Assembly: GCA_964605225.1 (NCBI GenBank)
Contig: CAZSAY010000004.1
Span: forward strand, 1 to 60,658
Length of the DNA stretch: 60,658 nucleotides
Reading direction: 5' to 3'
Origin: an uncultured Thermodesulfobacteriota bacterium
GTDB lineage: Bacteria; Desulfobacterota; GWC2-55-46; JADFVP01
Shown: one piece after another, positions 1 through 60,658 of the stretch
Layout of the letters: every line of letters starts with the position of its first letter
How positions within the stretch are numbered: the stretch's first letter is position 1
The notes under the pieces: generated by a model
What the model saw: the letters and a program-made list of their open reading frames with translations, nothing else
Database searches by the model: none
What the model was told of the DNA's origin: nothing
Made by a program: the position numbers and the translations under genes

Positions 1-70
1 CCTATTGGTTTTCTTTGCCAAGCTTTCTTTTTTCCAAAAGAAAGCGGAAAGAAAGTGGAAAGGTTTTTTT
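1..70 (+). repeat. Dispersed intergenic repeat, terminal hairpin module (copy A, cut by window start)
   Basis: CCTATTGGTTTTCTTTGCCAA followed by hairpin GCTTTCTTTT-TTCC-AAAAGAAAGC (22-45); the same sequence recurs at 57850 (+) and, reversed, at 49452-49510 and 60520-60575. Confidence 0.9.
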
Positions 71-71
71 C

Positions 72-1136
72 TTATGTAGCCTCTGCCGGAGGCTCGGCGT
101 GTACGCTGGAGGGCTTTTCAAGTTTTCTCGTATCCACTCCCCTCAGTCTTACCAAAAGGGCCTTCAGCGGGTGGTTCACCGTGTCCATGACGGCCGTTGG
201 TTCGTAGCCGCAGTGCACCATGCAGTCGGCGCATTTTGCGTTCCTGTCATATCCGTAGCTATCCCAATCCGTCTTCTCCATAAGTTCTTTGTAGGAGTTT
301 GCGTAGCCTTCGTTGAGGAGGTAACAGGGCATCTGCCAGCCGAATATGTTTCGCGTAGGGTTACCCCACGGCGAACACCTGTAGTCTTCGTTGCCTGCCA
401 GGAAATTGAGAAAAAGACTGCTGTGGTTGAACTTCCATCCCCTCTTCGCCCCCTCTGCCAGTAATTTTCTGAAGATGAGAACGGCGTCTTCGCGTCCAAG
501 AAAGTCTTTTTTTTCTCTGGCGTTGCCGTAGTGAAAGGCCGGTGAGAGCGTCATGCCCTCTACGCCGAGACCTGTTATGAAGTCAAAGAGGGCTATGGCC
601 TCGTCGATGGACTCTCTTCCGTAGATAGTTGTATTGGTGGTTACGCGAAAGCCTTGTTTTTTGGCGAGTCCTATGGCCTCCACGGCGCTATCAAAGACGC
701 CCTCACTGGAGACGAGTTTGTCGTGCCGGTCTTTAAGGCCATCGAGATGAACGCTGAAGGTCAGGTATGGGCTCGGCTCGAATAGCTCCATCTTGCGTTT
801 GAGGAGCAGGGCGTTGGTGCAGAGGTATACGAACTTTTTTAGCCCTACAAGTCCCTTTACGATCTCACCTATCTCAGGATGGATAAGGGGCTCGCCTCCG
901 GGTATGGATACAACCGGCGCGCCGCACTCAAGGGCCGCGTCTATACACTCATCTACGCCGAGCCTTTTTTTAAGTGTCTCGGACGGGTAATCAATCTTGC
1001 CGCATCCCGGGCATGCGAGGTTGCATTGAAAGAGGGGCTCAAGCATGAGGACCAGCGGAAAGCGTTTCTTTCTCTTTAGACACTGCCCTGTTATATAAGC
1101 GCCGATACGTACCTGTTGTATAAGCGGAACACCCAT
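72..1136 (-). CDS. hpnH: Adenosyl-hopene transferase HpnH (radical SAM)
   Basis: N-terminal FPLVLMLEPLFQCNLACPGCGKIDYP (CxxxCxxC); C-terminal KCADCMVHCGYEPTAV typical of HpnH; hopanoid gene context. Confidence 0.93.
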   Translation of the reverse strand: MGVPLIQQVRIGAYITGQCLKRKKRFPLVLMLEPLFQCNLACPGCGKIDYPSETLKKRLGVDECIDAALECGAPVVSIPGGEPLIHPEIGEIVKGLVGLKKFVYLCTNALLLKRKMELFEPSPYLTFSVHLDGLKDRHDKLVSSEGVFDSAVEAIGLAKKQGFRVTTNTTIYGRESIDEAIALFDFITGLGVEGMTLSPAFHYGNAREKKDFLGREDAVLIFRKLLAEGAKRGWKFNHSSLFLNFLAGNEDYRCSPWGNPTRNIFGWQMPCYLLNEGYANSYKELMEKTDWDSYGYDRNAKCADCMVHCGYEPTAVMDTVNHPLKALLVRLRGVDTRKLEKPSSVHAEPPAEAT

Positions 1137-1165
1137 TAATTCTCCTCTATTCCCCTCTCAAGGGT

Positions 1166-2080
1166 TTAAATCGGAAGGCTGAACTTTACGTTCTCATGAG
1201 TTACTTCAATATTTTTTAGCGTTATATCCGCCGCTATTTTGCAGAGGTATTCTATAACCTCCTGTACGAGTATCTCAGGGGCCGAGGCCCCGGCCGTAAT
1301 GGCCACGCACCGGGCGCCTTTAAGCCACTCGTCGGATATGTCTTCGGCGGAGCCTACAAGGTATGAGGGCACGCCGTACCTTGAGCCGAGCTCGCGGAGG
1401 CGGTTCGAGTTGGAGCTGTTTTTGGCGCCTACTACGATAAGGATATCCACGTCTTTTATAACGGCCTTTACGGCGTCCTGCCGGTTCTGCGTGGCGTAGC
1501 AGATATTTTTTTTCCTTGGGCCGCGTATGCCCTTGAATCGAGTCCGCAGGGCCGCCACTATTTCGGCCATATCGTCTACGCTTAGCGTGGTCTGCGTAAC
1601 AAAGGCCAGTTTATCCGGGTCTTTTACCTCAAGGGCCGCCACGTCTTCCGGTGAGGATACAATGTGCATACCTTCCTTTATCTGTCCCATGGTGCCCACT
1701 ACCTCGGGGTGTCCGGCATGTCCTATGAGTATCTGCTCACAGCCCTCCGTGGCGTTACGGCGCGCTTCTCTGTGAACCTTTGTAACAAGGGGACAGGTGG
1801 CGTCGATGACCATGAGATTACGGGACGCGCCCTCTTCCTTAACCTTTCTGGAGACGCCGTGGGCGCTGAAGATAACCACGGCGCCGTCGGGAACCTCGTT
1901 GAGTTCGTCTACGAAGATGACGCCTTTTTTCTTAAGCCCATCGACAACGTGGCGGTTGTGAACTATCTCATGGCGCACGTATATGGGCGTGCCGTACTTC
2001 TCAACGGCAAGCTCAACGGTTCGCACGGCCCGTTCCACACCGGCGCAGAAACCTCTTGGTTTTGCAAGCAGTAGGTCCAT
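1166..2080 (-). CDS. ispH: 4-hydroxy-3-methylbut-2-enyl diphosphate reductase
   Basis: [54 protein letters not shown] motifs; three Fe-S cysteines present. Confidence 0.96.
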
Positions 2081-2100
2081 ATATATTTATTATACCTTAT

Positions 2101-3090
2101 TTAACAGTAATGGTGCCCTCGGAACCACTCCACGGCGTCGCGTAGCGCCTCGGCGGCGGGCCGCGGGCTGTATCCAAGCTTTGCCTTTGCCCTGGCGCTT
2201 GAGAAAAACATATATTTTTTGGCCATCCTTACCCCGTCTTTCGTAAGCATGGGGTTTTGGGCCTTCGTTAGCCTTGCCCACGCTTCGGCTACGTGCGCAA
2301 GGGGCATTACGATACCATGGGGTAGCCGCATCCTTGGCGCCGGCCTTCCCGTTATTTCGGCAAGTTGTTCAAGTATCCCGGCAAGGGTCATGTTATCTCC
2401 GCCAAGGATGTAGCGCTCTCCCACAACCCCCTTTTCCATGGCGAGTATATGTCCCTCGGCCACATCATCAACGTGCACAATATTGAGTCCCGTATCCACA
2501 TATGCTGGCATCTTGCCGGAGACGGCGTTGACTATGATGCGGCCCGTTGGCGTTGGTTTTATGTCGCGCGGTCCTATGGGCGTAGATGGGTTCACGATGA
2601 CGGCCCGAAGACCCTTTTCGGCGATGAGCCGCATAACCGCCTGCTCCGCGAGGAATTTGCTTCGTTTATAGTGGCCTATCATATCGCTTAGCGCCGAGGG
2701 CGTTGTCTCGTCGGCAGGGGTTCTATCGGAATTGAGCCCTATCGTGGCCACGCTACTCGTATATACGATACGGCCCACCCCGGCACTCAGGGCCTCCTCC
2801 ATGATGAACTGCGTCCCACCCTCGTTGGCCTCGTACATGGCCTTGGGGTTCGGGACCCAGAGGCGGTAGTCGGCGGCCACATGAAAGAGGGCCTCACATC
2901 CCTTCAGGGCTTTTTTAAGAGATGCCCTGTCTGTAAGGTCCCCTGTCTGCACCTCCGTGTCAAGGCCGATAATATTTGACCGGTCGCTGCCGGCGCGGAC
3001 AAGGAGACGCACTTCGCGGCCTTTTGCCAGAAGCGCCCGTACAAGGGCCGAGCCGACAAACCCCGTTGCGCCTGTAACAAGGGTACTCAT
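2101..3090 (-). CDS. hpnA: Hopanoid-associated NAD-dependent sugar epimerase/dehydratase HpnA
   Basis: TGATGFVG Rossmann motif, FHVAADYRLW, YKRSK catalytic YxxxK, NPSTPIGPRDIKPTPTG, MPAYVDTGLN. Confidence 0.9.
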   Translation of the reverse strand: MSTLVTGATGFVGSALVRALLAKGREVRLLVRAGSDRSNIIGLDTEVQTGDLTDRASLKKALKGCEALFHVAADYRLWVPNPKAMYEANEGGTQFIMEEALSAGVGRIVYTSSVATIGLNSDRTPADETTPSALSDMIGHYKRSKFLAEQAVMRLIAEKGLRAVIVNPSTPIGPRDIKPTPTGRIIVNAVSGKMPAYVDTGLNIVHVDDVAEGHILAMEKGVVGERYILGGDNMTLAGILEQLAEITGRPAPRMRLPHGIVMPLAHVAEAWARLTKAQNPMLTKDGVRMAKKYMFFSSARAKAKLGYSPRPAAEALRDAVEWFRGHHYC

Positions 3091-4154
3091 TATCTTAAGA
3101 CTTCTCTAAAACCCTTTTTATCTCCCATGGAGGAGCCATGGCCCCTGGGCCCCTGCCCTGCCTTTTTATCTTTTCCCTTAAGACCCGTGAGAAGGGCGAG
3201 GCTCGTCCGCATGGTCTTAAGAGGCTCGCCAAGGGCATGGGATACGAGTCTCGCGCAACCCAGGACGCAACCCGGCTCACAGGGCTTGTGGCGATTATTA
3301 GTACGTATATCACTGGTCGTAAAATCTTCAATGGGCATTGAAAACTCGCTGTTCTGACTGCAGAACTGCACCTTTCCGGCGCCGTTTACATAGAGGAATT
3401 TACTCCCGCCGAGGCACTTCCAGGGGCGTGAATAATCGCCCATGAGGGCCTCTTCGGCGTTACGGCGGTAAAGGTTCATGCCGGCAAAGAGTTTATGTTT
3501 TTTTAGAAGGCTAACGTATCGAGCGCCTTTTATGGCAACACGGCCTCCCGGGCCGTGAAGCAGGGAAAATCCGAAATCAAAAGGGAGCCCCTTCAGAAGG
3601 GCGCGGAAACTTTCATACTCGCCGCAGGTCTCTTTTGTGAGCACGGACTGTACCTTTACCTTGAAGCGGGCCTTTTCGGCGAGCATCTTAAGCCTTGGGA
3701 GAAGGGACTTCAGGGATTTATCGGAGCTCAAGGTGGGGCTTGCAGAGTCAACGCTTATCTGCATCATATCAAGGCCCGCCTCGTTAAGCCCCGCTACAAT
3801 CTCAGTGGTAAGGAGAAAACCGTTGGTTATGAGCGTAACGATGTTGCCACTGCCTCGTAGTCCCTTTATGTAAGAGACAAGGGGGACGATATCTCTGTGC
3901 ATCAGCGGCTCGCCGCCGAGAAGATCGTAGACCATGACGCCAAGGTCATCAAGGCGGTCAATGCGTGCCGTAAGCACAGGGAGAGGCGGAGCGGGCGCGC
4001 CCGTTGTGTATTCGTTACAGTACCCGCAGGAGAGGTTACAGTCCGTAGTGACGACTACCTGCGCGTAAAGGGCCCTTCTGTCATAGAGCCTCTTTAAGCC
4101 GCGCATGATGAAGGCAGGGCCGGGTTTGCTGGATTTTTGTCTTGCTACTCTCAT
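3090..4154 (-). CDS. Radical SAM protein of unknown function with Cys-rich (SPASM/twitch-like) C-terminus
   Basis: CNLSCGYC motif, GGEPL, LITNG; further Cys in CLGG...FCSQ...PCEPGCVLGC; stop abuts the hpnA start; start could be 4106. Confidence 0.85.
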   Translation of the reverse strand: MRVARQKSSKPGPAFIMRGLKRLYDRRALYAQVVVTTDCNLSCGYCNEYTTGAPAPPLPVLTARIDRLDDLGVMVYDLLGGEPLMHRDIVPLVSYIKGLRGSGNIVTLITNGFLLTTEIVAGLNEAGLDMMQISVDSASPTLSSDKSLKSLLPRLKMLAEKARFKVKVQSVLTKETCGEYESFRALLKGLPFDFGFSLLHGPGGRVAIKGARYVSLLKKHKLFAGMNLYRRNAEEALMGDYSRPWKCLGGSKFLYVNGAGKVQFCSQNSEFSMPIEDFTTSDIRTNNRHKPCEPGCVLGCARLVSHALGEPLKTMRTSLALLTGLKGKDKKAGQGPRGHGSSMGDKKGFREVLR

Positions 4155-4347
4155 GGATGTCCTTCTTTAAAAAAAGAGGGGTTTTATATAAAATTCGTAA
4201 GGTTACCTTAAGGTTAAATTTCTCCGTCTCCCTTATCCCGGCAAAGATGAGGTCATAAGAATTCACTTATAAAGTTTAGCACAGGCCTTTTTGGTTCGCA
4301 AATTTCAACTCAAACCTCCGGGGTCTTGAATAGTATGGAAATGCCGG

Positions 4348-5661
4348 TCAGTAGCGCTCGAAGTTGGTGGCATTTCCCGAGGCCATCTTTCTCTGCGAGA
4401 TGTTCATCACCCATGATGTTATAGCCGATAGCGAGGTGGGTAGCGGTAGACGGTGGAGTATGGATGGCCAGGAGTAAAAATCCCTGTACATTTCGCTGAT
4501 GCCCTCTGCAAGCTCATCGGGGGTGAAGTTTTTCGGGTTTACCCTCGCCGAGATTCCGGGCCAGCGGTTGAGGTTATCAGGGTCGAGGATGCGTCCCTCG
4601 GTGAGGTATTTTTTGTACACAGGTGTGCCCTTGTAGGGGCAGAAGGAGTTGAAAAAGGCCACATGCACCTTCTGAGTCTTGAGAAAATCAAGGGTAGTGC
4701 GAAAATCCTCTACGTGGTCCGTATCCCAGCCAAAGATGAGGTTGAAGCTGAAGCTGATATCAAGGTCTCGCAGGGCCATGATTACATCTTTAAGGGTTCC
4801 CGCCTTTGAGGTCTTTTTGTGCATGCCGTCAAGGGTGTCCTGTTTGATGCTCTCGATGCCGAGGTTCACATGGAGGAGTCCGCTTTTTTTCGCGAGGACC
4901 ATGAAGTCTTTCTCAAGGACGCGGTTGGCCGTCCAGAGGGCGCTCCACCGTAATTTCAGGGGGATAAGGGCCTCCATAAGCTTCATGGTGCGGCCGCGGT
5001 TACCGGAAAAGGTGCTGTCGGCGAAGAATATGCGTTTGCTTCCCGTGGCCTTTATCTCGGCGATGACCTCTTCCACGGGACGCATGCGGTATCTGGAGCC
5101 AAGGTAAAAACGTTCGGCGCAGAACTCGCATGAGAAGGGACAGCCGCGGCTTGTCTGAACGGCTACGGTATGAAAGCGCGTGAATGTGCGCGGCTCAAGT
5201 AGGTCTCTACGGGGTAGGGGAAGGTTCAGAAGGTTGTGAAACTCCTTTGCGTGGTAGGAACTCTTAAGTTTTTTAGCGCAGAGGTCCTTGAATATCTCCG
5301 GCAGTACCACCTCTCCCTCGCCAACGGCAACGGCATCGCAATGGGCGGCGGCCTCGTCACCGTAAAAAAAACAGTGAGGCCCGCCGAGTATTACGGTCAC
5401 TCCCTTTGCCCTGAACTTGTCGGCTATTTCATAGGCGCGAAGCGAATTTATGGTCCATACGGTGATGAGGACAAGGTCGGCGGGCCAGTCCATATCAAGG
5501 TCCTGCGTCCTCTCGTCCGTAAGCCTGACCTCGCTACCCTCGGGCATGAGCGCCGCGAGGTAGGCGATGGTCAGGGGCATGAGGTTGAGCTTCTTCGTCT
5601 TGAAGAGTTTCCTGCTGTGCGCGGCGGCGAAATGAGTGGGCTGTATGATGTGTATTTTCAT
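4348..5661 (-). CDS. Cobalamin-binding (class B) radical SAM protein
   Basis: N-terminal B12-binding domain (VILGGPH, GEGE), TSRGCPFSCEFC, FADSTF, GIES, IFGWDTD. Confidence 0.9.
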   Translation of the reverse strand: MKIHIIQPTHFAAAHSRKLFKTKKLNLMPLTIAYLAALMPEGSEVRLTDERTQDLDMDWPADLVLITVWTINSLRAYEIADKFRAKGVTVILGGPHCFFYGDEAAAHCDAVAVGEGEVVLPEIFKDLCAKKLKSSYHAKEFHNLLNLPLPRRDLLEPRTFTRFHTVAVQTSRGCPFSCEFCAERFYLGSRYRMRPVEEVIAEIKATGSKRIFFADSTFSGNRGRTMKLMEALIPLKLRWSALWTANRVLEKDFMVLAKKSGLLHVNLGIESIKQDTLDGMHKKTSKAGTLKDVIMALRDLDISFSFNLIFGWDTDHVEDFRTTLDFLKTQKVHVAFFNSFCPYKGTPVYKKYLTEGRILDPDNLNRWPGISARVNPKNFTPDELAEGISEMYRDFYSWPSILHRLPLPTSLSAITSWVMNISQRKMASGNATNFERY

Positions 5662-5789
5662 AATGAGTTTATCTGAGAGTCTTCCGAATAGAGGGCAGGT
5701 TTTTTATAATAGCGCTTTATTTAAAGGTAGCATCTGCTTTCCCGGCTGTCAAGGAGGTACCCCTAAGGATAGAGAAGGCGGCGCTTTTT

Positions 5790-6836
5790 TTAAGGGTCAG
5801 GTGTTTTTTTATAAATGAGGGCAAGCATTACTCCCGTAAGTATCATGAGGAGCTCTCTACCCCTTCTTATAAGGCTCATGGCAAAGCCTGTCTCGGGGCC
5901 CATGCCCATGAGTACGGCGATGGCCGCTTTGCCTGTCTCCTGCGTACCCATGCCCGCAGGTACGGGAATTATGGCGGCTACGATGATGGTGGCGCACTCG
6001 AAGAGCCCGGCGCCGGTAATGCCGAGATCAACACCATTCGTGCCGATTACATGGGAGATGGCCATCCATTCAAGGGCCGCTGTAAACCACATGCCCATGT
6101 AGCAGGCATAGGCCGCCATGGCCCGTCCCGGGGCCCCTTTTATCTCCTTTGAGGCCGCGACATCAATATGGAGAAAACGGCGAAGCCCCCGTAGCCGTCT
6201 CGGCACGCGGAACCTTACGCGGTAATAGCCGCCAAGGAGCTGACGCCCCACCTGACTCCAGAGCACGATTAGCCATAGAAAGACGGTCATGGCCACCATG
6301 AGGCAGGCCATGGTGATAAAGGTCGCTCGCCATGAGGGGCCGCCTATGCCATGGAGGGCGGCGCTCAGGAAGACAAAGGCCCCAAAGGGTCCAACGGCGG
6401 CAACGTGCAGGAACTTTGCCGCCGCAAGGGCCATGAAGGCGGAGTTTTTGCCCTCTCCCCTGCCTAAGGCTATGAGTTTGTAAGGTTCTCCGCCTATGCC
6501 GCCCGTTGGCATGGCGTAGTTGAGTACCTCGCCTATGTAGCGCGTCCGTGTAAGGCTCAAGATGGTAGTGTTCTGCCAGCCCGCTGAGCCGCGTCTTGTG
6601 CCCAGGAGCCAGAGAGCGAAGGTGCCGAGGCACTGCTGAAGCGCATAGGCCCCCACTACGAAGATAAAGCCCGGCCACCAGCCGCCGGAGAGCTCCTTCC
6701 AGACCTCACCGGGCCCGAGATGCCAGACAAGGTAGATGGCGAGAAGCAGTCCTCCTGCTATGAGAAGGGGCTTTAGAGCGCGGCTTTTTTCCCTGCCCTT
6801 ATCCTTAAGAGTATTACGAGAATCGAGTATATCCAT
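5790..6836 (-). CDS. Lysylphosphatidylglycerol-synthase TM / flippase-like membrane protein (HpnL-like)
   Basis: Multiple hydrophobic segments, GEVLNYAMPTGGIGGEPYK and PVPAGMGTQE...RRGREL motifs of the UPF0104/LPG-synthase TM family; start position uncertain (64-nt overlap with upstream gene). Confidence 0.75.
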   Translation of the reverse strand: MDILDSRNTLKDKGREKSRALKPLLIAGGLLLAIYLVWHLGPGEVWKELSGGWWPGFIFVVGAYALQQCLGTFALWLLGTRRGSAGWQNTTILSLTRTRYIGEVLNYAMPTGGIGGEPYKLIALGRGEGKNSAFMALAAAKFLHVAAVGPFGAFVFLSAALHGIGGPSWRATFITMACLMVAMTVFLWLIVLWSQVGRQLLGGYYRVRFRVPRRLRGLRRFLHIDVAASKEIKGAPGRAMAAYACYMGMWFTAALEWMAISHVIGTNGVDLGITGAGLFECATIIVAAIIPVPAGMGTQETGKAAIAVLMGMGPETGFAMSLIRRGRELLMILTGVMLALIYKKTPDP

Positions 6837-8161
6837 GTACCGATAGTCACTATCCAGAGAAAACCGCCGAGCCAGTCCAGTATGGCAAGGGGAAAGAGGA
6901 GGTAGGAAAAATCACGGCTCGTAAGGGCCTCCACTACCTTTTTAAGGGACCCGTCCGCGGACCCCCGCTCTTTTCTGTACTTATAGGGCCTTAAGAGGGG
7001 AGAGACGGCGATGACGCTGGCCAGGACCCCTAAAACAGCGAATATGGCCAGCGCGTTCCATGGGCCGGGCACGCCGCCGGCCTTCTGACCCATGGCGATG
7101 CCGGAGAATATGGCGATATGCGCGGCGTTGTCAGCAATCATATCATACCAGAAGCCAAGGGGCGTTGCCTTTAATAAAAGCCTGGCGAGCTCGCCGTCAA
7201 CGCCGTCTATGATGGAATGAATCTGAAAGAGCGCGGCCCCGAGAAGCCCCCATGCAGGGGCGTTGCCCCTTGAAAAGGCAAGCCCCGCCAGGAGTCCCAC
7301 GGCGAGGGTAAAGGTAGTGACCATGTTGGGCGTTACACCGAAGCGCCAGATACGGGTGCTGATAAAGAGGCTCACCCTGCGGTTAACGTGCCGGGCCATG
7401 AAACCATCGGCTGGTTTTACAAGCGAGGCGTAGAGTTTTTTTTCGGCCTCACTGATGTCCCCGGCAGTGTCTACATCCTGCCAGTATCCGCCCCTTATGT
7501 TTTGGGCCTTGAGTTTTCTTTTTTCCCCGAGCACGCGCATTATATCCGATATGCCGGGGGCCTGCCCCGCCTTTTGGGCGGCCTTTCTGACCAGCTCCGG
7601 GTTTAGGACGAACATGCCCGTATCAATGGCATCGTACCCGGTGAGGTCTTTTCCTATGGCGGAGATAAACCCGTGCTCTACCTTTACAAGGGTGGCGTCA
7701 TCAAGGTCGCCGTTGAATGTGTTCTTTTCCTCTACCACAAGCCTGGGCACGCCGTCGCTCTTGAATTCATCGATGGTCTCCTCCAATCGTCGGGGGCTGA
7801 AGAGGTGGTCTGACATCAAGAGGGCGAAGGGCTCATGAAGTCCATCAATACCGGCGAGGAGGCTTACTCCGTTTGGTTCAGTGTAACGCCGATTTTCTAT
7901 AAGGGTAAGTTGGCATCCCCCCGGGGTAAGCCCCGGCAGACGGGCGCGCATGACCTCGGCCTCATGTCCGATTACTATGATAAAATGTGTGATACCGGCC
8001 TTTGCCGCCGAGTCCATGACGCGGGATATCAGGGAGACTCCCACAAGGGGCAGGAGGGGCTTGGGCAGGGTTTTGCCGTGCATGCGGGTCCCCATGCCGG
8101 CCGCTACTATAACGGCCGCTCTTACCCCTGTTGAGGATACGTTTTTTTCGCTTCTTTTCAT
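6773..8161 (-). CDS. Bifunctional nucleotidyltransferase / CDP-alcohol phosphotransferase (IPCT/DIPPS-like architecture)
   Basis: N-terminal AAGMGTRM...PKPLL NTP-transferase motif; C-terminal DGVDGELAR-x8-G-x3-D-x3-D CDP-alcohol phosphotransferase signature with TM helices. Confidence 0.88.
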   Translation of the reverse strand: MKRSEKNVSSTGVRAAVIVAAGMGTRMHGKTLPKPLLPLVGVSLISRVMDSAAKAGITHFIIVIGHEAEVMRARLPGLTPGGCQLTLIENRRYTEPNGVSLLAGIDGLHEPFALLMSDHLFSPRRLEETIDEFKSDGVPRLVVEEKNTFNGDLDDATLVKVEHGFISAIGKDLTGYDAIDTGMFVLNPELVRKAAQKAGQAPGISDIMRVLGEKRKLKAQNIRGGYWQDVDTAGDISEAEKKLYASLVKPADGFMARHVNRRVSLFISTRIWRFGVTPNMVTTFTLAVGLLAGLAFSRGNAPAWGLLGAALFQIHSIIDGVDGELARLLLKATPLGFWYDMIADNAAHIAIFSGIAMGQKAGGVPGPWNALAIFAVLGVLASVIAVSPLLRPYKYRKERGSADGSLKKVVEALTSRDFSYLLFPLAILDWLGGFLWIVTIGTWIYSILVILLRIRAGKKAAL

Positions 8162-8434
8162 ATAAAAAGCCCGTTTATTGCAGAGATGGCTTGTATTTCA
8201 TGCCTTGCTGTAGCAATATGTCTTCCTGTAGTATCTCTCTATTAAGGCGATACTCGTTTACGGGTGTTGTTTATTAGAGGCGGTCTGTCTTTTATGTAAA
8301 TTAAGATAATAAGACCTCGGGGCGTTGCCGCGGAAAAGATATCATAGACACTTGTAAAAGACAACCTGAAGAGGCTTTACCATAGGGGGTCTTACTCTAA
8401 GGCCCACAATAACCGGGTAAATGGGAATATTATA

Positions 8435-11125
8435 TTGAAGCTTAAGAGCGAAAAAAGGGGTTTTACGGGAAGGGTGGTCTCGTGGTGGGTGGCCTTTGCA
8501 AGCCGCCACGCCTGGCAGACCGTAATCCTTTGCCTCCTTCTAACCGTCTTTTTAGGCAACTACACCATACATCATATAGGGATAAATACGGACGCCTCGA
8601 AGATGATATCGGAAAAACTCCCGTGGCGGCAGAGGTATCTATCCTACAAAGAAAAATTTCCACAGTTCTTCGGTGAGATAGCTATAGTCATTGATGGCGA
8701 TACGCCGGGGCTTGCCGATAACGCCGCGAAGAGGCTTACAAAGCGCCTTCGAGGCGAGGTCAAGCTATTCAAGAGCGTCTATGAGCCCGGGGGCAATGAT
8801 TTTTTTCGCAGGAACGGTCTACTTTACCTGAGTACCGAAAAGTTGGAAGACCTCTCCGATCACATGGCCGCTGTTCAGCCTTTTCTTGGCTCCCTCATGG
8901 CGGACCAGAGCCTCGGAGGGTTCTTTTCCATGCTTACCACGGCCATGGACGCCGTGGAAAAGGGCGACGTTGACGAGGGGTTTGAGCTCGCGCCCGTGCT
9001 CGGAGGTGTAAGGGACGCGGCCGGGGCCAATGTGGAGAATCGATTTTACCGCCTCTCCTGGCAGGACCTCATGCTTGGAAAAAAGAGCGCGCCATCGGAT
9101 AAAAGAAGGTTCATAGTAGTTCAGCCGAGGCTAAGTTTCTCCGAGCTATTTCAGGGCGAGTCGGCCATGGTGAAGATTCGGGCCCTTGCAGGGGAGTTGT
9201 CCCTCGATAGTGATCACGGAGTGCGAGTGCGCCTCACAGGTTCCGTGGCCCTTGCCAACGAGGAATTTAAGAGCATAAGCCGGGGCGCGGGCCTTGCGAG
9301 CATAGCGGCCCTCATCGCTGTCCTGATAATCCTCTTCGTGGCCCTCCGAAGTCTCACGCTCCTCATCTCATCCTTTATTACCCTTATCTCCGGGATCATC
9401 ATTACCGCGGCCTTCGCCGCCTTTGCCGTGGGTAAGCTCAATATGATATCCATGGCCTTTGCCGTTCTCTATATCGGCCTCGGCATTGATTACGCCATAC
9501 ACCTCTGCCTCCGTTACCGGGAGTTGGTCCATGAGGGTTCTCCTCATGAAGAGGCCATTAAAAAGGCCGCCAGCGACGTGGGGGCCTCTCTGGTTCTCTG
9601 CACCATTACCACGGCGGCGGGCTTTTATTCCTTTATCCCAACGGCTTACTCCGGTGTCTCGGAGCTTGGTCTTATCTCGGGCACGGGTATCTTCATAAGC
9701 CTCGCTGTGAGCCTTACGTTCCTGCCGGCCCTTATATCTCTTCGGCCCCTCCGCGTACCTGCCGCGGTAGAAGTGGCGAAGCCGCTTACAAAGACCCCTT
9801 CTGCCGGTTTTATGGCATGGGCCCGGCAGAGGAGATTTCCTGTCATGGTTATCCTCGCCCTTGTCGGGGCCGGAGGCACGGCGCTCCTTGGTTGGGTCTC
9901 TTTTGACGGTAATCCCATGAATCTGCGTGATGCCTCAATGGAGTCCGTGGCCACCTTTAACGACCTTATGAAAGAGCCCGGCTCATCGCCCCTTACCATA
10001 GTGGCCGTTAAGGAAAAGGATACCGTGAAAGAGGCGGCACGAAAGCTGAAGGCCCTTGCCCTTGTGGACAAGGCCGTGCAGATCGAAGACTTCATACCGT
10101 CCGGGCAGGACGAAAAACTCGATATCATAGAGGAGCTATCCATGCTCATGGGCCCGGAGCTTGATACGCCCGGAGGCGGAACTCCCGGGCAGGGCGCTAA
10201 TAAGGACGGCGAAAGCAGGCTTAATGCCATTAAGGGGCTTACCGCCGCTCTTGCGCGGTACGGGGCAGATGAAGGGGTAAGTGCCGGGGAAAGGAGAGCC
10301 GCAAGGGAGGCGCGTATCGCACTTGGCAGACTTGAGGTAAAGCTTGGGAAGATGGATGGCGCGGCCATGAGACTTAGCCTGGATGAGTTTGAAAAAAGCC
10401 TTCTGGCCTCTCTACCCGACAGGCTAAAGGTTCTGCAGGCTTCTCTTACCGCCGGCCCCGTGGCCTTCAAGGACCTACCCGCCGAGCTTGTAAACCGCTG
10501 GGTGGGAAAGGACGGAGAGAGGCTTATAAAGGTCTTTCCTAAAAAAAATATCTCAGACCTCAATGACCTTACTGATTTTGTGAGGGCCGTTAGCGGTGCC
10601 CTGCCATCTGCAACGGGGCTCCCCGTTGTAATAGTGGAGTCAGGCCACACCGTTGTAAAGGCCTTCAGGCAGGCCTTTATCTATGCCCTTATATTTATCA
10701 TCATCATACTGCTCGTCCTCCTTAGAAATGTAAAAGACACGGCCCTTGTGCTCCTTCCGCTTCTCTATGCCGGTATCCTCACCGGGGCCGCCACTGTGAT
10801 ACTGCAGATACCCTTTAACTTCGCCAATATCATCGCCCTGCCGCTCTTTCTTGGCATAGGCGTTGATAACGGCATACACGTTGTCCATCGTGCGCGCTCC
10901 GCTTCTTCTACCCTTACGGACGGGCTCCTCGGCTCTTCTACCTCAAAGGCCGTATTCTACAGCGCCCTTACAACGGTTATAAGCTTCGGGGGGCTGGCCT
11001 TTTCAAGGCACAGGGGCATGGCGAGCATGGGTCATCTTCTTATCATAGGGATTGTTTTGACGGTTATCTCCACCCTTTTTGTCCTGCCCCTGCTCCTTCC
11101 GGGAGGTGAAGATAAAGGCCATTAA
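8435..11125 (+). CDS. hpnN: Hopanoid transporter HpnN (MMPL/RND family)
   Basis: 896 aa, two MMPL repeats, GLGIDYAIH and GIGVDNGIH motifs, FFRRNGLLYL, divergent from the hopanoid operon. Confidence 0.9.
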   Translation: MKLKSEKRGFTGRVVSWWVAFASRHAWQTVILCLLLTVFLGNYTIHHIGINTDASKMISEKLPWRQRYLSYKEKFPQFFGEIAIVIDGDTPGLADNAAKRLTKRLRGEVKLFKSVYEPGGNDFFRRNGLLYLSTEKLEDLSDHMAAVQPFLGSLMADQSLGGFFSMLTTAMDAVEKGDVDEGFELAPVLGGVRDAAGANVENRFYRLSWQDLMLGKKSAPSDKRRFIVVQPRLSFSELFQGESAMVKIRALAGELSLDSDHGVRVRLTGSVALANEEFKSISRGAGLASIAALIAVLIILFVALRSLTLLISSFITLISGIIITAAFAAFAVGKLNMISMAFAVLYIGLGIDYAIHLCLRYRELVHEGSPHEEAIKKAASDVGASLVLCTITTAAGFYSFIPTAYSGVSELGLISGTGIFISLAVSLTFLPALISLRPLRVPAAVEVAKPLTKTPSAGFMAWARQRRFPVMVILALVGAGGTALLGWVSFDGNPMNLRDASMESVATFNDLMKEPGSSPLTIVAVKEKDTVKEAARKLKALALVDKAVQIEDFIPSGQDEKLDIIEELSMLMGPELDTPGGGTPGQGANKDGESRLNAIKGLTAALARYGADEGVSAGERRAAREARIALGRLEVKLGKMDGAAMRLSLDEFEKSLLASLPDRLKVLQASLTAGPVAFKDLPAELVNRWVGKDGERLIKVFPKKNISDLNDLTDFVRAVSGALPSATGLPVVIVESGHTVVKAFRQAFIYALIFIIIILLVLLRNVKDTALVLLPLLYAGILTGAATVILQIPFNFANIIALPLFLGIGVDNGIHVVHRARSASSTLTDGLLGSSTSKAVFYSALTTVISFGGLAFSRHRGMASMGHLLIIGIVLTVISTLFVLPLLLPGGEDKGH

Positions 11126-11242
11126 GAGGCGCGTAATGGCGCGGCGGGGGGTACCCCGGCATGAGAAGGGCGAAGAAGGCCTGCTGTTTATGAATAGTTG
11201 ATTCGTGGCGGGGCCTTTTCGTAACAAAGAGTGCGCCCGGGG

Positions 11243-11878
11243 CTATTGCTTGTCGTAGGCGGCGATCTTCTTATCGAGTTTTTTGATAAGACTGGCGAAA
11301 CTCTTTTTTTTCAGTATGTAGGTGTACTGGGCGCGTTTAAGAGAGAGGTCGCTTACGCCGTTGGCTATGACGTTTATGGCGCGCCACTGGCCCGTTTTTT
11401 TTGATAGCACATAGTCGAGGTGGATGATTTCGCCATCGGACTTTAGAAGCTCCGTTCGCACAAGGAGACGCCCCCTTCTAAGGGGTTTACTTGAAGTTAC
11501 ACTTAACTTCTCTCCCGAATAACCATCAAAGCGCGCCGCGTATGTGGAGATACTGAGCACCCTAAACCTCTTTATGAGTTTGGCGCGTTGCTCATCGGTA
11601 AAGGTCTTCCATATCCTGCCCACGGAATAACGCGTAATGAGGGCAAAGTCATAGGTGCCCTCTACTACGGGTTTAAGCCGGGCATAGCGCCCGCTGTAGC
11701 CGAGCGTTTCAGCGTCCTTCATGACTGAGATAAGGGTCTTGTTAAGGTTTTCTATGAGGCGTTCGCCCTTGTTCATGCTCTCGGCGCGGACCGCTGAGAT
11801 AGAGCAAAGAGAAGTAATGAGCAATGCCAGGCCCAGAACCTTGAAATGCTTCAGCGCCTTGCTTATATACATATCCAT
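11243..11878 (-). CDS. hpnM: Hopanoid-associated MlaC/Ttg2D-family periplasmic lipid carrier HpnM
   Basis: Signal peptide, RYARLKPVV..YDF, STYAARFDGYSGE, WRAINVIANGVSDLSLKRAQY. Confidence 0.8.
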   Translation of the reverse strand: MDMYISKALKHFKVLGLALLITSLCSISAVRAESMNKGERLIENLNKTLISVMKDAETLGYSGRYARLKPVVEGTYDFALITRYSVGRIWKTFTDEQRAKLIKRFRVLSISTYAARFDGYSGEKLSVTSSKPLRRGRLLVRTELLKSDGEIIHLDYVLSKKTGQWRAINVIANGVSDLSLKRAQYTYILKKKSFASLIKKLDKKIAAYDKQ

Positions 11879-12266
11879 CCCCCATTTTTGAAGTAAATAG
11901 CCAGTTAATGGAAGAAATCTCTTTTATGGTGTATAGTATATTACAGAATTGGGTCTTTAGCAAGGGGCTAAAAGGGGAGGGCTGAAGCGATATGACGGGT
12001 CCCTGTATGTGAGAGGAGTGCTTCCTGTGCAGGGTATAAAGGGGCGATGTATTCAATGAAATATATCTTTTTTAAAGCAGTCCCTTATGGTATATAGGCC
12101 CTGAGATATGCATGTGTACGGGGGGATAGGCCGGGAGTTTTTATGCCCCGGATTTTTTCTGCAAAGTCTATTCCAAAAAGGGGCGTCCATGCGGCAGGTG
12201 GCGTCTATTTAATGAGAGGGGCCGGCTCCTTATAAAGCGGCTACTCTAAACAAAGGTGGTGCGGAT

Positions 12267-12887
12267 TTGAAGAAGATTTTAGTCGCGGTAATGGCACTGT
12301 TCTTTCTGACCATTTTATACACTCCCTCAGATGCCCGGACAGGCCCTGTCACGGAGCGTATAAAGACCACCATTGATAGCGCCCTTGGCGTCCTCAGAGA
12401 CCCGGCCTTGAAAGGCAAGGCCCATAGAGCGGAGCGGCGTGTCCGCATACGAGCCGCTATTGAAGACACCATAGATTTTAGAGAGATGAGCCGCCGGTCC
12501 CTTGGCCTCAACTGGCGAAAGAGGACCGCCGCCGAGAGAAAAGAGTTCACCTCACTTTTCAGCGACCTTCTTGAAAATTCATACATAAGCAAGATTGAGC
12601 AACAGACCGATGAGAAGGTCATTTATCTTGAGGAGAGGATAAATAAGAAGCACACAAGGGCCCTTGTGAAGACAAAGGTCGTTACGAGTCAGAAGACGGA
12701 GATCCCCATATTTTACAGGATGATGATGAAGGATGGCAGGTGGGTGGCCTATGATATCGTTATCGAGGGCGTATCCCTTGTGAGTAACTACCGTACGCAG
12801 TTCGGTAAAATAATCAAGAGGTCTTCATATGAGGACCTTGTGGATAATCTCAGGAAAAAGGTGGAAAAGATAAAATCCGCTTCCTGA
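12267..12887 (+). CDS. MlaC/Ttg2D-family lipid-binding periplasmic protein
   Basis: Signal peptide, IDFREMSRRSLG..W, YDIVIEGVSLVSNYRTQF. Confidence 0.88.
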   Translation: MKKILVAVMALFFLTILYTPSDARTGPVTERIKTTIDSALGVLRDPALKGKAHRAERRVRIRAAIEDTIDFREMSRRSLGLNWRKRTAAERKEFTSLFSDLLENSYISKIEQQTDEKVIYLEERINKKHTRALVKTKVVTSQKTEIPIFYRMMMKDGRWVAYDIVIEGVSLVSNYRTQFGKIIKRSSYEDLVDNLRKKVEKIKSAS

Positions 12888-13256
12888 CTTTGCTTTCTTT
12901 TTGACAAAATAAATGGGGAAAAGAAAAGCAACATGGGATTGGCCTGGTGCCTTTTAGCAAAGGGTGCGCCTGTCAAACCTTCTTAAAAAAACGGGACGAA
13001 GAAAAGCAACGGGTAAAAACCTCATCGCCCTTAGATATAGGCCTTGTTTTATATCCTTGATCTCCACCTCAGGGGAGGCCTCTATCCTTTCTTATAATTC
13101 TATACTTTGCCATAGCCCCGAATTTTAAGTATCAACCACGCCTTTTATCTTACCGGGGCCTCTTCTGCCTGGAGTTAGAGCTTTCCCCCCCTGTCCTCTT
13201 CTGGCCTCACCTTGTGGGGCAAATCCCCTTGAGTCTTTTTCCCCCGGCACAAAAGA

Positions 13257-13289
13257 ATACTTGACAAAAATAATAAGGTATATTAAATT
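13257..13289 (+). promoter_or_regulatory. Sigma70-like promoter overlapping an IscR/Rrf2-type operator
   Basis: TTGACA (13261) - 17 nt - TAAATT (13284); 25-bp ATACTTGACAAAAATAATAAGGTAT (13257-13281) has the ATAC...GTAT frame of IscR type-1 sites and lies upstream of the Rrf2 gene. Confidence 0.6.
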
Positions 13290-13334
13290 TAACCATATAT
13301 GGCGATAAAGTCCTGGGCTCCGGGGTAGAGGAGA

Positions 13335-13470
13335 GGGGGCTTTGATATACGGGGCATGATAACTCCGGAGCTTGAATATACGGGGGCATGATATTTTCGG
13401 GGGGCTTGATATAGGGGGCTTGATATTGCAGAGGGCCTCGTCTCCGGGGGCTAATGGGGGCCTCATGTAT
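13335..13470 (+). repeat. G-tract short tandem repeats, GGGGGC(T/A)TGATA, about five copies in the Rrf2 leader
   Basis: Copies at ~13335, 13351, 13382, 13399, 13414, plus further G5 runs to ~13470. Confidence 0.75.
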
Positions 13471-13511
13471 AGGTCGCCGTTTTTTAAGGGTTATAAGGGT
13501 TATGAGATAAT

Positions 13512-13946
13512 ATGAGATTATCCACAAAAGGGCAATACGCCGTAAGGGCAATGGTAAGCCTTGCGAGGCATGACGGCGACGGACCTGTAACGCTAAAGAA
13601 CATATCAGAGGGAGAGGGTATATCACTATCATACCTTGAACAGCTCTTTGTAAAGCTCCGCAGGGGCCAGATTGTTCGCAGTGTGCGCGGCCCGGGCGGC
13701 GGATACGTACTCGCGAAACCTTCTTCCGAGATAAGCGTAGGTGAGGTAATCTCCGTTGTGGAAGAGCCCCTGAACCCCGTGGCTTGTCTGGATAAGGATT
13801 CCAAGGGTTGCGCCAGAGCGGCAAACTGTTCCACGCAGGGGGTCTGGAAGGGGCTGGCCAATAAGATATCGGAGTTTTTGAACTCCATAAGCATAGAGGA
13901 CATTACGGCAGAAGTAAAGACCGGGGCCGGCAGAGGCCCTCTTTAA
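13512..13946 (+). CDS. Rrf2-family transcriptional regulator (IscR-like)
   Basis: MRLSTKGQYAVRAM, ISLSYLEQLFVKLRR, SVRGPGGGY; three Cys (C-x7-C-x5-C) for an Fe-S cluster. Confidence 0.92.
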   Translation: MRLSTKGQYAVRAMVSLARHDGDGPVTLKNISEGEGISLSYLEQLFVKLRRGQIVRSVRGPGGGYVLAKPSSEISVGEVISVVEEPLNPVACLDKDSKGCARAANCSTQGVWKGLANKISEFLNSISIEDITAEVKTGAGRGPL

Positions 13947-13980
13947 AGAAATGGACTACTGAAAGGAGGTCTCGTTTAAG

Positions 13981-15147
13981 TTGGATAAAATATATATAGA
14001 CCACAACGCCACAACACCGCTGGACCCTAAGGTCCTTGAAGAAATGTTACCCTATCTCCAGGATGACTGGGGAAATCCCTCAAGCGTGCACTGGGCCGCA
14101 AGAGGCCCCAAGGCGGGCCTTGATAGGGCGCGCGAACGCGTGGCCGCGTTGCTGAACGCCGCGCCTCTTGAGATAGTCTTCAACTCAACGGGCACGGAGG
14201 GAGATAATCACGCCATAAAGGGCGCCGCTTTTGCCAGAAAAAACAAGGGTAATCACATCATAACAACAGTGGTTGAGCACCCGGCGGTATTGAATACCTG
14301 CAAATATCTTGAAAAAGAGGGTTTTACCGTAACGTACCTCAAGGTAGACCCAATGGGCATGCTGGACCTTGAGGAGCTTAAGGCGGCCATCAGGCCCGAG
14401 ACTATTCTCATAACAATTATGTACGCCAATAACGAGACAGGTGTTATCTTTCCCATCCCCGAAATAGGCGATATCGCCAAGGAAAGGGGCATTATCTTTC
14501 ACACCGATGCGGTGCAGGCCGTGGGCAAGATTCCAATAGACGTAAAGACACTTAACGTAGATCTACTCACCCTCTCCGGGCATAAGCTCTACGGCCCCAA
14601 GGGCACAGGCGCCCTCTATGTAAGAAGGGGCGTGCGCCTTGTACCCCTTCTCCATGGCGGCCATCAGGAGAGGAGCCGCAGAGGCGGCACGGAGAACGTC
14701 GCCGGTCTTGTGGCCCTCGGCAAGGCCTGCGAGCTTGCGGGAGAGAATCTTGCCGAAAACATGGCCCGCAAGAAGGCCCTCCGCGACAGGCTCGAAAAGG
14801 GCATTATGGCAAACGTACCGGATGCGAAGATAAACGGCGATATTGAGAAGAGGCTCCCCAATACGACTAATATAAGTTTCGAGTACGTCGAGGGCGAGTC
14901 CCTTCTTCTGCACCTCGATATGAGGGGAGTGGCGGCATCAAGCGGCTCTGCCTGCACATCGGGAAGCCTCGAAGCCAGCCATGTCCTTCTTGCCATGAGC
15001 CTCTCTCACGAGATGAGCCACGGCTCCGTAAGGTTCAGCCTTGGCAGGCACAATACGGAAGCTGAAATTGACTACATTATAGAGATAATGCCGCCCATAG
15101 TGGAGCGCATGCGGAGCATGTCCCCTCTTTACGCGGGAGCTAAATAA
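13981..15147 (+). CDS. iscS: Cysteine desulfurase (IscS/NifS)
   Basis: DHNATTP, HTDAVQ, SGHKLYGPKG (PLP Lys), SSGSACTSGS (catalytic Cys). Confidence 0.96.
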   Translation: MDKIYIDHNATTPLDPKVLEEMLPYLQDDWGNPSSVHWAARGPKAGLDRARERVAALLNAAPLEIVFNSTGTEGDNHAIKGAAFARKNKGNHIITTVVEHPAVLNTCKYLEKEGFTVTYLKVDPMGMLDLEELKAAIRPETILITIMYANNETGVIFPIPEIGDIAKERGIIFHTDAVQAVGKIPIDVKTLNVDLLTLSGHKLYGPKGTGALYVRRGVRLVPLLHGGHQERSRRGGTENVAGLVALGKACELAGENLAENMARKKALRDRLEKGIMANVPDAKINGDIEKRLPNTTNISFEYVEGESLLLHLDMRGVAASSGSACTSGSLEASHVLLAMSLSHEMSHGSVRFSLGRHNTEAEIDYIIEIMPPIVERMRSMSPLYAGAK

Positions 15148-15174
15148 CTCACTACTTTAAGGAGAACGCATAAT

Positions 15175-15561
15175 ATGTATAGCGAAAAGGTCATGGACCA
15201 CTTTACAAACCCGAGGAACGTGGGCGAGATAGAAAAGCCCAGCGGAGAGGGCACCGTGGGCAACCCCGCCTGCGGCGATATAATGAAACTTACCATCAAG
15301 GTCGAGGACGAGAAGATAACGGATGTGAAGTTCAAGACCTTTGGCTGCGGCGCCGCCATAGCCACAAGCTCCATGGTAACGGAGCTTGTAAAGGGGAAAA
15401 ACCTTGACGATGCCGAGCATATCTCAAACGATACCGTGGCCGAGGCCCTTGACGGTCTCCCGCCCGTAAAGATGCATTGCTCTAACCTCGCTGCCGACGC
15501 CCTGCACGCGGCCATCGAGAACTATAAAGAACAGCACGCCGACGATAAAAAGCAGGGCTGA
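15175..15561 (+). CDS. iscU: Fe-S cluster scaffold IscU/NifU-N
   Basis: YSEKVMDHFTNPRNVG, GNPACGD, FKTFGCGAAIA, KMHCSNLA. Confidence 0.95.
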   Translation: MYSEKVMDHFTNPRNVGEIEKPSGEGTVGNPACGDIMKLTIKVEDEKITDVKFKTFGCGAAIATSSMVTELVKGKNLDDAEHISNDTVAEALDGLPPVKMHCSNLAADALHAAIENYKEQHADDKKQG

Positions 15562-15585
15562 AGATAAAAATCTTAATGTATATGC

Positions 15586-15630
15586 GAGGGGCCCCCGGTA
15601 TTTATAAACCCCGGGGGTCTCTTTTATTTT
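15586..15630 (+). terminator. Intrinsic terminator-like hairpin after iscU
   Basis: GAGGGGCCCCCGG...CCGGGGGTCTC followed by TTTTATTTT. Confidence 0.6.
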
Positions 15631-15678
15631 TCTTCATTAGGGGGGCTTTTTCAGATAAGATTACCTTAAGGAAGAAAG

Positions 15679-16818
15679 ATGAAAAAGGGCCGCCAAGAGG
15701 GACGGATTCGAGAGATGGTCTTAAATAAAAAAGAAAAAGTCGTTGTAGCCATGAGCGGCGGCGTGGACTCCTCAGTGGCCCTTGCCCTTTTAAAAGAAGA
15801 GGGCTACGATTGCATCGGCATAACCATGCAATTATGGGACTACTCGGAGGCAGAGGGTTCCGGGGCCGTCGCGGGCGGATGCTGCTCATTGGAAGACGTA
15901 AATGACGCCCGCCGCGTAGCCCACTCCCTTGACGTGCCCTTTTATGTCCTTAACATGGAGGGGCTCTTTGAAAAAGAGGTAGTGGATTATTTTACCAAGG
16001 CCTACATGAACGGCAAAACACCCAACCCCTGCATTAAGTGTAACGATGTATTAAAGTTCGACGCCCTTATGAAAAAGGCACGCGCCCTTGGCGCCGATAA
16101 GCTTGCCACGGGACACTACGCGCGTATAAAATATGCAGACGGCAGGCCCGTGCTCTTCAGGGGCGTGGACAGGACAAAAGACCAGAGTTATTTTCTCTTT
16201 ACCATGACCGGGGCGCAGATGAACGGCACGCTCTTTCCCCTTGGGACGATGACGAAGCGTGATGTGCGCGAGAAGGCAAGGGCCCTGGGGCTCAAGACCT
16301 CGGAGAAAAAAGAGAGTCAGGAGATATGCTTTGTAGAGGGCGGCACTTACAGAGAGTTTGTGCGCTCGCGTCCCGATGGGGGCTCCCTGGCCTCTCCCGG
16401 TGAGATACGGGACGGCGCCGGTAATATCCTTGGAAGCCACAGGGGTCTTTTTAACTACACCATAGGCCAGAGAAAGGGGCTCGGTCTGCAGGGAGGGAGT
16501 GGGCCTTTTTATGTAACAGAGATAGACGCTGTAAATAACCGCCTCGTCGTCGGCCCTGTAGAGGGGCTTTACTCAGTGGGGCTTCGGGCAAGGGGCCTGA
16601 TATGGAGGGGAGAAGAGGCCGAGGGGGCGGTTGGCCTCACGGCCCGCATCCGTTATAGCCCCGAAGAGGCCGCCTGCCGGATTGTATCGAGGGTCGGCGG
16701 TGATATCGTGGTGGAGTTCAGCGCCCCGCAAAAGGCCGTAACGCCGGGGCAGGCCGTTGTCTTTTACCGGGGTGATGAGGTCCTTGGCGGGGCCTGGATA
16801 GAGGAGGCCATGGGGTGA
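15679..16818 (+). CDS. mnmA: tRNA 2-thiouridine(34) synthase MnmA
   Basis: AMSGGVDSS PP-loop, PNPCIKCN, ATGHYA, KDQSYFL, ESQEICF, TIGQRKGLG, AVTPGQ; start may be 15715. Confidence 0.95.
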   Translation: MKKGRQEGRIREMVLNKKEKVVVAMSGGVDSSVALALLKEEGYDCIGITMQLWDYSEAEGSGAVAGGCCSLEDVNDARRVAHSLDVPFYVLNMEGLFEKEVVDYFTKAYMNGKTPNPCIKCNDVLKFDALMKKARALGADKLATGHYARIKYADGRPVLFRGVDRTKDQSYFLFTMTGAQMNGTLFPLGTMTKRDVREKARALGLKTSEKKESQEICFVEGGTYREFVRSRPDGGSLASPGEIRDGAGNILGSHRGLFNYTIGQRKGLGLQGGSGPFYVTEIDAVNNRLVVGPVEGLYSVGLRARGLIWRGEEAEGAVGLTARIRYSPEEAACRIVSRVGGDIVVEFSAPQKAVTPGQAVVFYRGDEVLGGAWIEEAMG

Positions 16819-18161
16819 GGGGTAATATTAAAAAAACCTTCTGCGTGACCACCCTTGGTTGCAAGGCCAATCAGTACGATTCCTCTGCCATGGAGGAGGG
16901 GCTTTCCTGGGAGCTCGGTCTTCGCGCCGTATCCTTTCCCGGCCCCGCCGATGTCTGTATCATCAACACCTGTACCGTGACGGCAAGCTCGGACAGGCAG
17001 TCGCGTCAGCTTATCAGGCGGGCAAGGCGGGAAAACCCCGGGGCAGTGGTGATTGTGACGGGCTGTTATGCCGAGGTCTCGGCGGCGGAGGTGGCGGGGT
17101 TGGAAGAGGCTGATTATGTCATCGGAAATTCCGCCAAGGCGGATATCGCCCGGTATATAAACAGGGTTAGTGACGGTGGCTCCATCACGTCTTTTGCGCC
17201 TGCCGGAGAGGGCGTGCCATGGAGCCTGCGCTCAAGCTCGGCCTCGGGACGAACCCGCATAAACCTCAAGATTCAGGACGGCTGTGATAGAAGTTGCTCG
17301 TACTGCATAATACCAAGGGCGAGGGGGGGCTCAAGGTCTCTACCTGCCGGTAAAATCCTCGGTGAGATAGATGAGATAGTGAGGCGCGGGTTTAAAGAGA
17401 TAGTCCTTACGGGCATTCACCTTGGCGGCTGGGGCCGTGACCTCTCCGCGCCAAAAGAGATAACCGGTCTATTAAAAAAAATTGAGGAAAAAAACTACCC
17501 CTGCCGCTTCAGGATAAGCTCCATTGACCCTGATGAGGTTACAGATGATTTTGTCCATGCCCTGGCCGGGTCCGCATCAATATGTAATCATCTCCATCTG
17601 GCCCTGCAGAGCGGCGACGATAAGATACTTAAAGCCATGCGCCGTACCCACGACAGCGCCCTTTTTAGAGATAAGGTCCTGGGGCTAAGAGAGAGGGTAC
17701 AGGGAATAAACATTGGCGTTGACGTCATCGTGGGTTTTCCCGGCGAGGGTGAGGCCGAATTTGAGAATACCTATTCTTTTCTGAAATCCCTGCCCGTCAG
17801 CTACCTCCATGTATTCCCTTTTTCACCTCGCGCCGGTACAGCGGCATTTGATATGAAGGGGCGCGTAGACGGGCAGGTCATCAAAGAGCGGTGCGCCCGT
17901 TTACGGGAGCTTGGCGATGAGAAAAAAAGGTCTTTTTATAAAACCTTTATCGGGGTAGAGGCAGAGGTACTGATTGAGGGAAAGAGGGATAAGGCCACGG
18001 GACTCTCCCATGGCAAGACAAGAAACTATATCAATGTCATCGTTGACCATATACCCGGCCATGCAGTCCATGAGAACGAATCTCTAAGACTTCGCCTCAA
18101 GGGGCCTGCCACGATAAAGGGGTTAAAGGGCGAGCCTTTTACGGGGGCAGAGGCAATATAA
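16815..18161 (+). CDS. mtaB: tRNA t6A methylthiotransferase MtaB
   Basis: TLGCKANQYDS, INTCTVT, VTGCYA, KIQDGCDRSCSYC, HLALQSG, HVFPFSPRAGT. Confidence 0.9.
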   Translation: MRGNIKKTFCVTTLGCKANQYDSSAMEEGLSWELGLRAVSFPGPADVCIINTCTVTASSDRQSRQLIRRARRENPGAVVIVTGCYAEVSAAEVAGLEEADYVIGNSAKADIARYINRVSDGGSITSFAPAGEGVPWSLRSSSASGRTRINLKIQDGCDRSCSYCIIPRARGGSRSLPAGKILGEIDEIVRRGFKEIVLTGIHLGGWGRDLSAPKEITGLLKKIEEKNYPCRFRISSIDPDEVTDDFVHALAGSASICNHLHLALQSGDDKILKAMRRTHDSALFRDKVLGLRERVQGINIGVDVIVGFPGEGEAEFENTYSFLKSLPVSYLHVFPFSPRAGTAAFDMKGRVDGQVIKERCARLRELGDEKKRSFYKTFIGVEAEVLIEGKRDKATGLSHGKTRNYINVIVDHIPGHAVHENESLRLRLKGPATIKGLKGEPFTGAEAI

Positions 18162-18175
18162 CTCAAGGCAAGACA

Positions 18176-18934
18176 TTGAAAAAAAAACCAATTAAGCCTG
18201 ACTTCATGGACGACTTTCAAAAGGGCCTTGATGCCTTTAACGCCGCACTCATCCCGCCTTTTAAGGACCCCGCGCTCCTTAAAGAGGTCTTTACGCATAG
18301 CTCCTTTTTGAACGAGGCCCCACCCCCGGGCGGGCCCATGGATAGGCGCTCAAATGAGCGTCTTGAGTTTCTTGGAGACTCTGTCCTTGGCGCGGCCATA
18401 AGTCATATTCTCTTTCTCCGTTACCCCCTTATGCCAGAGGGCTCTCTTACGCGTCTTCGTGCCCGCCTTGTAAACGGACGAGTCCTCTTCGGCCTTGCGA
18501 TTGATTTGGGGCTTCAGAATCATATCCTCATGGGCCGGGGCATGGCCGGGACAGGGGGCGCTAAAAACGAGAAGGCCCTTGCCGGGCTCTTCGAGGCATA
18601 TCTTGGAGCCCGTTATATTGAAGAAGGTTTTACCGGGCTCTTTGCCCATGTAGAGAGGCTTTTTTCCGGGCTTATTGATGACGCCGTGCGGGAGCCCGGT
18701 TATTTTGATTATAAACCGGCCCTGCAGGAGCTTGCCCAGAGGCTTTTAAAGTCCATGCCCATCTATACCGTTACAGGCAGGAGCGGCGCCGCCCATGACC
18801 GGACCTTTGATGTGGAGGTCTCCATAAAGGGCAGGGTTCGCGGTAGCGGCATTGGAAAAAGCAAGAAAGAGGCGGAGCAGGCGGCGGCCAGGGATGCCCT
18901 TGAAAGACTCGCCGAAGAGGCCGAAGAGTCATGA
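18176..18934 (+). CDS. rnc: Ribonuclease III
   Basis: NERLEFLGDSVL signature, C-terminal dsRBD (GIGKSKKEAEQAAA). Confidence 0.95.
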   Translation: MKKKPIKPDFMDDFQKGLDAFNAALIPPFKDPALLKEVFTHSSFLNEAPPPGGPMDRRSNERLEFLGDSVLGAAISHILFLRYPLMPEGSLTRLRARLVNGRVLFGLAIDLGLQNHILMGRGMAGTGGAKNEKALAGLFEAYLGARYIEEGFTGLFAHVERLFSGLIDDAVREPGYFDYKPALQELAQRLLKSMPIYTVTGRSGAAHDRTFDVEVSIKGRVRGSGIGKSKKEAEQAAARDALERLAEEAEES

Positions 18935-19764
18935 GCAGGATGCTCATCATACCGTTTTTTATTCCCTTTAAGGGTTGTAAGACCATATGCGTCTTCTGCG
19001 ACCAGAGAGGCATTACGGGTTTTGACAGGGCTCCGGCTCCGGTTGATATTACAGAGCAGATAGAGCTTTACCTCGGCTCGTGGAAGGGGAGTGGGCGGCG
19101 CGAGGCGGCCTTCTACGGCGGAACCTTTACGGCCCTGCCATTGGCGGAGCAGGAGGCAATCCTGGCCCCGGCAGAGGCGTTTTTACGGGCCGGGCGCATA
19201 GACGGCATCAGGGTCTCCACACGCCCCGATTGTATTTCCACGGCCATTACAGCCTTTTTATCTCTCCATGGCGTGGATACGGTAGAGCTTGGCGTCCAGT
19301 CCATGGACAACGACGTGCTGGCCAAAAGCAATAGGGGCCATACCGCCGAAGATACGGTAAAGGCCGTGGCCATGCTCCGTGAGGCAAGGCTCAAGGTGGG
19401 TCTGCAGATTATGCCCGGCCTTCCAGGCGGCGACGCCGGGAGCGCGTTGGCCACGGCGCGTGCGGTTATCGACTTAGCCCCGGACTTTGTGCGCGTATAC
19501 CCCACGGTGGTTATGAAAAACACCACCCTTTTTAAGATGACCCTTGCCGACGCTTACAGGCCATGGTCCATGGAAGAGATGGTAGATGTATGCGCCGGGA
19601 TATCCTCTCTATTCAGGGACGCCGGCATAAGGATAATCAGGATGGGCCTTCAGCATACGGCGAGCCTTGCCAGAGGCGTTGTAGCCGGACCCTATCACCC
19701 TTCATTCAGGGACCTTGTGCAGAGGCGGCTTCGAGAGGCGGGAACCGGGAAAGTCGTAAAATAA
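18931..19764 (+). CDS. Elp3-like radical SAM protein without acetyltransferase domain
   Basis: IPFFIPFKGCKTICVFCDQ, FYGGTFTA, STRPD, ELGVQS, GPYHPSF; overlaps the rnc stop. Confidence 0.8.
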   Translation: MSRMLIIPFFIPFKGCKTICVFCDQRGITGFDRAPAPVDITEQIELYLGSWKGSGRREAAFYGGTFTALPLAEQEAILAPAEAFLRAGRIDGIRVSTRPDCISTAITAFLSLHGVDTVELGVQSMDNDVLAKSNRGHTAEDTVKAVAMLREARLKVGLQIMPGLPGGDAGSALATARAVIDLAPDFVRVYPTVVMKNTTLFKMTLADAYRPWSMEEMVDVCAGISSLFRDAGIRIIRMGLQHTASLARGVVAGPYHPSFRDLVQRRLREAGTGKVVK

Positions 19765-19851
19765 GGCTGTTATTTTATCTTAAATAGATATATACTTTAT
19801 TTGAAGCATAATTCATACATGCCATGAGAGCATGAGTAAAAGGAGGAAGAC

Positions 19852-20130
19852 ATGAAGAAAATAGTCTTGGCCCTCTGTTTTATCGCCCTTGTGATGAGCA
19901 GTCCGGCGGCCTTTGCCTATGAGCATCATGAAGAGCCCTCAGATCTTAGTGTGCTCGCGGACGTTGCCTTCTTGAGACCCGTTGGAGCCGCGGCCCTGGC
20001 GGCCGGGGTGGGGATCTTTATAGTTGCCCTTCCATTCTCTCTTATTACCAACTCTGTAGACGGCACGGCAAAAGCGCTTCTTAAAAAACCCTTCCATTAC
20101 GTCTTCATAAGAGACGTGGGCGATATATAA
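19852..20130 (+). CDS. Small exported/membrane hypothetical protein
   Basis: AGGAGG RBS, signal-peptide-like N-terminus, one further hydrophobic helix (RPVG...LPFS). Confidence 0.7.
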   Translation: MKKIVLALCFIALVMSSPAAFAYEHHEEPSDLSVLADVAFLRPVGAAALAAGVGIFIVALPFSLITNSVDGTAKALLKKPFHYVFIRDVGDI

Positions 20131-20245
20131 CCCGGGGCGGGATTTGTCTTTATAAAGCACGGGCCCGGATGCAGGACGAAAGCGATATATAACCCTGTGC
20201 GGGCTCTGTCTTTTAAACCACGGGCCCGGATGCAGGGCCAGAGCG
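20120..20245. repeat. Imperfect 62-bp tandem duplication
   Basis: GCGATATATAACCC...CACGGGCCCGGATGCAGG starts at 20120 and again at 20182. Confidence 0.85.
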
Positions 20246-20391
20246 GGCCGCTCTTGATACGAGGGTGAGAGGCAGTTTATCTTCCATACGCAACGTGGAT
20301 GCAAGACGATAGCAGGTTGCTCTTGATACAGGGGTTATATCCGCGATTATCTTAAACCTTGTTTTTTATCTTTTTGGCTCATATTGGAAAT

Positions 20392-20430
20392 AAAAAAGCC
20401 GCCTCCGAAAAAGGGGCGGCTTTCTGTTTT
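20392..20430. terminator. Bidirectional terminator-like hairpin
   Basis: AAAAAAGCCGCCTC-CGAAAAA-GGGGCGGCTTT between convergent genes. Confidence 0.65.
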
Positions 20431-20447
20431 TTTTTAATATTACGTAC

Positions 20448-21638
20448 TCACTCCCTTGCCTCGGAGGCCGGAATTGAGGACCTAAAACTCAGGACAAAGG
20501 ATGTACCTTTCTTAGGGCCCGTATCAACGTCTATGGTGCCCTTATGTTTTGAGATGATACCGTGTGTTACGTAGAGGCCGAGCCCCGTGCCTATGCCAAC
20601 GGGTTTTGTCGTAAAAAAGGGGTCGTAGATATGATTAATGTACTCGGGCGCTATGCCGGGGCCGCTATCAGAGACCTCGGCCTTTACGTGGGCTCCGTGC
20701 CTGTAGCAACGTAGCCTCAATGTTCCGCTACCTTCCATGGCCTGCGTGGCGTTTATTATGAGGTTTACAAATACCTGTTGAATCTCACCCTCATTGCCCG
20801 TTATCTGGCAATCTTCCCTCAGGTCCTGCACAACCTTCACGCGCTTGAAGGAGATGGAATGCTTGCTCATCTTAAGGGACCTTGCCATGACCCCGGATAT
20901 ATCAAAGAGCGTATCCGATTCGTCCGTGGCCGCCCTTGAGTAAGCGGAAAGCTCCTTGACGATGTTGGCCGCCACGGTGGCATACCTTATGATATCTCCG
21001 CTGTATTCCTTGATGGTATTGATATTATCCTCGTCCCTTATGGCCTCGGCCATGCCGAGTACTCCGGCAAGGGGGTTATTTATCTCATGGGCTATGCCTG
21101 TTGCGAGGGTGCCTATGCCCACGAGTTTTTCTGCCTGCATGAGTTTGAACTGAAGCCTCTTTTCCTCGGAGATATCCTTGCCTATGGCAACGGCGCCTAT
21201 GGTCTTGCCCGCCTCGTTTACCATCTGTGAGACGGTGAGGTTTATATACACGAGCCGGCCTGATTTTGCCTTTAAGACAACCTCGTGGTTATGTATGGTC
21301 TCTGGTTTTTTGAGGCCTTTGATCCATTCGCTAAGGACCTTGTTAGACCGGGATTTATCCTCAAAGAGTATGGCGGCTGATTTTCTGGAGAGTTCCTGCT
21401 TGGTGTAGCCCAGGAGCCTTTCGCCCTCACGGTTAAACTCCACAATGAACCCGGCCCTGTCCGTTGTCACTATGAGGGCCTTGGAGTTGTCCAGTATCAT
21501 CTGAAGATAGGTGCTTATGCCGTTAAGTTCCCTCACGGTCCGCGCGATGTCTACGGTCTTTTTTCCCTTCAGCAGGGTCTTTGCCTGCCCGGGGCCTTTA
21601 ATGAGACCGGTCTTTTTTATAGCATCCCGCTTTAACAT
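20448..21638 (-). CDS. Cytoplasmic PAS-domain sensor histidine kinase
   Basis: PAS (IVTTDRAG.IVEFN), H-box GIAHEINNPL, N-box NLIINATQAM, DSGPGI, FFTTK, GTGLGL; no TM segment. Confidence 0.92.
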   Translation of the reverse strand: MLKRDAIKKTGLIKGPGQAKTLLKGKKTVDIARTVRELNGISTYLQMILDNSKALIVTTDRAGFIVEFNREGERLLGYTKQELSRKSAAILFEDKSRSNKVLSEWIKGLKKPETIHNHEVVLKAKSGRLVYINLTVSQMVNEAGKTIGAVAIGKDISEEKRLQFKLMQAEKLVGIGTLATGIAHEINNPLAGVLGMAEAIRDEDNINTIKEYSGDIIRYATVAANIVKELSAYSRAATDESDTLFDISGVMARSLKMSKHSISFKRVKVVQDLREDCQITGNEGEIQQVFVNLIINATQAMEGSGTLRLRCYRHGAHVKAEVSDSGPGIAPEYINHIYDPFFTTKPVGIGTGLGLYVTHGIISKHKGTIDVDTGPKKGTSFVLSFRSSIPASEARE

Positions 21639-22714
21639 AGGGCCTCGCTCTTATGGATAATGGTGTCCATATTATCTAAAAAAATCTCCACTATCTCGGG
21701 GTCCAGCTGTGTGCCCGAGACCCGCTTCATCTCTTTTACGATGTCCTCGCGCTTGATGCCTTTTCTGTATGGGCGGTCGTTGCTCATGGCGTCATAGACG
21801 TCGGCGGCGGAGATAATCCTCGCCCCGAGGGGTATGGCATCGCCCTTCAGCCCTCTGGGGTAACCGCTTCCGTCGAAGTTCTCATGATGTGAAACTATTA
21901 TATCGGCAACACTCTCCATGAGAGGTATGCCCTTGAGGATTTTTTTGCCTATCTCCGGGTGTATCTTCACATGCTCCTTTTCTTCGTCGTTCAGTGGGCC
22001 GTTTTTATTAAGGACCACTTCGTTTACGCCTATCTTGCCTATGTCATGGAGCATGGAGGCGTATTCGAGGAGTTCGAGGTGTTTTTTCTCAAGACCTATA
22101 ATCTTGCCAAGCTCCACGCAGAGCTGGCGCATACGGTTGCAATGGCCCCGTGTATGGCGGTCCTTTGCCTCTATGGTCTCGGCGAGTACGTTTACGAACC
22201 GGAAGTTCATGGACTTTAATGTGCCGTAGGCCTTCATAAGCTCGACGCTCCTGTTGCCAAGGTCCTCGGCGCTGTCGCTTATCTTTTTCTCAAGGAGTAT
22301 CTGATAGCGTTTGACCTCACGGGCGAGGCGCCTGTTCTCAAGGAGGAGTTCTCTTCTTGCAAATGCCTTGCATACGACACTTAGGAGATCGGTCTTTGTT
22401 ACAGGTTTCATCAGATAATCAAAGGCGCCTCGCTTCATTACATCAATGGCCATGGAGACGTCCGTAAGCCCTGTGAGCATTACGACGGGCACGGTCTTCA
22501 TGTGGAGCCTCATGTAATCGAGTATCTTAAGACCGCTTACTTCAGGCATCTTGATGTCGCAGATGATTATCTCGGCACGGCTCTGCCTGATGTCCCCTAA
22601 TACGTCACTGCCCCCCGAGGAGGTCACGACCTTGTAGCCTTCCCGGGTAAGGTGGGTCTTAAGGACCTTGCGCACCGCTTCTTCGTCATCTATGATAAGT
22701 ATTTTGCCGGCCAT
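21632..22714 (-). CDS. Response regulator with HD-GYP phosphodiesterase domain
   Basis: Receiver (KILIIDDE...DIKMP), HDIGK, HHENFDGSGYP; start set at MAGKIL (22714). Confidence 0.92.
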   Translation of the reverse strand: MAGKILIIDDEEAVRKVLKTHLTREGYKVVTSSGGSDVLGDIRQSRAEIIICDIKMPEVSGLKILDYMRLHMKTVPVVMLTGLTDVSMAIDVMKRGAFDYLMKPVTKTDLLSVVCKAFARRELLLENRRLAREVKRYQILLEKKISDSAEDLGNRSVELMKAYGTLKSMNFRFVNVLAETIEAKDRHTRGHCNRMRQLCVELGKIIGLEKKHLELLEYASMLHDIGKIGVNEVVLNKNGPLNDEEKEHVKIHPEIGKKILKGIPLMESVADIIVSHHENFDGSGYPRGLKGDAIPLGARIISAADVYDAMSNDRPYRKGIKREDIVKEMKRVSGTQLDPEIVEIFLDNMDTIIHKSEALC

Positions 22715-23146
22715 GAGATTATGATATCCTGTTATGATTATCGCAAGGCCTGCCAGGGAGGGAGGTTGCCCGAAAAAAAAGCCGAGGGAAAAAGACAGAG
22801 GAGCTAATTTTTCCTTGCCAAAGGGGCTCTCTTCTATGAAAATAAGATACTGCCCACGGCCCTTTCGTGTATGTAACTCTGGACACGGACAAGGGGGCAC
22901 AAGATTACCGAGAATCAAGGCCGCGGGTTGCCTGTTTTTTACCCGGCCTGATGGAAGAACGCATCTCGGAGCCGGCAGTCTTTTGTGCCGTACTCTCGTT
23001 GCCGGGGCACCACCTCTTAAGACAGGTTATCAGAAAAAAAATCTTTTGACGAGTTAAAAGGGAGTAAAAGGCGCGCCCCGTAAAGGCCTCCTCTTTAGCC
23101 TATGGTAAATAAATAGAGTTATTAAATACTTAGAGGTGCCGTATAT

Positions 23147-23776
23147 ATGACTACCATGCCAGAGGAGCTTGACGCGCTGGATGTGAAGATAAGAAGGCTG
23201 AAGCAGGAATACGAGCAGTACTTCCTGCGTATCCTGAAACGCGAGCCCCTTATCCACAAAAAGGAGATTGAGGGTCTAATACTGCGTTATACGAATATGA
23301 CCATAAATAATACTGCCGATCAGTTTAAATTGAACTGCCTCATGTCAAGGTTCAACTCCTACAGGCAGTACTGGGTTCGGACGTTGCGGGCCATTGAGGA
23401 CGGCGTATATGTGAGGAGGGCCGAGTCCGGGCCGATCGCCTCTCAAGTATCTTCCATGGATTGGGGGGGGATAAGCGCCCCCCACAGGGCCGGAAATGAT
23501 AGAGAGGGCCCCGAAGAGGCGCAACACCGGAGCCCGGAGATGGAGTCAAGGGCCAGAGAAGACCTTACCCCCCTTTATAACGAGTATATCGAGGCGCGAA
23601 AGAAAAACAATATCAATGTAAAGGGCCTTAGTAAGGAAAAATTCCTTGCCAGCGTAAAGAACACAAGAGATCGGATAGCCCGCACCTATGACGTGACGGA
23701 GACCGAGGTTACGGTCATAGAGAAAGACGGGCAGGTAAAGCTCGTCATAAAACCCGCCGGAGTCAAGGCGGAGTGA
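23147..23776 (+). CDS. Conserved hypothetical protein (MXAN_5187 C-terminal-domain-like)
   Basis: LKQEYEQYF..I.KREP N-terminus and LYNEYIEARK...VIEKDGQVKL C-terminus recalled from deltaproteobacterial MXAN_5187-like proteins. Confidence 0.6.
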   Translation: MTTMPEELDALDVKIRRLKQEYEQYFLRILKREPLIHKKEIEGLILRYTNMTINNTADQFKLNCLMSRFNSYRQYWVRTLRAIEDGVYVRRAESGPIASQVSSMDWGGISAPHRAGNDREGPEEAQHRSPEMESRAREDLTPLYNEYIEARKKNNINVKGLSKEKFLASVKNTRDRIARTYDVTETEVTVIEKDGQVKLVIKPAGVKAE

Positions 23777-23804
23777 TTATCCTTACAACAGCGCACCCCT
23801 TTTT

Positions 23805-24944
23805 ATGAAATCAAAAAAAACAGTACGTATCTTTGCCCTGGCATCGTTTTTTAACGACCTTGGCTCGGATATGATATATCCCATATGGCCGTTATTTGTG
23901 ACCATTTTTCTGGGCGCCGATATGGCCGCGCTGGGCTTTATCGACGGGCTCGGAGATGCCGTTGTCTCCGTATCAAAGGCCGTCTCGGGTTACGCCTCCG
24001 ATAGATTACAGAAGAGAAAGGCCTTTATCTGGACAGGCTATGTACTGGGCTCCCTATCAAGGGTGGGCTACGCCTTCTCAGGGACGTGGCAACATATAAT
24101 ACCTTTTCGCGTACTGGACCGTGCGGGCAAGATAAGGAGCTCGCCCCGCGATGCCATCATCGCGGACATCTCCACAAAGAGAGCGCGGGGCAGAAACTTC
24201 GGCCTTGTGCGCGCCATGGACAACCTCGGCGCCGTAACGGGCATCATCATCTGCATCGTGCTTTTTAAGCGCCTCGGTTACAGAAATCTTTTCCTCCTCG
24301 CGGCCATCCCCTCGGTCATCGCCGCCCTTCTCATACTCTTTTTCATCCATGAAAAGAGGACCCCACGCGAAAAAATATTCAAGGGCCTTTCCCTCGGCGA
24401 CCTTGACGGTAACTTCCGGTTATTTCTTCTGGCAAGCGCTGTCTTTGCCCTGGGTTCATTCAGCTACTCATTTTTGCTCATATTCGCGAAGCGCTCAGGC
24501 TTTCAGATTACCTTCATCCCCGTTCTTTACCTCATCTATACGGCCTCGGCCTCCCTCGTATCCCTTCCCTTCGGGCACCTCTCGGACCGGGTGGGCAGAA
24601 AGGGCGTTCTCCTGCTCTCTCTATTTTTCTGGGTCCTCGTATGCCTGAGCCTCCTCTTTGCCCACGGTTATACCGCAATTATTTTCACCTTTATCCTCTA
24701 CGGTCTGCACAAAGGGGGCCTTGAAACAGTACAGAGAACACTGGTGGCAGAGCTTGCCCCCACTAAATTGCGGGCAAGCTGTCTTGGAGGATTTCAGATG
24801 GTCATGGGGCTCTGCGCCCTGCCGGCCTCGCTTGTAGCGGGCATCCTCTGGGAGAGGGTGGGCATGCTAGCCCCATTTTATCTTTCATTAGGGCTGACGG
24901 TCCTGGCCATGGGAATGCTTTTATTTGTAAGGGAGGAGGGGTAG
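23805..24944 (+). CDS. MFS transporter
   Basis: About 12 TM segments; GYASDRLQKRK and GHLSDRVGRK MFS motif A; RDAIIADIS. Confidence 0.92.
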   Translation: MKSKKTVRIFALASFFNDLGSDMIYPIWPLFVTIFLGADMAALGFIDGLGDAVVSVSKAVSGYASDRLQKRKAFIWTGYVLGSLSRVGYAFSGTWQHIIPFRVLDRAGKIRSSPRDAIIADISTKRARGRNFGLVRAMDNLGAVTGIIICIVLFKRLGYRNLFLLAAIPSVIAALLILFFIHEKRTPREKIFKGLSLGDLDGNFRLFLLASAVFALGSFSYSFLLIFAKRSGFQITFIPVLYLIYTASASLVSLPFGHLSDRVGRKGVLLLSLFFWVLVCLSLLFAHGYTAIIFTFILYGLHKGGLETVQRTLVAELAPTKLRASCLGGFQMVMGLCALPASLVAGILWERVGMLAPFYLSLGLTVLAMGMLLFVREEG

Positions 24945-25002
24945 GGAAGAGAAGAGATAGGGGAAGTGTCCCTTGTTTTTCCCTAGGGGACTGTCCTATT
25001 GG

Positions 25003-25797
25003 TTAGATTTTTATCCCTTTCGGATAATTTAGCTTTCCATCTTTTGTAGTTACTATTTCGTAAAGGGTCTCGAAATATATATCTAATAGTTTCTTTATTT
25101 CCTTATTGTTGTTTACAAAAGTGTTTTTATATTTTTTTCTTATTTTTCTGTAATCTGGTTCTAATAGATCTTTAAAATCACGCATTTCTTTTCCGCCATA
25201 TTCGACTAACAGCTCCAAAGAAGATAGTCGGGCTAAATCCTCATTTTTAAATCTTCTTTCATGGACATGCATATTTCTGGTTTCAGAAATCCCGTAAAAA
25301 AATTTCTTGATGAGAGAGAATAGGGGTTTAGTTTGCTTCAGAATATCCGCATGGTTAGGATTTTTCTTGTACAAACGTCCTACAGTAGTAACGTATTCTC
25401 GGAGTCGATTTCTCAAAATAGAAATTTCGCTGAAATAATTTGCTATATGATAATTCATACAACTAACTCTTGAAATTTTCTTCTTAGAATATGGAAAACT
25501 GCCGATGTATGTTTCTATATCTACAAGGCTATAATATGAGCCACTAATCTCACTAAAACCATAGAAAAGTTTTGAGAAAAAGATGTCTGCAGGCGCCTTT
25601 TTTCTTGTTAGATGCGTCGGCCCGGATAACCTAAAAAGATGATTTTTGAAAACCGTTAGATATTCCGGGTCATTTTTAAAAGTATTGTAAATGCTAGATT
25701 CACGAAAGTTGTCAATTAAAAATTTTTGATATATTTTAAAGCCTTCCATGATATCTCTACCGTGTAGTTTTGTGGCGTTTTTTTTCAACTCAATCAA
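25003..25797 (-). CDS. HEPN-domain protein (Cthe_2314-like), AT-rich and probably horizontally acquired
   Basis: RNMHVH = R-x4-H HEPN motif (nt 25261-25278); all-helical character; markedly AT-rich relative to flanks; start may be 25749. Confidence 0.7.
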   Translation of the reverse strand: MIELKKNATKLHGRDIMEGFKIYQKFLIDNFRESSIYNTFKNDPEYLTVFKNHLFRLSGPTHLTRKKAPADIFFSKLFYGFSEISGSYYSLVDIETYIGSFPYSKKKISRVSCMNYHIANYFSEISILRNRLREYVTTVGRLYKKNPNHADILKQTKPLFSLIKKFFYGISETRNMHVHERRFKNEDLARLSSLELLVEYGGKEMRDFKDLLEPDYRKIRKKYKNTFVNNNKEIKKLLDIYFETLYEIVTTKDGKLNYPKGIKI

Positions 25798-25829
25798 TTT
25801 TATTAAGACTTATCAAATACTTTGTGATT

Positions 25830-25869
25830 TTTCCCAAATATGATGCTTATAACAGGCATATTTGGGAAA
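25830..25869. repeat. Perfect 13-bp inverted repeat upstream of the HEPN gene
   Basis: TTTCCCAAATATG - 14 nt - CATATTTGGGAAA. Confidence 0.85.
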
Positions 25870-25983
25870 TGTGGGATTTCTTTTTGCAATACAGAGAGTT
25901 GTAATTCCATAAGGAGTTTTTATTATTTTTAAGGAGACTACTACCGAAACCCATTTTACGTTAAAAATCCCCGACCCCACAAC

Positions 25984-26012
25984 AAAAAAGGGGCCCTCTT
26001 ATCAAGGCCCCT
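25984..26012 (-). terminator. atp operon terminator
   Basis: Minus strand AGGGGCC...GGCCCCT followed by TTTTTT, just downstream of atpC. Confidence 0.7.
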
Positions 26013-26059
26013 CTGATTTTTTTATATATTTTTAATATCTCACCCCACGGGCTGTCTTT

Positions 26060-26473
26060 TTACTTTCCCGGCCCCTGCTTCATCTCGATACGGGCCTCGG
26101 CGTAGGCAATGTCGTCTTCTGCGGCCTTAAATACCGGGTCATCGGGCTCAAGGCCCTTCATCTTTTCCGTGGCCTCTGTAATCTCCTGCCTCGCAGTCTC
26201 TACGTCTATCTCCGCCTCTGTCATGGCGTTATCAAGCAGGAGGATGGTCTTTTCAGGGCCAACCTCGGCGTAGCCGCTGCTGATGGCTATGCGGCCCTTT
26301 TTGGAGCCCGCCTTGTAGCTCACCGCCCCGGCCTTCAGGAGGGAGAAAAAATGCATATGCCCGGGAAGTATGCCGAACTCGCCAAGGTCTCCCGGGGCCG
26401 TCAGATCTTCGGCGTCAAGAGAGAGTATCTTTCTTGAGGGCGTTATTATCTCAAGTAAAAAAGTGTTTGCCAT
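26060..26473 (-). CDS. atpC: ATP synthase F1 epsilon subunit
   Basis: LEIITPSR, PGDLGEFGILPGH, ISSGYAEV. Confidence 0.93.
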   Translation of the reverse strand: MANTFLLEIITPSRKILSLDAEDLTAPGDLGEFGILPGHMHFFSLLKAGAVSYKAGSKKGRIAISSGYAEVGPEKTILLLDNAMTEAEIDVETARQEITEATEKMKGLEPDDPVFKAAEDDIAYAEARIEMKQGPGK

Positions 26474-26500
26474 GAGGTCCTGTTAAGTTCGTTATTTTTT

Positions 26501-26521
26501 GGTGGGCAGTGCCCACCCTAC
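26501..26521 (-). repeat. GTAG-type REP element
   Basis: Minus strand GTAG-GGTGGGCA-C-TGCCCACC: GTAG tetranucleotide followed by a perfect palindrome. Confidence 0.7.
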
Positions 26522-26540
26522 ATGTATAGTCCAAGCAACC

Positions 26541-26655
26541 TGTCCCCCACTATCCCCCGTCTTTAATACGCCCCCGTACTCCCCATACGCCCCCGTACTC
26601 CGTCTTCCCAAACACTTCGCCCCTCATACGCCCCGTCTCTAATACGCCCCGTCCT
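26541..26655 (-). repeat. G-tract short repeats (ACGGGG(G)CGTAT x4) between atpD and atpC
   Basis: Plus-strand ATACGCCCC(C)GT at 26566, 26585, 26626, 26642. Confidence 0.85.
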
Positions 26656-29005
<2,350 letters not shown>

Positions 29006-29092
29006 GCGCTGATATTAAACCCCTTGAATTGATCCTGCTTTAAGTCTCTTGCCTGTTGAATCGAAGGCGCTCTTCGTCTCTTATTTGGCCCC

Positions 29093-30610
29093 TTACTTCT
29101 TGTCGCTTGGGACAAAAAGGTCTTTCAGCTCGTCAAGTGCGGCAACTACCTTTGCCTTCAGGTCATCGTCAAGGACCTTCTTATCGGCTACGGCGCTTAG
29201 AACCTCGGGGCGCCTTGTCTCAAAGAAACTGTAAAGCTCCTGCTCGTACCTCAGGAGATCCTCAGGCGGGTAATCATCGACGTACCCGTTTGTGGCGGCG
29301 TATATTACGATAATCTGCCTCTCTACGGGTAGAGGCGTGTACTGGTTCTGTTTGAGTATCTCAACAAGACGCTCGCCTCGGGCAAGCTGACGCTGTGTGG
29401 CCGGGTCAAGGTCTGAGCCAAACTGCGCGAAGGCCGCGAGCTCTCTGTACTGGGCGAGCTCAAGCCTCATGGTTCCGGCAACCTGCTTCATGCCCTTTAC
29501 CTGGGCGCTACCGCCCACACGGGAGACGGAGAGGCCAACGTTAATGGCCGGCCTGATGCCCGAATAAAAGAGGTCGGACTCAAGGTATATCTGTCCGTCG
29601 GTAATGGAGATGACGTTTGTGGGAATATACGCAGAGACGTCTCCTGCCTGCGTCTCAATAACAGGTAGAGCGGTAAGGGAGCCGCCGCCAAGGGCGTCGC
29701 TGAGCTTTGCCGCCCTCTCAAGGAGCCTTGAATGGAGATAAAAGACGTCTCCGGGGAAGGCCTCACGGCCCGGAGGCCTTCTGAGGAGCAGTGATAACTG
29801 GCGGTACGCCACGGCGTGCTTGGATAGATCATCGTATATGATAAGGGCGTGCTGGCCCTTGTCTCTAAAATACTCGCCTATGGTGCAGCCCGAGTATGGG
29901 GCGATAAACTGCAGGGGCGCGGGAGTTGATGCCGTGGCGGCTACGATTACGGTGTAGTCCATGGCTCCGTGCTCGCTGAGTTTTTGCACTATCTGCGCCA
30001 CTGTGGACTGCTTCTGCCCTATGGCGACGTATATGCAGAATACGTCAAGGCCCTTCTGGTTGATGATGGTGTCTATGGCGATGGCCGTTTTACCAGTCTG
30101 GCGGTCGCCGATGATGAGCTCGCGCTGGCCTCTGCCAATGGGTATCATGGCGTCGATGGCCTTAATCCCTGTCTGGAGCGGCTCTTTAACGGATTTTCTC
30201 GCTACAATGCCCGGGGCCTTTATCTCTATTCTTCTGTTAAGATCAGACTCTATGGGACCTTTGTCGTCAATGGGGTTTCCAAGGGCGTCCACGACCCTGC
30301 CCATGAGGGCCTCGCCAACGGGTATCTCGACGATCCTGCCAGTACGCTTTACCGTATCGCCTTCTTTAATGCCAAAGTCCTCGCCAAGGACGGTGACGCC
30401 TACGTTGTCCTCTTCAAGGTTCAGTATCATGCCGTAAAGACCTGCGGAAAACTCCACAAGCTCTCCGGCCATGGCCTTCTCAAGTCCGTAGACCCTGGCA
30501 ACGCCGTCACCTACGGAGATGACAGTGCCAACCTCCTGAATGTCTACCTCTTTCTCAAAACCCTCTATGCGGGTCCTGATAAGGTTGCTTATCTCTTCTG
30601 CCTTTATCAT
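29093..30610 (-). CDS. atpA: ATP synthase F1 alpha subunit
   Basis: [23 protein letters not shown]; start set at MIKAEEIS (30610) because the longer ORF runs through a repeat. Confidence 0.97.
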
Positions 30611-30642
30611 ATTATCCCACCCCTTGAAGAATTTGCCGTTAT

Positions 30643-30880
30643 AACCTTTCTTACTTTCTTTTGGAAAAAAGTAAAGTAAGACAAAGAAAACCAATAGGGA
30701 ATTAACACTGTTGCTATAAAACCTGCTTCCAACGCCCCGCTAAGCCTAAAGTTCGGAAAAAAGAAAGCAAGGCAAAGAAAACCAATAGGGAATTACCCGT
30801 ACTGCTATTGAATTTACTTCCTGCGCCCCTCCAAACTAAGTACAAAAAAAGAAAGCAAGATAAAAAAACAATATTACCCT
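30643..30880 (-). repeat. Three degenerate tandem copies of the dispersed repeat in the atpH-atpA spacer
   Basis: CAAAGAAAACCAATAGGGAATTA at 30682 and 30773, weaker copy at ~30861; hairpin variant CTTACTTTCTTTT-GGAA-AAAAG(T)AAAGTAAG at 30650-30680. Confidence 0.8.
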
Positions 30881-30945
30881 CTTAACCGTCTCGGCCTGCC
30901 CTTAATTATGCCCCCCTTGAATCATAGCTCCCCGATAAAGCCCGG

Positions 30946-31488
30946 TCAGGCACCCGTCATCCTGGTTTTGAGGAGTTCTAATTGGGTCCTGATGCTACCG
31001 TCTATTACGGTGTTGTCCATCTTTATTACAAGCCCTCCGATAAGGGAAGGATCTGTTGCGGAGGTGAGCACCACCTCTTTACCTGTAATCTCACTTAGTC
31101 TTGACTTTATCTCTGATACTACCTCGCCAGAGAGCTCTTTCGGGGCCTCTATTGTAGCCCTCACCCTTCCGGAGAGCTCATCGTCGAGCTTTGCGTAGGC
31201 CGACTCTATCTCCGTTATAAGGCGGATATGCCTTGTCTCTATAAGGATGACCATGAATTTTTCAACGGCAGTGCTGACCTCAAGCGCAACGGAGACCTTA
31301 TTCATAAGGTCTATCCTCTCATCGAGGCTGTACATAGGGTTCAGGAGGGTGCCGGCAAGCTGGCCGTTGGCACGGAATACGGCCGCGATTTGTTTAAGGT
31401 CAGAGCCAAATCTCTCTGCCTCTCCGCCGGGTCTGCCTACATCCATGAGGGACTTGGCCAGTTTTTTAGCTACGCCAGTGTTTTTCAT
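30946..31488 (-). CDS. atpH: ATP synthase F1 delta subunit
   Basis: Position in operon; VRATIEAP, DPSLIGGLVIKMDNTVIDGSIRTQL. Confidence 0.9.
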   Translation of the reverse strand: MKNTGVAKKLAKSLMDVGRPGGEAERFGSDLKQIAAVFRANGQLAGTLLNPMYSLDERIDLMNKVSVALEVSTAVEKFMVILIETRHIRLITEIESAYAKLDDELSGRVRATIEAPKELSGEVVSEIKSRLSEITGKEVVLTSATDPSLIGGLVIKMDNTVIDGSIRTQLELLKTRMTGA

Positions 31489-31586
31489 GTTTTTAAGGAG
31501 GTTAGACCTCTTTTATCCCCAAAATGCCTGATTTAATTGTTGCTATAAAAGCGTGTTCCTAGCCCAATTTTCCGCCTGCATCTATT

Positions 31587-31649
31587 CCCCATTGGCCGCC
31601 CCCTACCCCCGACTGCCCCCATTGGCCACCCAGTACCCCCTACTGCCCC
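31587..31649 (-). repeat. Two 30-bp G-rich tandem units in the atpF-atpH spacer
   Basis: Plus-strand CCCCATTGGCC at 31587 and 31617; the mRNA strand has seven runs of 3-5 G. Confidence 0.8.
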
Positions 31650-31686
31650 TTTTTTTGCAAATATCCCTTCTTACGCCCACTGCTTT

Positions 31687-32658
31687 TTAATTCAGCCGCA
31701 GGTTCGAGATGTAATTTTTAATTAGCCTCTGCTGGTCTTCGGGTTTGAGTTCCTCGGCGAGTAACTCTTTTGCCATCTGTACGGCAAGCTCGGCGACTTC
31801 GGCGCGTATCTCTATGCGCGCCTTTTTTATTTCCTGCCCGGCCGTGAGCTTTGCCTGCTCTTTTAGCCTTATACCGGCTTGCTCGGCCTCGCTTATAATA
31901 CGCCTTTTTTCCGCCTCGCCCTCAAGCCGGAGCTCTTCGGCTATGGAGGCGAGCCTTGACTCGAGGGTGTTAACGAGTTCCCTGTACTGCAAGGCCGCTT
32001 TTTCCGCCTCTTCTTTTACGCGCGTCGCCTCACTCATGGCCTCTTTTATATCGGCCTGCCTCTTGTCAAGGGCTACGGCGATGACCTTTTTCCAGACAAA
32101 ATATACGGCCACGATGAGGATTATAAAGTTGAGTATCTTCCAGATGCCGAGGATGTGCCCGCCTTCTTCGGCGTGCTCCGCGGCCCTTGATAAAAGGGGA
32201 AGCGAGGTAAGAATCCCGGCGATAAGGGCGATGGCCAGTTTTCGCTCAATAAGCCTCCCGGCTATATCCCTTGAGATGGACCTTGTCTCTACGTTAAGTT
32301 TTTTGATGGCCGAGTCTTTCTCGACGGCTATTTTTTCGCGCATTGAGGTTAATTCGGCAGAGACCTCCTTGCCTGAGGCCTCAAGAAGTTTTTTTTCTTC
32401 CTTGAGGGCTTCTTCTTTTAATTTGGCCCGTACCTCGCCGCCCTTTACCCGCGCTTCAAGCAGTTTTTTCTCATAGGTCACACGGCCCTCTGCAACCTCT
32501 TTCTCTATATCTTCCGCGGCCTTCAAGGTCCCCGTGGTCAGACGGTCCCTCTCTTCCATGACCTTTAAAAGGGGCTTGAAGAGTAGCTTGTCGAGGATGA
32601 TGAGGAGAACGAAAAAACCGATAATCTGATATAGGATGGTAAGGTCCAGCGATAACAT
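31687..32658 (-). CDS. atpF: ATP synthase F0 b'-b fusion (two tandem b-type domains)
   Basis: First half MLSLDLT...LLFKPLLKVMEERD (b'); hydrophobic linker; AAEHAEEGGH...WKILNF...LDKRQADIK (b); no stop codon in 323 codons. Confidence 0.85.
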   Translation of the reverse strand: MLSLDLTILYQIIGFFVLLIILDKLLFKPLLKVMEERDRLTTGTLKAAEDIEKEVAEGRVTYEKKLLEARVKGGEVRAKLKEEALKEEKKLLEASGKEVSAELTSMREKIAVEKDSAIKKLNVETRSISRDIAGRLIERKLAIALIAGILTSLPLLSRAAEHAEEGGHILGIWKILNFIILIVAVYFVWKKVIAVALDKRQADIKEAMSEATRVKEEAEKAALQYRELVNTLESRLASIAEELRLEGEAEKRRIISEAEQAGIRLKEQAKLTAGQEIKKARIEIRAEVAELAVQMAKELLAEELKPEDQQRLIKNYISNLRLN

Positions 32659-32797
32659 TACCCTTTTCTCCCGATAGCAAAGGGGAGTGCATACCTCCCC
32701 CGCATTGACAAAATAAATGATAAAATATACTGGTTAATCACGGTATTGCTAACACATGCGCCAAGGAATTGTCAAGATAATAATAGGGTCAAAATCC

Positions 32798-32945
32798 CTT
32801 ACTTTCTTTTGGAAAAAAGAAACCAAGGGAATGTGAACCAACAGGGGACAATCGTCCCGCCCCTGAACCGGCCCCTTTTGCCCCGCGAAACCACCTTAAA
32901 AAAAAGAAAGTAAGACAAAAAAATCCAAGAGGGGGACAATCTTAC
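32798..32945 (-). repeat. Degenerate copies of the dispersed repeat upstream of atpF
   Basis: CTTACTTTCTTTTGGAAAAAAGAAACCAAG at 32798 and AAAAAAAGAAAGTAAGACAAAAAAATCCAAG at ~32899, each followed by GGGGACAAT. Confidence 0.6.
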
Positions 32946-32974
32946 CCCCTTTCAAGAAACATCGCGGCCTTGCT

Positions 32975-34363
32975 TCAGCCGCCTCCGCCTACGGTAATCT
33001 CTGGTATGCGCAGGGTCGGCTGTGCATCGGCTACGGGTACGCCCTGAGCATCTTTTCCACAGGTCCCTATGCCGAAACCCAGGTCAGTGCCCACCATGTC
33101 TATCTTCTTAAGTATCTCCGGGCCGTTGCCCGTAAGGGTAGCGCCCCTCACAGGGGCCCCTATCCGGCCTTTTTCTATGAGGTAGCCCTCTGTTACCTCA
33201 AAGACAAAGTCCCCGTTTACGGTGTTTACCTGACCGCCGCCCATCTTTTTTACGAAGAGTCCTTTTTCAAGGGAGTGTATTATCTCTTCGGGAGGTGTCT
33301 GGCCGGGGGCTATCATGGTATTGGTCATCCTTGGTATGGGTTTAAAGCGATAGGACTGGCGCCGTCCGTTGCCCGTGGAGGAGGTCTTGTCCTTCATGGC
33401 GCTCAGCCTGTCATACATGTAGCTCTTAAGGATACCATTCTCTATAAGGATGGTCTTTTCAGTCGGGGTGCCCTCTTCGTCAAAGAAGGCGCTACCCCTT
33501 TTGTAAGGTATTGTGCCGTCGTCGATGACCGTTATCAAGGGGGAGGCAACCTCCTCGCCCATCCTGCCGGAGTAGACCGAGAGTCCGCCAAGGGCAAGGT
33601 CCGCCTCAAGGCCGTGCCCCACTGCCTCATGTATCATCGTGCCGCCTGCCTCGCTCGATAGGATTACCGCCATGGCCCCACAGGGGGCTTTTTGTGCGCC
33701 GAGCATCTGCACCGCCCGTCTCGCCGCGGCAAGGCCTACCTCTTCAGGCGGGGTCTTATCGAAGACCTCAAGGCCCTCGGCCCCGCCAAGGGGCTCGTAC
33801 CCTGTCTGCAGGACATCTCCGTCTTTCGCTATGGCGGAAGTGAAAAAGACAAGGCCTGTCTTTTCTTCCTCTACCCACTCGCCAAGGGAATTTATCATGG
33901 AGAGCCTTCTTCTCACGTCTCCATAAAGGGCTTTTACCTGCACTATACGCCGGTCAAAGCCCCGCGCCGCTTTCTCGGCCCTTTTGACAAGCCCTACCTT
34001 CTCGGCAAGGTCTACGTCTCCGGGCCTCTTTTTTATCTCAAGGCCCGGCGCGTTTTGCTTTTTAAGCGCCCGGGTACTCCCCGCCGGCTCACCACGGGCC
34101 ACACCTTCGGAGACTGATGCGGCAAGGTCTATGAGCGACCCCTCCGTAATCTCGTTAGTATGGGCGTAGAAGGTCTTGAGCCCGGCGATAACCCTTATGC
34201 CGCAACCCTTCTCAATGCCTGTAACGACTTTTTCAATTTTTCTGTCTTCACACGTTATAGAGGTCTTAACCGTCTCCTCTATAAAGATGTCGGCGAATTC
34301 TCCGCCGCGGGCAAGCGCTGTTTTCAAGACCCTCTCGGCGTCGAAATTGGAGCCATGTCCCAT
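32975..34363 (-). CDS. tldD: TldD/PmbA-family metalloprotease (TldD type)
   Basis: HEAVGHGLE HExxxH motif, TGNGRRQSY, PRMTNT, GTCGKDAQGVPV..AQPT; start set by AAGGAGG RBS. Confidence 0.93.
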   Translation of the reverse strand: MGHGSNFDAERVLKTALARGGEFADIFIEETVKTSITCEDRKIEKVVTGIEKGCGIRVIAGLKTFYAHTNEITEGSLIDLAASVSEGVARGEPAGSTRALKKQNAPGLEIKKRPGDVDLAEKVGLVKRAEKAARGFDRRIVQVKALYGDVRRRLSMINSLGEWVEEEKTGLVFFTSAIAKDGDVLQTGYEPLGGAEGLEVFDKTPPEEVGLAAARRAVQMLGAQKAPCGAMAVILSSEAGGTMIHEAVGHGLEADLALGGLSVYSGRMGEEVASPLITVIDDGTIPYKRGSAFFDEEGTPTEKTILIENGILKSYMYDRLSAMKDKTSSTGNGRRQSYRFKPIPRMTNTMIAPGQTPPEEIIHSLEKGLFVKKMGGGQVNTVNGDFVFEVTEGYLIEKGRIGAPVRGATLTGNGPEILKKIDMVGTDLGFGIGTCGKDAQGVPVADAQPTLRIPEITVGGGG

Positions 34364-34680
34364 GGATCCCTCCTTTTTTGCTTCAAGAAAGTATATCAGC
34401 CCCGGCAAGGGCAGTCAAGGACGCCTCAGCCGTCTCGCTACTCACTTATGGCCTGCGAAGAGAACCATCGTCCCGAGACGGCCCCATCCCATAAGGACAT
34501 ATACCCTCCATGCCCGGCGCAAAGGCATCTTAACAAAGCCTTGCGCCCTACAATCTTCCATGATAAAATGTAAAAAGTGGTACTTTGCCTGAAGGGCTAC
34601 CCTTGGCTCTTGGGCTGGTTAATAAAGACGTTGTTTTTCAGGCCTCGCCGTACAAGGCAGGCCAGGTTGAGGTATAGGGT

Positions 34681-35544
34681 ATGAGAGTTTTTTTTGTCGC
34701 CCTTTTTGCATTGACACTTGTCATTATCCCTGAAGGCATTGTTTTCAGCGGGGCCTATGAGGGTGACTATAGTGTTGGTTCAGCGGCAAATGGCATAGGG
34801 TTCTCAAGGCATAATCTCGGCAAATACGGCGGCCGGACGCGCAAAGAGAAGAACTTCGAGATGTGCGTTTTTTGCCACACTCCCCATAGTCCCGCCGATA
34901 CGCCCGGCCCTCTCTGGGGCGGCCAGGACCCTGCCGTAACGAGCTTTACGGCCTACGGTACGGGTTTGAAGGGCGTGAAATCCATTAATACGGGGTTGGG
35001 CTCGCCGTCACTTGCCTGCCTCAGTTGTCATGACGGCTCAACGGCCTTTGACAACCTTGCAAACTCACCGGGAAAAAAGAAAAAAGCTCGAATGTCGACA
35101 CCGGCTAAGTGGGGTTTCAACTTTACCGAAAGTTCGATGAACCCCGCTCTTGTAAGCACCCGGCTTTTGCTCGGCCCGGTCCTTACCAACGACCATCCCG
35201 TCAATGTCCTTTTCAGGGGCGGTCAATATGCCTCACTGAGGCAAAAAAATACCATAATCAGCCAGATAAACCTGAGCGCGGGCCTTTATGATACCATGTA
35301 TGGCCGCATAATCCCCAACCTCTGGTCCATTAAGGGTTTTATCTCGGACACGGCTACCATAGGCGACCTTCTGAGAGACGGGAGGATAGAGTGTTCGAGT
35401 TGCCACGACCCCCATTTTAATAACAAGAGCTGGTCAGAGACGGCCAGCAGGTTCATAAACTGGAATGATATGGACGGGCTTTTTCTGAGGCGTATCGGCG
35501 GAAATTTCGCATCGGGAGTATGCCGGACCTGTCACGGAAAATAG
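34681..35544 (+). CDS. OmcE-like tetraheme c-type cytochrome (paralog 1)
   Basis: Signal peptide; four CxxCH (CVFCH, CLSCH, CSSCH, CRTCH) plus conserved His in RHNL, HTPH, NDHP, HDPH. Confidence 0.85.
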   Translation: MRVFFVALFALTLVIIPEGIVFSGAYEGDYSVGSAANGIGFSRHNLGKYGGRTRKEKNFEMCVFCHTPHSPADTPGPLWGGQDPAVTSFTAYGTGLKGVKSINTGLGSPSLACLSCHDGSTAFDNLANSPGKKKKARMSTPAKWGFNFTESSMNPALVSTRLLLGPVLTNDHPVNVLFRGGQYASLRQKNTIISQINLSAGLYDTMYGRIIPNLWSIKGFISDTATIGDLLRDGRIECSSCHDPHFNNKSWSETASRFINWNDMDGLFLRRIGGNFASGVCRTCHGK

Positions 35545-35657
35545 GCGCCTGAAGCGCCTGTTTTTTTGTCTTGAGCTTTTTCCCGGGCCCCTTCTCAGGC
35601 GGGAGGCATCTTCGCGGCCCTCCCGCGCAAGGGGCCCCGGAGGGCTAAGGCGAGAGC

Positions 35658-36317
35658 TTGAAAATCGTCAAAGAGCGCTACAGAGACCGGGAGGAGGCAG
35701 GCCGGGTTTTAGCCGCTGAGCTCGAAGTCTACAGGGGGCTTGAGCCCCTTGTCCTCGGGCTTCCAAGGGGAGGGGTGATAGTGGCGGCCGTGGTGGCCGG
35801 GGCCCTGGGCTCAGCGCTTGATGTCTTCTCCGTTGCAAAGCTAAGGGCCCCGGAAAATCCGGAGTTCGCCATAGGGGCGGTTAGCGAGGGCGGTGAGGTC
35901 TATATTGACAGGACCTCTTTTTCTTTAGCGTTGATTACGGATGAGTGGATTGAGGAGGAAAAGGCAAGGGCCCTTGAGGTGATGAGGCAGAGGCTCGCCA
36001 GATACAGGGCCGTAAAGCAGAAGGTTCCCATCAAGGGGCGTAGGGTAATCATCGTCGATGACGGTCTTGCAACGGGCGCTACCATGACCGCCGCGGCAGA
36101 GGCCGCCCGCGCCGAAGGGGCCGACGTTATAATCGCCGCCGCGGCCGTTGGCTCAAGGGAAGCCATAAGGCAGGTGGGCGGGTTGAAAGAGGTCCTTGCC
36201 GTGGTATGCCCCTCTTCGCCGCCGGACTTTTTCTCCGTGAGCCAGTTCTATCTTGATTTTCACGAGGTCAGTGTGGCCGAGGTCTGCGGGGCCCTTAAGG
36301 GACGTGCCCGCACCTGA
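35658..36317 (+). CDS. Phosphoribosyltransferase-family protein
   Basis: DREEAGRVLA, VLGLPRGG, KLRAPENPEFAIGA, VIIVDDGLATGAT PRPP loop. Confidence 0.88.
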   Translation: MKIVKERYRDREEAGRVLAAELEVYRGLEPLVLGLPRGGVIVAAVVAGALGSALDVFSVAKLRAPENPEFAIGAVSEGGEVYIDRTSFSLALITDEWIEEEKARALEVMRQRLARYRAVKQKVPIKGRRVIIVDDGLATGATMTAAAEAARAEGADVIIAAAAVGSREAIRQVGGLKEVLAVVCPSSPPDFFSVSQFYLDFHEVSVAEVCGALKGRART

Positions 36318-36367
36318 GGTCCTTGCCAGAGCCTCAGGCAGTAAAGGTCCCGGCGGTTATCAATGCC

Positions 36368-36397
36368 TTGACAAAAAAAGTTTTTTTGTAGTAATTT
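36368..36397 (+). promoter_or_regulatory. Sigma70-like promoter for the c7 cytochrome gene
   Basis: TTGACA (36368) - 18 nt - TAATTT. Confidence 0.45.
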
Positions 36398-36510
36398 TAT
36401 CCTAATAACACCTAAAGAGATAGTATGAATGTGCGGCTCAACGGCGTTATGTCCCTTTCCTTATTGCCCGCGGTTGGCTCATCTTCTATTAAAGAGGGAA
36501 TCTTAGATTA

Positions 36511-37140
36511 TTGAGAGTGATTGTGAAAGGTAAGATTTTAAGTCTACTTATCCTCACCGTGGCCTCGGCCCTGCTCCTCTCCGGGTGCCGTCAAAAGACC
36601 AGGGATCTTCTTAATATTGACGCCGGCACGAAGAAGGCGGAAAAAGAGAAGGCCGGCGGACATATGACGGATTATTACGACAAGTTCTTCCGGAGCGTGG
36701 TGCAGAGGGCCTCTATACGCTCCTCGCCAGAGGATCTGCCCGCGTTGAGAGACCTTCCAAAAGACACGGAGGGCCGCGTGAACTGGACGGCATCTGTTAT
36801 GGGGGGCTTTATAAACCCCCGCGGAGTACTCGACCCAAAGGACAAGGAAAAGCCTCCCCTTGACCTTAATATCTTTATAGAGGCCAAGGTTCCCCTCATG
36901 GCCAATGTCATCTTTCCTCATTCCATTCACACGTACTGGCTGAAATGCAGTAACTGCCACCCGAAGATTTTTCTGGCCGAGGCCGGGGCCAACCCTATTA
37001 CAATGAACGAGATATGGCAGGGCAAATGGTGCGGAAGGTGCCACGGCAAGGTCGCCTTTGATTTTTGGCCCAGGGCGAATTGCCTGAGATGTCATATGAT
37101 TTTAAAGGGCCGCTCTCTTGAGAAGGAGCAGTGGAAGTAA
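36511..37140 (+). CDS. c7-type triheme cytochrome lipoprotein
   Basis: Lipobox LSGC; VIFPHSIH, CSNCH, CGRCHGKVAF, CLRCH. Confidence 0.85.
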   Translation: MRVIVKGKILSLLILTVASALLLSGCRQKTRDLLNIDAGTKKAEKEKAGGHMTDYYDKFFRSVVQRASIRSSPEDLPALRDLPKDTEGRVNWTASVMGGFINPRGVLDPKDKEKPPLDLNIFIEAKVPLMANVIFPHSIHTYWLKCSNCHPKIFLAEAGANPITMNEIWQGKWCGRCHGKVAFDFWPRANCLRCHMILKGRSLEKEQWK

Positions 37141-37236
37141 ACTCTTAAGTCTGTGGCGGACCCCTTTTTGGGGGGAGGCCGGGTCTGTTACTGTGAGCGC
37201 ATGGCCGCGATTTTTTTCCCGCCATGCTCGTTATGC

Positions 37237-37265
37237 TTGACTAAAGAAGGGCCTCGTAGTAAAAT
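37237..37265 (+). promoter_or_regulatory. Sigma70-like promoter for the NHL gene
   Basis: TTGACT - 17 nt - TAAAAT. Confidence 0.55.
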
Positions 37266-37401
37266 CTGCCGATTATCGGTGGTCCTATCTGCGGCGGTAT
37301 CTTAAGTAGCCGCCCTTAAGGGCACTTATATAATAATGATATAGATTTCGGTGGTATAGAGATGAACTTAAATCATAACGCCTGACCGGAGAAAGAAAAA
37401 A

Positions 37402-38442
37402 ATGCTGAAGATACTTAAAGGCCTCTTAATCATAGCCGTCCCTTTACTCGTTATCAGTTGCACTCCGCCAAAGGTGCCGGACATTGTATGGCCGGGCCCT
37501 CCGGACCCGCCGCGGGTAAAATACGTCAGATCCTTTCACAGCGCCACAGACCTCAAGGGCTTCTCCGTTGTGGGTACCCTTGTGCTTGGCGCGGACACGT
37601 CTTTTACCATGAGAAAGCCGAACAGCATAACCGTGGATAAGGATGGCAGGATCCTGGTTTCTGATACGGCCCATGCGGATATCTTCATATATGACCTTAA
37701 AAAGAAGAAGGTCTCGTCTGTGAGCTCATCGGGGACTCGCATATTTTCCAAGCCCATAGGGGTGGCAACCGATGATTCGGGCAGGATATTTGTCTCTGAT
37801 ACAAGGACAGACCAGGTTGCCGTACTTGACAATAGAGGCCGGCTCATGAAATATCTCGCTCCCGGCACCCCCTTCAAGCAGCCCACGGGCATGGCCGTGG
37901 ATAAGAAACTGGGCAGGCTCTATGTAGTGGATACCCACCTTCACAACGTGCAGTCTTTTGATCTTAAGACCTTGAAGTATTTAAAGACCTTCGGCGAGAG
38001 GGGCAAGGAGGAGGGGAGCTTCAACTTCCCTTCAAATATCGCTGTTGACGCAAAAAGCAACATTTACGTAGTGGACACCATGAACGCCAGGGTGCAGGTC
38101 TTTGACAGCCTGGGCAGGTTTCTTTACAGCTACGGCCGTTTCGGAGATTCCCCCGGCGAGTTCGCGCGGCCAAAGGGAGTCGCCATAGACAGCGAGGGGC
38201 ATGTGTATGTAGTAGACGCGGCCTTTAATAACGTGCAGATATTCGATGACGAGGGCAAGATCCTCATGTCCTTTGGCAGCTACGGCAACGGCAGGGGGCA
38301 GATGATACTGCCCGTGGGCATAGCCATTGATCAGGATGACTTTATATATGTAACTGATTCATGGAACGAGCGCGTGGATGTCTATGAGTTTCTTGGAAAA
38401 AAACACGCCGAGAGAGAGGCCGCCGGCAAGACAGAGAAGTAA
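37402..38442 (+). CDS. NHL-repeat beta-propeller lipoprotein
   Basis: Lipobox-like VISC; six repeats of F..P.G.AVD..G..YV.D..N.RVQVF. Confidence 0.9.
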   Translation: MLKILKGLLIIAVPLLVISCTPPKVPDIVWPGPPDPPRVKYVRSFHSATDLKGFSVVGTLVLGADTSFTMRKPNSITVDKDGRILVSDTAHADIFIYDLKKKKVSSVSSSGTRIFSKPIGVATDDSGRIFVSDTRTDQVAVLDNRGRLMKYLAPGTPFKQPTGMAVDKKLGRLYVVDTHLHNVQSFDLKTLKYLKTFGERGKEEGSFNFPSNIAVDAKSNIYVVDTMNARVQVFDSLGRFLYSYGRFGDSPGEFARPKGVAIDSEGHVYVVDAAFNNVQIFDDEGKILMSFGSYGNGRGQMILPVGIAIDQDDFIYVTDSWNERVDVYEFLGKKHAEREAAGKTEK

Positions 38443-38489
38443 TATTGCCGGCGCCCCATGTTTTTTATTAAAAAAACATTAATTTTTCC

Positions 38490-38517
38490 TTGACAGAGAT
38501 TAATTTTTCGGTATAAT
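38490..38517 (+). promoter_or_regulatory. Consensus sigma70 promoter for the OmcE-like gene
   Basis: Perfect TTGACA (38490) - 16 nt - TATAAT (38512). Confidence 0.75.
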
Positions 38518-38679
38518 AACAGTTAATATAGGTTCATGGGCTCATGGCGGGCCTCATAGAAGCCAAAGGCGATGGACGCCTCGATACTGCCGTTGACATG
38601 AGGCGCGGCAGGTTCGGAGGTTTTTCTGCGTAAAAATCTCCTCAACAAAGTTAAAGAAAAACAGAAAAGGAGCTATCAA

Positions 38680-39687
38680 ATGAAAAGATTTTTAGCCATC
38701 GCCATAGCGGCAACCATGGGCCTCTTTTACGTAGGCCACGCCAACGCCGCCTCTACCTTCCAGGCCGGCGCCACAGGCACCAGCGGAAAATCAGTTGGTG
38801 GACCTCTTGACACCTACACGGCAGGTATGGCCGCCAACGGCGTCGTGCAGTCCAGGCATAACCTTGGCGCCTTCAGTCATCACCTTGGCACCAGGAATGA
38901 CAACACAGCCGGCACCGTAACAGGCACGACGCAGATATGTGTGTTCTGTCATACGCCTCACCATTCCAACACCGAGACCATGCCTCTGTGGAACAGGAAT
39001 ATGCCGAACTCCTCAAGCTATATCGGTTACGGCACGACCAAGGCCGGCACCGCTATAAGCCAGCCGCAGCAGGGTTCCGTATCACTTGCCTGTCTCTCCT
39101 GTCATGATGGTGTAACCACCTTTGACAACCTTGTCAACGCGCCAGGTAAGGGCCTTGCCATGGTAGGCGTCGGTGGCGGCGCCCCCGACCAGTTCTCAAG
39201 CTGGACCTTCTATGATGACGGTACCGCTCTTATCGCCAACAAGACCCTGAGCTTTTCCGCGAGGGTAAATCTCGGCACAGACCTCACCAATGACCATCCG
39301 GTGAACGTGGATTACAGTGGCGGCAAAAAGGCCTCCCTGAGGCCGAGGGGCACAGACATCGCCACCATCAACCTCTCTGCCGGTCTTAACCAGACCACGT
39401 CATACTTTGACTATATGAAGTCCAACCTCTGGGCTGTATCCGGTTTCATCAGCAGTACCGCTACAATCGGAGACCTCCTCAGGGCTGACAGCACAACAGC
39501 TGGAGCAAAGAACAAGGTTGAGTGCGCCAGTTGCCATGACCCACACTTCAGCAACGGTAGCTATCCTGAGTACACCAGGGATTCGAACAACAAATTCACC
39601 GGCCTTAACGCAGGTGATGGCGTATTCCTGAGAAGAGTGGGCGGTAACATGGGTTCCGGCGTTTGCAGAACCTGCCACAACAAGTAA
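38680..39687 (+). CDS. omcE: OmcE-like tetraheme c-type cytochrome (paralog 2, probable major subunit)
   Basis: AAGGAG RBS, signal peptide; SRHNL, TQICVFCHTPH, PLWNR, SLACLSCHDG, NLGTDLTNDHPVN, VECASCHDPH, FLRR, CRTCHNK follow the motif order I recall for Geobacter OmcE; orthology not verified. Confidence 0.85.
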   Translation: MKRFLAIAIAATMGLFYVGHANAASTFQAGATGTSGKSVGGPLDTYTAGMAANGVVQSRHNLGAFSHHLGTRNDNTAGTVTGTTQICVFCHTPHHSNTETMPLWNRNMPNSSSYIGYGTTKAGTAISQPQQGSVSLACLSCHDGVTTFDNLVNAPGKGLAMVGVGGGAPDQFSSWTFYDDGTALIANKTLSFSARVNLGTDLTNDHPVNVDYSGGKKASLRPRGTDIATINLSAGLNQTTSYFDYMKSNLWAVSGFISSTATIGDLLRADSTTAGAKNKVECASCHDPHFSNGSYPEYTRDSNNKFTGLNAGDGVFLRRVGGNMGSGVCRTCHNK

Positions 39688-39706
39688 GTTACATATCTAC
39701 ATACAC

Positions 39707-39744
39707 AAAAAAAAGAGGGCCGATTCGCGGCCCTCTTTTTTTTT
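39707..39744 (+). terminator. Strong intrinsic terminator after the OmcE-like gene
   Basis: AAAAAAGAGGGCCG-ATTCG-CGGCCCTCTTTTTTTTT. Confidence 0.85.
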
Positions 39745-39895
39745 CTTCGTTCCCCATGGAGCGTTAAATATTGGCCGGAAGAGTACCCGTCTTTAAGCTG
39801 AGTCCCTTTTTTATATATAACCTCCATGGCATGCTACAAAATCATGGCGCCTGTCACGTTAAAATATTTTAATACCCGGATAATCCTTATTTTAG

Positions 39896-39924
39896 TTAAC
39901 AATAATAAAATAATCTTGTATAAT
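39896..39924 (+). promoter_or_regulatory. Sigma70-like promoter for the PPIase-cytochrome-FGE genes
   Basis: TTAACA - 17 nt - TATAAT in an AT-rich spacer. Confidence 0.55.
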
Positions 39925-39982
39925 AATACGCTAGGCCTTTCTTGCGTACACATAACGTGGCAACTAACATGGAGGAAATTAA

Positions 39983-41014
39983 ATGACAATGTCTTTTAAG
40001 AGGCCCGTCCTCTTTGCCGGGGTCGTCCTTATGGCGCTATTTATCGGTAACCCGGTCTTTTCCGCGGAGACCAGTCCTGATGAATTGCCGCTTATTCGTT
40101 CAATTAAAGACCCTGTAGCTCGAGTAAACGGTAAGGAGATAACAGAGGAAACCCTCCGTATAGCCGTAAACAACGTAATGCCGATGAAGAGCTTTCATAC
40201 AACTGTCTCTGACAGGCGCTTCCGCGCCATAAGAAAAGAGGCCCTTGAGAGGCTTATCAACAACAGGCTCGCCTACGACCTCGCTGTATCGAGGAAGGAG
40301 GATAAGATTACAACAAAAGAGTTTGAAGAGGGCATCAAGGTACTGAAAAAGAGGCTCCGCAGTGGTGATACCCTTGATGATGTCCTTAAGCGGAGCCATA
40401 TGACCAGGAAAGACCTCAAAGAGGACATGAAGTTCAATATTGTAGTGGCCCGGGTCCGCAGGAATGCGGAGGAGAGTCTGAAAAAAAAATCCGAGGACCT
40501 TGTCACCGAAAAGTACATGCGGCATTACTACGATACCCATCTTGATAAGTTCAAAGTGCCGGCTCAACTTCATCTGAGGGGGATTCTCATTAAAGTGGGC
40601 CCGTCCGAGAGCCAGAGGTTATGGAACAAGGCAAGAAAGAAGTTGCACGATATATCCGCAGAGGCCAGGAAAGGGGGGGATTTCGCCGCCCTTGCAAAAA
40701 AATACTCTCAGGCCGCAAGCGCCGCAAATGGCGGGGATATGGGTTGGGCACATGAGGGTAGCCTTTTACCTGACATAGAACGTACCGTGTCCGCTCTGAA
40801 AGTCGGCGAGATATCCAGGCCGGTTATGAGCATATACGGTTTTCATATATTTAAACTTGAGGGTAAGAGGCCCGCGACACAGAAAAAGTTCTCCAAACTT
40901 AACTTAAAGCGCCTGAAGTCTGAGCTTGTAGCCAAAGACTACAAGGGCCGCCTGGATGCCTGGCTAAAGAATCTTCGTAAGGGCGCAAAGGTAGAGTATC
41001 TTAGAAAAATCTAA
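39983..41014 (+). CDS. SurA/PpiC-type peptidyl-prolyl isomerase chaperone
   Basis: Signal peptide, VARVNGKEIT SurA-N-like domain, parvulin motifs GGDFAALAKKYS, GGDMGW, SIYGFHIFK. Confidence 0.9.
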   Translation: MTMSFKRPVLFAGVVLMALFIGNPVFSAETSPDELPLIRSIKDPVARVNGKEITEETLRIAVNNVMPMKSFHTTVSDRRFRAIRKEALERLINNRLAYDLAVSRKEDKITTKEFEEGIKVLKKRLRSGDTLDDVLKRSHMTRKDLKEDMKFNIVVARVRRNAEESLKKKSEDLVTEKYMRHYYDTHLDKFKVPAQLHLRGILIKVGPSESQRLWNKARKKLHDISAEARKGGDFAALAKKYSQAASAANGGDMGWAHEGSLLPDIERTVSALKVGEISRPVMSIYGFHIFKLEGKRPATQKKFSKLNLKRLKSELVAKDYKGRLDAWLKNLRKGAKVEYLRKI

Positions 41015-41025
41015 GTACGATAAAG

Positions 41026-41568
41026 GTGGTCATGAGATGTGATTTAAAGGATAGATCATGGTCTGTGCGTACCATTAAGGGCCAGGGGGTTGTACTGAGC
41101 CTGGGTATGCTTTTGTCTTTAGGGCTTTTTTCCCCACCCCATTTCGTGTTTGGCGCGGGGCAGGCCGTTACAGAGGCGAAGGACGCGCTTACGGGCAGGC
41201 GCGGCGACCCCGTGGCCGGTAAGCTAATCTACGAAAGATACTGTCATTACTGCCATGGCAGACAGGGTTACGGAGACGGCCCCGTAGGCACGGCCATTAC
41301 GCCTCATCCCGCGGATTTTGTTCATGATAGCAAGCGTATGAGAAAGTCCGATGAGAAACTCTTCAAATCCATAAGCGAGGGCGTTCAGAGGAAGATAGGC
41401 GGTGAGGCCATGGCCATGCCGCGGTGGGCGAATATCCTTGGCGAAAGAGAAAGGTGGGATGTCCTGGCGTATATCAGGGAGCTTGAGAGAAAGGGCCGCG
41501 CTCGTGAGGGGCTTGGTCCCATTGGAGACAAAGGGGCCTCTGGTCCTGCAAAGAGTACAAAGAGGTGA
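41026..41568 (+). CDS. Monoheme class I c-type cytochrome
   Basis: GKLIYERYCHYCHG..GYGDGP, HPADF, MAMPRWANIL...WDVLAYIR. Confidence 0.88.
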   Translation: MVMRCDLKDRSWSVRTIKGQGVVLSLGMLLSLGLFSPPHFVFGAGQAVTEAKDALTGRRGDPVAGKLIYERYCHYCHGRQGYGDGPVGTAITPHPADFVHDSKRMRKSDEKLFKSISEGVQRKIGGEAMAMPRWANILGERERWDVLAYIRELERKGRAREGLGPIGDKGASGPAKSTKR

Positions 41569-42611
41569 AGTTGCTTAATAGATACCATTTTTTTTTGAGC
41601 GCCCAGATCGTGGCCCTTGGGTTATTGACCGTGACAACTGCCATGGCGCTTCCTCCCGCACCCGATGATTATGACCCCGGCACAGGTGAGCCGCGTTGCA
41701 TAAAATGTCATAACAACGATAAAAAATATTCAATAGATTACTCAAGAGAGCCCTCATGCTTTTCGTGCCACGGCCCCGGTCTCAGTGAGCGGTACATCGC
41801 GGTAAACAAGAAGTATCGCCATAAAGAAGGAGATGAAGACCTTACCGTAGCGGCGGCAGAGGCGCCCCGCAAACCGGGCCTTAAGAAGGCGGCCCTGAAA
41901 AAAACCGTTAGTCCCACGGTTGCAGGAAAAAAGAATATGGTTTTTGTGCCGGCCGGGGCCTTTACCATGGGTTCCAATGACTGGTGGCCCAAGACTCAGC
42001 CCGAGCATAAAAGGTTTGTAAAGGGTTTTTATATCGATAAGTATGAGGTTACTCTCGAACGCTATGCCGCCTTCATCAAGGCTACGGGGCATAGCGCTCC
42101 CCCGAACTGGATCGAAGGCAAAATCCCTCCTGAAAAAGCCGGCCATCCAGTAACGTATGTTAGCTGGTTTGACGCCGATGCCTTTTGCAGATGGGAGGGT
42201 AAGCATCTGCCCTCTGAAGAGCAGTGGGAGAAGGCCGCCAGGGGCACCGACAAGCGTGCCTTTCCATGGGGAGAGAGGTTTTCTCGAAAAAAGGCCAATA
42301 CGCCGCAGTTCGGCTACGGCAATACCATGAAAGTAGGCAGTTTTTCCGAGGGTGTCAGCCCCTATGGCGCCTACGATATGGCGGGGAATGCCTGGGAATG
42401 GGTGGATAACTGGTTTAAGCCATATCCCGGCAACAGGCACCCCGATGAGAACTACGGGGAGAGGTTCAAGGTCCTGCGGGGAGGGTCGTGGTACGACTGC
42501 ACATACTACAAGTGCGGGATAAGCGCCCCGAGTTATAACAGGATATTTTTTAACCCTGAGACAAAAAATAACAACTTCGGGTTCAGATGCGCTACCGAAG
42601 GACAGGGGTAA
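41565..42611 (+). CDS. Diheme cytochrome c fused to an FGE-sulfatase (SUMF1/EgtB/PvdO) domain
   Basis: Signal peptide; CIKCH and CFSCH; then FTMGS, FYIDKYEVT, HPVTYVSW, LPSEEQWEKAARG, YDMAGNAWEW, RGGSWYDCTYYKC, FGFRC. Confidence 0.88.
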   Translation: MKLLNRYHFFLSAQIVALGLLTVTTAMALPPAPDDYDPGTGEPRCIKCHNNDKKYSIDYSREPSCFSCHGPGLSERYIAVNKKYRHKEGDEDLTVAAAEAPRKPGLKKAALKKTVSPTVAGKKNMVFVPAGAFTMGSNDWWPKTQPEHKRFVKGFYIDKYEVTLERYAAFIKATGHSAPPNWIEGKIPPEKAGHPVTYVSWFDADAFCRWEGKHLPSEEQWEKAARGTDKRAFPWGERFSRKKANTPQFGYGNTMKVGSFSEGVSPYGAYDMAGNAWEWVDNWFKPYPGNRHPDENYGERFKVLRGGSWYDCTYYKCGISAPSYNRIFFNPETKNNNFGFRCATEGQG

Positions 42612-42693
42612 GGTCGAATGCCATATAAAGGCGCGGGGCTATGCGCCTTTTGGGCTTCAGGATCTTCAGGCAGATGTTTTTTTAATGTAAGCA

Positions 42694-43527
42694 ATGGAGG
42701 TGGCAGTGTTTAAGGCAGGTTGGGGGGGTGCGATAAAGTATTTTGTCATGGCCCTCTTTCTAATTACGCCCGTGGCGCTTTCCGGGTGCGCGGAAAAAAA
42801 GAAAGACCTCCATGAGAATATGGTCCTTGTGCCGGGGGGCGAATTTATAATGGGTAGCAACAGGGTGGACACCGATGCCAAGGCCATGCAGTATGGATCG
42901 AGAAAACCATGGTTCGCCAATGAGTCGCCGGAGAGAAAGCTCTCTCTTAAGGCCTTTTATATTGATAAGACCGAGGTATCCATGGATGCCTACGGCAAGT
43001 TTGTCTCCGCCACAAACAGAAAACCCCCCGCAAACTGGACCGGCGGGGCGGTACCCGGGGGAAAGGGCAAGTACCCTGTGACCAATGTGAGCTGGTTTGA
43101 CGCCACGGCGTATTGCAAGTGGAAGGGAGGCAGGTTGCCGGGTGAACGGGAGTGGGAAAAGGCCGCCAGGGGCACGGATGGACGCGTCTTTCCCTGGGAA
43201 GGGGATTTTGATATTAAGAAGTTAAACACCCTTGGCGAATATGGAGGGACGACAACGGTGGGCAGGTTTCCCGAAGGTGCAAGCCCTTACGGCGTCCTTG
43301 ATATGGCGGGAAACGTACAGGAGTGGACGGCAGACTGGTATGGCCGGTATCCCGGCAATACCTATGATGACAAGGATTACGGCGAGAGGTTCAAGGTGGT
43401 AAGAGGTGGCGGCTGGGGCGGTATGGGACATTATACCATGCAGGTCTATGTTAGCGCCCCTTTCAGGAGCATAGCCCCGCCAAAGGGCGCTTATAATGAC
43501 GTTGGCTTTAGATGTATCCGAGAATAG
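42694..43527 (+). CDS. FGE-sulfatase-domain lipoprotein lacking the Cys pair
   Basis: Lipobox LSGC; FIMGS, YPVTNVSW, LPGEREWEKAARG, DMAGNVQEW, RGGGWGGMGH, VGFRC; start may be GTG 42706. Confidence 0.88.
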   Translation: MEVAVFKAGWGGAIKYFVMALFLITPVALSGCAEKKKDLHENMVLVPGGEFIMGSNRVDTDAKAMQYGSRKPWFANESPERKLSLKAFYIDKTEVSMDAYGKFVSATNRKPPANWTGGAVPGGKGKYPVTNVSWFDATAYCKWKGGRLPGEREWEKAARGTDGRVFPWEGDFDIKKLNTLGEYGGTTTVGRFPEGASPYGVLDMAGNVQEWTADWYGRYPGNTYDDKDYGERFKVVRGGGWGGMGHYTMQVYVSAPFRSIAPPKGAYNDVGFRCIRE

Positions 43528-43619
43528 GTTCATAGAGCCTCAAGTGGCGTGCGCCTTATCTCCGATTGTTGTTTTAATATCTTTCTAATGTAAATATAGA
43601 GAGAATAAAGATATGTATA

Positions 43620-43636
43620 AGGGCAAGACACTTGCA
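43620..43636 (+). promoter_or_regulatory. Sigma54-like -24/-12 element
   Basis: GGCAAGACACTTGCA: GG-N10-GC spacing, close to TGGCACGRNNNTTGCW, with an AT-rich upstream tract. Confidence 0.5.
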
Positions 43637-43677
43637 CCACTACCCACTTCCTGCATTACATAAAAAGGGTAATCGCT

Positions 43678-45633
43678 ATGAAATTCATTAAGAGGATATG
43701 CCTGGCATTGGGACTGTTGTCGGCTCTCCTCTTTTTGCCGTCCAGTGGATGGTGCGTTGATATAGACCCTTACACCTATCATACCATCATCGGAACGGTC
43801 TTTTTCGAGTACGAGCATGAGACCCGCACGGAGACGGATAGCTCAATAGCAGATAAGACCTCGAATTTCCGGCAGAACTACGGGTTGACGCTTCAGGGCT
43901 TTTTCATGGCAAGGACCCTGGCTATATACGATGGATCTTTTGATTTTGAGAGAGAGAGTACCACTAATAATTCTTCAAAACACACCAGAAATAATTTTTC
44001 CTTTGACGTAAAAACAACTCTACTGCCCTTAAGCCAGATACCTTTAACGCTTTTTGGCAGCCGGTCCTTCGGTTCATCATCTTCCACCGGGGGCTCCGTG
44101 CCTGCCGCTACCACCACCACCGTAGGCCTTGACTGGACGGGTAAATTCAGGGTACTGCCCCTGTTGCGCTTTAGTCTTGTCAGGACAGCATACAGCCTTG
44201 AAGATGACAATAGTCATGATCTTCGCATAGGATTCAGCGCGGATAAGAATTATGGCCCTACGACAAACCGCTTTAATTACGGAGGCACTTTTAGCGGTGG
44301 ATCAAGCGGGTCCACAGGAAGTACCAACACAATAGGTTTTACCAACACTACGCTATTGTCCAGCCATTCCACCTTTAACCTGGGGGTTACAGGCAATAAC
44401 AACAGTACGAACGATATCGACAATGACACCGTCGTAGGGGTTACCATGGGGCTTAACTCATACCCGAGCCGCTTTTTCAGCCAGTCGCACAACTTCTCCT
44501 ACTTCAGGAACACCTCCGATAATACGACTTTTACCGGGACAACTTATGGAGGTAGTCTGCGGTACGATCTTTCAAGGAAGATATCCACCAACCTTTCGCT
44601 CGGCATATCCAAGACCTTTACAGAGACGCCTACGAGCTCGTTGGATCTTACCACTACCAACGCCTCGGGCTCTCTCGCCTATAAGCTTACGGAGCACCTC
44701 TATACCACGCAGGTAGCGAACTTCTCTCTTACGGAGTCCAGCTCTTCGGAACAGAGCACTATCAATCTGAGCGACAGAAAGCTTGTGAGGACCACAAGTA
44801 ACCTTGTTTATAACAGGAGCTTTTCACGCTTCGGCCTAAACGCACAATACGGACTCGGATACCTCTGGGATACGGATATCAATCTTGATTCGCCGGATAA
44901 CGGCGGGCAGGCTATAACCCATAACGGAGGCTTAAGCTTAAACAGGATAGATATCACCAGGTTCTTTTTCTTTGACACAAGTGTTCATTTCAGCGGCGTA
45001 CTGAAGACTACCGCCGGCACGGTTAATGACCAGAGTAGAAGTTTCAGTGCGCATTTTAATAATAGATTCTGGCAAAGATATATTGGTATTAGCGGTGGCT
45101 TTACGAAAAGCAATTCCAAGGAGGCAGTGCAATCCCTTGAGGACAAGAGTGAGGTAACAGAGATCCATATAACATCAAATCCCATTAAAGGCTCAAGTAT
45201 TGCTTTGAGCGCACAGCGCACAGTGTTTTTCAACGACCTCTCCGGGTTTAGCCATACAAACTCAGGGAATTTGTCGGGAAGCTATGGACATGGGTTACTG
45301 GGAGGCGCCTTGACTGGCCATGTTACCTACAGCATATTAGACAGGACATTCTCGGGAGGTTCTGATGTAACGCGAAACACACACTACACACTGGACTACC
45401 AGAGGAGTCTGCTACGGCGTGTGATGTGGAAGTTCAAAGCCAGTAGATTTGAAAGGAGGACAGGGGATGTTTTCACTAACAACACAATATTTGCAAATAC
45501 GGCCTTTTACCGGCTGAGGGCCTGGTCTCTATCCCTGACGCATAGCTACTCCATCACGCAGGAGAGCACAAGGGACGAAAGGGATAACAGGATATTTTTC
45601 AGGATCGGGCGTATATTCGCAAGGTTCTACTGA
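43678..45633 (+). CDS. Large outer-membrane beta-barrel (porin-like)
   Basis: Signal peptide; Ser/Thr/Asn/Gly-rich with alternating hydrophobic/aromatic pattern throughout; aromatic C-terminus (RIFARFY); no TM helices. Confidence 0.7.
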   Translation: MKFIKRICLALGLLSALLFLPSSGWCVDIDPYTYHTIIGTVFFEYEHETRTETDSSIADKTSNFRQNYGLTLQGFFMARTLAIYDGSFDFERESTTNNSSKHTRNNFSFDVKTTLLPLSQIPLTLFGSRSFGSSSSTGGSVPAATTTTVGLDWTGKFRVLPLLRFSLVRTAYSLEDDNSHDLRIGFSADKNYGPTTNRFNYGGTFSGGSSGSTGSTNTIGFTNTTLLSSHSTFNLGVTGNNNSTNDIDNDTVVGVTMGLNSYPSRFFSQSHNFSYFRNTSDNTTFTGTTYGGSLRYDLSRKISTNLSLGISKTFTETPTSSLDLTTTNASGSLAYKLTEHLYTTQVANFSLTESSSSEQSTINLSDRKLVRTTSNLVYNRSFSRFGLNAQYGLGYLWDTDINLDSPDNGGQAITHNGGLSLNRIDITRFFFFDTSVHFSGVLKTTAGTVNDQSRSFSAHFNNRFWQRYIGISGGFTKSNSKEAVQSLEDKSEVTEIHITSNPIKGSSIALSAQRTVFFNDLSGFSHTNSGNLSGSYGHGLLGGALTGHVTYSILDRTFSGGSDVTRNTHYTLDYQRSLLRRVMWKFKASRFERRTGDVFTNNTIFANTAFYRLRAWSLSLTHSYSITQESTRDERDNRIFFRIGRIFARFY

Positions 45634-46433
45634 TGGTGGACGATAGAAACGCTCTTCCATTTATACTTGTATTCGGCCTCCTTATTACTGCCTTTGGCAT
45701 AGCCTCTTTTCATCGCAACCGCATCTGGCTCTCTCCCCTTTCTCTCTGGTCCGACTCGACCCAAAAAAGTCCCGGAAAGGCGAGACCTCATTACAACTAC
45801 GCTGTGACCCTGGCCGGAAGTGGAGACCTTGAGGCCGCGCTCAGGGAGAATCTGCGCGCCCTTGAGATAAATCCGCTACTCGCCAAGGCGTATTTTAACG
45901 TAGGGGCCATATACCAGAATAATGGTGATACTCGTGGGGGCATAAGGCAATACCGGATAGCCCTGGCCTTGCGTCCGGACCTTTCCCTTGCCCACAATAA
46001 TCTCGGTGTTGCCTATCGTACGCTGGGACGCCTTGACGAGGCGAAGAGGGAGTATGACGATGCCATAAGGCTGGATTCGAATTATGCGAGAGCCTACATT
46101 AACAGGGCGGATCTGATGATGGAGCTTGGCTCGCCGGAGATGGCCGCGGCCGATTACCGCAGCGCCATAGCCTCCGGCGGAGGCCACGCAGGGGTATACT
46201 ACAGGCTTGCCATGGCCTTTAACGCCCTTAATCGCCGGGACCGGGCCTTTAACGCCTTATTAATGGCGATAAGGATGGATCCGGGGCTTTCTGAGGGATA
46301 TTATGAGCTGGGACTCATACTGGAAGCAAGGGGAAAGCCTGGAGAGGCCTCAAGGTATTACCGGGAGGCTTTAAGGCTTGACCCGGCGGGAGACAAGGCA
46401 AGGCAAAGGCTGAAGCAATTGTATGGCAGATAA
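45633..46433 (+). CDS. Membrane-anchored TPR protein
   Basis: One N-terminal TM, RNRIW..PLSLWSD..QKSP, ~6 TPRs; ATG overlaps the barrel stop (TGATG). Confidence 0.88.
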   Translation: MVDDRNALPFILVFGLLITAFGIASFHRNRIWLSPLSLWSDSTQKSPGKARPHYNYAVTLAGSGDLEAALRENLRALEINPLLAKAYFNVGAIYQNNGDTRGGIRQYRIALALRPDLSLAHNNLGVAYRTLGRLDEAKREYDDAIRLDSNYARAYINRADLMMELGSPEMAAADYRSAIASGGGHAGVYYRLAMAFNALNRRDRAFNALLMAIRMDPGLSEGYYELGLILEARGKPGEASRYYREALRLDPAGDKARQRLKQLYGR

Positions 46434-46503
46434 GTGATGCTGATGATGAGGCCCCTAGGGAGCCTCTTTCAGCGCATGGTTTTTCCGGTTCTCTAAACGG
46501 CGG

Positions 46504-47304
46504 TCAAAGCGTCCTTTTGATACTGTGCAGGGTCTTTTGAGCTTCAAGCCTGATGGCCTCGGAGCTATCATCGGCAAAGGCAACGATAAAAGCTTCATAT
46601 TTCATGGCCTCTTTCCTGAACAGGGCCGCTACCTTAAGTAGCTCCACCACAAGGGGTATGTCCCTATTGTCTCCGGCACGCATCAGCGCATCCATGACCG
46701 CCGGCATATGCTCCACTTTTATCTCTTCCTCTATCCCGGCTATGGCCTCTGCCGCGGAAAAAACAGGGCCGGGCATCTCTGTATGAAGGATGGCAAATAG
46801 CGTGGCCATGCCGCTATCTCCCGTGGCGGCGAGGCCCTGGGCAGAGGTGGCGCGGTAGAAAGGCTCTTCATGAGAGAGGATATGTTTTTTCAGTATATTA
46901 AGGCCATCCTCGCCGTAATCCTCGGCAAGGGCCACGGCCGCGCTTCTTCTTACATGATAGGTACAGTTGTCCAGATTTTTTATTAGTGCGCGTTTTGCCC
47001 CGTCTGTCCTTAGCCGCGCGAGCTCCGAGGCGGCCATGGAGGATACATCTTCATTCTGGCTCTCAATGCTCTCGGCAATGATATTAAAAAGGGCCTTATT
47101 TCTCGCAAGCGCTATGGTGTGGAGCATGGTTTTTTGAAAGATATTACGGGGCGGATTTTCAATAAGGAATGAGAGGGAGTTTATGGTCTCTTCTCTGTTC
47201 TCCTTTACGAGATGATTGATGAGTATGGCGCCTTCTTCCCGTGAGACTGTACCGGCGATTATCTTGGAGAACATGATTGTTAGTTTGTCTATAAATGGGT
47301 TCAT
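46504..47304 (-). CDS. HEAT-repeat protein
   Basis: Helical repeats such as VSSMAASELARL, VRRSAAVALAE, RATSAQGLAA. Confidence 0.75.
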   Translation of the reverse strand: MNPFIDKLTIMFSKIIAGTVSREEGAILINHLVKENREETINSLSFLIENPPRNIFQKTMLHTIALARNKALFNIIAESIESQNEDVSSMAASELARLRTDGAKRALIKNLDNCTYHVRRSAAVALAEDYGEDGLNILKKHILSHEEPFYRATSAQGLAATGDSGMATLFAILHTEMPGPVFSAAEAIAGIEEEIKVEHMPAVMDALMRAGDNRDIPLVVELLKVAALFRKEAMKYEAFIVAFADDSSEAIRLEAQKTLHSIKRTL

Positions 47305-47585
47305 GCCGTCCTATCCACTATGAGAGTTTTCTATGAAAATCAGGCCGGAGAAGGCGCGACCAGACCAGCTATGAGCGTAGGCCGGGTCTTGCTTGAGTCG
47401 CCTGTAGTATATTATTATATGGCTAAGAAGGCCGCTCTGGTAGCGCCCTTACATTAAGTTTTTTATTATACCCGTTAGGTTGCTATCAATCAAATCTTTT
47501 TAAGGCCTCTTTCTTCGTCCCCCCGGGGGGGGCCGCGGTGTATACGTGGGGGCCGGTGTTTTTAATGAAAAAAGGGCGCCGCGGC

Positions 47586-49448
47586 TTATCTTTGGCGGCG
47601 GCGGCCGAGGATCTCTCGCACCTTGTCTCTTGCCGGGCCGTACGCCGGGTCCGAGGCAAGGGCCTTCTTGAATTCATTTAACGCATCTTCGTCCATGCCT
47701 CTGTCTTCGTATATTATGCCCATGTTGTAATGGGCATCGGCGCTGCGAGGCGCGAGCCTCAGGACCGCTCTGTAATGGACGATGGCGTTGGCGTAATCGC
47801 CGATCTCCTGATAGGTCCAGGCCAGGTTGTAGTGGGCGTCTTCATTTTTCGGGTCCTTGTCTATGGCCTGATTGTAAAAGTTGATGGCCTCTCTCCGTTG
47901 GCCCGCACTCTGGTATATCATGGCGATATTGTAGTATGTCATTGAGGCGGGCCTTAATCGCAGGGATATCATGTAGTGCTTTAGAGCCATCCGGTGGTCT
48001 CCCTTTTCCTCATAGATGAGGGCGGCGTTGTAGTGTGCGTCCTCTTTATCGGGCTTTATCCGGATGGCATCCTCATATAACTTCAGGGCCCGATCAAGGT
48101 CCCCTGCCTCTGCCCTGCCCTGAAGGACCCACCCGAGGTTGTAGAGCGCGTTGGGACTTGATGGGGATTTAATCACGGCATCGGACCAGAGGGAGTAGTC
48201 GCTTCGCCAGACAAAGGCCCTCTTTATGGAACCCGTTGAGTAGAGTAGCAGTATGAGGATGACGGCTGCGAGGTAAATGGTCTGATGCCCCTTTTTTCTT
48301 ACATTACCCTCATAGAACCTGAAGATCAGCAGGCCAATGCATGAGGCAAAACCCACGGTGGAGAGATAGAGGTAGCGATCGGCAAAACCCCCTACTGAGA
48401 GTATGGGCATGTAGAGCACCGGCAGAAGCGGTATTAGTATCCAGAGCAGGAAGAATATCGCGGACTTCTTTTTTCCGAAGAGATATATCAAGGCCCCAAA
48501 GACCGCGGCGGCGAGAAGGCCTGTTATGAACATGGGACTCAGGGCGGAGTGCACTGGCTCGAAGGAGTATATTACGCTAAGGCCCACTGGTACGATGAGT
48601 TTGCCAAGGTATCTCGCAACAAGGGGAAGTACGTTCAGTAGCCCTTCGTAAAAGCTCATATTAATGAGACGCATCTGCGTCATGCCCCCGAGGGCATAGG
48701 TCCTCATGGCCATATATAAGATGGCCGGTATGAGATAATAGAGGTAGACCTTCCAGCGTCTCATGGCCTTAAAACCAAGGCGGGTGAACTCGTAAAGCGG
48801 TATGATGATAATAAGCGCCATGGCCGTCTCTTTTGAGAGGAGTGCTACGGAGAAAGCGGCTACAGAGGCGGCGTAATATAAAGCGGCCCTGCCGCGAGTC
48901 CTATCGGCGAGAAGGTAGAGGATGAAGGAAGAGAGGACCATGAGTGTAAAGACAAGCTCTGGTATGGCCCCAACCCAGGCGACAACCTCGCTATTTATCG
49001 GATGGAGGGCGAAGACGAGAGCGGCGATAAAGGGTGCCACCAGCCTTCCCGGCCTCGTGGTATTTTGTCCCGGTGTTGGCCTCTCTTTTTTTGTGAGAAA
49101 AAGAGAGGCCAGGGTGAAGACGGCCACAGCGTTCATGGCGTGAAGCACGACGTTCACCAGGTGCCACGCCCAGGGCCTCAGCCCGAAGGCAAAGTACTCG
49201 GCCATGTAGACGAGGTAAAATACGGGCCGGTATGTATTGGAGGGCCGTCCATTTAGAAAACTCATGGTCGAGGAGGCAAAGAGGGCGGGGATCTTTCCGG
49301 CGTCTCTTATCCAGGGGTTATCGATTATCTGGACGTTGTCGTCGTAAACAAAAGCGCCCGTAAGGGTTATGGAGTAGATTAAAAGAGGTATGAGGAAGAC
49401 GAGAGAAGGGAGTACATACCGTGATCTTAAGATTCTTCTCTTTCGCAA
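47586..49448 (-). CDS. TMTC-like GT-C membrane glycosyltransferase with C-terminal TPRs
   Basis: FVYDDNVQI.DNP, YRPV, FALHPINSEVVAW, LLSKET, ADRYLYL, ~11 TM segments, then TPR array. Confidence 0.8.
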   Translation of the reverse strand: MRKRRILRSRYVLPSLVFLIPLLIYSITLTGAFVYDDNVQIIDNPWIRDAGKIPALFASSTMSFLNGRPSNTYRPVFYLVYMAEYFAFGLRPWAWHLVNVVLHAMNAVAVFTLASLFLTKKERPTPGQNTTRPGRLVAPFIAALVFALHPINSEVVAWVGAIPELVFTLMVLSSFILYLLADRTRGRAALYYAASVAAFSVALLSKETAMALIIIIPLYEFTRLGFKAMRRWKVYLYYLIPAILYMAMRTYALGGMTQMRLINMSFYEGLLNVLPLVARYLGKLIVPVGLSVIYSFEPVHSALSPMFITGLLAAAVFGALIYLFGKKKSAIFFLLWILIPLLPVLYMPILSVGGFADRYLYLSTVGFASCIGLLIFRFYEGNVRKKGHQTIYLAAVILILLLYSTGSIKRAFVWRSDYSLWSDAVIKSPSSPNALYNLGWVLQGRAEAGDLDRALKLYEDAIRIKPDKEDAHYNAALIYEEKGDHRMALKHYMISLRLRPASMTYYNIAMIYQSAGQRREAINFYNQAIDKDPKNEDAHYNLAWTYQEIGDYANAIVHYRAVLRLAPRSADAHYNMGIIYEDRGMDEDALNEFKKALASDPAYGPARDKVREILGRRRQR

Positions 49449-49451
49449 GTT

Positions 49452-49584
49452 TTAAACCTTCCCGCTTTCTTTTGGAAAAAAGAAAGCTTGGCAAAGAAAA
49501 CCAATAGGGGGTCGATAAGGGTTCTAACATCACCTGTGGCCGCCCTTGGATACTGCCGTTGCCCTGGCAAAGAAAACCAATAGG
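49452..49584 (-). repeat. Dispersed repeat copy E (core + unit + terminal hairpin)
   Basis: GGCAAAGAAAACCAATAGG twice (ending ~49508 and 49584); hairpin GCTTTCTTTT-GGAA-AAAAGAAAGC; ends just upstream of the TTG start at 49448. Confidence 0.9.
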
Positions 49585-49732
49585 CGTAAAGCCGCTTGTG
49601 ACGATAGTGGCTTTACTTAACTACATATTATAACTTATCATTATACTTAAATACAAGGATTGTCCGCATTTGTTTTTTAGGTTTTTTAGTATAAACTGTG
49701 CTGAGAGGGGGGGTAATGCCAGTGATTTTCCT

Positions 49733-52453
49733 ATGAGAGTGGAATACGCCAAAGAGCGGATAAAATTTTTTGATAATCTTCCCGGGAATATTGAGGCGAT
49801 ACATAGCGGTGCCCTCTGTTCCATATCCCCTGAGGGTTTAAGGTTTAAGCACGGCCATACCATCGCGGAGCTCAAGGTGCCTTATCATCTTGGTTCTGAC
49901 GATGAGGCTGTGTGCAAGGATGGCGTACTGGGGCTTGCGGCCCTTATCAGAAGCCGCTACGAATCTTTGAAACAAGCGCTTAAGGAAGCGGACTCACCCA
50001 GGGAGGGAGGTATTTATGTTAAGATACCGCAGCTACGAGAAAAAACCTTACGACTTGATATATTCGCCGCTCAATCCTTTGAGAGAGCCCTCGCGGCCAG
50101 AATACTTGAGAATACACCCTATGTTGACAGCGCCGTTCTTTACGCATGGCTCAGTCCCGGCGAGAGCGGCCATGAGTTTGTAAAGTGGCTTAGGGCCATC
50201 TTGAAAAAGGCCCGTAGCGACGAACTGCGCCACGGCCAATCTGAACATACCTCCTACCTGACGCTTCTCGCGCTTATTAAAACCATGCGTAAACATCAGA
50301 AAAACCTCAAGGATTTCCGCATACAAGGTCTTGCCTACGATAAGCTCGATCTCGCGGTAGGACTCACTTTTTTTCACCTCTTCTGCGCTATTATCGAGGA
50401 GCTTACAGGGGGATGGAGCGAGAACGATGGCCTCGGAGTTGTGCTGAGGTCGGCCCTTCTTCCAGAGCATTTTTTAAGCGTAAGATCCGGCATCCTCAAT
50501 ACCTCCCATAATCCCTACGGGCTCTCCATGGATACACTTGAGGCCCTGCGGCCGCTCATGGTTCCCCTTACGGACAATATTGAGTCCATGGGTCTTCTTG
50601 TTACAGAGGGGGTAAAGCGCGTAAGGAACGATAAGGCGGTTTTGAGGGCGGTCATAAGGCAGATAAAGTTAAGGCGCTTCAGGCAAAAGGCCCTTGAGTA
50701 TATGAAGTCATTCGATGTCCCCGATATAGATCTGCGCAAAGAGCTTTCCGAGCTCTATAACGAGGACCGGCTTATCTCCAACCTGATCAAGGATGGGAGA
50801 AAGGCCTCTACCCTTGCGGCCTCTCTTGAGGCGCAGCAAAAGGTAGTTGAAAAAGACCATGACCGCGCCGGCAAGCTCGGGGAAATTCGAGCTATTGTAC
50901 TTGAGCTGAGCAAAAAGAGGTCTCTATTTGGGGGGTTTGCAGGAGGCGGCAAGGAGGAGGAAAACGCCGAGATAGCCTCCGTCTTAGAAGGTTACTATGC
51001 CTTTGTACTTGACGAAATGGTTAAAGAGACCGTTGACCTTATGATGGACATACTTGTAGATAGGCGGCTGAAGCTCTCCAACAAGATGCTTCGTGATGAA
51101 TACCTGAAAGGTCAGATATACCGTTTTTCCACTGATAAGAGGGCCATGATAAAGACCCTTCATTCCAGGGAGGAGGGACAACTCTTTGTGGACATGAAGG
51201 ATTTCACCCGTAAGACGCATAATGTCAAAGAACTGGCCATGGCTGATTTCATGAAGGAATACTTCTTTAAGCCCATACTGGACGCCGCAGGGGGATATAC
51301 CGACGGGGAGGGGTTCAGCGAGGATGAGATGGGGATAAGGCTTACGAATATCCCCGGTGACGCCATTATCTTTTCAGGCGGCATGAGGCGCCTTGTGGCC
51401 CTTGCCCATGATATTCAGAGGATAATAAGCGAGTCGGGCAAGGCCCTGGAGAGAAGGCTACCGCCTGGAAGCGGCAGGGAAGCCCTTGAGGGGGTTCACC
51501 AGAGGTTCGAGGAGCGCAAAGCGGCAATCAGGAAGAAGAGGCTTGAGACGATAACCGGGATAGGGGACGGCAAGGAGGACTCGGCCGAGGCCATCTTGAG
51601 GATAGGCGAGGAAGAGAGCCGTCTTGAGAGAATATATAAAGACGAACTTGCGGCGGCCATCAAGCATGAGATGGAGGCGGGGCTCTTTATAACATATGGC
51701 GCCAGGGCCGAGGTAATAGATCTCGGATTTTCCAGGGGCTACAAGGGGCCTGTTAACGTCTCCATAGGAGAAAAGATAAACGAGGCCTCGCGCGGCACCT
51801 TCCGTCACCCCATGGTCAAGGCCTTTCTGGAGATACTTCTCTCAGGAGAGAGGGAGAGGCGGAGAAACAGGGAGCTCAAATACCCCTTTGATGTGTATAT
51901 CCATACGGCCTATACGCTGAGGATGCCTCCGGAGATCGAGCACGCATTTGAAAAACTCATCTCCGGGCAAAAGCTATCAAACGCCAGGGCCCTTACCAGG
52001 CTTATTACGGAGAACTATCTCAAGGACTTCGAGAAGATAATCGCCGGTGAGTCCTTCTCCGAGTTAAGGCTTATTACATCTATTACGGATATATACAACA
52101 AGGGGCAGGCCCTTAGCGATGAGGCCCTTGGCGCATACATAAAAGAGAGCAGGGGGGAGAAGTCTTTTTTAAGGAAGATAATCTGTAGAGATGATCTGCA
52201 TGAATCCATAAAAGGGGCCTTTTTTCTCCCACAGGAACGGATGGAGTTTATCTATAGCGCAAATCTTGATAAGGCCCCGGTGGAACTCTTTTACCGCGCC
52301 GGGGAGCTCATCTTCCGTGGTTTTGAGGCGGAGCCGCCAAGGGAGGTATACGAGATGCTGAACCCTGAAGGCGAGTTTTTCGCGGCTATCAAAGAGCATC
52401 ACCTCAAGGACTGGATTGAAGAGGCAAGGGAGGCAGGCGAAGAGCCCCTCTGA
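49733..52453 (+). CDS. Large cytoplasmic protein with a class III nucleotidyl-cyclase-like domain
   Basis: LFVDMKDFT, IPGDAII, EAGLFITYG, SIGEKINEASR match the order of class III cyclase motifs; start set at MRVEY. Confidence 0.65.
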   Translation: MRVEYAKERIKFFDNLPGNIEAIHSGALCSISPEGLRFKHGHTIAELKVPYHLGSDDEAVCKDGVLGLAALIRSRYESLKQALKEADSPREGGIYVKIPQLREKTLRLDIFAAQSFERALAARILENTPYVDSAVLYAWLSPGESGHEFVKWLRAILKKARSDELRHGQSEHTSYLTLLALIKTMRKHQKNLKDFRIQGLAYDKLDLAVGLTFFHLFCAIIEELTGGWSENDGLGVVLRSALLPEHFLSVRSGILNTSHNPYGLSMDTLEALRPLMVPLTDNIESMGLLVTEGVKRVRNDKAVLRAVIRQIKLRRFRQKALEYMKSFDVPDIDLRKELSELYNEDRLISNLIKDGRKASTLAASLEAQQKVVEKDHDRAGKLGEIRAIVLELSKKRSLFGGFAGGGKEEENAEIASVLEGYYAFVLDEMVKETVDLMMDILVDRRLKLSNKMLRDEYLKGQIYRFSTDKRAMIKTLHSREEGQLFVDMKDFTRKTHNVKELAMADFMKEYFFKPILDAAGGYTDGEGFSEDEMGIRLTNIPGDAIIFSGGMRRLVALAHDIQRIISESGKALERRLPPGSGREALEGVHQRFEERKAAIRKKRLETITGIGDGKEDSAEAILRIGEEESRLERIYKDELAAAIKHEMEAGLFITYGARAEVIDLGFSRGYKGPVNVSIGEKINEASRGTFRHPMVKAFLEILLSGERERRRNRELKYPFDVYIHTAYTLRMPPEIEHAFEKLISGQKLSNARALTRLITENYLKDFEKIIAGESFSELRLITSITDIYNKGQALSDEALGAYIKESRGEKSFLRKIICRDDLHESIKGAFFLPQERMEFIYSANLDKAPVELFYRAGELIFRGFEAEPPREVYEMLNPEGEFFAAIKEHHLKDWIEEAREAGEEPL

Positions 52454-52465
52454 AAAATATCCATA

Positions 52466-53338
52466 TCAGAGGACCTCGTTCATGCTCCCCGTTCTGTAAC
52501 CCTCAAGGTCCATTGTGACGTAAACAAAACCAAGTTCTTTCATGGCCCTTGTGATGGCCGTTCTTGAGTTTTCCTCAAGGAGGCGGCCCATCTCATCGGG
52601 GCTGGTCTCTATTCTCACCGTATTGCCGTGGTACCTTACCCTGAACTGGACAAACCCCAGCTCCCTCATGTATTGCTCCGCCCGGGCTACCTGCAAAAGC
52701 CTCTCTTCCGTAATATCCGTTCCATAGGGAAACCTTGATGATAGGCAGGCCATGGCGGGCTTGTCCCATGTGGATAGCCCTCTATCCCGGCTGATGGCCC
52801 GAATATTTTTTTTTGTGAGCCCGGCTTCACGTAGAGGGCTCCTTACGCCGAGTTCCCGCGCGGCCTCGCCGCCGGGCCTGTAGTCTTTTAGGTCGTCAAG
52901 ATTGGCCCCGTCGGCAAGGTGGGAGATACCAAGGGCGCGGGCCTCTTTCAAGGCGATTTTAAAGAGTTCATTTTTGCAGTGATAACATCTTTCCGGCGTA
53001 TTGGCGGAAAAACCCGGTATCTCCAGCTCATTTGATTGGGTGATAATATGATTTACGCCCATCTCTCTCGCAATCCTCACGGCCTCCTCGAACTCATGGG
53101 CCGGGTACGTGGGGGAGGTCGCCGTAATGGCTACGGCTTTGTCGCCGAGCACCTTTACCGCCGTCTGCAGGAGCAGTGTAGAGTCAACGCCTCCCGAGAA
53201 GGCCACCATAAGAGAACCCATATCCCTTATAATTGCCTCAAGTCTATGTAGTTTTGCAAGGGTCTCGTCGTCTAACCCTCTTATATCGGGGACTTTCGCC
53301 GGAGTCGACCTGGCAAGGTTTCCTTCTTTTATCCGCAT
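52466..53338 (-). CDS. larE: LarE-family ATP-dependent sulfur transferase
   Basis: AFSGGVDS PP-loop, RCYHCK, DGANLDD..DYRPG, PAMACLSSRFPYG, RVRYHG, GYRTGSMN. Confidence 0.9.
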   Translation of the reverse strand: MRIKEGNLARSTPAKVPDIRGLDDETLAKLHRLEAIIRDMGSLMVAFSGGVDSTLLLQTAVKVLGDKAVAITATSPTYPAHEFEEAVRIAREMGVNHIITQSNELEIPGFSANTPERCYHCKNELFKIALKEARALGISHLADGANLDDLKDYRPGGEAARELGVRSPLREAGLTKKNIRAISRDRGLSTWDKPAMACLSSRFPYGTDITEERLLQVARAEQYMRELGFVQFRVRYHGNTVRIETSPDEMGRLLEENSRTAITRAMKELGFVYVTMDLEGYRTGSMNEVL

Positions 53339-54342
53339 ACCCTTGCCTCCTGTAGCTCCTCTTCTGTTACGGCCCTTTGGGGGGTAAACTCCTCGGTTTT
53401 GCCCTTAAAGGATACCTTTATCCTCTTATCTTCCCCGGCCTTGGCCGAGGCATAACGGAGGATAAGCCCGCCGGCAAATTGGCGCAGGCACTCATTTGCT
53501 TTGCCGGCGATGACTACAAGGGGGCCTGGAAAATCAACGGGCTCAAAGGCCATGTACTCAGGGGTGATGAGGGATTTGAGCTTCGCGTTGTCGGCCTCGT
53601 CCCGGCCTACCACTATCTTAAAGCCCTCATGGCGTAGATGCCTTCCCGTCTTTAGAAGCAGGAGGTCTCTTTTTTCTATCTTTTCCTTATTATCAAAGAG
53701 ATCCCGAACCTTCTTGGAGAAGGTGGCATCCGTCAGGAGGCATCCCCCCGAGGGGCAGGGATAGTCGTTTACACCGAGCTCCTCGGCAAGATCCATCTGC
53801 GGCCTTCTGCCCCGTCCCGCTACGGAGAGGAGTTTTTCCCTGTCTACAAGGCCCTCTTTTTCCGCTATCGTAGGCTCGAGATGACCGGCGCAGAGGGGGC
53901 GCAGGATAAGGCCGGTAAGGCCGCTATCACGCTCGATTATCCTCATGCTGTCACGACGCTGGCTCATGGGCCTCTGTCCGAGGACCTCGCCGGTGAGGAT
54001 GAAAGAGGCCCCTATCTCATCCATGTATTTTTTCGCCGCCTTAAACATGTATATGCGGCAGTCCACGCAGGGGTTCATTCCCTTGCCGTAGCCATGGGCC
54101 GGCGCTCGCACTACATCCATATAGTCATCGCCCTTTACGATAACCTTTATGGGTATGCCGAACTCTTCGGCTACGCGCCTCGATTCGCTCTTACAGCCCC
54201 CGGCCTTTCTCGCGCTCGTCGTGCATGTGCAGAAAGCCGATGTGAAGTTAAGTGCATGGACCTCAATGCCCTGGTCTATTATCATCTTTACGGCAAGTGT
54301 GCTGTCAAGTCCCCCTGAGAGCAGGGCCACTGCTTTTGTCAT
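53329..54342 (-). CDS. PP-loop tRNA-sulfurtransferase-like protein (ThiI/MnmA-like, no THUMP domain)
   Basis: ALLSGGLDS, NPCVDCR, TGEVLGQRPMSQ, PSGGCLLTD, GRHLR...GRDEADN. Confidence 0.75.
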   Translation of the reverse strand: MTKAVALLSGGLDSTLAVKMIIDQGIEVHALNFTSAFCTCTTSARKAGGCKSESRRVAEEFGIPIKVIVKGDDYMDVVRAPAHGYGKGMNPCVDCRIYMFKAAKKYMDEIGASFILTGEVLGQRPMSQRRDSMRIIERDSGLTGLILRPLCAGHLEPTIAEKEGLVDREKLLSVAGRGRRPQMDLAEELGVNDYPCPSGGCLLTDATFSKKVRDLFDNKEKIEKRDLLLLKTGRHLRHEGFKIVVGRDEADNAKLKSLITPEYMAFEPVDFPGPLVVIAGKANECLRQFAGGLILRYASAKAGEDKRIKVSFKGKTEEFTPQRAVTEEELQEARVCG

Positions 54343-54437
54343 ATTGAGTTATCTCTCCTTTTTGATCTTTTTCCGCACCTTATCCTCTGTATTTGTTATG
54401 GGCCGGAGGGTAAAGTCCTTGTAATTTAATTAATATA

Positions 54438-54466
54438 ATTATACTGTGAATAGCAAGTAAAATCAA
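54438..54466 (-). promoter_or_regulatory. Sigma70-like promoter for the sulfurtransferase-larE pair
   Basis: Minus strand TTGATT - 17 nt - TATAAT. Confidence 0.5.
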
Positions 54467-54474
54467 AGGGGCCG

Positions 54475-55575
54475 TTGGAAGAGGGGGCCATTAACCCGCT
54501 AAGGGGATTGTTGGATTTGAAGAAAGAGAGACTTGTAAGCCTATTATTAGTGGCCCTTATCGGGTACCTTACTTACCGGATGATGGCCCCTTTCTTTATC
54601 CCCGTCTTCTGGGCCGTGATTTTTGTAATACTCTTCCACCCCTTTTACGTCTGGATACTTCGCCGCCTGAGGGTAAAGGCGGCCGCCTCGGCGCTTACCT
54701 GTATCATCATAGCCTTATTTTTTTTAGTGCCCATGATTATTCTCGCCGCCATGCTTACAAAGGAGGCCCTGGACCTTTACCTCGGGGCGCAGCACTATGT
54801 TGCCAACCACGTGGCAGGCCCCGAGGGTGCGCACTTTTTTTTATTAAAGGACCTTCAGGATTTTCTTGAAAGGTATGTACATATCTCTACCATGGATCTT
54901 CGGAAAATCTTCGCCACCGCCTTACAGCAGGTGAGCGGCTACGTTGTACCCGGCCTGAAGGGCGCTGTCAGTAATTTTGCCCAGCTCTTTATCAACATTG
55001 TCCTCGCCTTTTTTACCATGTTCTTTCTCTTCATGGAGAGCGGCCGTCTTCTTGAACTCCTGAGGGATCTGCTCCCATTAAGCGCGGAGCGAAAGGCCGA
55101 GGTCATCGCGAAGAACCGTCTTATCATCACCGCCACCCTTACGGGCGGCGTCCTTGTAGGCGCCCTGCAGGGGGCGCTTGGAGGGCTTGCCTTCTGGTTT
55201 CTTGGCATTTCCTCGCCTTTCTTATGGGGTTTTGTCATGTTTATCACCTCATTTCTACCTGGCATCGGGACCCTTGCCGTTGTAATACCCGCCATAATAT
55301 ACCTCCTCATACAGGGGGCCATGGTCAAGGCGCTTATTCTTTTGATATGGGGCGCCCTTGTCATAGGCCTCGTAGACAATCTCCTCCGGCCTATTATCAT
55401 AAGCGGCAAGACTCATCAGCACCCCCTACTGCTTTTTTTCAGCGTACTCGGGGCGGTGCACGCCTTTGGTTTCATAGGGATAATAGCAGGCCCCATTATA
55501 CTGAGCCTTGCCCAATCCGCCCTTGATATATACAGGATGACCTTAAAAGAGGGGCCGGGAGAGGGGTCTCGCTGA
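54475..55575 (+). CDS. AI-2E family transporter
   Basis: PFFIPVFWA...HP, VDNLLRPIII, HPLLLFFSVLG...FG.IG.IAGP. Confidence 0.9.
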   Translation: MEEGAINPLRGLLDLKKERLVSLLLVALIGYLTYRMMAPFFIPVFWAVIFVILFHPFYVWILRRLRVKAAASALTCIIIALFFLVPMIILAAMLTKEALDLYLGAQHYVANHVAGPEGAHFFLLKDLQDFLERYVHISTMDLRKIFATALQQVSGYVVPGLKGAVSNFAQLFINIVLAFFTMFFLFMESGRLLELLRDLLPLSAERKAEVIAKNRLIITATLTGGVLVGALQGALGGLAFWFLGISSPFLWGFVMFITSFLPGIGTLAVVIPAIIYLLIQGAMVKALILLIWGALVIGLVDNLLRPIIISGKTHQHPLLLFFSVLGAVHAFGFIGIIAGPIILSLAQSALDIYRMTLKEGPGEGSR

Positions 55576-55576
55576 T

Positions 55577-56458
55577 ATGAAGAGGCTATTTGCCGGCAGA
55601 AGACCTTTTTTATCACAGAGAACGCGAAGGTTTGTGCCGCTTTTTCTTTTTTTTACTACGCTCTTTACCACGATTATGGCAGGGGCCCTCTATCAGGGCG
55701 CCGAGATATTTCATCACCCGCGAGAGCTCCTTTTGGGGCTACCCTTTTCCATCTCCCTTATCCTTATCCTCGGCACCCATGAGCTTGGCCACTACATAGC
55801 CGCAAAGAGGCATGACGTCCTGACAACGTGGCCTCTTTTTATCCCCGCCCCGCCCATCCCCCCGATGATAGGGACCTTCGGCGCGGTGATAAGGATAAAA
55901 TCCCCTATTACGGCAAAGAACGCCCTTGTGGATATCGGCGCCGCCGGGCCTCTCGCGGGTTTTGTAATGGCATGTATCGTAACATACATGGGGCTCCGAT
56001 CCTCTGCCATTACGCCTGTCATGCACGGCACGGGCGCCATGGGCCTTGGCTCGTCCCTTGTCTTCAAGGGGCTTACCTACCTGGCCGTCGGAGCGGTGCC
56101 GCAGGGGTTCGATGTCTTCCTTGGCCCCGTGGCCTTTGCCGGTTGGATAGGTTTTTTTGTTACTGCCATGAACCTCCTGCCCCTTGGTCAGCTTGACGGC
56201 GGTCATGTAATGTATGCCCTTCTTGGTGAGCGGCAGAGGCCCATTTCCCTGATGCTCGTGGTTGTCATGGCCGTGCTTGGCTACCTCACATGGCCGGGCT
56301 GGTTTATCTGGGCGGCCCTTATCTCCATTATAGGGCTCAGGCACCCGCCCATTCAGGACCATCACATCGCCATGGACAACAGGAGAAAGCTCACCGCTAT
56401 AGCCTCCATAGTGGTTTTTGTATTGACTTTCATGCCAACGCCATTTTATATTGTTTAA
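55577..56458 (+). CDS. Site-2 protease (M50 family)
   Basis: HELGH (HExxH), AGPLAG, NLLPLGQLDGG. Confidence 0.92.
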   Translation: MKRLFAGRRPFLSQRTRRFVPLFLFFTTLFTTIMAGALYQGAEIFHHPRELLLGLPFSISLILILGTHELGHYIAAKRHDVLTTWPLFIPAPPIPPMIGTFGAVIRIKSPITAKNALVDIGAAGPLAGFVMACIVTYMGLRSSAITPVMHGTGAMGLGSSLVFKGLTYLAVGAVPQGFDVFLGPVAFAGWIGFFVTAMNLLPLGQLDGGHVMYALLGERQRPISLMLVVVMAVLGYLTWPGWFIWAALISIIGLRHPPIQDHHIAMDNRRKLTAIASIVVFVLTFMPTPFYIV

Positions 56459-56461
56459 ATC

Positions 56462-56695
56462 ATGAAAAAATTCACGGAAGAAGAACTCAAAAAATTCGAT
56501 GGCTCCAATGCGGGAGACCCCATATATTTTGCCTACAAGGGTAAGGTATACGACGCCACCAAGAGCCCTCTCTTTGTTGAAGGCATGCACTTTGAGCATT
56601 ATGCCGGCTGTGACCTTACTCCCTACATGGAGGACGCGCCTCACGATGACGAGGTCATTGAGGAGCTTACCGCGGTTGGAGAGTACGAAGAATAA
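56462..56695 (+). CDS. Cytochrome b5-like heme/steroid-binding protein
   Basis: FTEEELKKFDG, YKGKVYD, H...H.AG.DLT, APH. Confidence 0.88.
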   Translation: MKKFTEEELKKFDGSNAGDPIYFAYKGKVYDATKSPLFVEGMHFEHYAGCDLTPYMEDAPHDDEVIEELTAVGEYEE

Positions 56696-56700
56696 GGTGG

Positions 56701-56742
56701 GGGCTTGCCGATGGCCTGCCCGGTGACGGAAGCCCTTTTTTT
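56701..56742 (+). terminator. Intrinsic terminator-like hairpin
   Basis: GGGCTTGCCG...CGGAAGCCC followed by T7. Confidence 0.55.
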
Positions 56743-56858
56743 GCAGGCGGGATGACCTCGTTGAGTGGCTGTTCCGGACGAGGGGTTTTCTCTGTCTTGT
56801 CCGGTGTCGTCATCTCCCGGGTCAGGGTCTGGCCTCTGTCCTGTGATGGGGTATCGCC

Positions 56859-57632
56859 ATGAAACTCCTTATATTAGGTTGCGGCACATCTACGGGTGTG
56901 CCTGTAATAGGGTGTGCCTGCGAGGTATGCCTCTCAGCGGACCCACGAAACACACGCACACGGTCTTCCGTCCTTCTGAAGACCAAAACCCTTAATATCC
57001 TAATCGACACATCTACGGATCTACGCGCTCAGGCCCTCTCTTTTGGCATTAAAAGAGTAGACGCCGTCCTCTTCACCCATCCCCATGCCGACCATATACA
57101 CGGAATAGACGAGCTCCGCTCTTTTAATATGATTCAAGACGGCCCCATCCCGTGTTTTTCCAACAGCGAAACAGCGGAACGCATCAAGACAATCTTTAAT
57201 TATATATTCAACCCCGAGAGGGCCGACAGCATCACGCCACAGCTCTCGATAAACGTAGTGAACGGGCCTTTCAGCGTAGGTCCCGTGGAGGTCATCCCCA
57301 TAGAGGCAAGGCATGGCCGGGCCATGGTACTGGGGTTTCGCATCAAGGATTTTGCCTATATGACGGATTGTAGCCTGATACCCCCCGCCTCCATGAGCAA
57401 GCTTCGTGGCCTTGAACTTCTTGTCCTTGACGCGCTCAGATTCAGGTCCCATCCCACTCATATGAACATAGATGAGGCCATAGAGGTGGTGAGAAAACTC
57501 TCCCCCCGCAGGACAATCCTCACGCACCTCAGTCACGAGATAGATTACGAGCGGGATAACCCGAGGCTCCCCGGGGCCATGGAGTTTGCCTTTGATGGCA
57601 TGGTTGTAGAAGATATCGGGGGTAATGGGTGA
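56859..57632 (+). CDS. MBL-fold metallo-hydrolase (PhnP-like)
   Basis: LGCGTSTGVP.IGC.C.VC, THPHADHIHG, YMTD, THLSH. Confidence 0.9.
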   Translation: MKLLILGCGTSTGVPVIGCACEVCLSADPRNTRTRSSVLLKTKTLNILIDTSTDLRAQALSFGIKRVDAVLFTHPHADHIHGIDELRSFNMIQDGPIPCFSNSETAERIKTIFNYIFNPERADSITPQLSINVVNGPFSVGPVEVIPIEARHGRAMVLGFRIKDFAYMTDCSLIPPASMSKLRGLELLVLDALRFRSHPTHMNIDEAIEVVRKLSPRRTILTHLSHEIDYERDNPRLPGAMEFAFDGMVVEDIGGNG

Positions 57633-57672
57633 CGGCGGCGTGAGGAGTGAGTAGAATACCGGTTTGATGATT

Positions 57673-57910
57673 CCCCTATCTCTTTTCTTTGTCAGGCTTT
57701 TTGCCAGGACAAGGTTGTATCCAAGGGTGGCCGCAGGTGATGTTAGTGGCGAAGTTGCCCCCCTATTGGTTTTCTTTGCCAAGCTTTTTGTCAGGACAAC
57801 GATAGTATCCAAGGGTGGCCGCAGGGGATGTTAGTGGCGAAGTTGCTCCCCTATTGGTTTTCTTTGCCAAGCTTTCTTTTTTCCAAAAGAAAGCGGAAGG
57901 TTTTTTTAAA
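57673..57910 (+). repeat. Dispersed repeat copy F: two ~87-bp tandem units plus terminal hairpin
   Basis: Cores at 57675, 57762, 57850 (periods 87 and 88); GTATCCAAGGGTGGCCGCAGG.GATGTTAGTGGCGAAGTTGC twice. Confidence 0.92.
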
Positions 57911-58846
57911 GTGAAAAAAGCAATAATCTCCATCGGCGGTAACGCCTTAATAAAGCGCGGCGAGTCCGGGACCATTGAAGAGCAGTTTCATAATGCCGGG
58001 GCCGCCTGCACCCTTGCGTCAAAGTTACTGGCAGAGGGATGGGGGGTAATCATCACGCACGGCAACGGCCCTGTAGTGGGAAATATCGTCATCAGAAACG
58101 AGGCGGCAAAGGAGTTTATTCCGCCCATGCCCCTCTATATATCCGACGCCGACTCCGAGGGCGGGCTCGGATTCATGATTCAGCAGACCATATATAACGA
58201 GTTTATAAAGGCCGCTATTAAGACCGAGGTAGTCACCCTTATTACGCAGGTCGTTGTAAACCCCGAAGACCCTGCATTCATGGCTCCCACTAAACCCGTG
58301 GGACCATATTACACAAAAGACGAGGCCCAAAGACTTGGCCGGACAAAGGGCTGGACCATGCGGGAAGAAATCGGCCGCGGCATACGCCGCGTGGTCCCAT
58401 CGCCGAGGCCGCTTCGCATAATAGAGGCAGGTGTCATCAAGGCCCTCTCGGAGAGCGGCGTAGTGGTAATAGCGGCAGGCGGAGGCGGCGTCCCGGTTGT
58501 GGAGACAGATGAGGGGACCCTTAAGGGCGTAGACGCCGTAGTGGATAAAGACCTCTCAACGACTCTTCTCGCGAAAGAGACGGAGGCGAAGCGTATACTC
58601 AACCTTACAAGTATTGATGGCGTGTATCTTGATTTCGGTGGACCAGAGCAGAGGCCCCTTCGTGAGCTCAAGGTAAGAGACGCCAAAAAATATTTTGAGC
58701 AAGGTGAGTTCGCGTCGGGTAGTATGGGGCCGAAGATTGAGGCGGCCATAGAGTTTATCGAGTCAGGCGGCGAGGAGGTAATAATAACCACACCGGCCCT
58801 TATGAGCGAGGCCATGGAAGGCCGCGTTGGGACGAGGATCTTTTAA
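57911..58846 (+). CDS. arcC: Carbamate kinase
   Basis: SIGGNAL, THGNGP, TKPVGP, RRVVPSP.P, GGGGVPV, AVVDKD, GSMGPK; start set at GTG 57911. Confidence 0.92.
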   Translation: MKKAIISIGGNALIKRGESGTIEEQFHNAGAACTLASKLLAEGWGVIITHGNGPVVGNIVIRNEAAKEFIPPMPLYISDADSEGGLGFMIQQTIYNEFIKAAIKTEVVTLITQVVVNPEDPAFMAPTKPVGPYYTKDEAQRLGRTKGWTMREEIGRGIRRVVPSPRPLRIIEAGVIKALSESGVVVIAAGGGGVPVVETDEGTLKGVDAVVDKDLSTTLLAKETEAKRILNLTSIDGVYLDFGGPEQRPLRELKVRDAKKYFEQGEFASGSMGPKIEAAIEFIESGGEEVIITTPALMSEAMEGRVGTRIF

Positions 58847-58874
58847 TCCATAACCTTAAGAAGAGAGCGAAAAG

Positions 58875-60155
58875 ATGTCAAGTGATACGATAACGTGCCC
58901 AAACTGCGACGAGACCATACCCCTCACAGAGGCACTCTCACGGGAGATTAGTGAGGGTTTTAAAAAGGAATATGAGGCGCGCGAACGCGAAAGGGAAAAA
59001 GATATCAACAGGCGCGAGGAGGAATTAAGGAAGGAAAAGGCCGGTGTGGAGAGGCTCGTAACGGAAAAACTCTCGGCAGAGCGCGCCCGTCTTGAGCTTG
59101 AGGCACGAAAACGGGCCGAGCAGGCGGCGGCGGTAAAGATAACCGCCCTTGAGGAAGAAACCATTAAGAACAAAAAACTTCTTGCAGAGGCGAACCAGAA
59201 GGAGTTGGCCCACCTGAAAGAAAAGAGCGCCTTCGAAGATGAAAAAAGAGACTTCGAACTGAAAAAGGCCCGCGCCATGGAAGAAGAACGCACAGCCATA
59301 AGAGAAAAGGCTGAAAAGGTCTTTATCGAGGAACATCGCCTGAAAGATCTTGAAAAAGACAAAATGATTCAAGACATGAAAGGTATCATAACAGAGCTCA
59401 AGAGAAAATCCGAGCAGGGCTCAATGCAGACGCAGGGCGAGGTCATGGAGCTTGACCTTGAGGGCGCGCTGAAGGTCCGTTTCCCCTTTGACGAGATTGT
59501 GCCCGTGCCAAAAGGCATACGGGGAGCGGACATTATACAGAAGGTTCATACTAATACGGGACACTACTGCGGCACAATAATATGGGAACTGAAACGCACA
59601 AAGGCATGGAGCGGCGAGTGGCTTATAAAACTAAAAGATGATCAGCGCGAAGTAAAGGCCGATATCGCCGTTATCGCTACCGAGGCCATGCCTAAAGAGA
59701 CAAGTTCCTTTGATCTCATAGACGGCGTATGGGTGACGGAATACCATCTTGCCGGGAACCTTGCCTATGTCCTCAGAGAATCTCTTGTGAACGCGGCGCG
59801 TATCGTACAATCAGCCGTGGGCAAAGAGGAGAAGATGGAGGCCATATACAAGTATCTATCCGGTTCGGAGTTCACACAAAAAGTAAGGGCCGTACTTGAG
59901 ACTACCAATATCCTGAAGGCCGAGCTGAGCAAGGAAAAGGCCGCCATGAACAGGCTCTGGGGCAAACGCGATAAGCAGATAGATAAGATATTCATTACTA
60001 CGGCCGGGATGTACGGCGACCTTGAGGGCATTATAGGCGCGGCACTGCCCCCTATAAAGGCGCTTGAGCTTGAAGAGGGGAACAATGAGGTTGAAGAGGC
60101 CTCTCTACCTTCTCTCGAAGTGGGAAGAGACGAAAAAGAAGAAGAACTCTTTTAA
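58875..60155 (+). CDS. DUF2130-domain coiled-coil protein
   Basis: N-terminal CPNC, long coiled coil, SMQTQGEVME, GADIIQ, IIWELKRTKAW. Confidence 0.85.
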   Translation: MSSDTITCPNCDETIPLTEALSREISEGFKKEYEAREREREKDINRREEELRKEKAGVERLVTEKLSAERARLELEARKRAEQAAAVKITALEEETIKNKKLLAEANQKELAHLKEKSAFEDEKRDFELKKARAMEEERTAIREKAEKVFIEEHRLKDLEKDKMIQDMKGIITELKRKSEQGSMQTQGEVMELDLEGALKVRFPFDEIVPVPKGIRGADIIQKVHTNTGHYCGTIIWELKRTKAWSGEWLIKLKDDQREVKADIAVIATEAMPKETSSFDLIDGVWVTEYHLAGNLAYVLRESLVNAARIVQSAVGKEEKMEAIYKYLSGSEFTQKVRAVLETTNILKAELSKEKAAMNRLWGKRDKQIDKIFITTAGMYGDLEGIIGAALPPIKALELEEGNNEVEEASLPSLEVGRDEKEEELF

Positions 60156-60214
60156 GTCCTGCCATGGACTCAGCGTGAGACTTAAGATATATTATAGGCA
60201 TAGGGGGGTTTGAT

Positions 60215-60508
60215 GTGACAACTACATCTATCATCATAATAATATACATAGTGGCGGCCCTATGCGTGGGCGTTGCCTTGGGCTTTATGGCAAGTAAAGA
60301 CGGAGGCAGTTTCGTCAAATGGTTTTTGTACGGCGCGCTATTGCCTTTTATCGCCTTGCCAAAGGCCCTCTCTATAATTAAGGGTGTGGCCAGTACCGGC
60401 GGCGGAGGAGGCGGCGGCTACAAAAAATGTATGTACTGCCGTAAAAAAGTCAAATTCAGCGCCACGCACTGCCCCAAATGCGGCTACGAGTTTATAGACT
60501 GGCAATGA
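60215..60508 (+). CDS. Small membrane protein with C-terminal zinc ribbon
   Basis: Two hydrophobic helices, Gly linker, CMYC...CPKCG. Confidence 0.7.
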   Translation: MTTTSIIIIIYIVAALCVGVALGFMASKDGGSFVKWFLYGALLPFIALPKALSIIKGVASTGGGGGGGYKKCMYCRKKVKFSATHCPKCGYEFIDWQ

Positions 60509-60519
60509 GAAGGGCTTAA

Positions 60520-60658
60520 AAACCTTTCCGCTTTCTTTTGGAAAAAAGAAAGCTTGGCAAAGAAAACCAATAGGGGATCCACAGAGCCACTAACATTCCC
60601 CGTGGCCGCCCTTGGATTCAACCTTGCCCTGGCAAAAAGCTTGGCAAAGAAAACCAAT
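60520..60658 (-). repeat. Dispersed repeat copy G (hairpin + unit + core, cut by window end)
   Basis: Reverse complement of copy F; GGCAAAGAAAACCAAT ends at 60571 and 60658 (period 87). Confidence 0.92.

Follow-up and report, generated by a model that had tools for sequence, protein, structure and literature searches.

The window, a stretch of 60,658 nucleotides from an uncultured Thermodesulfobacteriota bacterium, carries near its left end seven genes on the minus strand, followed by a divergent intergenic region and a set of genes for hopanoid and lipid transport. The sequence-only reading had described the seven genes as one run divergent from hpnN, and this was confirmed: open reading frames lie at the stated coordinates for every gene of this arrangement. 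The four genes upstream of hpnA are referred to below as genes 1 to 4.

72..1136, minus strand: hpnH, adenosylhopane synthase with a radical SAM domain and DUF3463 (TIGR03470, 509 bits, cut-off 225; PF11946, 189 bits)
1166..2080, minus strand: ispH (lytB), last step of the MEP isoprenoid pathway (NF002188, 475 bits, cut-off 420)
2101..3090, minus strand: hpnA, hopanoid-associated SDR ("sugar epimerase") (TIGR03466, 514.5 bits, cut-off 368)
3090..4154, minus strand: gene 4, radical SAM enzyme (PF04055 match)
4348..5661, minus strand: gene 3, radical SAM enzyme with a B12-binding-type N-terminal domain (domain matches; AprD4-like fold)
5790..6836, minus strand: gene 2, polytopic membrane protein of the MprF-TM/AglD/HpnL superfamily, "flippase-like" (PF03706, 78 bits)
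6773..8161, minus strand: gene 1, fusion of NTP_transferase and CDP-OH_P_transf domains (best family IPCT/DIPPS, 227 bits, cut-off 580)
8162..8434, no strand: divergent intergenic region of 273 bp between gene 1 and hpnN (from the coordinates)
8435..11125, plus strand: hpnN, RND/MMPL hopanoid transporter (TIGR03480, 981 bits, cut-off 752)
11243..11878, minus strand: hpnM, periplasmic lipid carrier of the MlaC fold (TIGR03481, 211.5 bits, cut-off 160)
12267..12887, plus strand: second MlaC/HpnM-like carrier (TIGR03481, 89.7 bits, under the cut-off)

Against the stricter model NF052374, hpnN scores 737 bits, with a cut-off of 1100. Within the run, the start of hpnA overlaps the stop of gene 4 by 1 nt, and in a related locus (L089) the two genes are coupled in much the same way, overlapping there by 4 nt. 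With the first ATG as its start, gene 2 shares 64 nt with gene 1, the remaining gaps measure 20 to 193 nt, and a scan of the minus strand revealed no terminator-like sites in any intergenic gap of the run. The divergent region presumably holds the promoters of both gene 1 and hpnN; the promoter was not located, because the sole promoter-like match nearby (8134-8106, minus strand) falls within the start of gene 1. A search for the same neighbourhood in other genomes, as had been proposed, showed that five relatives (L003, L004, L005, G329 and G002) have retained the gene order.

Gene 1 and its clade

Judged by its sequence, gene 1 encodes a full-length fusion of the IPCT/DIPPS type, predicted to join a CTP:inositol-1-phosphate cytidylyltransferase to a CDP-inositol phosphotransferase. 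The IPCT/DIPPS enzymes of hyperthermophiles (A. fulgidus AF0263, PDB 4MND; NF041135) are likewise fusions of a cytidylyltransferase and a six-helix CDP-alcohol phosphotransferase, and the A. fulgidus protein (4mnd) aligns with gene 1 from end to end (E = 1e-43, 152 bits). The catalytic motif D-x2-D-G-x2-A-R-x8-G-x3-D-x3-D is complete in gene 1, the juxtamembrane N-R-x-x-S is conserved between the two, and the enzyme should form CDP-inositol and transfer inositol phosphate. With IPCT/DIPPS as both the best family and the best structure match, and with a gene for inositol-3-phosphate synthase (MIPS) present, gene 1 could be taken for an ordinary IPCT/DIPPS that produces di-myo-inositol phosphate, a soluble compatible solute, and sits in the operon incidentally. 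We consider this highly improbable. The family score lies far under the cut-off, and gene 1 belongs to a separate clade of 16 members on a long stem (SH-aLRT 100, stem 1.31). After the fourth catalytic Asp, the signature reads D-N-x-x-H in 16/16 members, whereas canonical DIPPS has D-R-Y-x-D; this replacement of Arg and Asp by Asn and His fits an acceptor other than inositol phosphate. The partners of gene 1 also consistently include a flippase-like membrane protein and lipid carriers, and some of the genomes that carry it apparently originate in soil or sediment and not in hot environments, to go by record names such as MFD03804. The position of gene 1 amid hopanoid and lipid-transport genes, with a flippase-like partner, points to a lipid and not a soluble acceptor.

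Members of the clade occur in Thermodesulfobacteriota and Planctomycetota, and hpn genes adjoin ten of the 16 loci; all ten hpn-adjacent loci of the tree fall inside this clade, while three of its loci (L007, L083 and L084) have no hpn neighbours. The gene order takes several forms. The locus type described here has hpnA-ispH-hpnH near gene 1, Planctomycetota have hpnM-hpnN-mlaA-LPG_TM-gene 1-MIPS, and in a third type (L085, L086 and L088) gene 1-gene 3 is faced by hpnA-DUF116-hpnH. The gene-1 clade appears from these neighbourhoods to be specific to hopanoid islands, with neighbours rearranged between phyla.

Genes 2 to 4 and the integrity of the module

Gene 2 had been assigned to an HpnL-like flippase family. 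It matches PF03706, but with HpnL itself (TIGR03476) its score is no more than 52 bits, where the cut-off is 196. A PF03706 gene adjoins gene 1 in 10/16 loci of the clade. The AF2 model of gene 3 (pLDDT 91) has as its best PDB fold AprD4, the radical SAM 1,2-diol dehydratase of apramycin biosynthesis (PDB 6FD2), on which it superposes over its full length (6fd2, TM 0.76/0.73), suggesting a diol dehydratase or a methylase. HpnJ and HpnR were rejected as identities of gene 3 (86.5 bits against a cut-off of 578, and 62.6 bits against 650, respectively), and the domain search found no DUF4070 domain in it. The four upstream genes as a group match none of the named hopanoid families, all lying under the HpnJ, HpnR and HpnL cut-offs, in agreement with the sequence-only reading.

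Gene 4 contains the motif CNLSCGYC and five further cysteines that are invariant in an alignment of 24 sequences (C247, C265, C292, C296 and C300), and the latter suggest at least one auxiliary Fe-S cluster. The PDB folds nearest to its AF2 model (pLDDT 76) are BlsE, then SkfB/CteB (5why), then viperin/MoaA, with TM ~0.5. The substrates of BlsE, viperin and MoaA are linked to a nucleoside or nucleotide. SkfB and CteB, which are peptide maturases, rank equally high for gene 4, however, and its TM-scores reach only ~0.5. For genes 3 and 4 alike, identity to AprD4/BlsE-type enzymes is only 14-20%, all curated cut-offs are missed, and the fold alone fixes neither substrate nor reaction. Orthologues of gene 4 (55-83% identity) adjoin inositol-type CDP-alcohol transferases, HpnL-like proteins and HpnN-like RND transporters, together with nucleotidyltransferase, HAD, aminotransferase and Gfo-Idh-MocA genes. 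No hpn gene was found near them in 35 metagenome loci, and the hopanoid link suggested earlier for the four genes is not supported by the orthologues of gene 4, which reside mostly in cyclitol head-group cassettes. Related cassettes with orthologues of gene 3 or gene 4 possess an HpnN-like RND pump, OEP or Omp85 of their own, and the 10 kb around them contain no genes of hpn biosynthesis.

The notion of a four-gene tailoring module was therefore only partly upheld: the set retains the look of a polar head-group pathway, but it is not indivisible, since genes 3 and 4 vary between related loci. Compared across loci, gene 1 appears constant, gene 2 frequent, and genes 3 and 4 optional. It is also conceivable, though we regard it as unlikely, that the four genes belong to more than one pathway, and that genes 1 and 2 lead to an inositol lipid while gene 3, perhaps with gene 4, acts on the polyol side chain or the ring of hopanoids. 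Examples would be C-methylation, or a deoxygenation of the AprD4 type in concert with the SDR HpnA, and such a division could be combined with either of the lipid acceptors weighed below. It accords with the occurrence of gene 3 on its own in 14/18 loci from GTDB species-representative genomes, all but one with shc or hpnH, with loci that have gene 1 without gene 3 (L089) or lack gene 4 (L178 and L085), with a polyol diol-dehydratase as the best fold match of gene 3, and with the translational coupling of gene 4 to hpnA. Nevertheless, in L006, L085, L088, L094 and L182 gene 3 comes immediately after gene 1 or after a gene for a CDP-alcohol transferase, and the orthologues of gene 4 travel with nucleotidyltransferase and CDP-alcohol transferase genes and not with hpn genes.

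Hopanoid genes in the same and related genomes

The gene shc, which the sequence-only reading had proposed to look for elsewhere in the genome, was found on contig C64, and synteny in relatives indicates that this contig continues the left end of the window. In G329, G003 and G002, the island is contiguous and the MIPS gene is divergent from shc; MIPS and gene 1 lie in one cluster in L046, L087, L089 and L009. The earlier reading had recognised no HpnG, but an HpnG-like gene is present on the same contig C64. By comparison, HpnI, HpnJ and HpnK, also sought, give no match over the cut-off in any of the ten genomes carrying the gene-1 clade, among them one 100% complete genome of the same genus, so no known route to composite hopanoids is present in these carriers. 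The hpnI-hpnK-hpnJ(-hpnL) route of Burkholderia, Rhodopseudomonas and Methylobacterium leads to BHT glucosamine and BHT cyclitol ether. It resembles the present locus in having a head-group transferase, an MprF/HpnL-type protein and a B12-binding-type radical SAM enzyme beside hpnH and hpnA. However, the proteins are not orthologous, genes 2 and 3 falling far below the HpnL and HpnJ cut-offs, and the linkage here would be a CDP-alcohol-derived phosphodiester instead of a UDP-sugar-derived glycoside.

Genes 1 and 3 are not concentrated in genomes devoid of shc and hpnH; both co-occur with them. In counts that, like those that follow, are uncorrected for phylogeny, shc is present in 7/8 gene-1-clade genomes (six over the cut-off and one cut by a contig end), whereas only 4/41 genomes with distant gene 1 homologues have it over the cut-off. 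In a phylum sample of 401 genomes, shc accompanies the gene-1 clade in 3/3 genomes, stand-alone relatives of its transferase half in 11/11 (Fisher p = 2e-9) and the gene-3 family in 26/28, versus 44/373 in the rest of the sample (p = 6e-20). The 26/28 of the gene-3 family rises to 27/28 when hpnH is counted too. Distant IPCT/DIPPS-like genes in this sample are found with shc in 7/33 genomes, which is not significant; the background of shc/hpnH-positive genomes is ~18%.

The predicted head group and its acceptor

The best reading of these data is that the head group is inositol phosphate, placed on a membrane lipid; homology and the linkage to MIPS argue for inositol as the substrate. Inositol phosphate would be supplied by inositol-3-phosphate synthase, encoded divergently from shc on the contig continuing the window, and converted to CDP-inositol by the N-terminal half of gene 1, whose six-helix C-terminal half would transfer inositol phosphate to a hydroxyl of a membrane-embedded alcohol. 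The MprF/HpnL-like gene 2 product would handle, and probably flip, the charged lipid, and HpnN, HpnM and Mla-like proteins would carry it outwards. Genes 3 and 4 may provide optional radical tailoring of the cyclitol or polyol, and the BlsE/viperin/MoaA-like gene 4 product may act on a cytidine-linked intermediate.

As for the acceptor, the sequence-only reading had named both a hopanoid head group and a co-regulated membrane lipid. We tentatively place first a hopanoid polyol, the island then making extended hopanoids and encoding a Kennedy-type route to an inositol head group. In our ranking, the single most likely acceptor is the glycerol-like triol at the end of a side chain of the bacteriohopanetetrol type, which would give BHT-35-phospho-inositol; on chemical reasoning, the BHT side chain, which terminates in -CHOH-CHOH-CH2OH, looks there like a glycerolipid at its free end. 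No paper linking hopanoids to inositol or to CDP-alcohol transferases was found in the literature searched. It counts against a hopanoid acceptor that no report of phosphate-linked hopanoids is known to us. If a hopanoid is the acceptor, the product would represent a lipid class that nobody has described.

Second in our ranking, by a narrow margin, and also short of probable, is a glycerolipid acceptor. Gene 1 would then be a BEPIS-like, Kennedy-type phosphatidylinositol synthase acting on diacyl- or dialkyl-glycerol, and the module would be tied to hopanoids only via co-regulation and a shared export to the outer membrane of the HpnN/HpnM/Mla type. CDP-inositol as the donor has both biochemical and predicted precedents. 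BEPIS of Rhodothermus marinus, attributed to Jorge, Borges and Santos (2015; cited in PMC9246714), is reportedly a dialkylether glycerophosphoinositol synthase with CDP-inositol as the donor and dialkylether glycerol as the acceptor; to our knowledge, no other use of CDP-inositol for a lipid has been shown biochemically. Compared by description, BEPIS shares with our proposal the use of CDP-inositol as a lipid head-group donor but differs in its ether glycerolipid acceptor and in having no known link to hopanoid genes. The predicted precedent is the putative "alternative" inositol-lipid cluster of Bacteroides vulgatus and Prevotella, a Kennedy-type route with diacylglycerol as the acceptor (Heaver et al. 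2022, PMC9246714). It contains, as here, MIPS, an NTP transferase, a CDP-alcohol phosphatidyltransferase and an LPG-synthase-like neighbour, whereas its genes are unfused, include a HAD hydrolase and no radical SAM or hopanoid genes, and are of putative function there too (PMC9246714). Since an LPG-synthase-like gene adjoins both Bacteroidetes inositol-lipid clusters, gene 2 need not be hopanoid-specific. The cassettes with an RND pump of their own also suit a glycerolipid acceptor, because the link to hopanoid genes could stem from a shared exporter, as do the three clade loci without hpn neighbours. A hopanoid acceptor, on the other hand, would account for two observations that a glycerolipid leaves unexplained: the near-confinement to shc/hpnH-positive genomes of the gene-1 clade, its stand-alone relatives and gene 3 against the background, and the linkage to hpnH and hpnA that has survived rearrangement across phyla.

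The gene run in the window and its continuation

HpnH, IspH, HpnA, HpnN and HpnM score above the cut-offs of the curated models in the window, and these models together with the coordinates bear out the seven-ORF minus-strand run, divergent from hpnN, that the sequence-only reading had described. The four genes upstream of hpnA (genes 1-4) reached no named hopanoid family among the curated family models. The start of hpnA and the stop of gene 4 overlap by 1 base, and scanning for promoters and terminators turned up nothing resembling a minus-strand terminator between the genes.

Table. The run and its neighbours in the window (coordinates; strand or orientation; assignment).
72-1136; -; hpnH, HpnH 509 bits (cut-off 225)
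1166-2080; -; ispH, IspH 475 bits (cut-off 420)
2101-3090; -; hpnA, HpnA 514.5 bits (cut-off 368)
3090-4154; -; gene 4, radical SAM protein, sole matches MoaA-like and covering the N-terminal half
4348-5661; -; gene 3, B12-binding domain and radical SAM domain
5790-6836; -; gene 2, PF03706, 78 bits
6773-8161; -; gene 1, NTP-transferase and CDP-alcohol phosphotransferase, best match IPCT/DIPPS
8435-11125; divergent from the seven-ORF minus-strand run; hpnN, HpnN 981 bits (cut-off 752)
11243-11878; -; hpnM, HpnM 211.5 bits (cut-off 160)
12267-12887; +; second MlaC-like gene

The window's genome is a 2.13-Mb MAG, 87% complete, and the left end of the window (1-70) is a contig break. On another contig of this genome, C64, shc (SHC 776 bits, cut-off 431) is followed by an HpnG-like gene whose product, at 152 bits, is slightly short of the cut-off of 187; a gene for inositol-3-phosphate synthase (MIPS; E = 7e-139) is divergent from shc and adjoins mlaC/A/D/F-like genes. 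In G329, a genome of the window's genus, and in two further relatives (G003 and G002) the whole island lies on a single contig, in the order hpnM, hpnM, hpnN; genes 1, 2, 3, 4, hpnA, ispH, hpnH, a 180-aa unknown, hpnG, shc; MIPS; mlaC, mlaA, mlaD, mlaF. This one-contig order shows that C64 continues the window beyond its left end, and that MIPS and the run in the window share one island of about 20 kb. The sequence-only reading had recognised none of HpnG, HpnI, HpnJ and HpnK; elsewhere in the genome the last three are indeed absent over cut-off, but an HpnG-like gene does exist, on C64 together with shc.

Two proteins of the island deserve mention in their own right. The 180-aa ORF between hpnH and hpnG (C64 8703-9245; L095, a fetched locus, 2028-2567) is 77-88% identical across three relatives and has no NCBIfam match. 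The MlaA-like lipoprotein of 554 aa (C64 1496-3160) carries its MlaA domain at residues 353-551 only, following a long N-terminal extension, and is conserved in G003 and G002.

Gene 1, its clade and its neighbourhoods

The product of gene 1 combines PF12804/PF00483 (residues 16-149) with PF01066 (residues 277-383) and aligns end to end with the IPCT/DIPPS structure of A. fulgidus (4mnd, E = 1e-43). The catalytic motif D-x2-D-G-x2-A-R-x8-G-x3-D-x3-D is complete (D319, D322, G323, A326, R327, G336, D340, D344), and its residues are invariant across 18 aligned orthologues. The score of 227 bits against the IPCT/DIPPS equivalog model (NF041135) lies below the cut-off of 580, which by itself is weak evidence because this model is specific to Thermococcales. 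Homologues in the database form two blocks, about 60 clusters at 47-81% identity and, after a gap, a second block at 41% or less that includes canonical IPCT/DIPPS. In a tree of 83 homologues gene 1 falls within a clade of 16 rows (SH-aLRT 100, stem of 1.31 substitutions per site), and all ten hpn-adjacent loci of the tree are found within this gene-1 clade, which spans Thermodesulfobacteriota, Planctomycetota and Myxococcota. Directly after the fourth catalytic Asp all 16 members read D-N-x-x-H, whereas the Thermococcus and MIPS-adjacent bacterial enzymes have D-R-Y-x-D at this position. The likeness to IPCT/DIPPS could be taken to mean a soluble product of the di-myo-inositol phosphate (DIP) type; we consider this very improbable, and the tree places gene 1 in a clade of its own and not among canonical DIPPS.

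We infer inositol as the substrate of gene 1 because of its homology and because MIPS clusters with it, both in the window's lineage and in loci L046, L087, L089 and L009. The reading that fits the run best is a hopanoid island into which a CDP-inositol head-group route is built, and we are fairly confident that a membrane lipid bearing inositol phosphate is made. A second IPCT-like nucleotidyltransferase of this genome (contig C3, 10384-11631; 103 bits to NF041135) seems unrelated to the island, judged by its neighbours, which by eye are an apparent outer-membrane protein, a TagB/F-like transferase and an ABC transporter. Besides its nucleotidyltransferase, this fusion protein has a transmembrane segment and, at its C terminus, an unknown domain.

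The neighbourhoods of the clade are of several types, the majority of them with hpn genes. The window-type arrangement recurs in L003, L004, L005, L178 (without gene 4) and L089 (without gene 3). In the second type (L085, L086, L088) hpnA, a DUF116 gene, hpnH, hpnN, OEP, mlaC and hpnG face gene 1, which has gene 3 beside it in L085 and L088; a gene-1/gene-3 pair near-identical to that of the second type was found in a Desulfobacteraceae MAG (L006). In the Planctomycetota type (L046) hpnH and shc face hpnM, hpnN, mlaA, a PF03706-type membrane protein gene, gene 1, a lipoprotein gene and MIPS, and a JGI contig of unstated taxon (L087) has the same layout. In L007, L083 and L084 the PF03706-type gene and gene 1 stand alone, with hpn neighbours absent. 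Gene 1 is the constant member; the PF03706 gene adjoins it in 10 of 16 loci. The proposal that the four upstream genes form a single module did not hold up, since genes 3 and 4 are optional among the loci.

The second-type loci contain two further genes, illustrated by L085: the DUF116 gene between hpnA and hpnH (7378-8319; also in L086 and L088) and a second radical SAM gene (5378-6346). The latter, located between hpnH and hpnN in L085 and L088, encodes 322 aa with 23% and 32% identity to gene 4, and its orthologue (41%) is the first gene of a cassette in L094. The predicted lipoprotein between gene 1 and MIPS in the Planctomycetota-type loci (L046 11293-12312; L087 10526-11329; L009 2472-3332) starts with a signal peptide whose lipobox is LGCCS; a linker rich in Pro and Ala leads to a conserved domain of about 150 aa at the C terminus that has no Pfam or NCBIfam match. 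This lipoprotein, of which the window's genome has no homologue, may be a lipid-binding partner.

Co-occurrence with hopanoid synthesis and the probable lipid acceptor

Hopanoids, which rank among the major membrane lipids, also give rise to abundant molecular fossils. To our knowledge few routes to their head groups have been described, and HpnL-type proteins and HpnA have no assigned function. Among eight genomes of the gene-1 clade seven carry shc (six over cut-off, one cut by a contig end), the exception being a 3.4-Mb Myxococcota MAG; shc exceeds the cut-off in 4 of 41 genomes with distant gene-1 homologues. In an even draw of 401 genomes of the phylum, 70 with shc and 71 with hpnH, shc accompanies the gene-1 clade in 3/3 genomes (Fisher p 0.005), stand-alone relatives of the gene 1 transferase half in 11/11 (p 2e-9) and the gene-3 family in 26/28 (27/28 counting hpnH; p 6e-20), all with kinship ignored. 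It is present in 44 of the remaining 373 genomes, which have no gene 3, and in 7 of 33 with distant IPCT/DIPPS-like genes, which is not significant. These counts show that genes 1 and 3 do not occur mainly in genomes without shc or hpnH, the outcome that the sequence-only reading had named as speaking against it. HpnI, HpnJ and HpnK were over cut-off in none of ten gene-1-clade genomes, the HpnI search (TIGR03472) having been run without an HpnI-positive control genome; HpnB (TIGR03469) was absent over cut-off.

As acceptor of the inositol phosphate we narrowly and tentatively prefer a bacteriohopanetetrol (BHT)-type hopanoid, a preference that the genome-level counts for this clade and phylum strengthen and that we put somewhat below even. 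A diacyl- or dialkyl-glycerol acceptor is almost as likely. The phylum test, in which the hpnH and shc sets nearly coincide (71 and 70), is for that reason blind to a need for extended as against C30-only hopanoids. CDP-inositol has been predicted as a lipid head-group donor in Bacteroidetes, with an LPG-synthase-like gene adjoining, and is also cited as the donor for dialkylether glycerophosphoinositol lipids of hyperthermophiles (PMC9246714). In the literature searched, no paper connects inositol or CDP-alcohol transferases to hopanoids. The hopanoid sections of a 2026 review on lipid radical SAM enzymes are devoted to HpnH, HpnJ, HpnP and HpnR only. A preprint on shc microsynteny lists hpnL, hpnM, hpnS and hpnT as candidates and gives HpnL no assignment; inositol does not come up in it.

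With a hopanoid acceptor, and at a likelihood that leaves it a speculative proposal, the gene-1 clade might consist of CDP-inositol:bacteriohopanepolyol phosphotransferases making BHT-35-phospho-inositol (calculated [M+H]+ 789.491), the first phosphodiester-linked "hopanoid phospholipid", possibly remodelled by both radical SAM enzymes. Acetylation-based analyses of bacteriohopanepolyols could overlook a phosphodiester-linked hopanoid. If the acceptor is a hopanoid, a new class of phosphate-linked hopanoids would be at hand. If it is a glycerolipid, hopanoid producers would be combining a dedicated inositol phospholipid with their hopanoids in the outer membrane, which would be the bacterial counterpart of sterols paired with inositol sphingolipids. 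Either acceptor would give a first functional handle on the widespread uncharacterised cassettes of radical SAM, CDP-alcohol transferase and flippase-like genes.

Genes 2, 3 and 4

Any roles of genes 2 to 4 in the CDP-inositol route are putative. Gene 2 reaches 51.8 bits against HpnL (TIGR03476, cut-off 195.65) and is a member of the wider PF03706 superfamily only. Gene 3 scores far below HpnJ (TIGR03471; 86.5 bits, cut-off 577.6) and HpnR (TIGR04367; 62.6, cut-off 650) and lacks DUF4070 (PF13282), the domain by which alone, and so indirectly, HpnP was judged. The best fold for its model (pLDDT 91) is AprD4 (TM 0.76/0.73), followed by cobalamin-dependent methylases (0.61-0.71). AprD4 is a radical SAM 1,2-diol dehydratase of an aminocyclitol glycoside; gene 3 resembles it in predicted fold alone, with 64 bits against the AprD4 family (NF033070, cut-off 500). 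The gene-3 family has 2088 matches. Of 18 loci taken from GTDB species representatives, 14 have the family member standing by itself, whereas in L006, L085, L088, L094 and L182 it comes directly after gene 1 or after a CDP-alcohol transferase. A subgroup of about 40% identity also lies almost entirely in shc-positive genomes of the phylum sample.

Full-length paralogues of gene 3 occur in the window's genome on contigs C26 (13051-14334, 33% identity) and C103 (3076-4566, 30%), and both miss the HpnJ, HpnR and BchE cut-offs. The family scan covered four full-length B12-type radical SAM proteins (C26, C103, C102 and C1) and ruled these four out as HpnJ or HpnR; the genome also has a 239-aa fragment of this kind on C77.

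Within a 300-genome sample of the window's phylum, gene 4 is confined to the window's own genus. Its family is large (892 matches) and highly conserved: identity is 55-83%, and five additional cysteines never vary. Neighbours of the orthologues include stand-alone inositol-type CDP-alcohol transferases of 405-415 aa, HpnL-like proteins (127 bits), HpnN-like RND pumps (612 bits), OEP or Omp85, as well as HAD, nucleotidyltransferase, aminotransferase and Gfo/Idh/MocA genes; hpn genes were found near none of them in 35 metagenome loci, many on short contigs. For the gene 4 model (pLDDT 76) the nearest fold is that of BlsE, followed by the peptide maturases SkfB and CteB and then by viperin and MoaA, all at TM of about 0.5. 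BlsE, viperin and MoaA use nucleoside- or nucleotide-linked substrates, and CDP-inositol is therefore a candidate substrate of gene 4, a lead from modelling and not a result.

The eleven-gene cassette of L094 (GCA_002298995.1, 4967-19005) comprises genes for a radical SAM protein, a sulfotransferase, a CDP-alcohol transferase (490 aa), a PF03706-type membrane protein, a gene-3 orthologue, a HAD protein, a nucleotidyltransferase, an unknown, a class-III aminotransferase, a Gfo/Idh/MocA protein and an MMPL protein. This gene content suggests that the cassette makes a cyclitol-phosphate head group for a lipid, aminated and perhaps also sulfated.

Follow-up and report, generated by a model that had tools for sequence, protein, structure and literature searches.

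A fusion gene at the head of a hopanoid operon

The window, that is, the whole stretch of 60,658 nucleotides that was analysed, carries the following features around the gene of interest.

72..1136, minus strand: HpnH, adenosylhopane synthase (TIGR03470, 509 bits, over cut-off)
1166..2080, minus strand: IspH (NCBIfam)
2101..3090, minus strand: HpnA, hopanoid-associated SDR (TIGR03466, 514.5 bits, over cut-off)
3090..4154, minus strand: radical SAM protein (rSAM2) with CNLSCGYC, a C-terminal Cys cluster and a MoaA/BlsE-like core (profile and structure matches)
4348..5661, minus strand: B12-binding-domain radical SAM protein (B12-rSAM) of an uncharacterised family (profile scores)
5790..6836, minus strand: LPG_synthase_TM membrane protein, MprF-flippase-like and weakly HpnL-like (Pfam/NCBIfam)
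6773..8161, minus strand: fusion of an IPCT-type cytidylyltransferase and a CDP-alcohol phosphotransferase (clade H, P0001), 462 aa (Pfam, NCBIfam, 4MND, AF2)
7118..7207, minus strand: catalytic motif DGVDGELAR-x8-G-x3-D-x3-D, then the clade-specific N345 and H348 (R and D in canonical enzymes)
8162..8434, no strand: intergenic region between the fusion operon and the divergent hpnN (ORF map)
8435..11125, plus strand: HpnN, RND hopanoid transporter (TIGR03480, 981 bits, over cut-off)
11243..11878, minus strand: HpnM, MlaC-fold carrier (TIGR03481, 211.5 bits, over cut-off)
12267..12887, plus strand: second MlaC/HpnM-like protein (TIGR03481, 89.7 bits, below cut-off)

The original prediction described an NTP-transferase domain fused to a CDP-alcohol phosphotransferase, and the domain searches and structural comparisons bear this out. 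The N-terminus matches Pfam NTP_transf_3 (residues 16-149, E 3.6e-13) and, as a second match, NTP_transferase (E 2.2e-11), while CDP-OH_P_transf (PF01066) covers residues 277-383 (E 3.4e-10; 41 bits against a cut-off of 22). The top NCBIfam match is the bifunctional IPCT/DIPPS model NF041135, which spans both domains with 227.1 bits (E 3.9e-67) and has an equivalog cut-off of 580 bits; because the model was built on Thermococcales, the sub-cut-off score alone is weak evidence. The score for phosphatidylinositol phosphate synthase (NF045883) is 37.5 bits against a cut-off of 170. HMMER aligned the Archaeoglobus fulgidus IPCT/DIPPS (4MND) over residues 14-459 (E 1.3e-43), and 2XME with the N-terminal domain (E 1.7e-24). 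The AF2 model (pLDDT 86) has 4MND as its best fold match (E 5e-24), with about 27% identity to the A. fulgidus enzyme in the Foldseek alignment, and its N-terminal domain compares with 2XME/4JD0 at a TM of about 0.85 on the target. No radical change was found at any family-conserved residue of the IPCT domain. The C-terminus forms a six-helix membrane domain (helices 254-461 in the model) with the signature motif on TM2-TM3. The chemistry ascribed beforehand to this two-domain architecture, activation of a polyol phosphate with CTP and transfer to an alcohol, is right. Some close relatives of the fusion are named DIPP synthase in public annotations.

The position at the head of a hopanoid operon was likewise correctly recognised. 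The order of genes is fusion, flippase-like gene, B12-rSAM, rSAM2, hpnA, ispH and hpnH on one strand, with hpnN and hpnM divergent. The start of the flippase-like gene overlaps the 3' end of the fusion by 64 nt, and an overlap of the two genes recurs in four other genomes or loci (G280, L002, G060, and G505). Its product had been called a flippase-family protein; membership in LPG_synthase_TM is clear (78 bits against a cut-off of 33.4), but the match to HpnL (TIGR03476) is weak, at 51.8 bits below the cut-off of 195.65. No clear-cut promoter or terminator emerged from the scans, the promoter consensus matches in the intergenic region being weak.

The presence of ino1, a check that accompanied the original prediction, has been established. 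The single MIPS found in the assembly is located on contig C64 between Mla-type genes and shc-hpnG, and this piece is contiguous with the window operon in two genomes of the same genus (G280 and G515), so that MIPS belongs to the same cluster. MIPS and the fused IPCT are thus encoded together in the assembly and its relatives, and the two genes are directly adjacent in L003 and L119. Apart from the fusion, the search of the assembly turned up PgsA and PssA as CDP-alcohol phosphotransferases, and nothing in it passed the cut-off for PIP synthase, HpnI or HpnJ.

Active site and distribution of clade H

The full D-G-x2-A-R-x8-G-x3-D-x3-D motif reported earlier is intact, its core DGELAR-LLLKATPL-G-FWY-D-MIA-D occupying residues 322-344 (window 7130-7198, minus strand). 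The difference from canonical enzymes lies directly behind it. In all 61 proteins of clade H, a set defined at 47% identity or more, the last Asp of the motif is directly followed by Asn (N345), where canonical members have Arg, and this Asn is paired with His three residues further on (H348), where they have Asp. The Arg was found at about 150 canonical loci and in A. fulgidus DIPPS (4MND). In Mycobacterium tuberculosis PgsA1, Arg94 touches the phosphate of the inositol-phosphate acceptor, and the R94Q exchange nearly abolishes activity (PMC6506517); the reasoning about the acceptor site is based on that paper and on alignments, in which the fusion also misses the R94-equivalent Arg. Clade H forms a separate branch with a long stem (SH-aLRT 100, the only support measure of a quick IQ-TREE run). 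The replacement of Arg/Asp by Asn/His, the long-stemmed clade, the hopanoid-operon setting and the sub-cut-off family score together indicate that the acceptor of clade H is probably not inositol-1-phosphate. Sister clades without the Arg exist in Saprospiraceae, Latescibacterota and others, and 14 of these 18 genomes lack shc. Loss of the Arg is therefore a sign of a changed acceptor without singling out a hopanoid, and was rejected as a general mark of hopanoid acceptors.

The association of clade H with hopanoid genes outlasts rearrangement. Placement in the hpn cluster is syntenic in G280, G515, G401/L002, and G060. In G505, from another family, the order has become flip<fusion / hpnN / <MIPS <hpnM / B12rSAM>hpnA>hpnH / <shc, and at locus L116 it is hpnA<>fusion>B12rSAM. 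Among 31 sampled genomes of the order, clade H is present in exactly the six that have shc and absent from the 25 without it; these are not six independent events, because the physical linkage in families f1 and f114 may be one inherited or transferred island. A further clade H genome, G402, also has shc. Within the examined flanks of the clade H gene in G402, L118, L119, and L003, no shc, hpnA, hpnH or hpnN was found; at L118, the shc-associated B12-rSAM lies 3 kb away. Canonical MIPS-adjacent fusions of the DR type, 35% identical to clade H, occur in three genomes of the same order, all without shc. A general association of IPCT/DIPPS-like genes with hopanoids was rejected, as carriers of the DR type have shc (5/25 and 5/24) at about the background frequency (70/401). 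A separate fusion clade shows Methylomirabilota-type loci with the order shc>MIPS>fusion>rSAM. Of the 18 other non-DR genomes, four have shc, and it is precisely in these four that a radical SAM gene immediately follows the fusion.

Radical SAM genes from two families recur directly beside non-Arg fusions. Within the phylum sample, 16 genomes carry an orthologue of B12-rSAM (at least 48% identity), and 15 of these also have shc. The gene adjoins the clade H fusion in L116; the flanks of ±1.5 kb around orthologues in other families hold no hpn genes. Its identification as HpnP, HpnR or HpnJ was rejected, with scores far below cut-off, and its closest solved relative, at weak similarity, is AprD4, a cyclitol-glycoside diol dehydratase. 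The closest solved relatives of rSAM2, again weakly similar, are MoaA and BlsE, which act on nucleotide-linked substrates. Homologues of rSAM2 adjoin the clade H fusions of two loci, L003 and L119, as well as the non-Arg fusion of L020, and are missing from G060 and G505.

Possible acceptors and products

The reading that we tentatively prefer, derived from sequence, is that the fusion makes CDP-inositol and then places phosphoinositol on a hopanepolyol; it is a real possibility, held at somewhat less than even confidence. MIPS from the same cluster would supply L-myo-inositol-1-phosphate, which the N-terminal domain would convert with CTP to CDP-inositol. The C-terminal domain would transfer phosphoinositol to a non-phosphorylated lipid alcohol with release of CMP, the most likely acceptor being the terminal C-35 hydroxyl of a C35 bacteriohopanepolyol formed by Shc/HpnH/HpnG(/HpnA). 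The product would be an inositol hopanoid with a phosphodiester link, which the flippase-like partner may move across the inner membrane and HpnN and the MlaC-type HpnM proteins may carry outward. A tailoring role is probable for the two radical SAM enzymes, with the cyclitol, the CDP-cyclitol or the side chain as their target. Beside the observed architecture, intact motif, gene clustering, phyletic pattern and active-site substitution, confidence is high that CDP-inositol is the donor, moderate to high that the acceptor is a non-phosphorylated lipid, moderate that this lipid is a hopanoid, and low for the roles given to the flippase-like protein and the radical SAM enzymes. The hopanepolyol hydroxyl proposed as acceptor in the original prediction has thereby gained a link to hopanoids, since shc co-occurrence, recurrent clustering in rearranged forms and loss of the Arg speak against a plain DIP synthase; its identity as the acceptor is still put conditionally, because the experimental precedent, BEPIS, uses a glycerolipid and most genomes with non-Arg sister clades lack shc.

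A glycerolipid acceptor is less probable, though it deserves serious weight. Phosphoinositol would then pass from CDP-inositol to diacylglycerol or a (di)alkylglycerol, giving phosphatidylinositol-type lipids, and the clustering with hopanoid genes would reflect co-regulated or co-transferred membrane remodelling with no shared substrate. The only experimentally shown lipid use of CDP-inositol, that of Rhodothermus, is of this kind, with MIPS, IPCT and BEPIS in one operon (cited in PMC4587543), and an alternative pathway in Bacteroides, also with an LPG-synthase-like neighbour, has been predicted to work alike (PMC9246714). The sister non-Arg clades without shc suggest that hopanoids are not the sole possible acceptor, the clade H loci L118, L119, and L003 lack hopanoid biosynthesis genes in their examined flanks, and no other inositol-lipid route was found in the assembly. 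Against a glycerolipid stand the presence of shc in every testable clade H genome (the six of the order plus G402), the place of the fusion before hpnA-ispH-hpnH, kept through rearrangement, the location of MIPS itself beside shc, and the tracking of shc by the partner B12-rSAM.

The radical SAM neighbours could also have a more central part, converting inositol phosphate or CDP-inositol to another cyclitol or polyol for some acceptor, or the donor could be reversed, with phosphoribosylhopane from HpnG activated by the nucleotidyltransferase domain and coupled to inositol by the membrane domain. Both options together are unlikely. They draw on the recurrence of the two families beside non-Arg fusions, on the nucleotide-linked substrates of MoaA and BlsE, on AprD4 as nearest relative, and on the sugar-1-phosphate expected as the product of HpnG (PMC13459092), but the N-terminal domain is nearest to IPCT and unchanged at its conserved positions, rSAM2 is absent from G060 and G505, and the resemblance to characterised radical SAM enzymes is weak. 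Least probable, and in our view improbable, is an ordinary IPCT/DIPPS that joins CDP-inositol and inositol-1-phosphate to di-myo-inositol phosphate phosphate for the solute DIP and sits in a hopanoid island by chance. End-to-end homology and fold match with the A. fulgidus enzyme, the intact motif, the available MIPS and the public DIPP synthase labels agree with it. The equivalog score (227 against 580), the loss in all of clade H of the Arg common to all sampled canonical members, with Asp changed to His, the well-supported separate branch and the overlap with a membrane flippase-like gene do not, and canonical enzymes occur within the same order away from hopanoid genes.

Hopanoids rank among the major lipids of bacterial membranes, and abundant molecular fossils derive from them. 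To our knowledge, only a small number of polar head groups have been described for them, none attached through phosphate, and the literature search brought up no phosphoinositol hopanoid. The altered active site and the gene neighbours suggest an inositol-phosphate lipid that has not been described before, possibly a hopanoid, rather than the heat-protective solute of the enzyme's relatives. If the preferred phosphoinositol hopanoid exists, it would combine a sterol-like lipid with an anionic head group of the phospholipid type, the lipidomic detection of hopanoid-producing anaerobes would change, and orphan genes of hpn clusters (the HpnL-like protein, the new radical SAM families) would receive candidate functions. 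A wider class of composite hopanoids is conceivable with nearly the same reserve, in which bacteriohopanepolyol carries phosphodiester-bound myo-inositol or a radical-SAM-modified cyclitol, made by a dedicated clade with a flippase-like partner and by shc-MIPS-fusion-rSAM modules in several phyla including Methylomirabilota. If the acceptor is instead a glycerolipid, clade H would be a bacterial Kennedy-type phosphatidylinositol synthase, set apart from DIP synthases by a one-residue signature, Asn for Arg after the catalytic Asp. New in this work are the contiguity of MIPS and shc with the operon, the co-occurrence of clade H and shc, the Asn/His signature and the Methylomirabilota shc>MIPS>fusion>rSAM loci.

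Comparison with known systems

The HpnI/HpnK/HpnJ route decorates C-35 of BHT and leads to BHT glucosamine and BHT cyclitol ether. Like the fusion operon, it is a head-group module within hpn clusters with a B12-domain radical SAM enzyme and an HpnL-type membrane protein; it differs in using a glycosyltransferase and in forming ether or glycosidic links from UDP-GlcNAc, whereas the fusion has CDP-alcohol chemistry and a predicted phosphodiester. With the hyperthermophile IPCT/DIPPS, represented by A. fulgidus AF0263 (4MND/2XME; NF041135), clade H has in common the two-domain architecture, the fold, the motif of CDP-alcohol phosphotransferases and a genomic link with MIPS. The first half-reaction, from CTP and inositol-1-phosphate to CDP-inositol, is very likely the same, but hyperthermophiles have a simple MIPS-DIPPS pair in place of a hopanoid operon with a flippase-like gene.

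In Bacteroides vulgatus and Prevotella, a cluster for an alternative inositol-lipid route has been predicted, and a Kennedy-type pathway proposed but unconfirmed (Heaver et al. 2022; PMC9246714). As in clade H loci, an NTP transferase and a CDP-alcohol phosphotransferase are found beside MIPS, with a lysyl-PG-synthase-like membrane protein nearby; the cluster differs in its separate genes, HAD hydrolase, sphingolipid or DAG products and lack of hopanoid genes (PMC9246714). The experimental precedent is the dialkylether glycerophosphoinositol synthase BEPIS of Rhodothermus marinus, which is reported to use a glycerolipid acceptor (Jorge et al. 2015, cited in PMC4587543). In that system CDP-inositol donates the head group to a lipid alcohol that is not phosphorylated, the chemistry also proposed for the fusion. 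Compared by that description, both systems encode MIPS, cytidylyltransferase and transferase together, but the two enzymes are encoded by separate genes of one operon in R. marinus (PMC4587543) and fused in clade H, which lies among hopanoid genes, not ether-lipid genes.

The fusion protein and its active site

The fusion of an IPCT-type cytidylyltransferase with a CDP-alcohol phosphotransferase and the two radical SAM genes discussed with it are all encoded on the minus strand.

Features of the window
6773-8161, minus strand: fusion, open frame of 462 aa
7130-7198, minus strand: signature DGELAR-x8-G-x3-D-x3-D, fusion residues 322-344
4348-5661, minus strand: B12-rSAM, B12-binding-domain radical SAM family
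3090-4154, minus strand: rSAM2, second radical SAM protein, with a CxxxCxxC motif and a C-terminal Cys cluster

The original prediction of an NTP-transferase domain joined to a CDP-alcohol phosphotransferase with the full motif is correct, far beyond chance, as domain, motif, profile, alignment and fold all match. Pfam places the two domains at residues 16-149 and 277-383, respectively. The top NCBIfam model, the bifunctional IPCT/DIPPS equivalog NF041135, spans both domains at 227 bits, short of its cut-off of 580 bits. Residues 14-459 align to 4MND, the Archaeoglobus fulgidus IPCT/DIPPS crystal sequence (HMMER, E 1.3e-43), and the AlphaFold2 model (mean pLDDT 86.1) retrieves 4MND first in Foldseek (E 5e-24), ahead of the IPCT structures 2XME and 4JD0.

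Asn directly follows the last motif Asp (D344-N345) in 61 of 61 database proteins at least 47% identical to the fusion. The equivalent of position 345 is Arg in more distant fusions, including one named IPC transferase/DIPP synthase, in roughly 150 loci that two collection scans returned, and in the A. fulgidus DIPPS (DSILDR). When the close relatives of the fusion (clade H) were compared with the Arg class, the IPCT domain differed only conservatively. Three residues on, at position 348, 100% of clade H has His where 99% of the Arg class has Asp, and this position alone is an independent observation because the Arg class was defined by position 345. In the Mycobacterium tuberculosis PIP synthase, Arg94 directly follows the catalytic Asp93 and contacts the substrate phosphate in docking; its position is basic in every inositol-phosphate-using enzyme, and the R94Q mutant is nearly dead (PMC6506517). 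By homology with Arg94, clade H would have lost a ligand for a phosphorylated acceptor, an argument that disfavours DIPP synthesis and favours a neutral alcohol as acceptor.

The operon and its continuation

On the minus strand, the fusion is followed by an LPG_synthase_TM protein, B12-rSAM, rSAM2, HpnA, IspH and HpnH. The LPG_synthase_TM protein is MprF-flippase-like and weakly HpnL-like, and the sole early start codon of its gene overlaps the fusion, 64 nt inside the 3' end. HpnN is divergent from this operon, with HpnM and then a second MlaC-like gene beyond it.

The window is one contig of a 2.13-Mb MAG, 87% complete. A search of the genome for ino1, as proposed with the original prediction, found a single inositol-3-phosphate synthase (MIPS) gene in the assembly, on contig C64, flanked by MlaF-MlaD-MlaA-like-MlaC-like genes on one side and a divergent shc-hpnG pair on the other. 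C64 continues the cluster of the window, since a genome of the same genus (G280) has both pieces on a single contig: hpnM, hpnN / fusion, flippase-like, B12-rSAM, rSAM2, hpnA, ispH, hpnH, ORF180 / hpnG, shc / MIPS. G515 shows the same arrangement. Another genus (G060, 60% identity) keeps the gene order without rSAM2, and another family (G505, 54-56% identity) has it rearranged: flippase-like<fusion / hpnN / <MIPS <hpnM / B12-rSAM>hpnA>hpnH / <shc. The 180-aa ORF between hpnH and hpnG is conserved, belongs to no family and is 89% identical in G280. The Mla-type proteins adjoining MIPS and shc-hpnG on C64 (L200:175-9242) comprise MlaF, MlaD, a 554-aa MlaA-like and an MlaC/HpnM-like protein, an arrangement consistent with the proposal of hopanoid transport by HpnS/HpnM (bioRxiv 10.1101/2025.07.29.667474).

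The other CDP-alcohol phosphotransferases of the assembly are two, PgsA and PssA, leaving inositol phosphate with no evident consumer other than the fusion. No HpnI or HpnJ was found over cut-off in the assembly. Contig C102 (381-2879) encodes a weakly HpnI-like GT2 (72.8 bits, cut-off 310) adjoined by a weakly HpnJ-like B12 radical SAM protein (157 bits, cut-off 577.6); with both scores far under cut-off, this pair may be unrelated.

Outside the order, metagenome contig L116 reads hpnA <> fusion > B12-rSAM, L118 has B12-rSAM 3 kb from the fusion, and L119 reads MIPS > / < rSAM2-like / > fusion. A MAG labelled Planctomycetales (L003, 55% identity) carries rSAM2-like <> fusion, a lipoprotein gene and MIPS, and has a shc-hpnA-ispH-hpnH cluster on a different contig. 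This putative lipoprotein (L003:2472-3332) is Pro/Ala-rich and partly masked, with no Pfam match.

Distribution of the fusion and of squalene-hopene cyclase

Among 31 genomes of the order, clade H (here at least 54% identity) occurs in six, and shc in exactly the same six and in 0 of the other 25, most of them 96-100% complete; such co-occurrence counts are not a statistical test, as related genomes are not independent samples, and genes that are physically linked would co-occur anyway. Perhaps three to five independent lineages lie behind the association. In three other genomes of the order, all without shc, MIPS directly adjoins a fusion of 35% identity, which looks like the canonical solute operon. 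These canonical Arg-type IPCT/DIPPS plus MIPS loci (L218-L220) lie at G503:C114, G506:C78 and G511:C61, and the three genomes offer natural controls for DIP synthesis within the lineage. Three additional members of the family to which the window belongs lack MIPS, fusion and shc together. Across 401 genomes of the phylum, shc is present in 5 of 25 carriers of a canonical-type fusion versus 70 of 401 overall, about the base rate; the non-canonical fusion has five carriers from two families, all five with shc.

In a quick maximum-likelihood tree, clade H sits on a long stem (SH-aLRT 100), nested among non-Arg fusions, which group together (support 92) apart from the Arg-type enzymes. This group includes Methylomirabilota-type loci (L011, L120-L122) encoding MlaC-like, HpnN-like RND, MlaC-like, shc, MIPS, fusion and radical SAM, a second, cross-phylum instance of the hopanoid association. 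Their genes (L011:5672-12508 and the other three) run in one direction, MIPS is eukaryote-type, and Gly follows the catalytic Asp of the fusion.

A tie of the whole non-Arg group to hopanoids was ruled out, since shc occurs in just 4 of 18 further genomes and in none from Saprospiraceae, Latescibacterota and others. Loss of Arg thus marks a changed acceptor, with a hopanoid link in some subclades only; in clade H it remains tight. The four shc carriers among the 18 are exactly those in which a radical SAM gene, of one of two different families, comes directly after the fusion, and every genome with such a direct neighbour that could be tested has shc. The two families found directly beside non-Arg fusions are the rSAM2 type (window, L003, L119, L020) and a second type (L011, L005, L008; 46% identical to each other). 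Latescibacterota-type fusions (L012, L013, L026, L006) carry Lys or Val instead of the motif Arg, with Asn following the catalytic Asp; they adjoin MlaC-like and MMPL/RND genes, shc is absent from their genomes, and these contexts suggest another exported inositol-phosphate lipid.

Candidate acceptors and the radical SAM partners

Most likely, the fusion would make CDP-inositol and then pass phosphoinositol to a lipid alcohol. A hopanepolyol is tentatively the favoured acceptor; the terminal C33-C35 triol of BHT would resemble glycerol. A glycerolipid acceptor, the main rival, is less likely and has precedents: the Rhodothermus inositol glycerolipid synthase (BEPIS, as cited in PMC4587543) is the one case in which lipid synthesis from CDP-inositol has been shown by experiment, and a similar route, also with an LPG-synthase-like neighbour, is predicted in Bacteroides (PMC9246714). 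Schemes with a modified cyclitol or a reversed donor are improbable, and ordinary DIP synthesis still more so, given the replacement in clade H of the Arg that, by homology with PIP synthase, would bind the phosphate. For the hopanepolyol product, no description of a phosphate- or inositol-linked hopanoid was found in the literature searched; recent hopanoid surveys leave HpnL and HpnA unassigned and the fusion gene unmentioned.

In the phylum sample, 16 genomes have a B12-rSAM orthologue (at least 48% identity); 15 of them carry shc and most have no fusion, which makes B12-rSAM a hopanoid-associated enzyme independently of the fusion. Its identity as HpnP, HpnR or HpnJ was ruled out by score, the HpnR and HpnJ cut-offs being far from reached. 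rSAM2 weakly resembles MoaA and BlsE. The closest solved relative of B12-rSAM is the diol dehydratase AprD4 (6FD2, E 1.9e-14), and B12-rSAM often adjoins HpnA, an SDR, a neighbourhood that recalls the AprD4/AprD3 dehydratase-reductase pair.

What the first reader, a model, noticed from the sequence alone, without database searches (positions are those of the whole stretch)
31687..32658. ATP synthase b' and b encoded as one polypeptide
Seen: a 323-codon ORF with a complete b' domain, then RLIERKL-AIALIAGILTSLPLLSRA-AEHAEEGGH and a complete b domain. The GR codons at the junction are GGG AGG (32254-32259), a Shine-Dalgarno-like relic where atpF's RBS would sit, but no stop or in-frame ATG follows. 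The linker looks like a signal peptide ending S-R-A/A. Established: b' and b form a parallel dimer whose C-termini lie far from the membrane. Inference: an intact fusion is topologically awkward, so this may be a cleaved polyprotein, use a non-canonical internal start, or form a new stalk architecture.
Basis: partly seen in the sequence, partly recalled or inferred. Interest (0 to 1): 0.65.

Follow-up and report, generated by a model that had tools for sequence, protein, structure and literature searches.

The report
Fused ATP synthase b'-b precursor gene
In this uncultured Thermodesulfobacteriota bacterium and dozens of relatives, the two stator-stalk subunits of ATP synthase (b' and b) are encoded as one protein joined by a conserved internal signal peptide, so it is most likely a precursor cut in two by signal peptidase, which I did not find described for ATP synthase.

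Summary
A 323-codon ORF on the minus strand (32658..31687) holds two complete ATP-synt_B domains with no stop, frameshift or in-frame ATG between them. It heads an operon followed by delta, alpha, gamma, beta and epsilon.

It is not an assembly error. Contigs of two DNA runs cover the junction without differences. Seventy-seven protein clusters (39-83% identity) and 34 species-level genomes carry the same uninterrupted fusion. About 20 more fused proteins (24-32% identity) share the design.

The linker is the former N-terminal signal peptide of b. In 78 homologs position -1 is Ala in 76, -3 is always A/S/G/V/T, and -6 is Pro in 67, while -2 varies freely. [quoted passage not shown] The fusion therefore looks like an in-frame loss of stop, start and n-region.

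Best reading (about 0.65): a 36-kDa polyprotein cut by signal peptidase I after Ala159 into b' (about 18 kDa) and mature b (about 19 kDa). What happens to the hydrophobic tail left on b' is unresolved. No protein-level evidence exists.

The parts
31687..32658 (-). Fused atpF'-atpF gene, 323 codons plus stop; first gene of the F1-side atp operon
   Evidence: ORF list and sequence; two PF00430 / NCBIfam b and b' matches; it is the only b-like ORF in the window.
32242..32658 (-). b' domain, residues 1-139, ending in the motif IAGRLIER that closes unfused b' proteins
   Evidence: NCBIfam b' models PRK07353 and PRK08476 and chloroplast b' 6FKF chain p match this half. It aligns to unfused b' of L054 (40% identity over 141 aa). 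AF2 predicts one continuous helix, residues 6-135.
32590..32643 (-). Membrane helix 1 (b' anchor), about residues 6-23; inferred orientation N-terminus out, C-terminus in (Lys/Arg follow it)
   Evidence: Sequence; hydrophobic segment found in all homologs. The orientation is inferred from the positive-inside rule.
32182..32241 (-). Internal signal-peptide-like linker, residues 140-159 (KLAIALIAGILTSLPLLSRA): h-region L141-L153, c-region P154-A159. The basic n-region is supplied by the b' C-terminus (R135, R139, K140)
   Evidence: Motif statistics over 78 homologs. The linker aligns with the N-terminal signal peptide of unfused b P0115/L054. AF2 pLDDT is below 50 over residues 131-181.
32179..32190 (-). 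Predicted signal peptidase I site S157-R158-A159 | A160 (cut between nt 32182 and 32181)
   Evidence: Position -1 is Ala in 76/78, -3 is A/S/G/V/T in 78/78, -6 is Pro in 67/78, +1 is S/A in 73/78, and -2 is variable with 12 different residues. The same pattern occurs in most of the divergent fused lineages (by eye). The cleavage itself is inferred, not shown.
32155..32181 (-). Short acidic Gly/His-rich loop AEHAEEGGH (residues 160-168), predicted periplasmic; it would be the N-terminus of mature b
   Evidence: The loop is 10-25 aa and rich in E/G/H in all homologs and in unfused signal-peptide-bearing b proteins.
32092..32154 (-). Membrane helix of b (residues 169-189, ILGIWKILNFIILIVAVYFVW), followed by KK...K.R
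   Evidence: W173, N177 and F178 are nearly invariant. It matches the N-terminal helix of solved b subunits such as 6N2Y.
31690..32181 (-). Predicted mature b, residues 160-323, 18.7 kDa
   Evidence: NCBIfam b models and TIGR01144 (86 bits, cutoff 65.5) match residues 172-320. PDB b subunits 6N2Y, 7P2Y and 6OQR match. Mass.
32254..32259 (-).
   Evidence: Orthologs read GGA AGG, GGC AGA, GGA AAG, TCG AGG, TCC CGC, GAG AAG and others. In unfused relatives the RBS lies in the codons equivalent to E138-R139-K140 and the following codons. SD-like content at the junction ranks at the median of the gene.
30946..31488 (-). atpH (delta/OSCP), a separate gene downstream of the fusion
   Evidence: PF00213, E 2e-37.
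26060..30694 (-). atpA (30694-29093; the true start is probably later), atpG (29005-28127), atpD (28074-26656), atpC (26473-26060)
   Evidence: Pfam matches; ORF list.

Best explanation
This is a genuine, lineage-wide gene fusion of the two ATP synthase peripheral-stalk subunits. The ancestral state is still seen in the nearest unfused relatives: a b' gene, then a b gene whose product carries an N-terminal Sec-type signal peptide. An in-frame loss of the b' stop codon, the b start codon and the basic n-region of b's signal peptide joined the two genes. The basic C-terminus of b' (R-x-x-x-R-K) now acts as the n-region of an internal signal peptide. The proposed mechanism has five steps. (1) Shown: one 323-residue, 36.4-kDa polypeptide is encoded, with three hydrophobic segments. 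(2) Inferred: helix 1 inserts with its N-terminus out. (3) Inferred: the internal signal peptide and the b anchor insert together as a helical hairpin and translocate the short acidic Gly/His loop, as M13 procoat and chloroplast CFo-II do. (4) Inferred, but strongly supported by motif conservation: signal peptidase I cuts after Ala159 (S-R-A|A-E-H). This releases mature b (residues 160-323, 18.7 kDa) and b' carrying a 20-residue hydrophobic C-terminal tail (residues 1-159, 17.8 kDa). (5) Speculative: the tail is removed by an intramembrane or signal-peptide protease (RseP or SppA type) or pulled out of the bilayer. Either would let the b' C-terminus reach delta and alpha at the top of F1, as in ordinary b/b' stalks. 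The fusion would enforce 1:1 synthesis and co-insertion of b' and b. Alternatively it is simply tolerated because cleavage separates the products anyway.
For: Two complete b-type domains lie in one ORF, in an operon fused-delta-alpha-gamma-beta-epsilon. The fusion is uninterrupted in 77 protein clusters at 39-83% identity and in 34 other species-level genomes. About 20 further fused proteins at 24-32% identity have the same junction design, and three of their loci were checked and lie in atp operons. The signal-peptidase pattern over 78 homologs is -1 Ala 76/78, -3 A/S/G/V/T 78/78, -6 Pro 67/78 and +1 S/A 73/78, while -2 takes 12 different residues and the h-region conserves only hydrophobicity. 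[quoted passage not shown] The window's linker aligns to that signal peptide. In the FastTree of b domains the unfused pair P0115/P0117 (loci L054/L055) is sister to the fused clade (support 99*, fused clade 97*). The b' domain is full length and keeps the C-terminal motif of unfused b', and AF2 gives a single helix 6-135 with a low-confidence linker 131-181. No start codon is conserved and SD-like content is not enriched at the junction. RseP is documented to degrade remnant signal peptides (PMC9360617).
Against: No dedicated predictor (SignalP, DeepTMHMM) was available, so the site rests on the -3/-1 rule and on conservation. After cleavage b' would still be tethered at both ends, and step 5 has no support beyond topological need. 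The linker is about as hydrophobic as the two true anchors, so it could be a stable membrane helix. The low AF2 confidence over the linker is compatible with, but does not prove, a removable segment. The one metatranscriptome run from the same sample laid nothing on the locus.
Confidence: 0.65

Rival explanations
1. The protein stays intact and works as a three-helix, single-chain stator. The linker would be a permanent second membrane helix. Then b' must either fold back on itself as a loop or hairpin anchored at both ends, or the stalk has a new geometry.
For: No cleavage has been shown. The linker is as hydrophobic as helices 1 and 3. The fusion is stable over deep divergence, as would be expected if covalent linkage itself were useful.
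Against: Strict conservation of a -3/-1/-6 signal-peptidase pattern next to a free -2 position is not expected for an ordinary inter-helix turn. The b' domain has the same length and C-terminal motif as free b'. AF2 predicts an unbroken 130-residue helix. The only candidate hinge (G73) is also present in the unfused sister b'. In every solved b and b' chain that matched, the alignment spans nearly the whole subunit and no two-domain chain matched. That these C-termini lie at the top of F1 is my own knowledge.
Confidence: 0.22
2. Two proteins are made by translation. b' is read through into the fusion, but b is mainly produced from an internal, possibly non-canonical, start codon behind a retained ribosome-binding site.
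For: GGGAGG is present at 32259..32254, with ATT 3 nt and CTG 15 nt downstream. Purine-rich GAG AGG AAA codons are common at the junction in relatives.
Against: GGGAGG is not conserved, and its position is not that of the ancestral RBS. Junction SD-like content ranks at the median of windows within the same genes. Only 2 of 34 loci have an SD-preceded in-frame ATG/GTG/TTG, at different positions, and the window has none. A product starting inside the h-region would lack the basic n-region. Internal initiation would also not remove the full-length read-through product.
Confidence: 0.05
3. The fusion is an artefact: an assembly or sequencing indel that removed a stop or shifted the frame in this metagenome-assembled genome.
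For: The genome is a metagenome assembly, and the only runs found are probably the ones it was built from.
Against: The same uninterrupted ORF occurs in 34 other species-level genomes and 77 protein clusters from many independent studies and assemblers. Contigs from two runs cover the junction without differences or gaps.
Confidence: 0.01

Closest known systems
Unfused atpF' + atpF pairs of related Desulfobacterota-type bacteria, in which b carries an N-terminal Sec-type signal peptide (loci L047, L049, L054, L055)
   Same: Same operon order (b', b, delta, alpha, gamma). Same b' length and C-terminal motif (...IAEKV(L/I)GR...). Same signal-peptide h-region, AxA and Gly/His/Glu-rich stretch before the b anchor. 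P0115/P0117 (L054/L055) are the sister group of the fused clade.
   Different: Two ORFs separated by a stop, either overlapping as ATGA or abutting as TAG-ATG. b has its own start codon and a 10-25-residue basic n-region, both missing in the fusion.
Bradyrhizobium japonicum FbcH, the cytochrome b-c1 polyprotein cleaved at an internal signal peptide (Thony-Meyer et al. 1991, PNAS 88:5001; from my own knowledge, not retrieved here)
   Same: One gene encodes two subunits of one respiratory membrane complex. The second subunit's signal peptide sits internally and is the processing site.
   Different: A different complex. There the upstream partner ends in the membrane, so no topological problem arises. 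Here the upstream partner's C-terminus must end about 150 A from the membrane. Cleavage was shown for FbcH and is only inferred here.
Chloroplast CFo-II (the b' homolog) and M13 procoat: cleavable hydrophobic signal peptide plus anchor inserted as a helical hairpin (Michl et al. 1994, EMBO J; from my own knowledge)
   Same: A b-type stator subunit is made with a cleavable signal peptide, a short acidic translocated loop and a type I signal peptidase site.
   Different: In those cases the signal peptide is N-terminal (behind a stromal transit peptide), not fused to another subunit.
Mycobacterial and actinobacterial b-delta fusion (NCBIfam PRK13428; structures 7JG5, 7NJK)
   Same: A natural covalent fusion involving a peripheral-stalk b-type subunit alongside a second b-type subunit.
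   Different: There the b C-terminus is joined to delta at the top of F1, which is topologically trivial, and stays intact. Here delta is a separate gene, PRK13428 matches only weakly (23 bits, cutoff 328), and the partner is a second membrane-anchored b.
Engineered E. coli b/delta fusion (Gajadeera & Weber 2013, seen in the reference list of PMC4154653) and the fusions listed in recent phylogenomic surveys (b-delta and delta-alpha; bioRxiv 10.64898/2026.10.01.756066)
   Same: They show that stalk subunits tolerate covalent linkage.
   Different: No b'-b fusion is mentioned in the passages found.

Membership tests
F-type ATP synthase subunit b/b' (Pfam PF00430) | Profile match above the curated threshold | tested here: met
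   PF00430 scores 99.5 bits (cutoff 28) in two stretches. TIGR01144 scores 86.4 bits (cutoff 65.5).
F-type ATP synthase subunit b/b' (Pfam PF00430) | N-terminal membrane helix followed by a long continuous helix, for each domain | tested here: met
   Hydrophobic segments at residues 6-23 and 169-189. AF2 helices 6-135 and 193-322.
F-type ATP synthase subunit b/b' (Pfam PF00430) | Location in an atp operon next to delta and alpha | tested here: met
   OSCP, alpha, gamma, beta and epsilon lie directly downstream.
Heterodimeric b/b' stalk (as in cyanobacteria, chloroplasts and many anaerobes) | Two diverged b-type sequences, one b'-like and one b-like | tested here: met
   The N-terminal half best matches b' models (PRK07353, PRK08476) and chloroplast b' 6FKF_p. 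The C-terminal half matches b models and 6N2Y.
Heterodimeric b/b' stalk (as in cyanobacteria, chloroplasts and many anaerobes) | Two separate polypeptides in the assembled enzyme | not testable with these tools
   This needs protein chemistry; it is inferred only from the conserved cleavage motif.
Sec-type (signal peptidase I) signal peptide | Basic n-region, hydrophobic h-region of about 7-15 residues, polar c-region of about 6 residues with a helix breaker | tested here: met
   R135/R139/K140, then L141-L153, then P154-A159. Pro at -6 in 67/78 homologs.
Sec-type (signal peptidase I) signal peptide | Small uncharged residues at -1 and -3 | tested here: met
   Position -1 is Ala in 76/78 and -3 is A/S/G/V/T in 78/78. 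The same holds in most of the divergent fused proteins (by eye).
Sec-type (signal peptidase I) signal peptide | N-terminal position in the precursor | tested here: not met
   It lies at residues 140-159, behind a complete b' domain. It is N-terminal only in the unfused relatives.
Sec-type (signal peptidase I) signal peptide | Actual cleavage by signal peptidase I | not testable with these tools
   No proteomic data are available, and no SignalP-type predictor is on hand.
Lipoprotein (signal peptidase II) signal | Lipobox with Cys at +1 | tested here: not met
   Position +1 is S/A in 73/78 homologs and never Cys.
Tat signal peptide | Twin-arginine motif before the h-region | tested here: not met
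   The n-region reads E-R-K, D-R-S, E-R-N and similar, with no RR.
b-delta fusion (PRK13428 type) | OSCP/delta domain fused to the C-terminus of b | tested here: not met
   Delta is a separate 180-aa gene. PRK13428 scores 23 bits against a cutoff of 328.
Bacterial membrane-complex polyprotein with internal signal peptide (FbcH type) | One ORF for two subunits of one complex, joined by the downstream subunit's signal peptide | tested here: met
   The processing itself could not be tested.

The most novel reading that the evidence does not exclude
The ATP synthase stator of these bacteria matures by two-step proteolysis of a b'-b polyprotein. Signal peptidase I first frees b. Then a site-2-type intramembrane protease (or extraction from the bilayer) releases the b' C-terminus, so it can travel about 150 A to the top of F1. 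Alternatively the tail is never removed, and b' forms a doubly anchored arch, giving a stalk geometry unlike any solved F-ATPase. Either outcome would be a new assembly route or architecture for a universal enzyme. The fusion also appears to have arisen more than once.
Probability: 0.25. Interest if true: 0.8.

Novelty: new variant of a known kind. Interest (0 to 1): 0.58.

Why it matters
b and b' are textbook separate subunits. The natural stalk fusions I found described are b-delta and delta-alpha, which join ends that are already neighbours. Here two membrane-anchored helices that must run in parallel are encoded head-to-tail, which works only if the chain is cut or the stalk is built differently. 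The conserved internal signal-peptidase site gives a concrete, testable prediction: a neo-N-terminus AEHAEE..., and two products of about 18 kDa instead of one of 36 kDa. It also raises a second question, how b' loses or accommodates a C-terminal membrane tail. That question touches on the order of stator assembly, on how heterodimer (not homodimer) formation is enforced, and on the reach of signal-peptide and site-2 proteases. It also shows that signal-peptide-bearing b subunits are common in these lineages, and that current annotation calls the fusion 'subunit B' or 'hypothetical protein' without noting the fusion. The gene is short and could be expressed in laboratory E. coli, so the test is cheap.

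Tried and rejected
(1) The genome search was shut. I could not look in the window's own genome for a second atpF, for atpB/atpE, or for lepB/rseP. Only the window was scanned, and it holds no other b-like ORF.

(2) RNA evidence: the one metatranscriptome run of the same sample laid nothing on the locus.

(3) Hinge idea: the conserved KGG at residues 72-74 might have been the turn of a b' hairpin. I rejected this because the G is also in the unfused sister b' (L054) and AF2 predicts an unbroken helix.

(4) Hydrophobicity scales (Hessa values recalled from memory, and Kyte-Doolittle) did not separate the linker from the true anchors, so they do not discriminate.

(5) Internal RBS or start: the codon-by-codon alignment and the SD-enrichment test were both negative.

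(6) A profile search with the divergent fused proteins (A2) returned few hits and no organism names. The cluster look-up also gave no taxonomy, so the divergent fused lineages remain unplaced and no cultured carrier was identified.

(7) Literature: five searches and two targeted reads found no description of a natural b'-b fusion and no experimental proof that bacterial signal-peptide-bearing b subunits are processed. The library lacks most subscription journals, so this is weak evidence of absence. My recollection that Aquifex aeolicus b2 is processed could not be verified.

(8) Tree of b domains (FastTree only, short coiled-coil sequences): the multiple-origin signal (13 parsimony changes, at least 5 forced by well-supported branches) is suggestive but fragile. 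Some 'unfused' rows may be truncated gene calls of fused genes, for example P0112, P0219 and P0227.

Full report
**Observation.**
The window holds, on the minus strand, an ATG-started ORF at 32658..31687 of 323 codons. Pfam PF00430 (ATP-synt_B) matches it in two stretches. NCBIfam b and b' models cover residues about 2-142 and about 172-320. GGG AGG (G134, R135) lies at 32259..32254. There is no stop and no in-frame Met between M106 and M207.

The gene is the first of an operon: fused gene, delta/OSCP, alpha, gamma, beta, epsilon. Upstream lie a non-coding stretch and a TldD/PmbA gene. It is the only b-like ORF in the window. The whole-genome search tool was shut, so the rest of the genome could not be checked.

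**Is it real?**
Logan contigs of two DNA runs from a microbial-mat metagenome cover 32065-32457 with no differences and no gaps. These runs may be the source of the assembly, so the stronger argument is comparative.
- A search of 5.8 billion proteins returned 77 clusters of 318-337 aa that align end to end at 39-83% identity, from many sources.
- A scan of one genome per prokaryotic species returned 34 further loci, labelled Thermodesulfobacteriota or 'Deltaproteobacteria' MAGs from groundwater, sediment and other studies. In each the ORF runs uninterrupted through the junction: 33 are complete at 319-329 aa and one is cut by a contig end.
- An exhaustive HMMER search of 1.84 billion cluster representatives added about 20 proteins of 320-353 aa at only 24-32% identity that still cover the whole query.
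- By eye, most of these junctions show the same design.
- Three of their loci were checked and lie in atp operons.

The assembly-error explanation is therefore refuted.

**What the linker is.**
I aligned 78 fused homologs on the junction. After the conserved end of b' (I-A-x-[KR]-x-L-x-R) come 16-23 residues. They begin with a hydrophobic run whose sequence is free but whose hydrophobicity is kept.

| Position | Residues in 78 homologs |
|---|---|
| -6 | Pro in 67 |
| -3 | A/S/G/V/T in all 78 |
| -2 | 12 different residues, often bulky |
| -1 | Ala in 76 |
| +1 | Ser or Ala in 73 |

A 10-25-residue stretch rich in Glu, Gly and His follows, and then the b membrane helix (W173, N177 and F178 nearly invariant). 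This is the textbook n/h/c layout and -3/-1 rule of a Sec-type signal peptide cut by signal peptidase I. There is no lipobox Cys and no twin arginine.

In the window the predicted cut is S157-R158-A159 | A160-E161-H162, between nt 32182 and 32181. The full chain is 36.4 kDa. The products would be residues 1-159 (17.8 kDa) and 160-323 (18.7 kDa).

**Where it came from.**
Many unfused b homologs of about 190-215 aa begin with just such a signal peptide, followed by AxA, a Gly/His/Glu-rich stretch and the anchor. Four such loci were read.
- In L047 and L049, b' (144 and 142 aa) ends ...IAEKVLGRSVQ* or ...GRSIS* and overlaps by ATGA a b of 196 or 201 aa.
- In L054 and L055, b' ends ...IAEKVIGRKVV* or ...IAERILDRKVA*, and b starts at an ATG directly after, or two bases after, the stop.

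In a FastTree of b domains the window sits in an all-fused clade of 31 representatives (support 97). That clade's sister is exactly the unfused pair P0115/P0117, which are the b proteins of L054 and L055 (support 99). The window's residues 136-323 align to P0115 from its signal peptide onward (42% identity).

The fused ...ERK-LA-IALIAG... against ...GRK-VV-stop-MKVQISTLNLIQGKFQ-ILLFTV... indicates an in-frame loss of the stop, the start and the basic n-region. After that loss the R/K residues at the end of b' take over the n-region role.

Other fused lineages are scattered among unfused ones on the tree (13 parsimony changes, at least 5 forced by well-supported branches). This suggests repeated gain or loss. 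The sequences are short coiled coils, and some 'unfused' entries may be truncated gene calls, so I hold this loosely.

**Internal start?**
A codon-by-codon view of 35 loci shows no start codon conserved at any aligned position in any frame. The first linker codon is variously CTG, CTT, CTC, GTC, GTT, GTA, GTG, TTC, ATC or ATA.

In the unfused relatives the real atpF Shine-Dalgarno lies in the codons equivalent to E138-R139-K140 and the following codons, 4-5 codons downstream of GGGAGG.

SD-like 4-mers in the 30 nt before the linker are no more frequent than elsewhere in the same Glu/Lys/Arg-rich genes (median rank 0.57). Only 2 of 34 loci have an SD-preceded in-frame ATG/GTG/TTG, at different positions, and the window has none.

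**Topology and mechanism.**
Lys/Arg follow helix 1, precede the linker and follow helix 3, while the loop is acidic. This gives an N-out, in-to-out, out-to-in arrangement (sequence plus the positive-inside rule; inference).

The b' domain has the same length and C-terminal motif as free b'. AF2 on a 46-sequence alignment predicts it as one unbroken helix, residues 6-135. The b part forms helices 193-303 and 306-322, and the linker 131-181 is the only region with pLDDT below 50.

The closest solved chains are single b or b' subunits (6N2Y, 7JG5, 7NJK, 6FKF chain p, 6OQR). The alignments span nearly the whole subunit, and no fused chain exists in the PDB. From established structures, the C-termini of b-type subunits sit at delta and alpha on top of F1. 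A b' C-terminus held in the membrane is incompatible with that arrangement.

The best-supported model is therefore a polyprotein. The internal signal peptide and the b anchor insert as a hairpin. Signal peptidase I cuts after A159, and mature b starts at AEHAEE.... What happens to the 20-residue hydrophobic tail left on b' is open. After the cut it has the topology of a site-2-protease substrate (N-terminus in, minimal periplasmic stub). RseP is known to clear remnant signal peptides (PMC9360617). This step is speculation.

**Rivals.**
- An intact three-helix stator remains possible, at about 0.2. Nothing shows cleavage, and the linker is as hydrophobic as the real anchors. It leaves the conserved -6/-3/-1 pattern unexplained, and it requires b' to fold back. 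The only candidate hinge, G73, is also present in the unfused sister b'.
- Internal initiation is at about 0.05.
- Artefact is at about 0.01.

**Comparison with the known.**
The parts are ordinary: b and b', and a Sec signal peptide. The closest working precedent is the Bradyrhizobium FbcH cytochrome b-c1 polyprotein, which is split at the internal signal peptide of c1. Chloroplast CFo-II is a b-type subunit with a cleavable signal peptide. Both are from my own knowledge and were not retrieved here.

The ATP synthase stalk fusions found in the literature searched are b-delta (mycobacteria; NCBIfam PRK13428) and delta-alpha. A 2014 survey and an October 2026 phylogenomic preprint mention these but not b'-b in the passages found. 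Five searches found no paper on a natural b'-b fusion. NCBIfam has no model for it, and sources name it 'subunit B' or 'hypothetical protein'. The library lacks most subscription journals, so I rate this a new variant of a known kind rather than categorically new.

**Verdict.**
The fusion is real, conserved and widespread in uncultured Desulfobacterota-type lineages. The RBS-relic detail is wrong. Interest is moderate to high (0.58): the finding is unexpected for a universal enzyme and gives a sharp, cheap experimental test, but the key step has no protein-level evidence yet.

Noticed in passing
window 31489-31686: The 198-nt spacer between the fused gene and atpH is filled with two units of about 30 bp (CCCCATTGGCC(G/A)CCC..TACCCCC.ACTGCCCC on the + strand, so G-rich on the mRNA strand). 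In the unfused and divergent relatives read here these genes abut or overlap (L047, L049, L051, L053, L054).
   Followed up: no
window 32802-32848 (also 30654-30700, 30746-30792, 49465-49511, 60531-60577, 1-49, 57850-57898): A copy of a dispersed repeat (CTTTCTTTTGGAAAAAAGAAAGC...CCAATAGGG) lies about 145 nt upstream of the fused gene's start. It coincides with a spike in summed contig depth at 32777-32827 (up to about 8000) in both DNA runs, so the element is very abundant in the sample.
   Followed up: partly
L052 3710-4678 and 4706-4960: In a divergent fused-b'b lineage the Fo operon reads ATPase_gene1, AtpI, a, a 322-aa ATP-synt_C protein, an 84-aa c, then fused b'b. The 322-aa protein presumably holds several fused c hairpins. 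No F1 genes are nearby, and a GGDEF response regulator follows.
   Followed up: no
window 29093-30694: The longest atpA ORF starts at a TTG 28 codons before the conserved MIKAEEIS... and runs into the repeat-filled atpH-atpA spacer. The true start is probably near 30610.
   Followed up: no
P0127, P0180, P0188, P0213, P0238: Some b homologs of 298-406 aa are not b'-b fusions. They carry an N-terminal signal peptide followed by 100-190 residues of low-complexity Ala/Glu/His/Pro-rich periplasmic sequence before the b anchor. P0238 is a fused form with an extra-long linker.
   Followed up: no
L035 4001-4902: A more distant Thermodesulfobacteriota genome (31% identity) has unfused b' (143 aa) and a b of 157 aa without any signal peptide, overlapping by ATGA. 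Three states therefore coexist in the phylum: b without a signal peptide, b with one, and the fusion.
   Followed up: partly

Follow-up and report, generated by a model that had tools for sequence, protein, structure and literature searches.

Organization of the locus

The window (the whole 60,658-nt stretch of DNA that was analysed, from an uncultured Thermodesulfobacteriota bacterium) carries eleven ORFs on the + strand at 34681-46433, all of which were recovered at the coordinates given below, and Pfam and NCBIfam agree with each of the domain calls for these genes. The CxxCH motifs encoded by the eleven genes were counted as 14 (4 + 3 + 4 + 1 + 2), confirming the co-oriented run of genes with 14 such motifs that had been noticed in a preliminary description made from the sequence alone. 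The genes appear to form three transcription units: the first has the tetrahaem cytochrome gene T1, a phosphoribosyltransferase-domain gene in second place, a c7-type cytochrome gene and an NHL propeller gene; the second is the main tetrahaem gene T2 alone; and the third is an operon of six genes running from a peptidyl-prolyl isomerase (PPIase) gene to a small TPR gene. A near-consensus promoter, TTAACA-N17-TATAAT (39896-39924, + strand; 11/12 match), precedes the six-gene operon, in which successive genes are separated by 11, -4, 82, 150 and -1 nt.

Tetrahaem cytochromes and their expression signals

T1 (34681-35544, + strand; 287 aa, four CxxCH) has a Sec signal peptide, a modest promoter and an RBS of its own, and its histidines number exactly eight (positions 44, 66, 69, 117, 172, 242, 245 and 285); its orthologues head the cluster in four other loci (L002, L003, L009 and L014) with 58-71% identity. 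T2 (38680-39687, + strand; 335 aa, four CxxCH) matches the family profile with E 3e-21. Both proteins match the OmcE filament entry 7TFS (E 2.6e-19 for T2 and 1.8e-12 for T1) and a second filament entry, 9YUQ (E 1.2e-13 and 4e-7, respectively), and the alignment of T2 with OmcE spans all four CxxCH at 31% identity. The four CxxCH motifs and four additional His do not vary among T1, T2 and true OmcE proteins. The tetrahaems belong to the OmcE family, as had been supposed at the outset; the same eight haem ligands of OmcE type are invariant across 44 family members, and an invariant proline adjoins three of the four distal ligand His (TPH, DHP and DPH). The interface haem of OmcE needs a His from the next subunit (10.1101/2025.10.22.684050), and the eight invariant ligands of T1 and T2 match this account of haem ligation. 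T2 exceeds OmcE in length by about 100 aa and has two large insertions, which, judging from the alignment, could change or block the subunit interface. An AlphaFold2 model of the tetrahaem with its haems left out had a pLDDT of 48.5, and Foldseek returned no meaningful match for it.

The T2 gene is preceded by a consensus sigma-70 promoter, TTGACA-N16-TATAAT (38490-38517, + strand; 12/12 match), with an A/T-rich tract upstream. Promoter-like sites in the whole region are as frequent as in shuffled sequence (11 found against 11.0 expected), and support for the T2 promoter therefore comes from its conservation in seven orthologous loci. Between promoter and start codon lies a 5' leader (38518-38679, + strand), whose core at 38518-38649 folds into four hairpins and is followed by the RBS AAAGGAG; compensatory changes occur in 10 of the 28 pairs, and a search of the leader against Rfam gave no match. 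Such a conserved structured leader is unusual, and it accompanies the tetrahaem gene, not the cluster. An intrinsic terminator (39707-39743, + strand) with a 16-bp stem, including 7 GC pairs, and a subsequent T run closes the unit. Promoter, RBS and terminator are conserved in orthologous loci; the perfect promoter, strong RBS and own terminator attributed to this gene beforehand were all found. The layout of T2, alone with a consensus promoter, structured leader, strong RBS and terminator, fits a bulk structural subunit, and T2, encoded monocistronically and probably abundant, is a candidate filament subunit.

Propeller, chaperone, small cytochromes and FGE-domain proteins

The trihaem c7-type lipoprotein (36511-37140, + strand; TIGR04257 nanowire_3heme E 1e-18, PF14522 E 9e-14) has the lipobox LLSGC, which is kept in orthologues together with the three CxxCH, and we propose it as a periplasmic electron feeder. 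The six-bladed NHL beta-propeller lipoprotein (37402-38442, + strand; NHL E 6e-36, lipobox VISC) is 33% identical over 319 aa to a Geobacter sulfurreducens protein (E 5e-62), and an N-terminal WPxxPxxPR motif is common to the two. The first gene of the six-gene operon (39983-41014, + strand) encodes a periplasmic SurA-like chaperone with SurA_N and one parvulin PPIase domain (PF00639 E 3e-23; E 3e-27 against E. coli SurA, 1M5Y); a PPIase gene adjoins the barrel or tetrahaem gene in four further loci (L005, L006, L021 and L113).

The next two genes overlap by 4 nt. One encodes a class I monohaem cytochrome c (41026-41568, + strand; PF13442 and PF00034), whose single CxxCH is kept in all orthologues; the other encodes a secreted fusion protein (41565-42611, + strand) in which a dihaem domain at the N-terminus is joined through a variable linker to an FGE/SUMF1-type domain (PF03781 E 3e-54; E 2e-26 against human FGE). 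The FGE domain carries an invariant CTYYKC, and both CxxCH and the Cys pair are invariant in 8 orthologues. The following FGE-domain lipoprotein (42694-43527, + strand; PF03781 E 8e-51, lipobox LSGC) is among the best-conserved proteins of the cluster (67-87% identity) and matches PorK with E 4e-9. Its motif GGGWGGMGHY, kept apart from I for M in one orthologue, contains no Cys, and the lipoprotein, having no FGE cysteine pair, is probably non-catalytic. Both FGE-domain proteins, earlier regarded as components beyond the described clusters, are indeed conserved members here, and neither occurs in any of the three Geobacter-type omcE loci used for comparison.

Higher-potential, oxygen-linked chemistry is where class I monohaem cytochromes and O2-dependent FGE-type enzymes are typically found. 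The occurrence of both types, with the monohaem gene translationally coupled to the dihaem-FGE gene, leaves room for a tentative reading that we consider possible but not the likelier one, namely electron uptake: extracellular Fe(II), minerals or a partner cell would serve as electron donor, and the electrons would travel inward or to O2 through the monohaem cytochrome and dihaem-FGE protein. The direction of electron flow is not fixed by anything in the window, and haem filaments conduct reversibly; this alternative is a matter of physiology and agrees with the structural reading preferred below.

Barrel and TPR proteins

The 651-aa protein (43678-45633, + strand) was presumed from the sequence to be a large beta-barrel, and its AlphaFold2 model (pLDDT 84.3, pTM 0.60) bears this out, with a signal peptide and 32 antiparallel strands predicted; the C-terminal residue is aromatic, and we class the protein as an outer-membrane barrel. 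Foldseek returned generic large barrels only, with TM about 0.3, among the matches listed. The barrel family comprises 181 representatives, and hhalign of its profile with the barrels of Geobacter-type omcE clusters gave 96.8% probability (E 2e-10, 561 columns), against 7.5% for a reversed control and <1% for six block-shuffled ones. Comparison of the barrel as a single sequence with the Geobacter barrels found nothing, the relation being visible only between profiles; at this level the two are related remotely, yet significantly. The barrel gene evolves fastest in the cluster (34-59% identity, compared with 54-74% for the tetrahaems and 67-87% for the FGE lipoprotein), and the rapid evolution of barrel and tetrahaems fits surface exposure.

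Because MtrB was among the top Foldseek matches of this barrel, and a large barrel here adjoins periplasmic and surface cytochromes, a porin-cytochrome conduit in the outer membrane should be weighed against a filament; T2 and/or T1 would then stay monomeric or form small oligomers, located in the barrel or next to it, and would relay electrons through the outer membrane, the periplasmic partner being the c7 lipoprotein. The NHL propellers of Desulfovibrio ferrophilus, which accompany non-filament outer-membrane cytochromes, lend this some support. The MtrB match, however, is generic (TM 0.29), like those to LptD and TonB receptors, and an MtrA-like decahaem is lacking. The protein to which T1 and T2 are homologous was solved as a filament, and they conserve all eight of its haem ligands; the barrel, NHL and TM-TPR proteins have their homologues in the omcE cluster, not among Mtr or Pcc parts; and the strong monocistronic signals of T2 are better suited to a bulk polymer than to a subunit of a 1:1 complex. 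We therefore consider a conduit unlikely.

The small TPR gene (45633-46433, + strand; one TM helix and TPR repeats with Pfam matches) is translationally coupled to the barrel gene, and is present in L005, L007-L014 and L020 and absent from L003. Its product resembles the C-terminal part of a polytopic membrane protein with C-terminal TPRs (TM-TPR protein; 47586-49448, - strand), with which it has the motif RNxVW..SLWSD in common. Searches of the latter by tblastn detected PMT_2/TPR proteins at L018:1-1498 (PMT_2 and TPR; E 8e-33), L019:15567-17327 (E 3e-39) and L016:14191-15693 (E 2e-15), while its N-terminal domain alone had no match in Pfam or PDB. These matches make the TM-TPR protein a homologue of the PMT_2/TPR (GT-C type) proteins flanking Geobacter-type omcE clusters; it is possibly a glycosyltransferase for the filament.

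Conservation in other genomes

Some 12 further uncultured genomes or contigs have all or part of the gene order, several of these loci being partial, and wherever the contig covers it the order is kept, down to 48% identity for T2 and 26-34% for the barrel; the genes thus co-occur elsewhere, as anticipated. A smaller set, of tetrahaem, NHL, PPIase and barrel genes, occurs in a Nitrospirota MAG and one further MAG. The closest loci have flanking ATP synthase and TldD genes in common, and a part of the synteny therefore reflects shared ancestry.

One could instead suppose that T2 and T1 serve as electron carriers in the periplasm or loosely attached to the surface, and that the operon from PPIase to TPR has nothing to do with them, being an envelope module such as an FGE-type maturation system with a barrel of its own that is only a neighbour in this lineage. 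It would accord with this that the closest loci have common flanks, that T2-family genes occur without the module in L001, as a tandem pair with no barrel, NHL or PPIase gene within 10 kb (the family has 2748 members, with genomic context known for a minority), and that the leader goes with the tetrahaem gene rather than the cluster. Against it, the tetrahaem-PPIase-barrel-NHL set recurs with different flanks in the Nitrospirota MAG and distant contigs, the association of NHL, OmcE and barrel is independently conserved in Geobacter-type clusters, and in every locus inspected the barrel family lies essentially only beside such cytochromes. This makes a chance neighbourhood of two systems very improbable.

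Comparison with known systems

In G. sulfurreducens the omcE locus has the order of two multihaem cytochromes, NHL, OmcE, a 752-aa protein without a Pfam domain, and glycosyltransferases. The window resembles it and its Desulfuromonadia relatives in the homologous subunit (31% identity, all eight haem ligands), in the homologous NHL lipoprotein (33%) encoded just upstream of the subunit gene, in the remotely homologous large barrel downstream, in the homologous PMT_2/TPR GT-C protein nearby, and in a trihaem c7 gene close by (ppcA in Geobacter). The differences are also evident: the window subunit is the longer one by about 100 aa and is joined by the second paralogue T1; the upstream cytochromes, T1 and c7, are not homologous to those of Geobacter; the barrel has 651 aa as compared with 714-765 aa, with kinship at the profile level only; the setting is ATP synthase and TldD instead of purHDE, resB and ccsB; and the large glycosylation island of Geobacter is missing from the window. 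Five proteins, the SurA-like PPIase, monohaem cytochrome, dihaem-FGE fusion, FGE lipoprotein and small TPR protein, were found in the window only, as judged from three Geobacter-type loci, and the genes for the first four sit between subunit and barrel. We regard the locus as a divergent relative that has NHL, OmcE, barrel and PMT_2/TPR proteins in common with the Geobacter omcE cluster and the PPIase, monohaem cytochrome and two FGE proteins as extra parts.

A propeller lipoprotein and a large barrel are hallmarks of nanowire-forming OmcE, and the combination of OmcE, barrel and propeller has been used to find clusters in five phyla (10.1101/2025.10.22.684050). The novelty of the locus is thus lower than the preliminary description assumed, and its assignment to a non-Geobacter lineage holds in that the organism is not Geobacter but belongs to the same phylum, Thermodesulfobacteriota, in NCBI taxonomy. 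Entry 9YUQ is probably the bundled OmcE nanowire of Desulfuromonas soudanensis described in that preprint; the window follows the same barrel and propeller-lipoprotein rule, with one NHL gene instead of two, whereas sequence identity to T1 and T2 is low. The presence of a second OmcE paralogue is unusual: it is always found in clusters of the window type, whereas the preprint reports no OmcE-like candidate for a cap or stopper inside omcE operons.

The locus was initially likened to the OmcS companion (osc) cluster of G. sulfurreducens, in which the PPIase OscH, with a proposed folding role, and the secretion proteins OscE, OscF and OscG are encoded beside the subunit gene (PMC13194489). The logic of a filament subunit gene accompanied by a PPIase is alike, and the PPIase is the only parallel (to OscH, likened by description); the osc subunit is the hexahaem OmcS, not an OmcE-type protein, and FGE proteins are not among the Osc functions summarised in PMC13194489. 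The omcE cluster itself is closer, having NHL, OmcE and barrel in this order and PMT_2/TPR, and the locus is better regarded as a diverged form of the canonical omcE cluster than of the osc cluster.

In the core of the type IX secretion system (T9SS), the giant barrel SprA has a bound PPIase and the FGE-fold lipoprotein PorK/GldK forms a ring. The encoding together of a very large barrel, a periplasmic PPIase and an FGE-fold lipoprotein in the window is an analogy only: the score with the GldK model is 73 bits against a cut-off of 350, the FGE domains stand nearer to FGE enzymes (E 1e-23 to 1e-26), the locus has no further T9SS genes, and SprA was not among the 50 Foldseek matches listed for the barrel.

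Proposed function and mechanism

On this basis, we estimate a probability of roughly 65% that these genes supply both the subunits of an OmcE-type outer-surface cytochrome, most probably an extracellular haem filament, and the machinery that serves it from the periplasm to the outer membrane. Homology to parts of the omcE cluster has been established by sequence comparison for T1, T2, the NHL, barrel and TM-TPR proteins, and from the synteny we infer that the locus is a dedicated assembly machine.

The following model, including the direction of electron flow and the role given to each accessory protein, is inferred throughout. T2 and T1 would be exported by Sec, and four haems would be attached to each in the periplasm, where the SurA-like parvulin chaperone could hold the loop-rich holo-subunit, or the 32-strand barrel, in an assembly-competent state. 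The NHL and FGE lipoproteins would be located at the barrel on the inner face of the outer membrane, and the polymer would be passed or anchored by the barrel. As in OmcE, subunits might be stacked head to tail, the His of an N-terminal SRHNLG completing a haem of the neighbouring subunit; electrons would move between periplasm and filament base via the c7 lipoprotein, the monohaem cytochrome and the dihaem domain of the FGE fusion, and the exposed subunit may be glycosylated by the TM-TPR GT-C protein.

Other genes at the locus

A HEAT-repeat protein without a signal peptide (46504-47304, - strand; PF13646) is encoded next to the small TPR gene and is syntenic in L003, L007-L014 and L020; it is conserved as a neighbour and may or may not take part in the system. 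The phosphoribosyltransferase-domain protein (35658-36317, + strand; PF00156 E 1e-13, without a signal peptide), left unnamed in the preliminary description, is encoded in L009, L010 and L014 and absent from L002, L003 and L005, and its gene is probably a passenger.

Gene content and transcription signals

We regard the gene cluster at 34681–46433 as probably, at about two chances in three, an omcE-type apparatus that assembles or anchors an outer-surface cytochrome filament and carries lineage-specific accessories. It contains eleven co-oriented ORFs with 14 CxxCH motifs in total, as the preliminary description had reported (ten or eleven genes), in the order T1 (a tetrahaem cytochrome of 287 aa with four CxxCH, 34681–35544), a gene with a phosphoribosyltransferase (PRT) domain, a c7 trihaem lipoprotein, an NHL propeller lipoprotein, T2 (the main tetrahaem, 335 aa with four CxxCH, 38680–39687), a PPIase, a class I monohaem cytochrome c, a dihaem-FGE fusion (FGE2h, 41565–42611), an FGE-domain lipoprotein (FGElp, 42694–43527), a 651-aa protein (43678–45633) and a TPR protein. 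The domains assigned there to the c7, NHL, parvulin PPIase, monohaem, dihaem-FGE, FGE lipoprotein and TPR genes were borne out by domain searches; the 651-aa protein has neither a Pfam nor an NCBIfam match. The PRT-domain ORF (35658–36317), which was missing from the earlier gene list, lies between T1 and c7, has no signal peptide, and is present in three of the related loci used for comparison (L009, L010 and L014) and absent from three others (L002, L003 and L005). We regard it as a probable passenger.

The T2 promoter (TTGACA-N16-TATAAT, 38490–38517), its ribosome-binding site and its terminator with a 16-bp stem (39707–39743), all proposed at the outset, are real, and a second near-consensus promoter lies upstream of the PPIase gene (39896–39924). 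Promoter-like sites over the whole region show no excess relative to shuffled sequence, and the weight that we give to the T2 promoter comes from its conservation in seven orthologous loci, not from the regional scan. Gene spacing suggests three transcription units, namely T1-(PRT)-c7-NHL, T2 alone, and PPIase through the TPR gene, the last of which has intergenic gaps of 11, -4, 82, 150 and -1 nt.

Relationship of T1 and T2 to OmcE

Both tetrahaems, proposed to be OmcE-like, proved to be homologues of OmcE. In PDB searches they matched the solved filament subunit of Geobacter sulfurreducens OmcE (7TFS; E 2.6e-19 for T2 and 1.8e-12 for T1) and also 9YUQ (E 1.2e-13 and 3.8e-7), a cytochrome entry with 16 chains of 218 aa that is probably the Desulfuromonas soudanensis OmcE bundle; among haem proteins, these searches returned OmcE-type cytochromes only. 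A family profile of 44 sequences matched 7TFS at E 3.3e-21, and BLASTP of T2 against OmcE gave 31% identity over 259 columns that cover all four CxxCH (E 1e-22). When T1, T2, five true OmcE and three cluster homologues were aligned, the four CxxCH and four further His, which in T2 are H60 (SRHNLG), H94 (TPH), H206 (NDHP) and H289 (DPH), were invariant. The same ligand set holds over the 44 family members (H206 in 90% or more) and is the set described for OmcE homologues in a 2025 preprint on D. soudanensis OmcE (10.1101/2025.10.22.684050). T1 has exactly those eight His and mature T2 has three more. At the OmcE subunit interface one haem requires a His from the next subunit (10.1101/2025.10.22.684050), and the presence of eight His for four haems is a number consistent with such inter-subunit ligation in putative head-to-tail polymers of T1 or T2.

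Two insertions make T2 some 100 residues longer than OmcE. Some T2-family homologues (P0027, P0038, P0081, and two genes of the Nitrospirota locus L006 at 1819–2616 and 2764–3612) have a fifth CxxCH in an insertion, in agreement with the five-haem OmcE-like variants noted as a group in the preprint (10.1101/2025.10.22.684050). The OmcE fold is marked by insulated haems in parallel and T-shaped packing; the AlphaFold2 model of T2 (haem-free, 44-sequence alignment) had a pLDDT of 48.5 and gave no Foldseek match at E <5; we treat it as unusable, because a loop-rich cytochrome was predicted without its haems.

The 651-aa barrel protein

AlphaFold2 modelled the 651-aa protein, which had been described as a beta-barrel of ~650 aa, as a signal helix and, after it, 32 antiparallel strands connected by short turns (15-sequence alignment; pLDDT 84.3, pTM 0.60). 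From the strand pattern we infer that the predicted barrel closes; the sequence has an aromatic residue at its C-terminal end. Since Foldseek found only generic large barrels (LptD, MtrB, TonB-dependent receptors and the FimD usher, with TM ~0.3 and 7–12% identity), the protein has no close solved relative. Its family has 181 representatives at E <=1e-3 and 68 at <=1e-30, and all named members are from uncultured bacteria; names of cluster members of the distant relatives were uninformative.

Comparison of this barrel with the Geobacter barrel as single sequences gave 1.9% by hhalign and no match by phmmer. When a profile of 123 barrel-family sequences was compared with a three-sequence Geobacter-type profile, hhalign gave 96.8% (E 2.4e-10, 561 columns), against 7.5% for a reversed control and <1% for six block-shuffled controls. 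On this basis we take the window barrel and the Geobacter-type barrels to be remote homologues, whose relationship is visible at the profile level only.

Across the loci L003–L014, identity is 34–59% for the barrel, 54–74% for T2, 61–84% for NHL and 67–87% for FGElp, so that the barrel is the fastest-evolving gene of the cluster and FGElp and NHL are among the slowest. The rates of the barrel and the tetrahaem are as expected if both are surface-exposed, and the contrast suggests diversifying pressure on the surface-exposed parts.

Occurrence of the cluster in other genomes

The genes also occur together in other genomes. When GTDB species genomes were scanned with the barrel profile, nine loci came up, every one in a MAG of uncultured Thermodesulfobacteriota or "Deltaproteobacteria"; further contigs were added via T2 and barrel homologues. 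By tblastn, about 12 other genomes or contigs, several of them partial, have the same order as far as the contigs reach: T1, (PRT), c7, NHL, T2, PPIase, monohaem c, FGE2h, FGElp, barrel, TPR, then a HEAT-repeat gene and a gene for a PMT_2/TPR-like membrane protein (TM-TPR), both on the minus strand, and a gene for a 927-aa protein. Some loci lack the PRT gene and some the TPR gene. This synteny is partly inherited, because the closest loci share the flank that lies directly upstream of the cluster in the window, an F-type ATP synthase operon with a TldD/PmbA peptidase (26656–34408, minus strand); by the same flank, L002, L003 and L004 form one lineage with the window.

More distant loci also keep the arrangement. 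T2 is 48% identical in L005 and L113, and the barrel is 27–34% identical in L020 and L113 and below tblastn detection in L005. Both L005 and L113 keep c7, NHL, T2, PPIase, monohaem c, the FGE pair and the barrel in order, L005 with the TPR gene as well, and L020, which is cut upstream, has the FGE pair, barrel and TPR only. Two MAGs (L006, of Nitrospirota, and L021) have a smaller set, made up of OmcE-like tetrahaems, NHL propeller(s), a PPIase and a barrel, and lack FGE, c7 and monohaem genes; thus the recurrent set of this barrel family is subunit, NHL, PPIase and barrel. On this distribution, the FGE pair, the monohaem cytochrome and the small TPR protein are additions of one clade. The contig L001 carries a tandem pair of T2-family genes, within 10 kb of which none of this machinery is encoded.

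Comparison with the omcE, osc and porin-cytochrome systems

In G. sulfurreducens the genes of the omcE locus run in the order purHDE, ppcA, resB, ccsB, a pair of multihaem cytochromes, a 361-aa NHL protein, OmcE, a protein of 752 aa without a Pfam domain, and lastly glycosyltransferases; two further Geobacter-type loci share its core. The NHL lipoprotein of the window is 33% identical to that of Geobacter over 319 residues (E 5e-62), and shares with it the N-terminal WPxxPxxPR and the place directly upstream of the subunit gene. In both systems a large outer-membrane barrel, related by the remote homology found here, is encoded with the subunit, and a c7 cytochrome is near by. The polytopic 620-aa TM-TPR protein (47586–49448, minus strand) is homologous to PMT_2/TPR proteins found at the flanks of the Geobacter-type omcE clusters (E 2e-15 to 3e-39). 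These homologies therefore give four parts in common with the omcE cluster, namely subunit, propeller lipoprotein, barrel and GT-C-like TPR protein.

In the preprint's account, omcE clusters of the smallest size encode in every case OmcE, a large beta-barrel, and two each of multihaem cytochromes and beta-propeller lipoproteins; it takes barrel plus propeller as its criterion for nanowire-competent homologues, which it finds in five phyla, chiefly Thermodesulfobacteriota and Pseudomonadota (10.1101/2025.10.22.684050). The window differs in having one propeller, whereas the Nitrospirota locus L006 has two. Two multihaem genes (T1 and the c7 trihaem) lie upstream of NHL in the window, but neither gave a tblastn match to the cytochromes of 370 and 330 aa in the Geobacter-type locus L016, and by this search the upstream cytochromes are not homologous. 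Moreover, PPIase, monohaem c and FGE genes are absent from the three Geobacter-type loci compared. What sets the cluster apart from known omcE loci is its long-form subunit, a second paralogue (T1) that is always present, a chaperone, a haem-bearing FGE fusion with a lipoprotein partner, and a very divergent barrel.

The preliminary description had proposed an osc-like machine dedicated to OmcE-type wires; what it observed was confirmed, and this interpretation is supported in part. A parallel to osc is offered by the PPIase, a SurA-like protein that is conserved among the loci and in which chaperone segments at both termini accompany a single parvulin domain. It parallels OscH in described function and would be a candidate orthologue; OscH is proposed to fold OmcS, and the osc cluster also has the secretion proteins OscE, OscF and OscG (PMC13194489). 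An invariant Pro adjoins three of the four distal His of the tetrahaems, and we only infer that this might be the rationale for a dedicated prolyl isomerase. Among described systems, however, the omcE cluster comes nearer than osc. The window cluster encodes no protein with six CxxCH, an OmcS-type hexahaem is thus absent, and the shared parts are those of the omcE cluster. A conduit of the MtrAB/Pcc type is likewise different, in that MtrB was a generic barrel match only (TM 0.29, 8% identity) and the cluster has no decahaem or octahaem.

FGE-domain proteins

In FGE2h a signal peptide precedes a dihaem module that is conserved; a variable linker then leads to an FGE domain, in which the segment RGGSWYDCTYYKC is invariant. 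FGElp is a lipoprotein. The preliminary description knew of no such components in described clusters, and the three Geobacter-type loci compared lack them. Enzymatic FGE/SUMF1 is the nearest match for both FGE domains (E 2e-26 for FGE2h and 3e-23 for FGElp), and their PDB matches to PorK are much weaker (E 8e-6 and 4e-9). The likeness to PorK/GldK of the type IX secretion system (T9SS) is limited also by TIGR03525, against which they score 72.9 and 72.5 bits vs a cut-off of 350, and no other T9SS genes were found within the window.

In the HMMER alignment, the two cysteines of FGE2h (CTYYKC) pair with C341 and C346 of human FGE, and a one-residue shift would pair them with C336 and C341, the human catalytic pair. 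FGE2h may or may not be catalytically competent. FGElp has no Cys in the catalytic segment (RGGS...C....C) and so lacks this pair, and its conservation, which is near the highest in the cluster, would suit a structural or binding role. The Cys-type CxPxR motif of an FGE substrate is present in no protein of the cluster. The SYPSR segment of the barrel (residues 261–265), which resembles the sulfatase FGly motif, was considered as an FGE docking or modification site and rejected; its Arg varies within the family, and the motif is missing from the L005 and L020 barrels despite the FGE pair there. A role of the FGE pair in post-translational modification is the alternative to our preferred guess, which is that the two proteins would form a lipoprotein-anchored periplasmic adaptor at the barrel, the dihaem arm of which would feed electrons to the filament base.

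Leader RNA of the T2 gene

Conservation extends over the T2 promoter, the A/T tract upstream of it and the leader (promoter and leader, 38490–38679). The 160-nt leader is more conserved in nucleotides than the T2 coding sequence is at the protein level; about 130 nt of it fold into four hairpins, with compensatory changes at 10 of the 28 pairs. T2-type leaders were located in L002 (9832–9965), L003 (9825–9958), L005 (4741–4863), L009 (4801–4932), L010 (3331–3460) and L014 (4846–4975), and upstream of T2-family genes also in L113 (7548–7679, minus strand) and, more weakly, in L001 (9789–9922), where the assembly cluster is absent. A pattern scan of metagenomes gave 107 stretches, one of which (L113) is a true leader. 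An Rfam scan of the cluster, covering for example the c-di-GMP and cGAMP riboswitch classes, gave no match but a chance MicX (E 0.88).

One hairpin has the form GGAGG-U-tract/A-tract-CCUCC, and an alternative long hairpin ends in the U tract; GGAGG has alternative partners in CCUC and CCUCC, plus a U tract. We speculate that these pairings might switch termination or access to the ribosome-binding site.

Shared core and lineage-specific additions

Subunit, propeller lipoprotein and barrel are common to every locus examined, and the PMT_2/TPR protein is present in most, not all. The cluster separates shared core parts from lineage-specific additions, and the NHL-OmcE-barrel core now extends to a deeply diverged uncultured lineage. 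According to the preprint, how filaments are secreted across the outer membrane and how their growth starts and stops are unknown, and the omcE operons have no OmcE-like cap candidate (10.1101/2025.10.22.684050). For these open questions the present cluster supplies candidates: a dedicated SurA-like chaperone, an operon-encoded second OmcE paralogue, haem-bearing periplasmic adaptors and a regulatory leader.

A more far-reaching joint reading, which we consider unlikely, would take the PPIase-to-TPR operon as an undescribed outer-membrane assembly apparatus for cytochrome polymers, with either a haem-fed FGE-like enzyme that modifies filament or barrel, or an FGE-fold lipoprotein pair that serves as a PorK-like periplasmic scaffold wiring electrons into the filament base; it further includes a new riboswitch-like leader controlling the subunit gene, and T1 as a cap or initiator subunit. 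Under our main reading of an omcE-type apparatus, hydrothermal and subsurface settings are predicted to hold more organisms capable of long-range extracellular electron transfer, and the compact 12-kb cassette may be offered for heterologous nanowire production.

Neighbouring genes

The small TPR protein (45633–46433, plus strand), whose gene is coupled to that of the barrel, resembles the last TM helix and TPR part of TM-TPR, and the two share the motif RNxVW..SLWSD. The N-terminal membrane domain of TM-TPR had no Pfam or PDB match. BLASTP of TM-TPR against a TMEM260-type protein of the Geobacter-type locus L019 aligned the TPRs alone, and the homology was seen when further PMT_2/TPR proteins from these clusters were compared. 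The presence of PMT_2/TPR-type proteins and the variable, Thr/Ser/Gly-rich N-terminus of T2 are together a hint that the subunit may be O-glycosylated.

The HEAT-repeat protein (46504–47304, minus strand; cytoplasmic) and the 927-aa protein (49670–52453, plus strand), the latter without a Pfam domain, are syntenic in nearly all related loci; among the distant loci, L020 has the HEAT gene and L005 the one for the 927-aa protein. Elsewhere in the window, 72–11125 encodes a radical SAM protein with DUF3463, LytB/IspH, an NAD-dependent epimerase, two further radical SAM proteins (one B12-binding), a nucleotidyltransferase/CDP-alcohol phosphatidyltransferase fusion and an MMPL transporter, a set that resembles a hopanoid-type lipid cluster.
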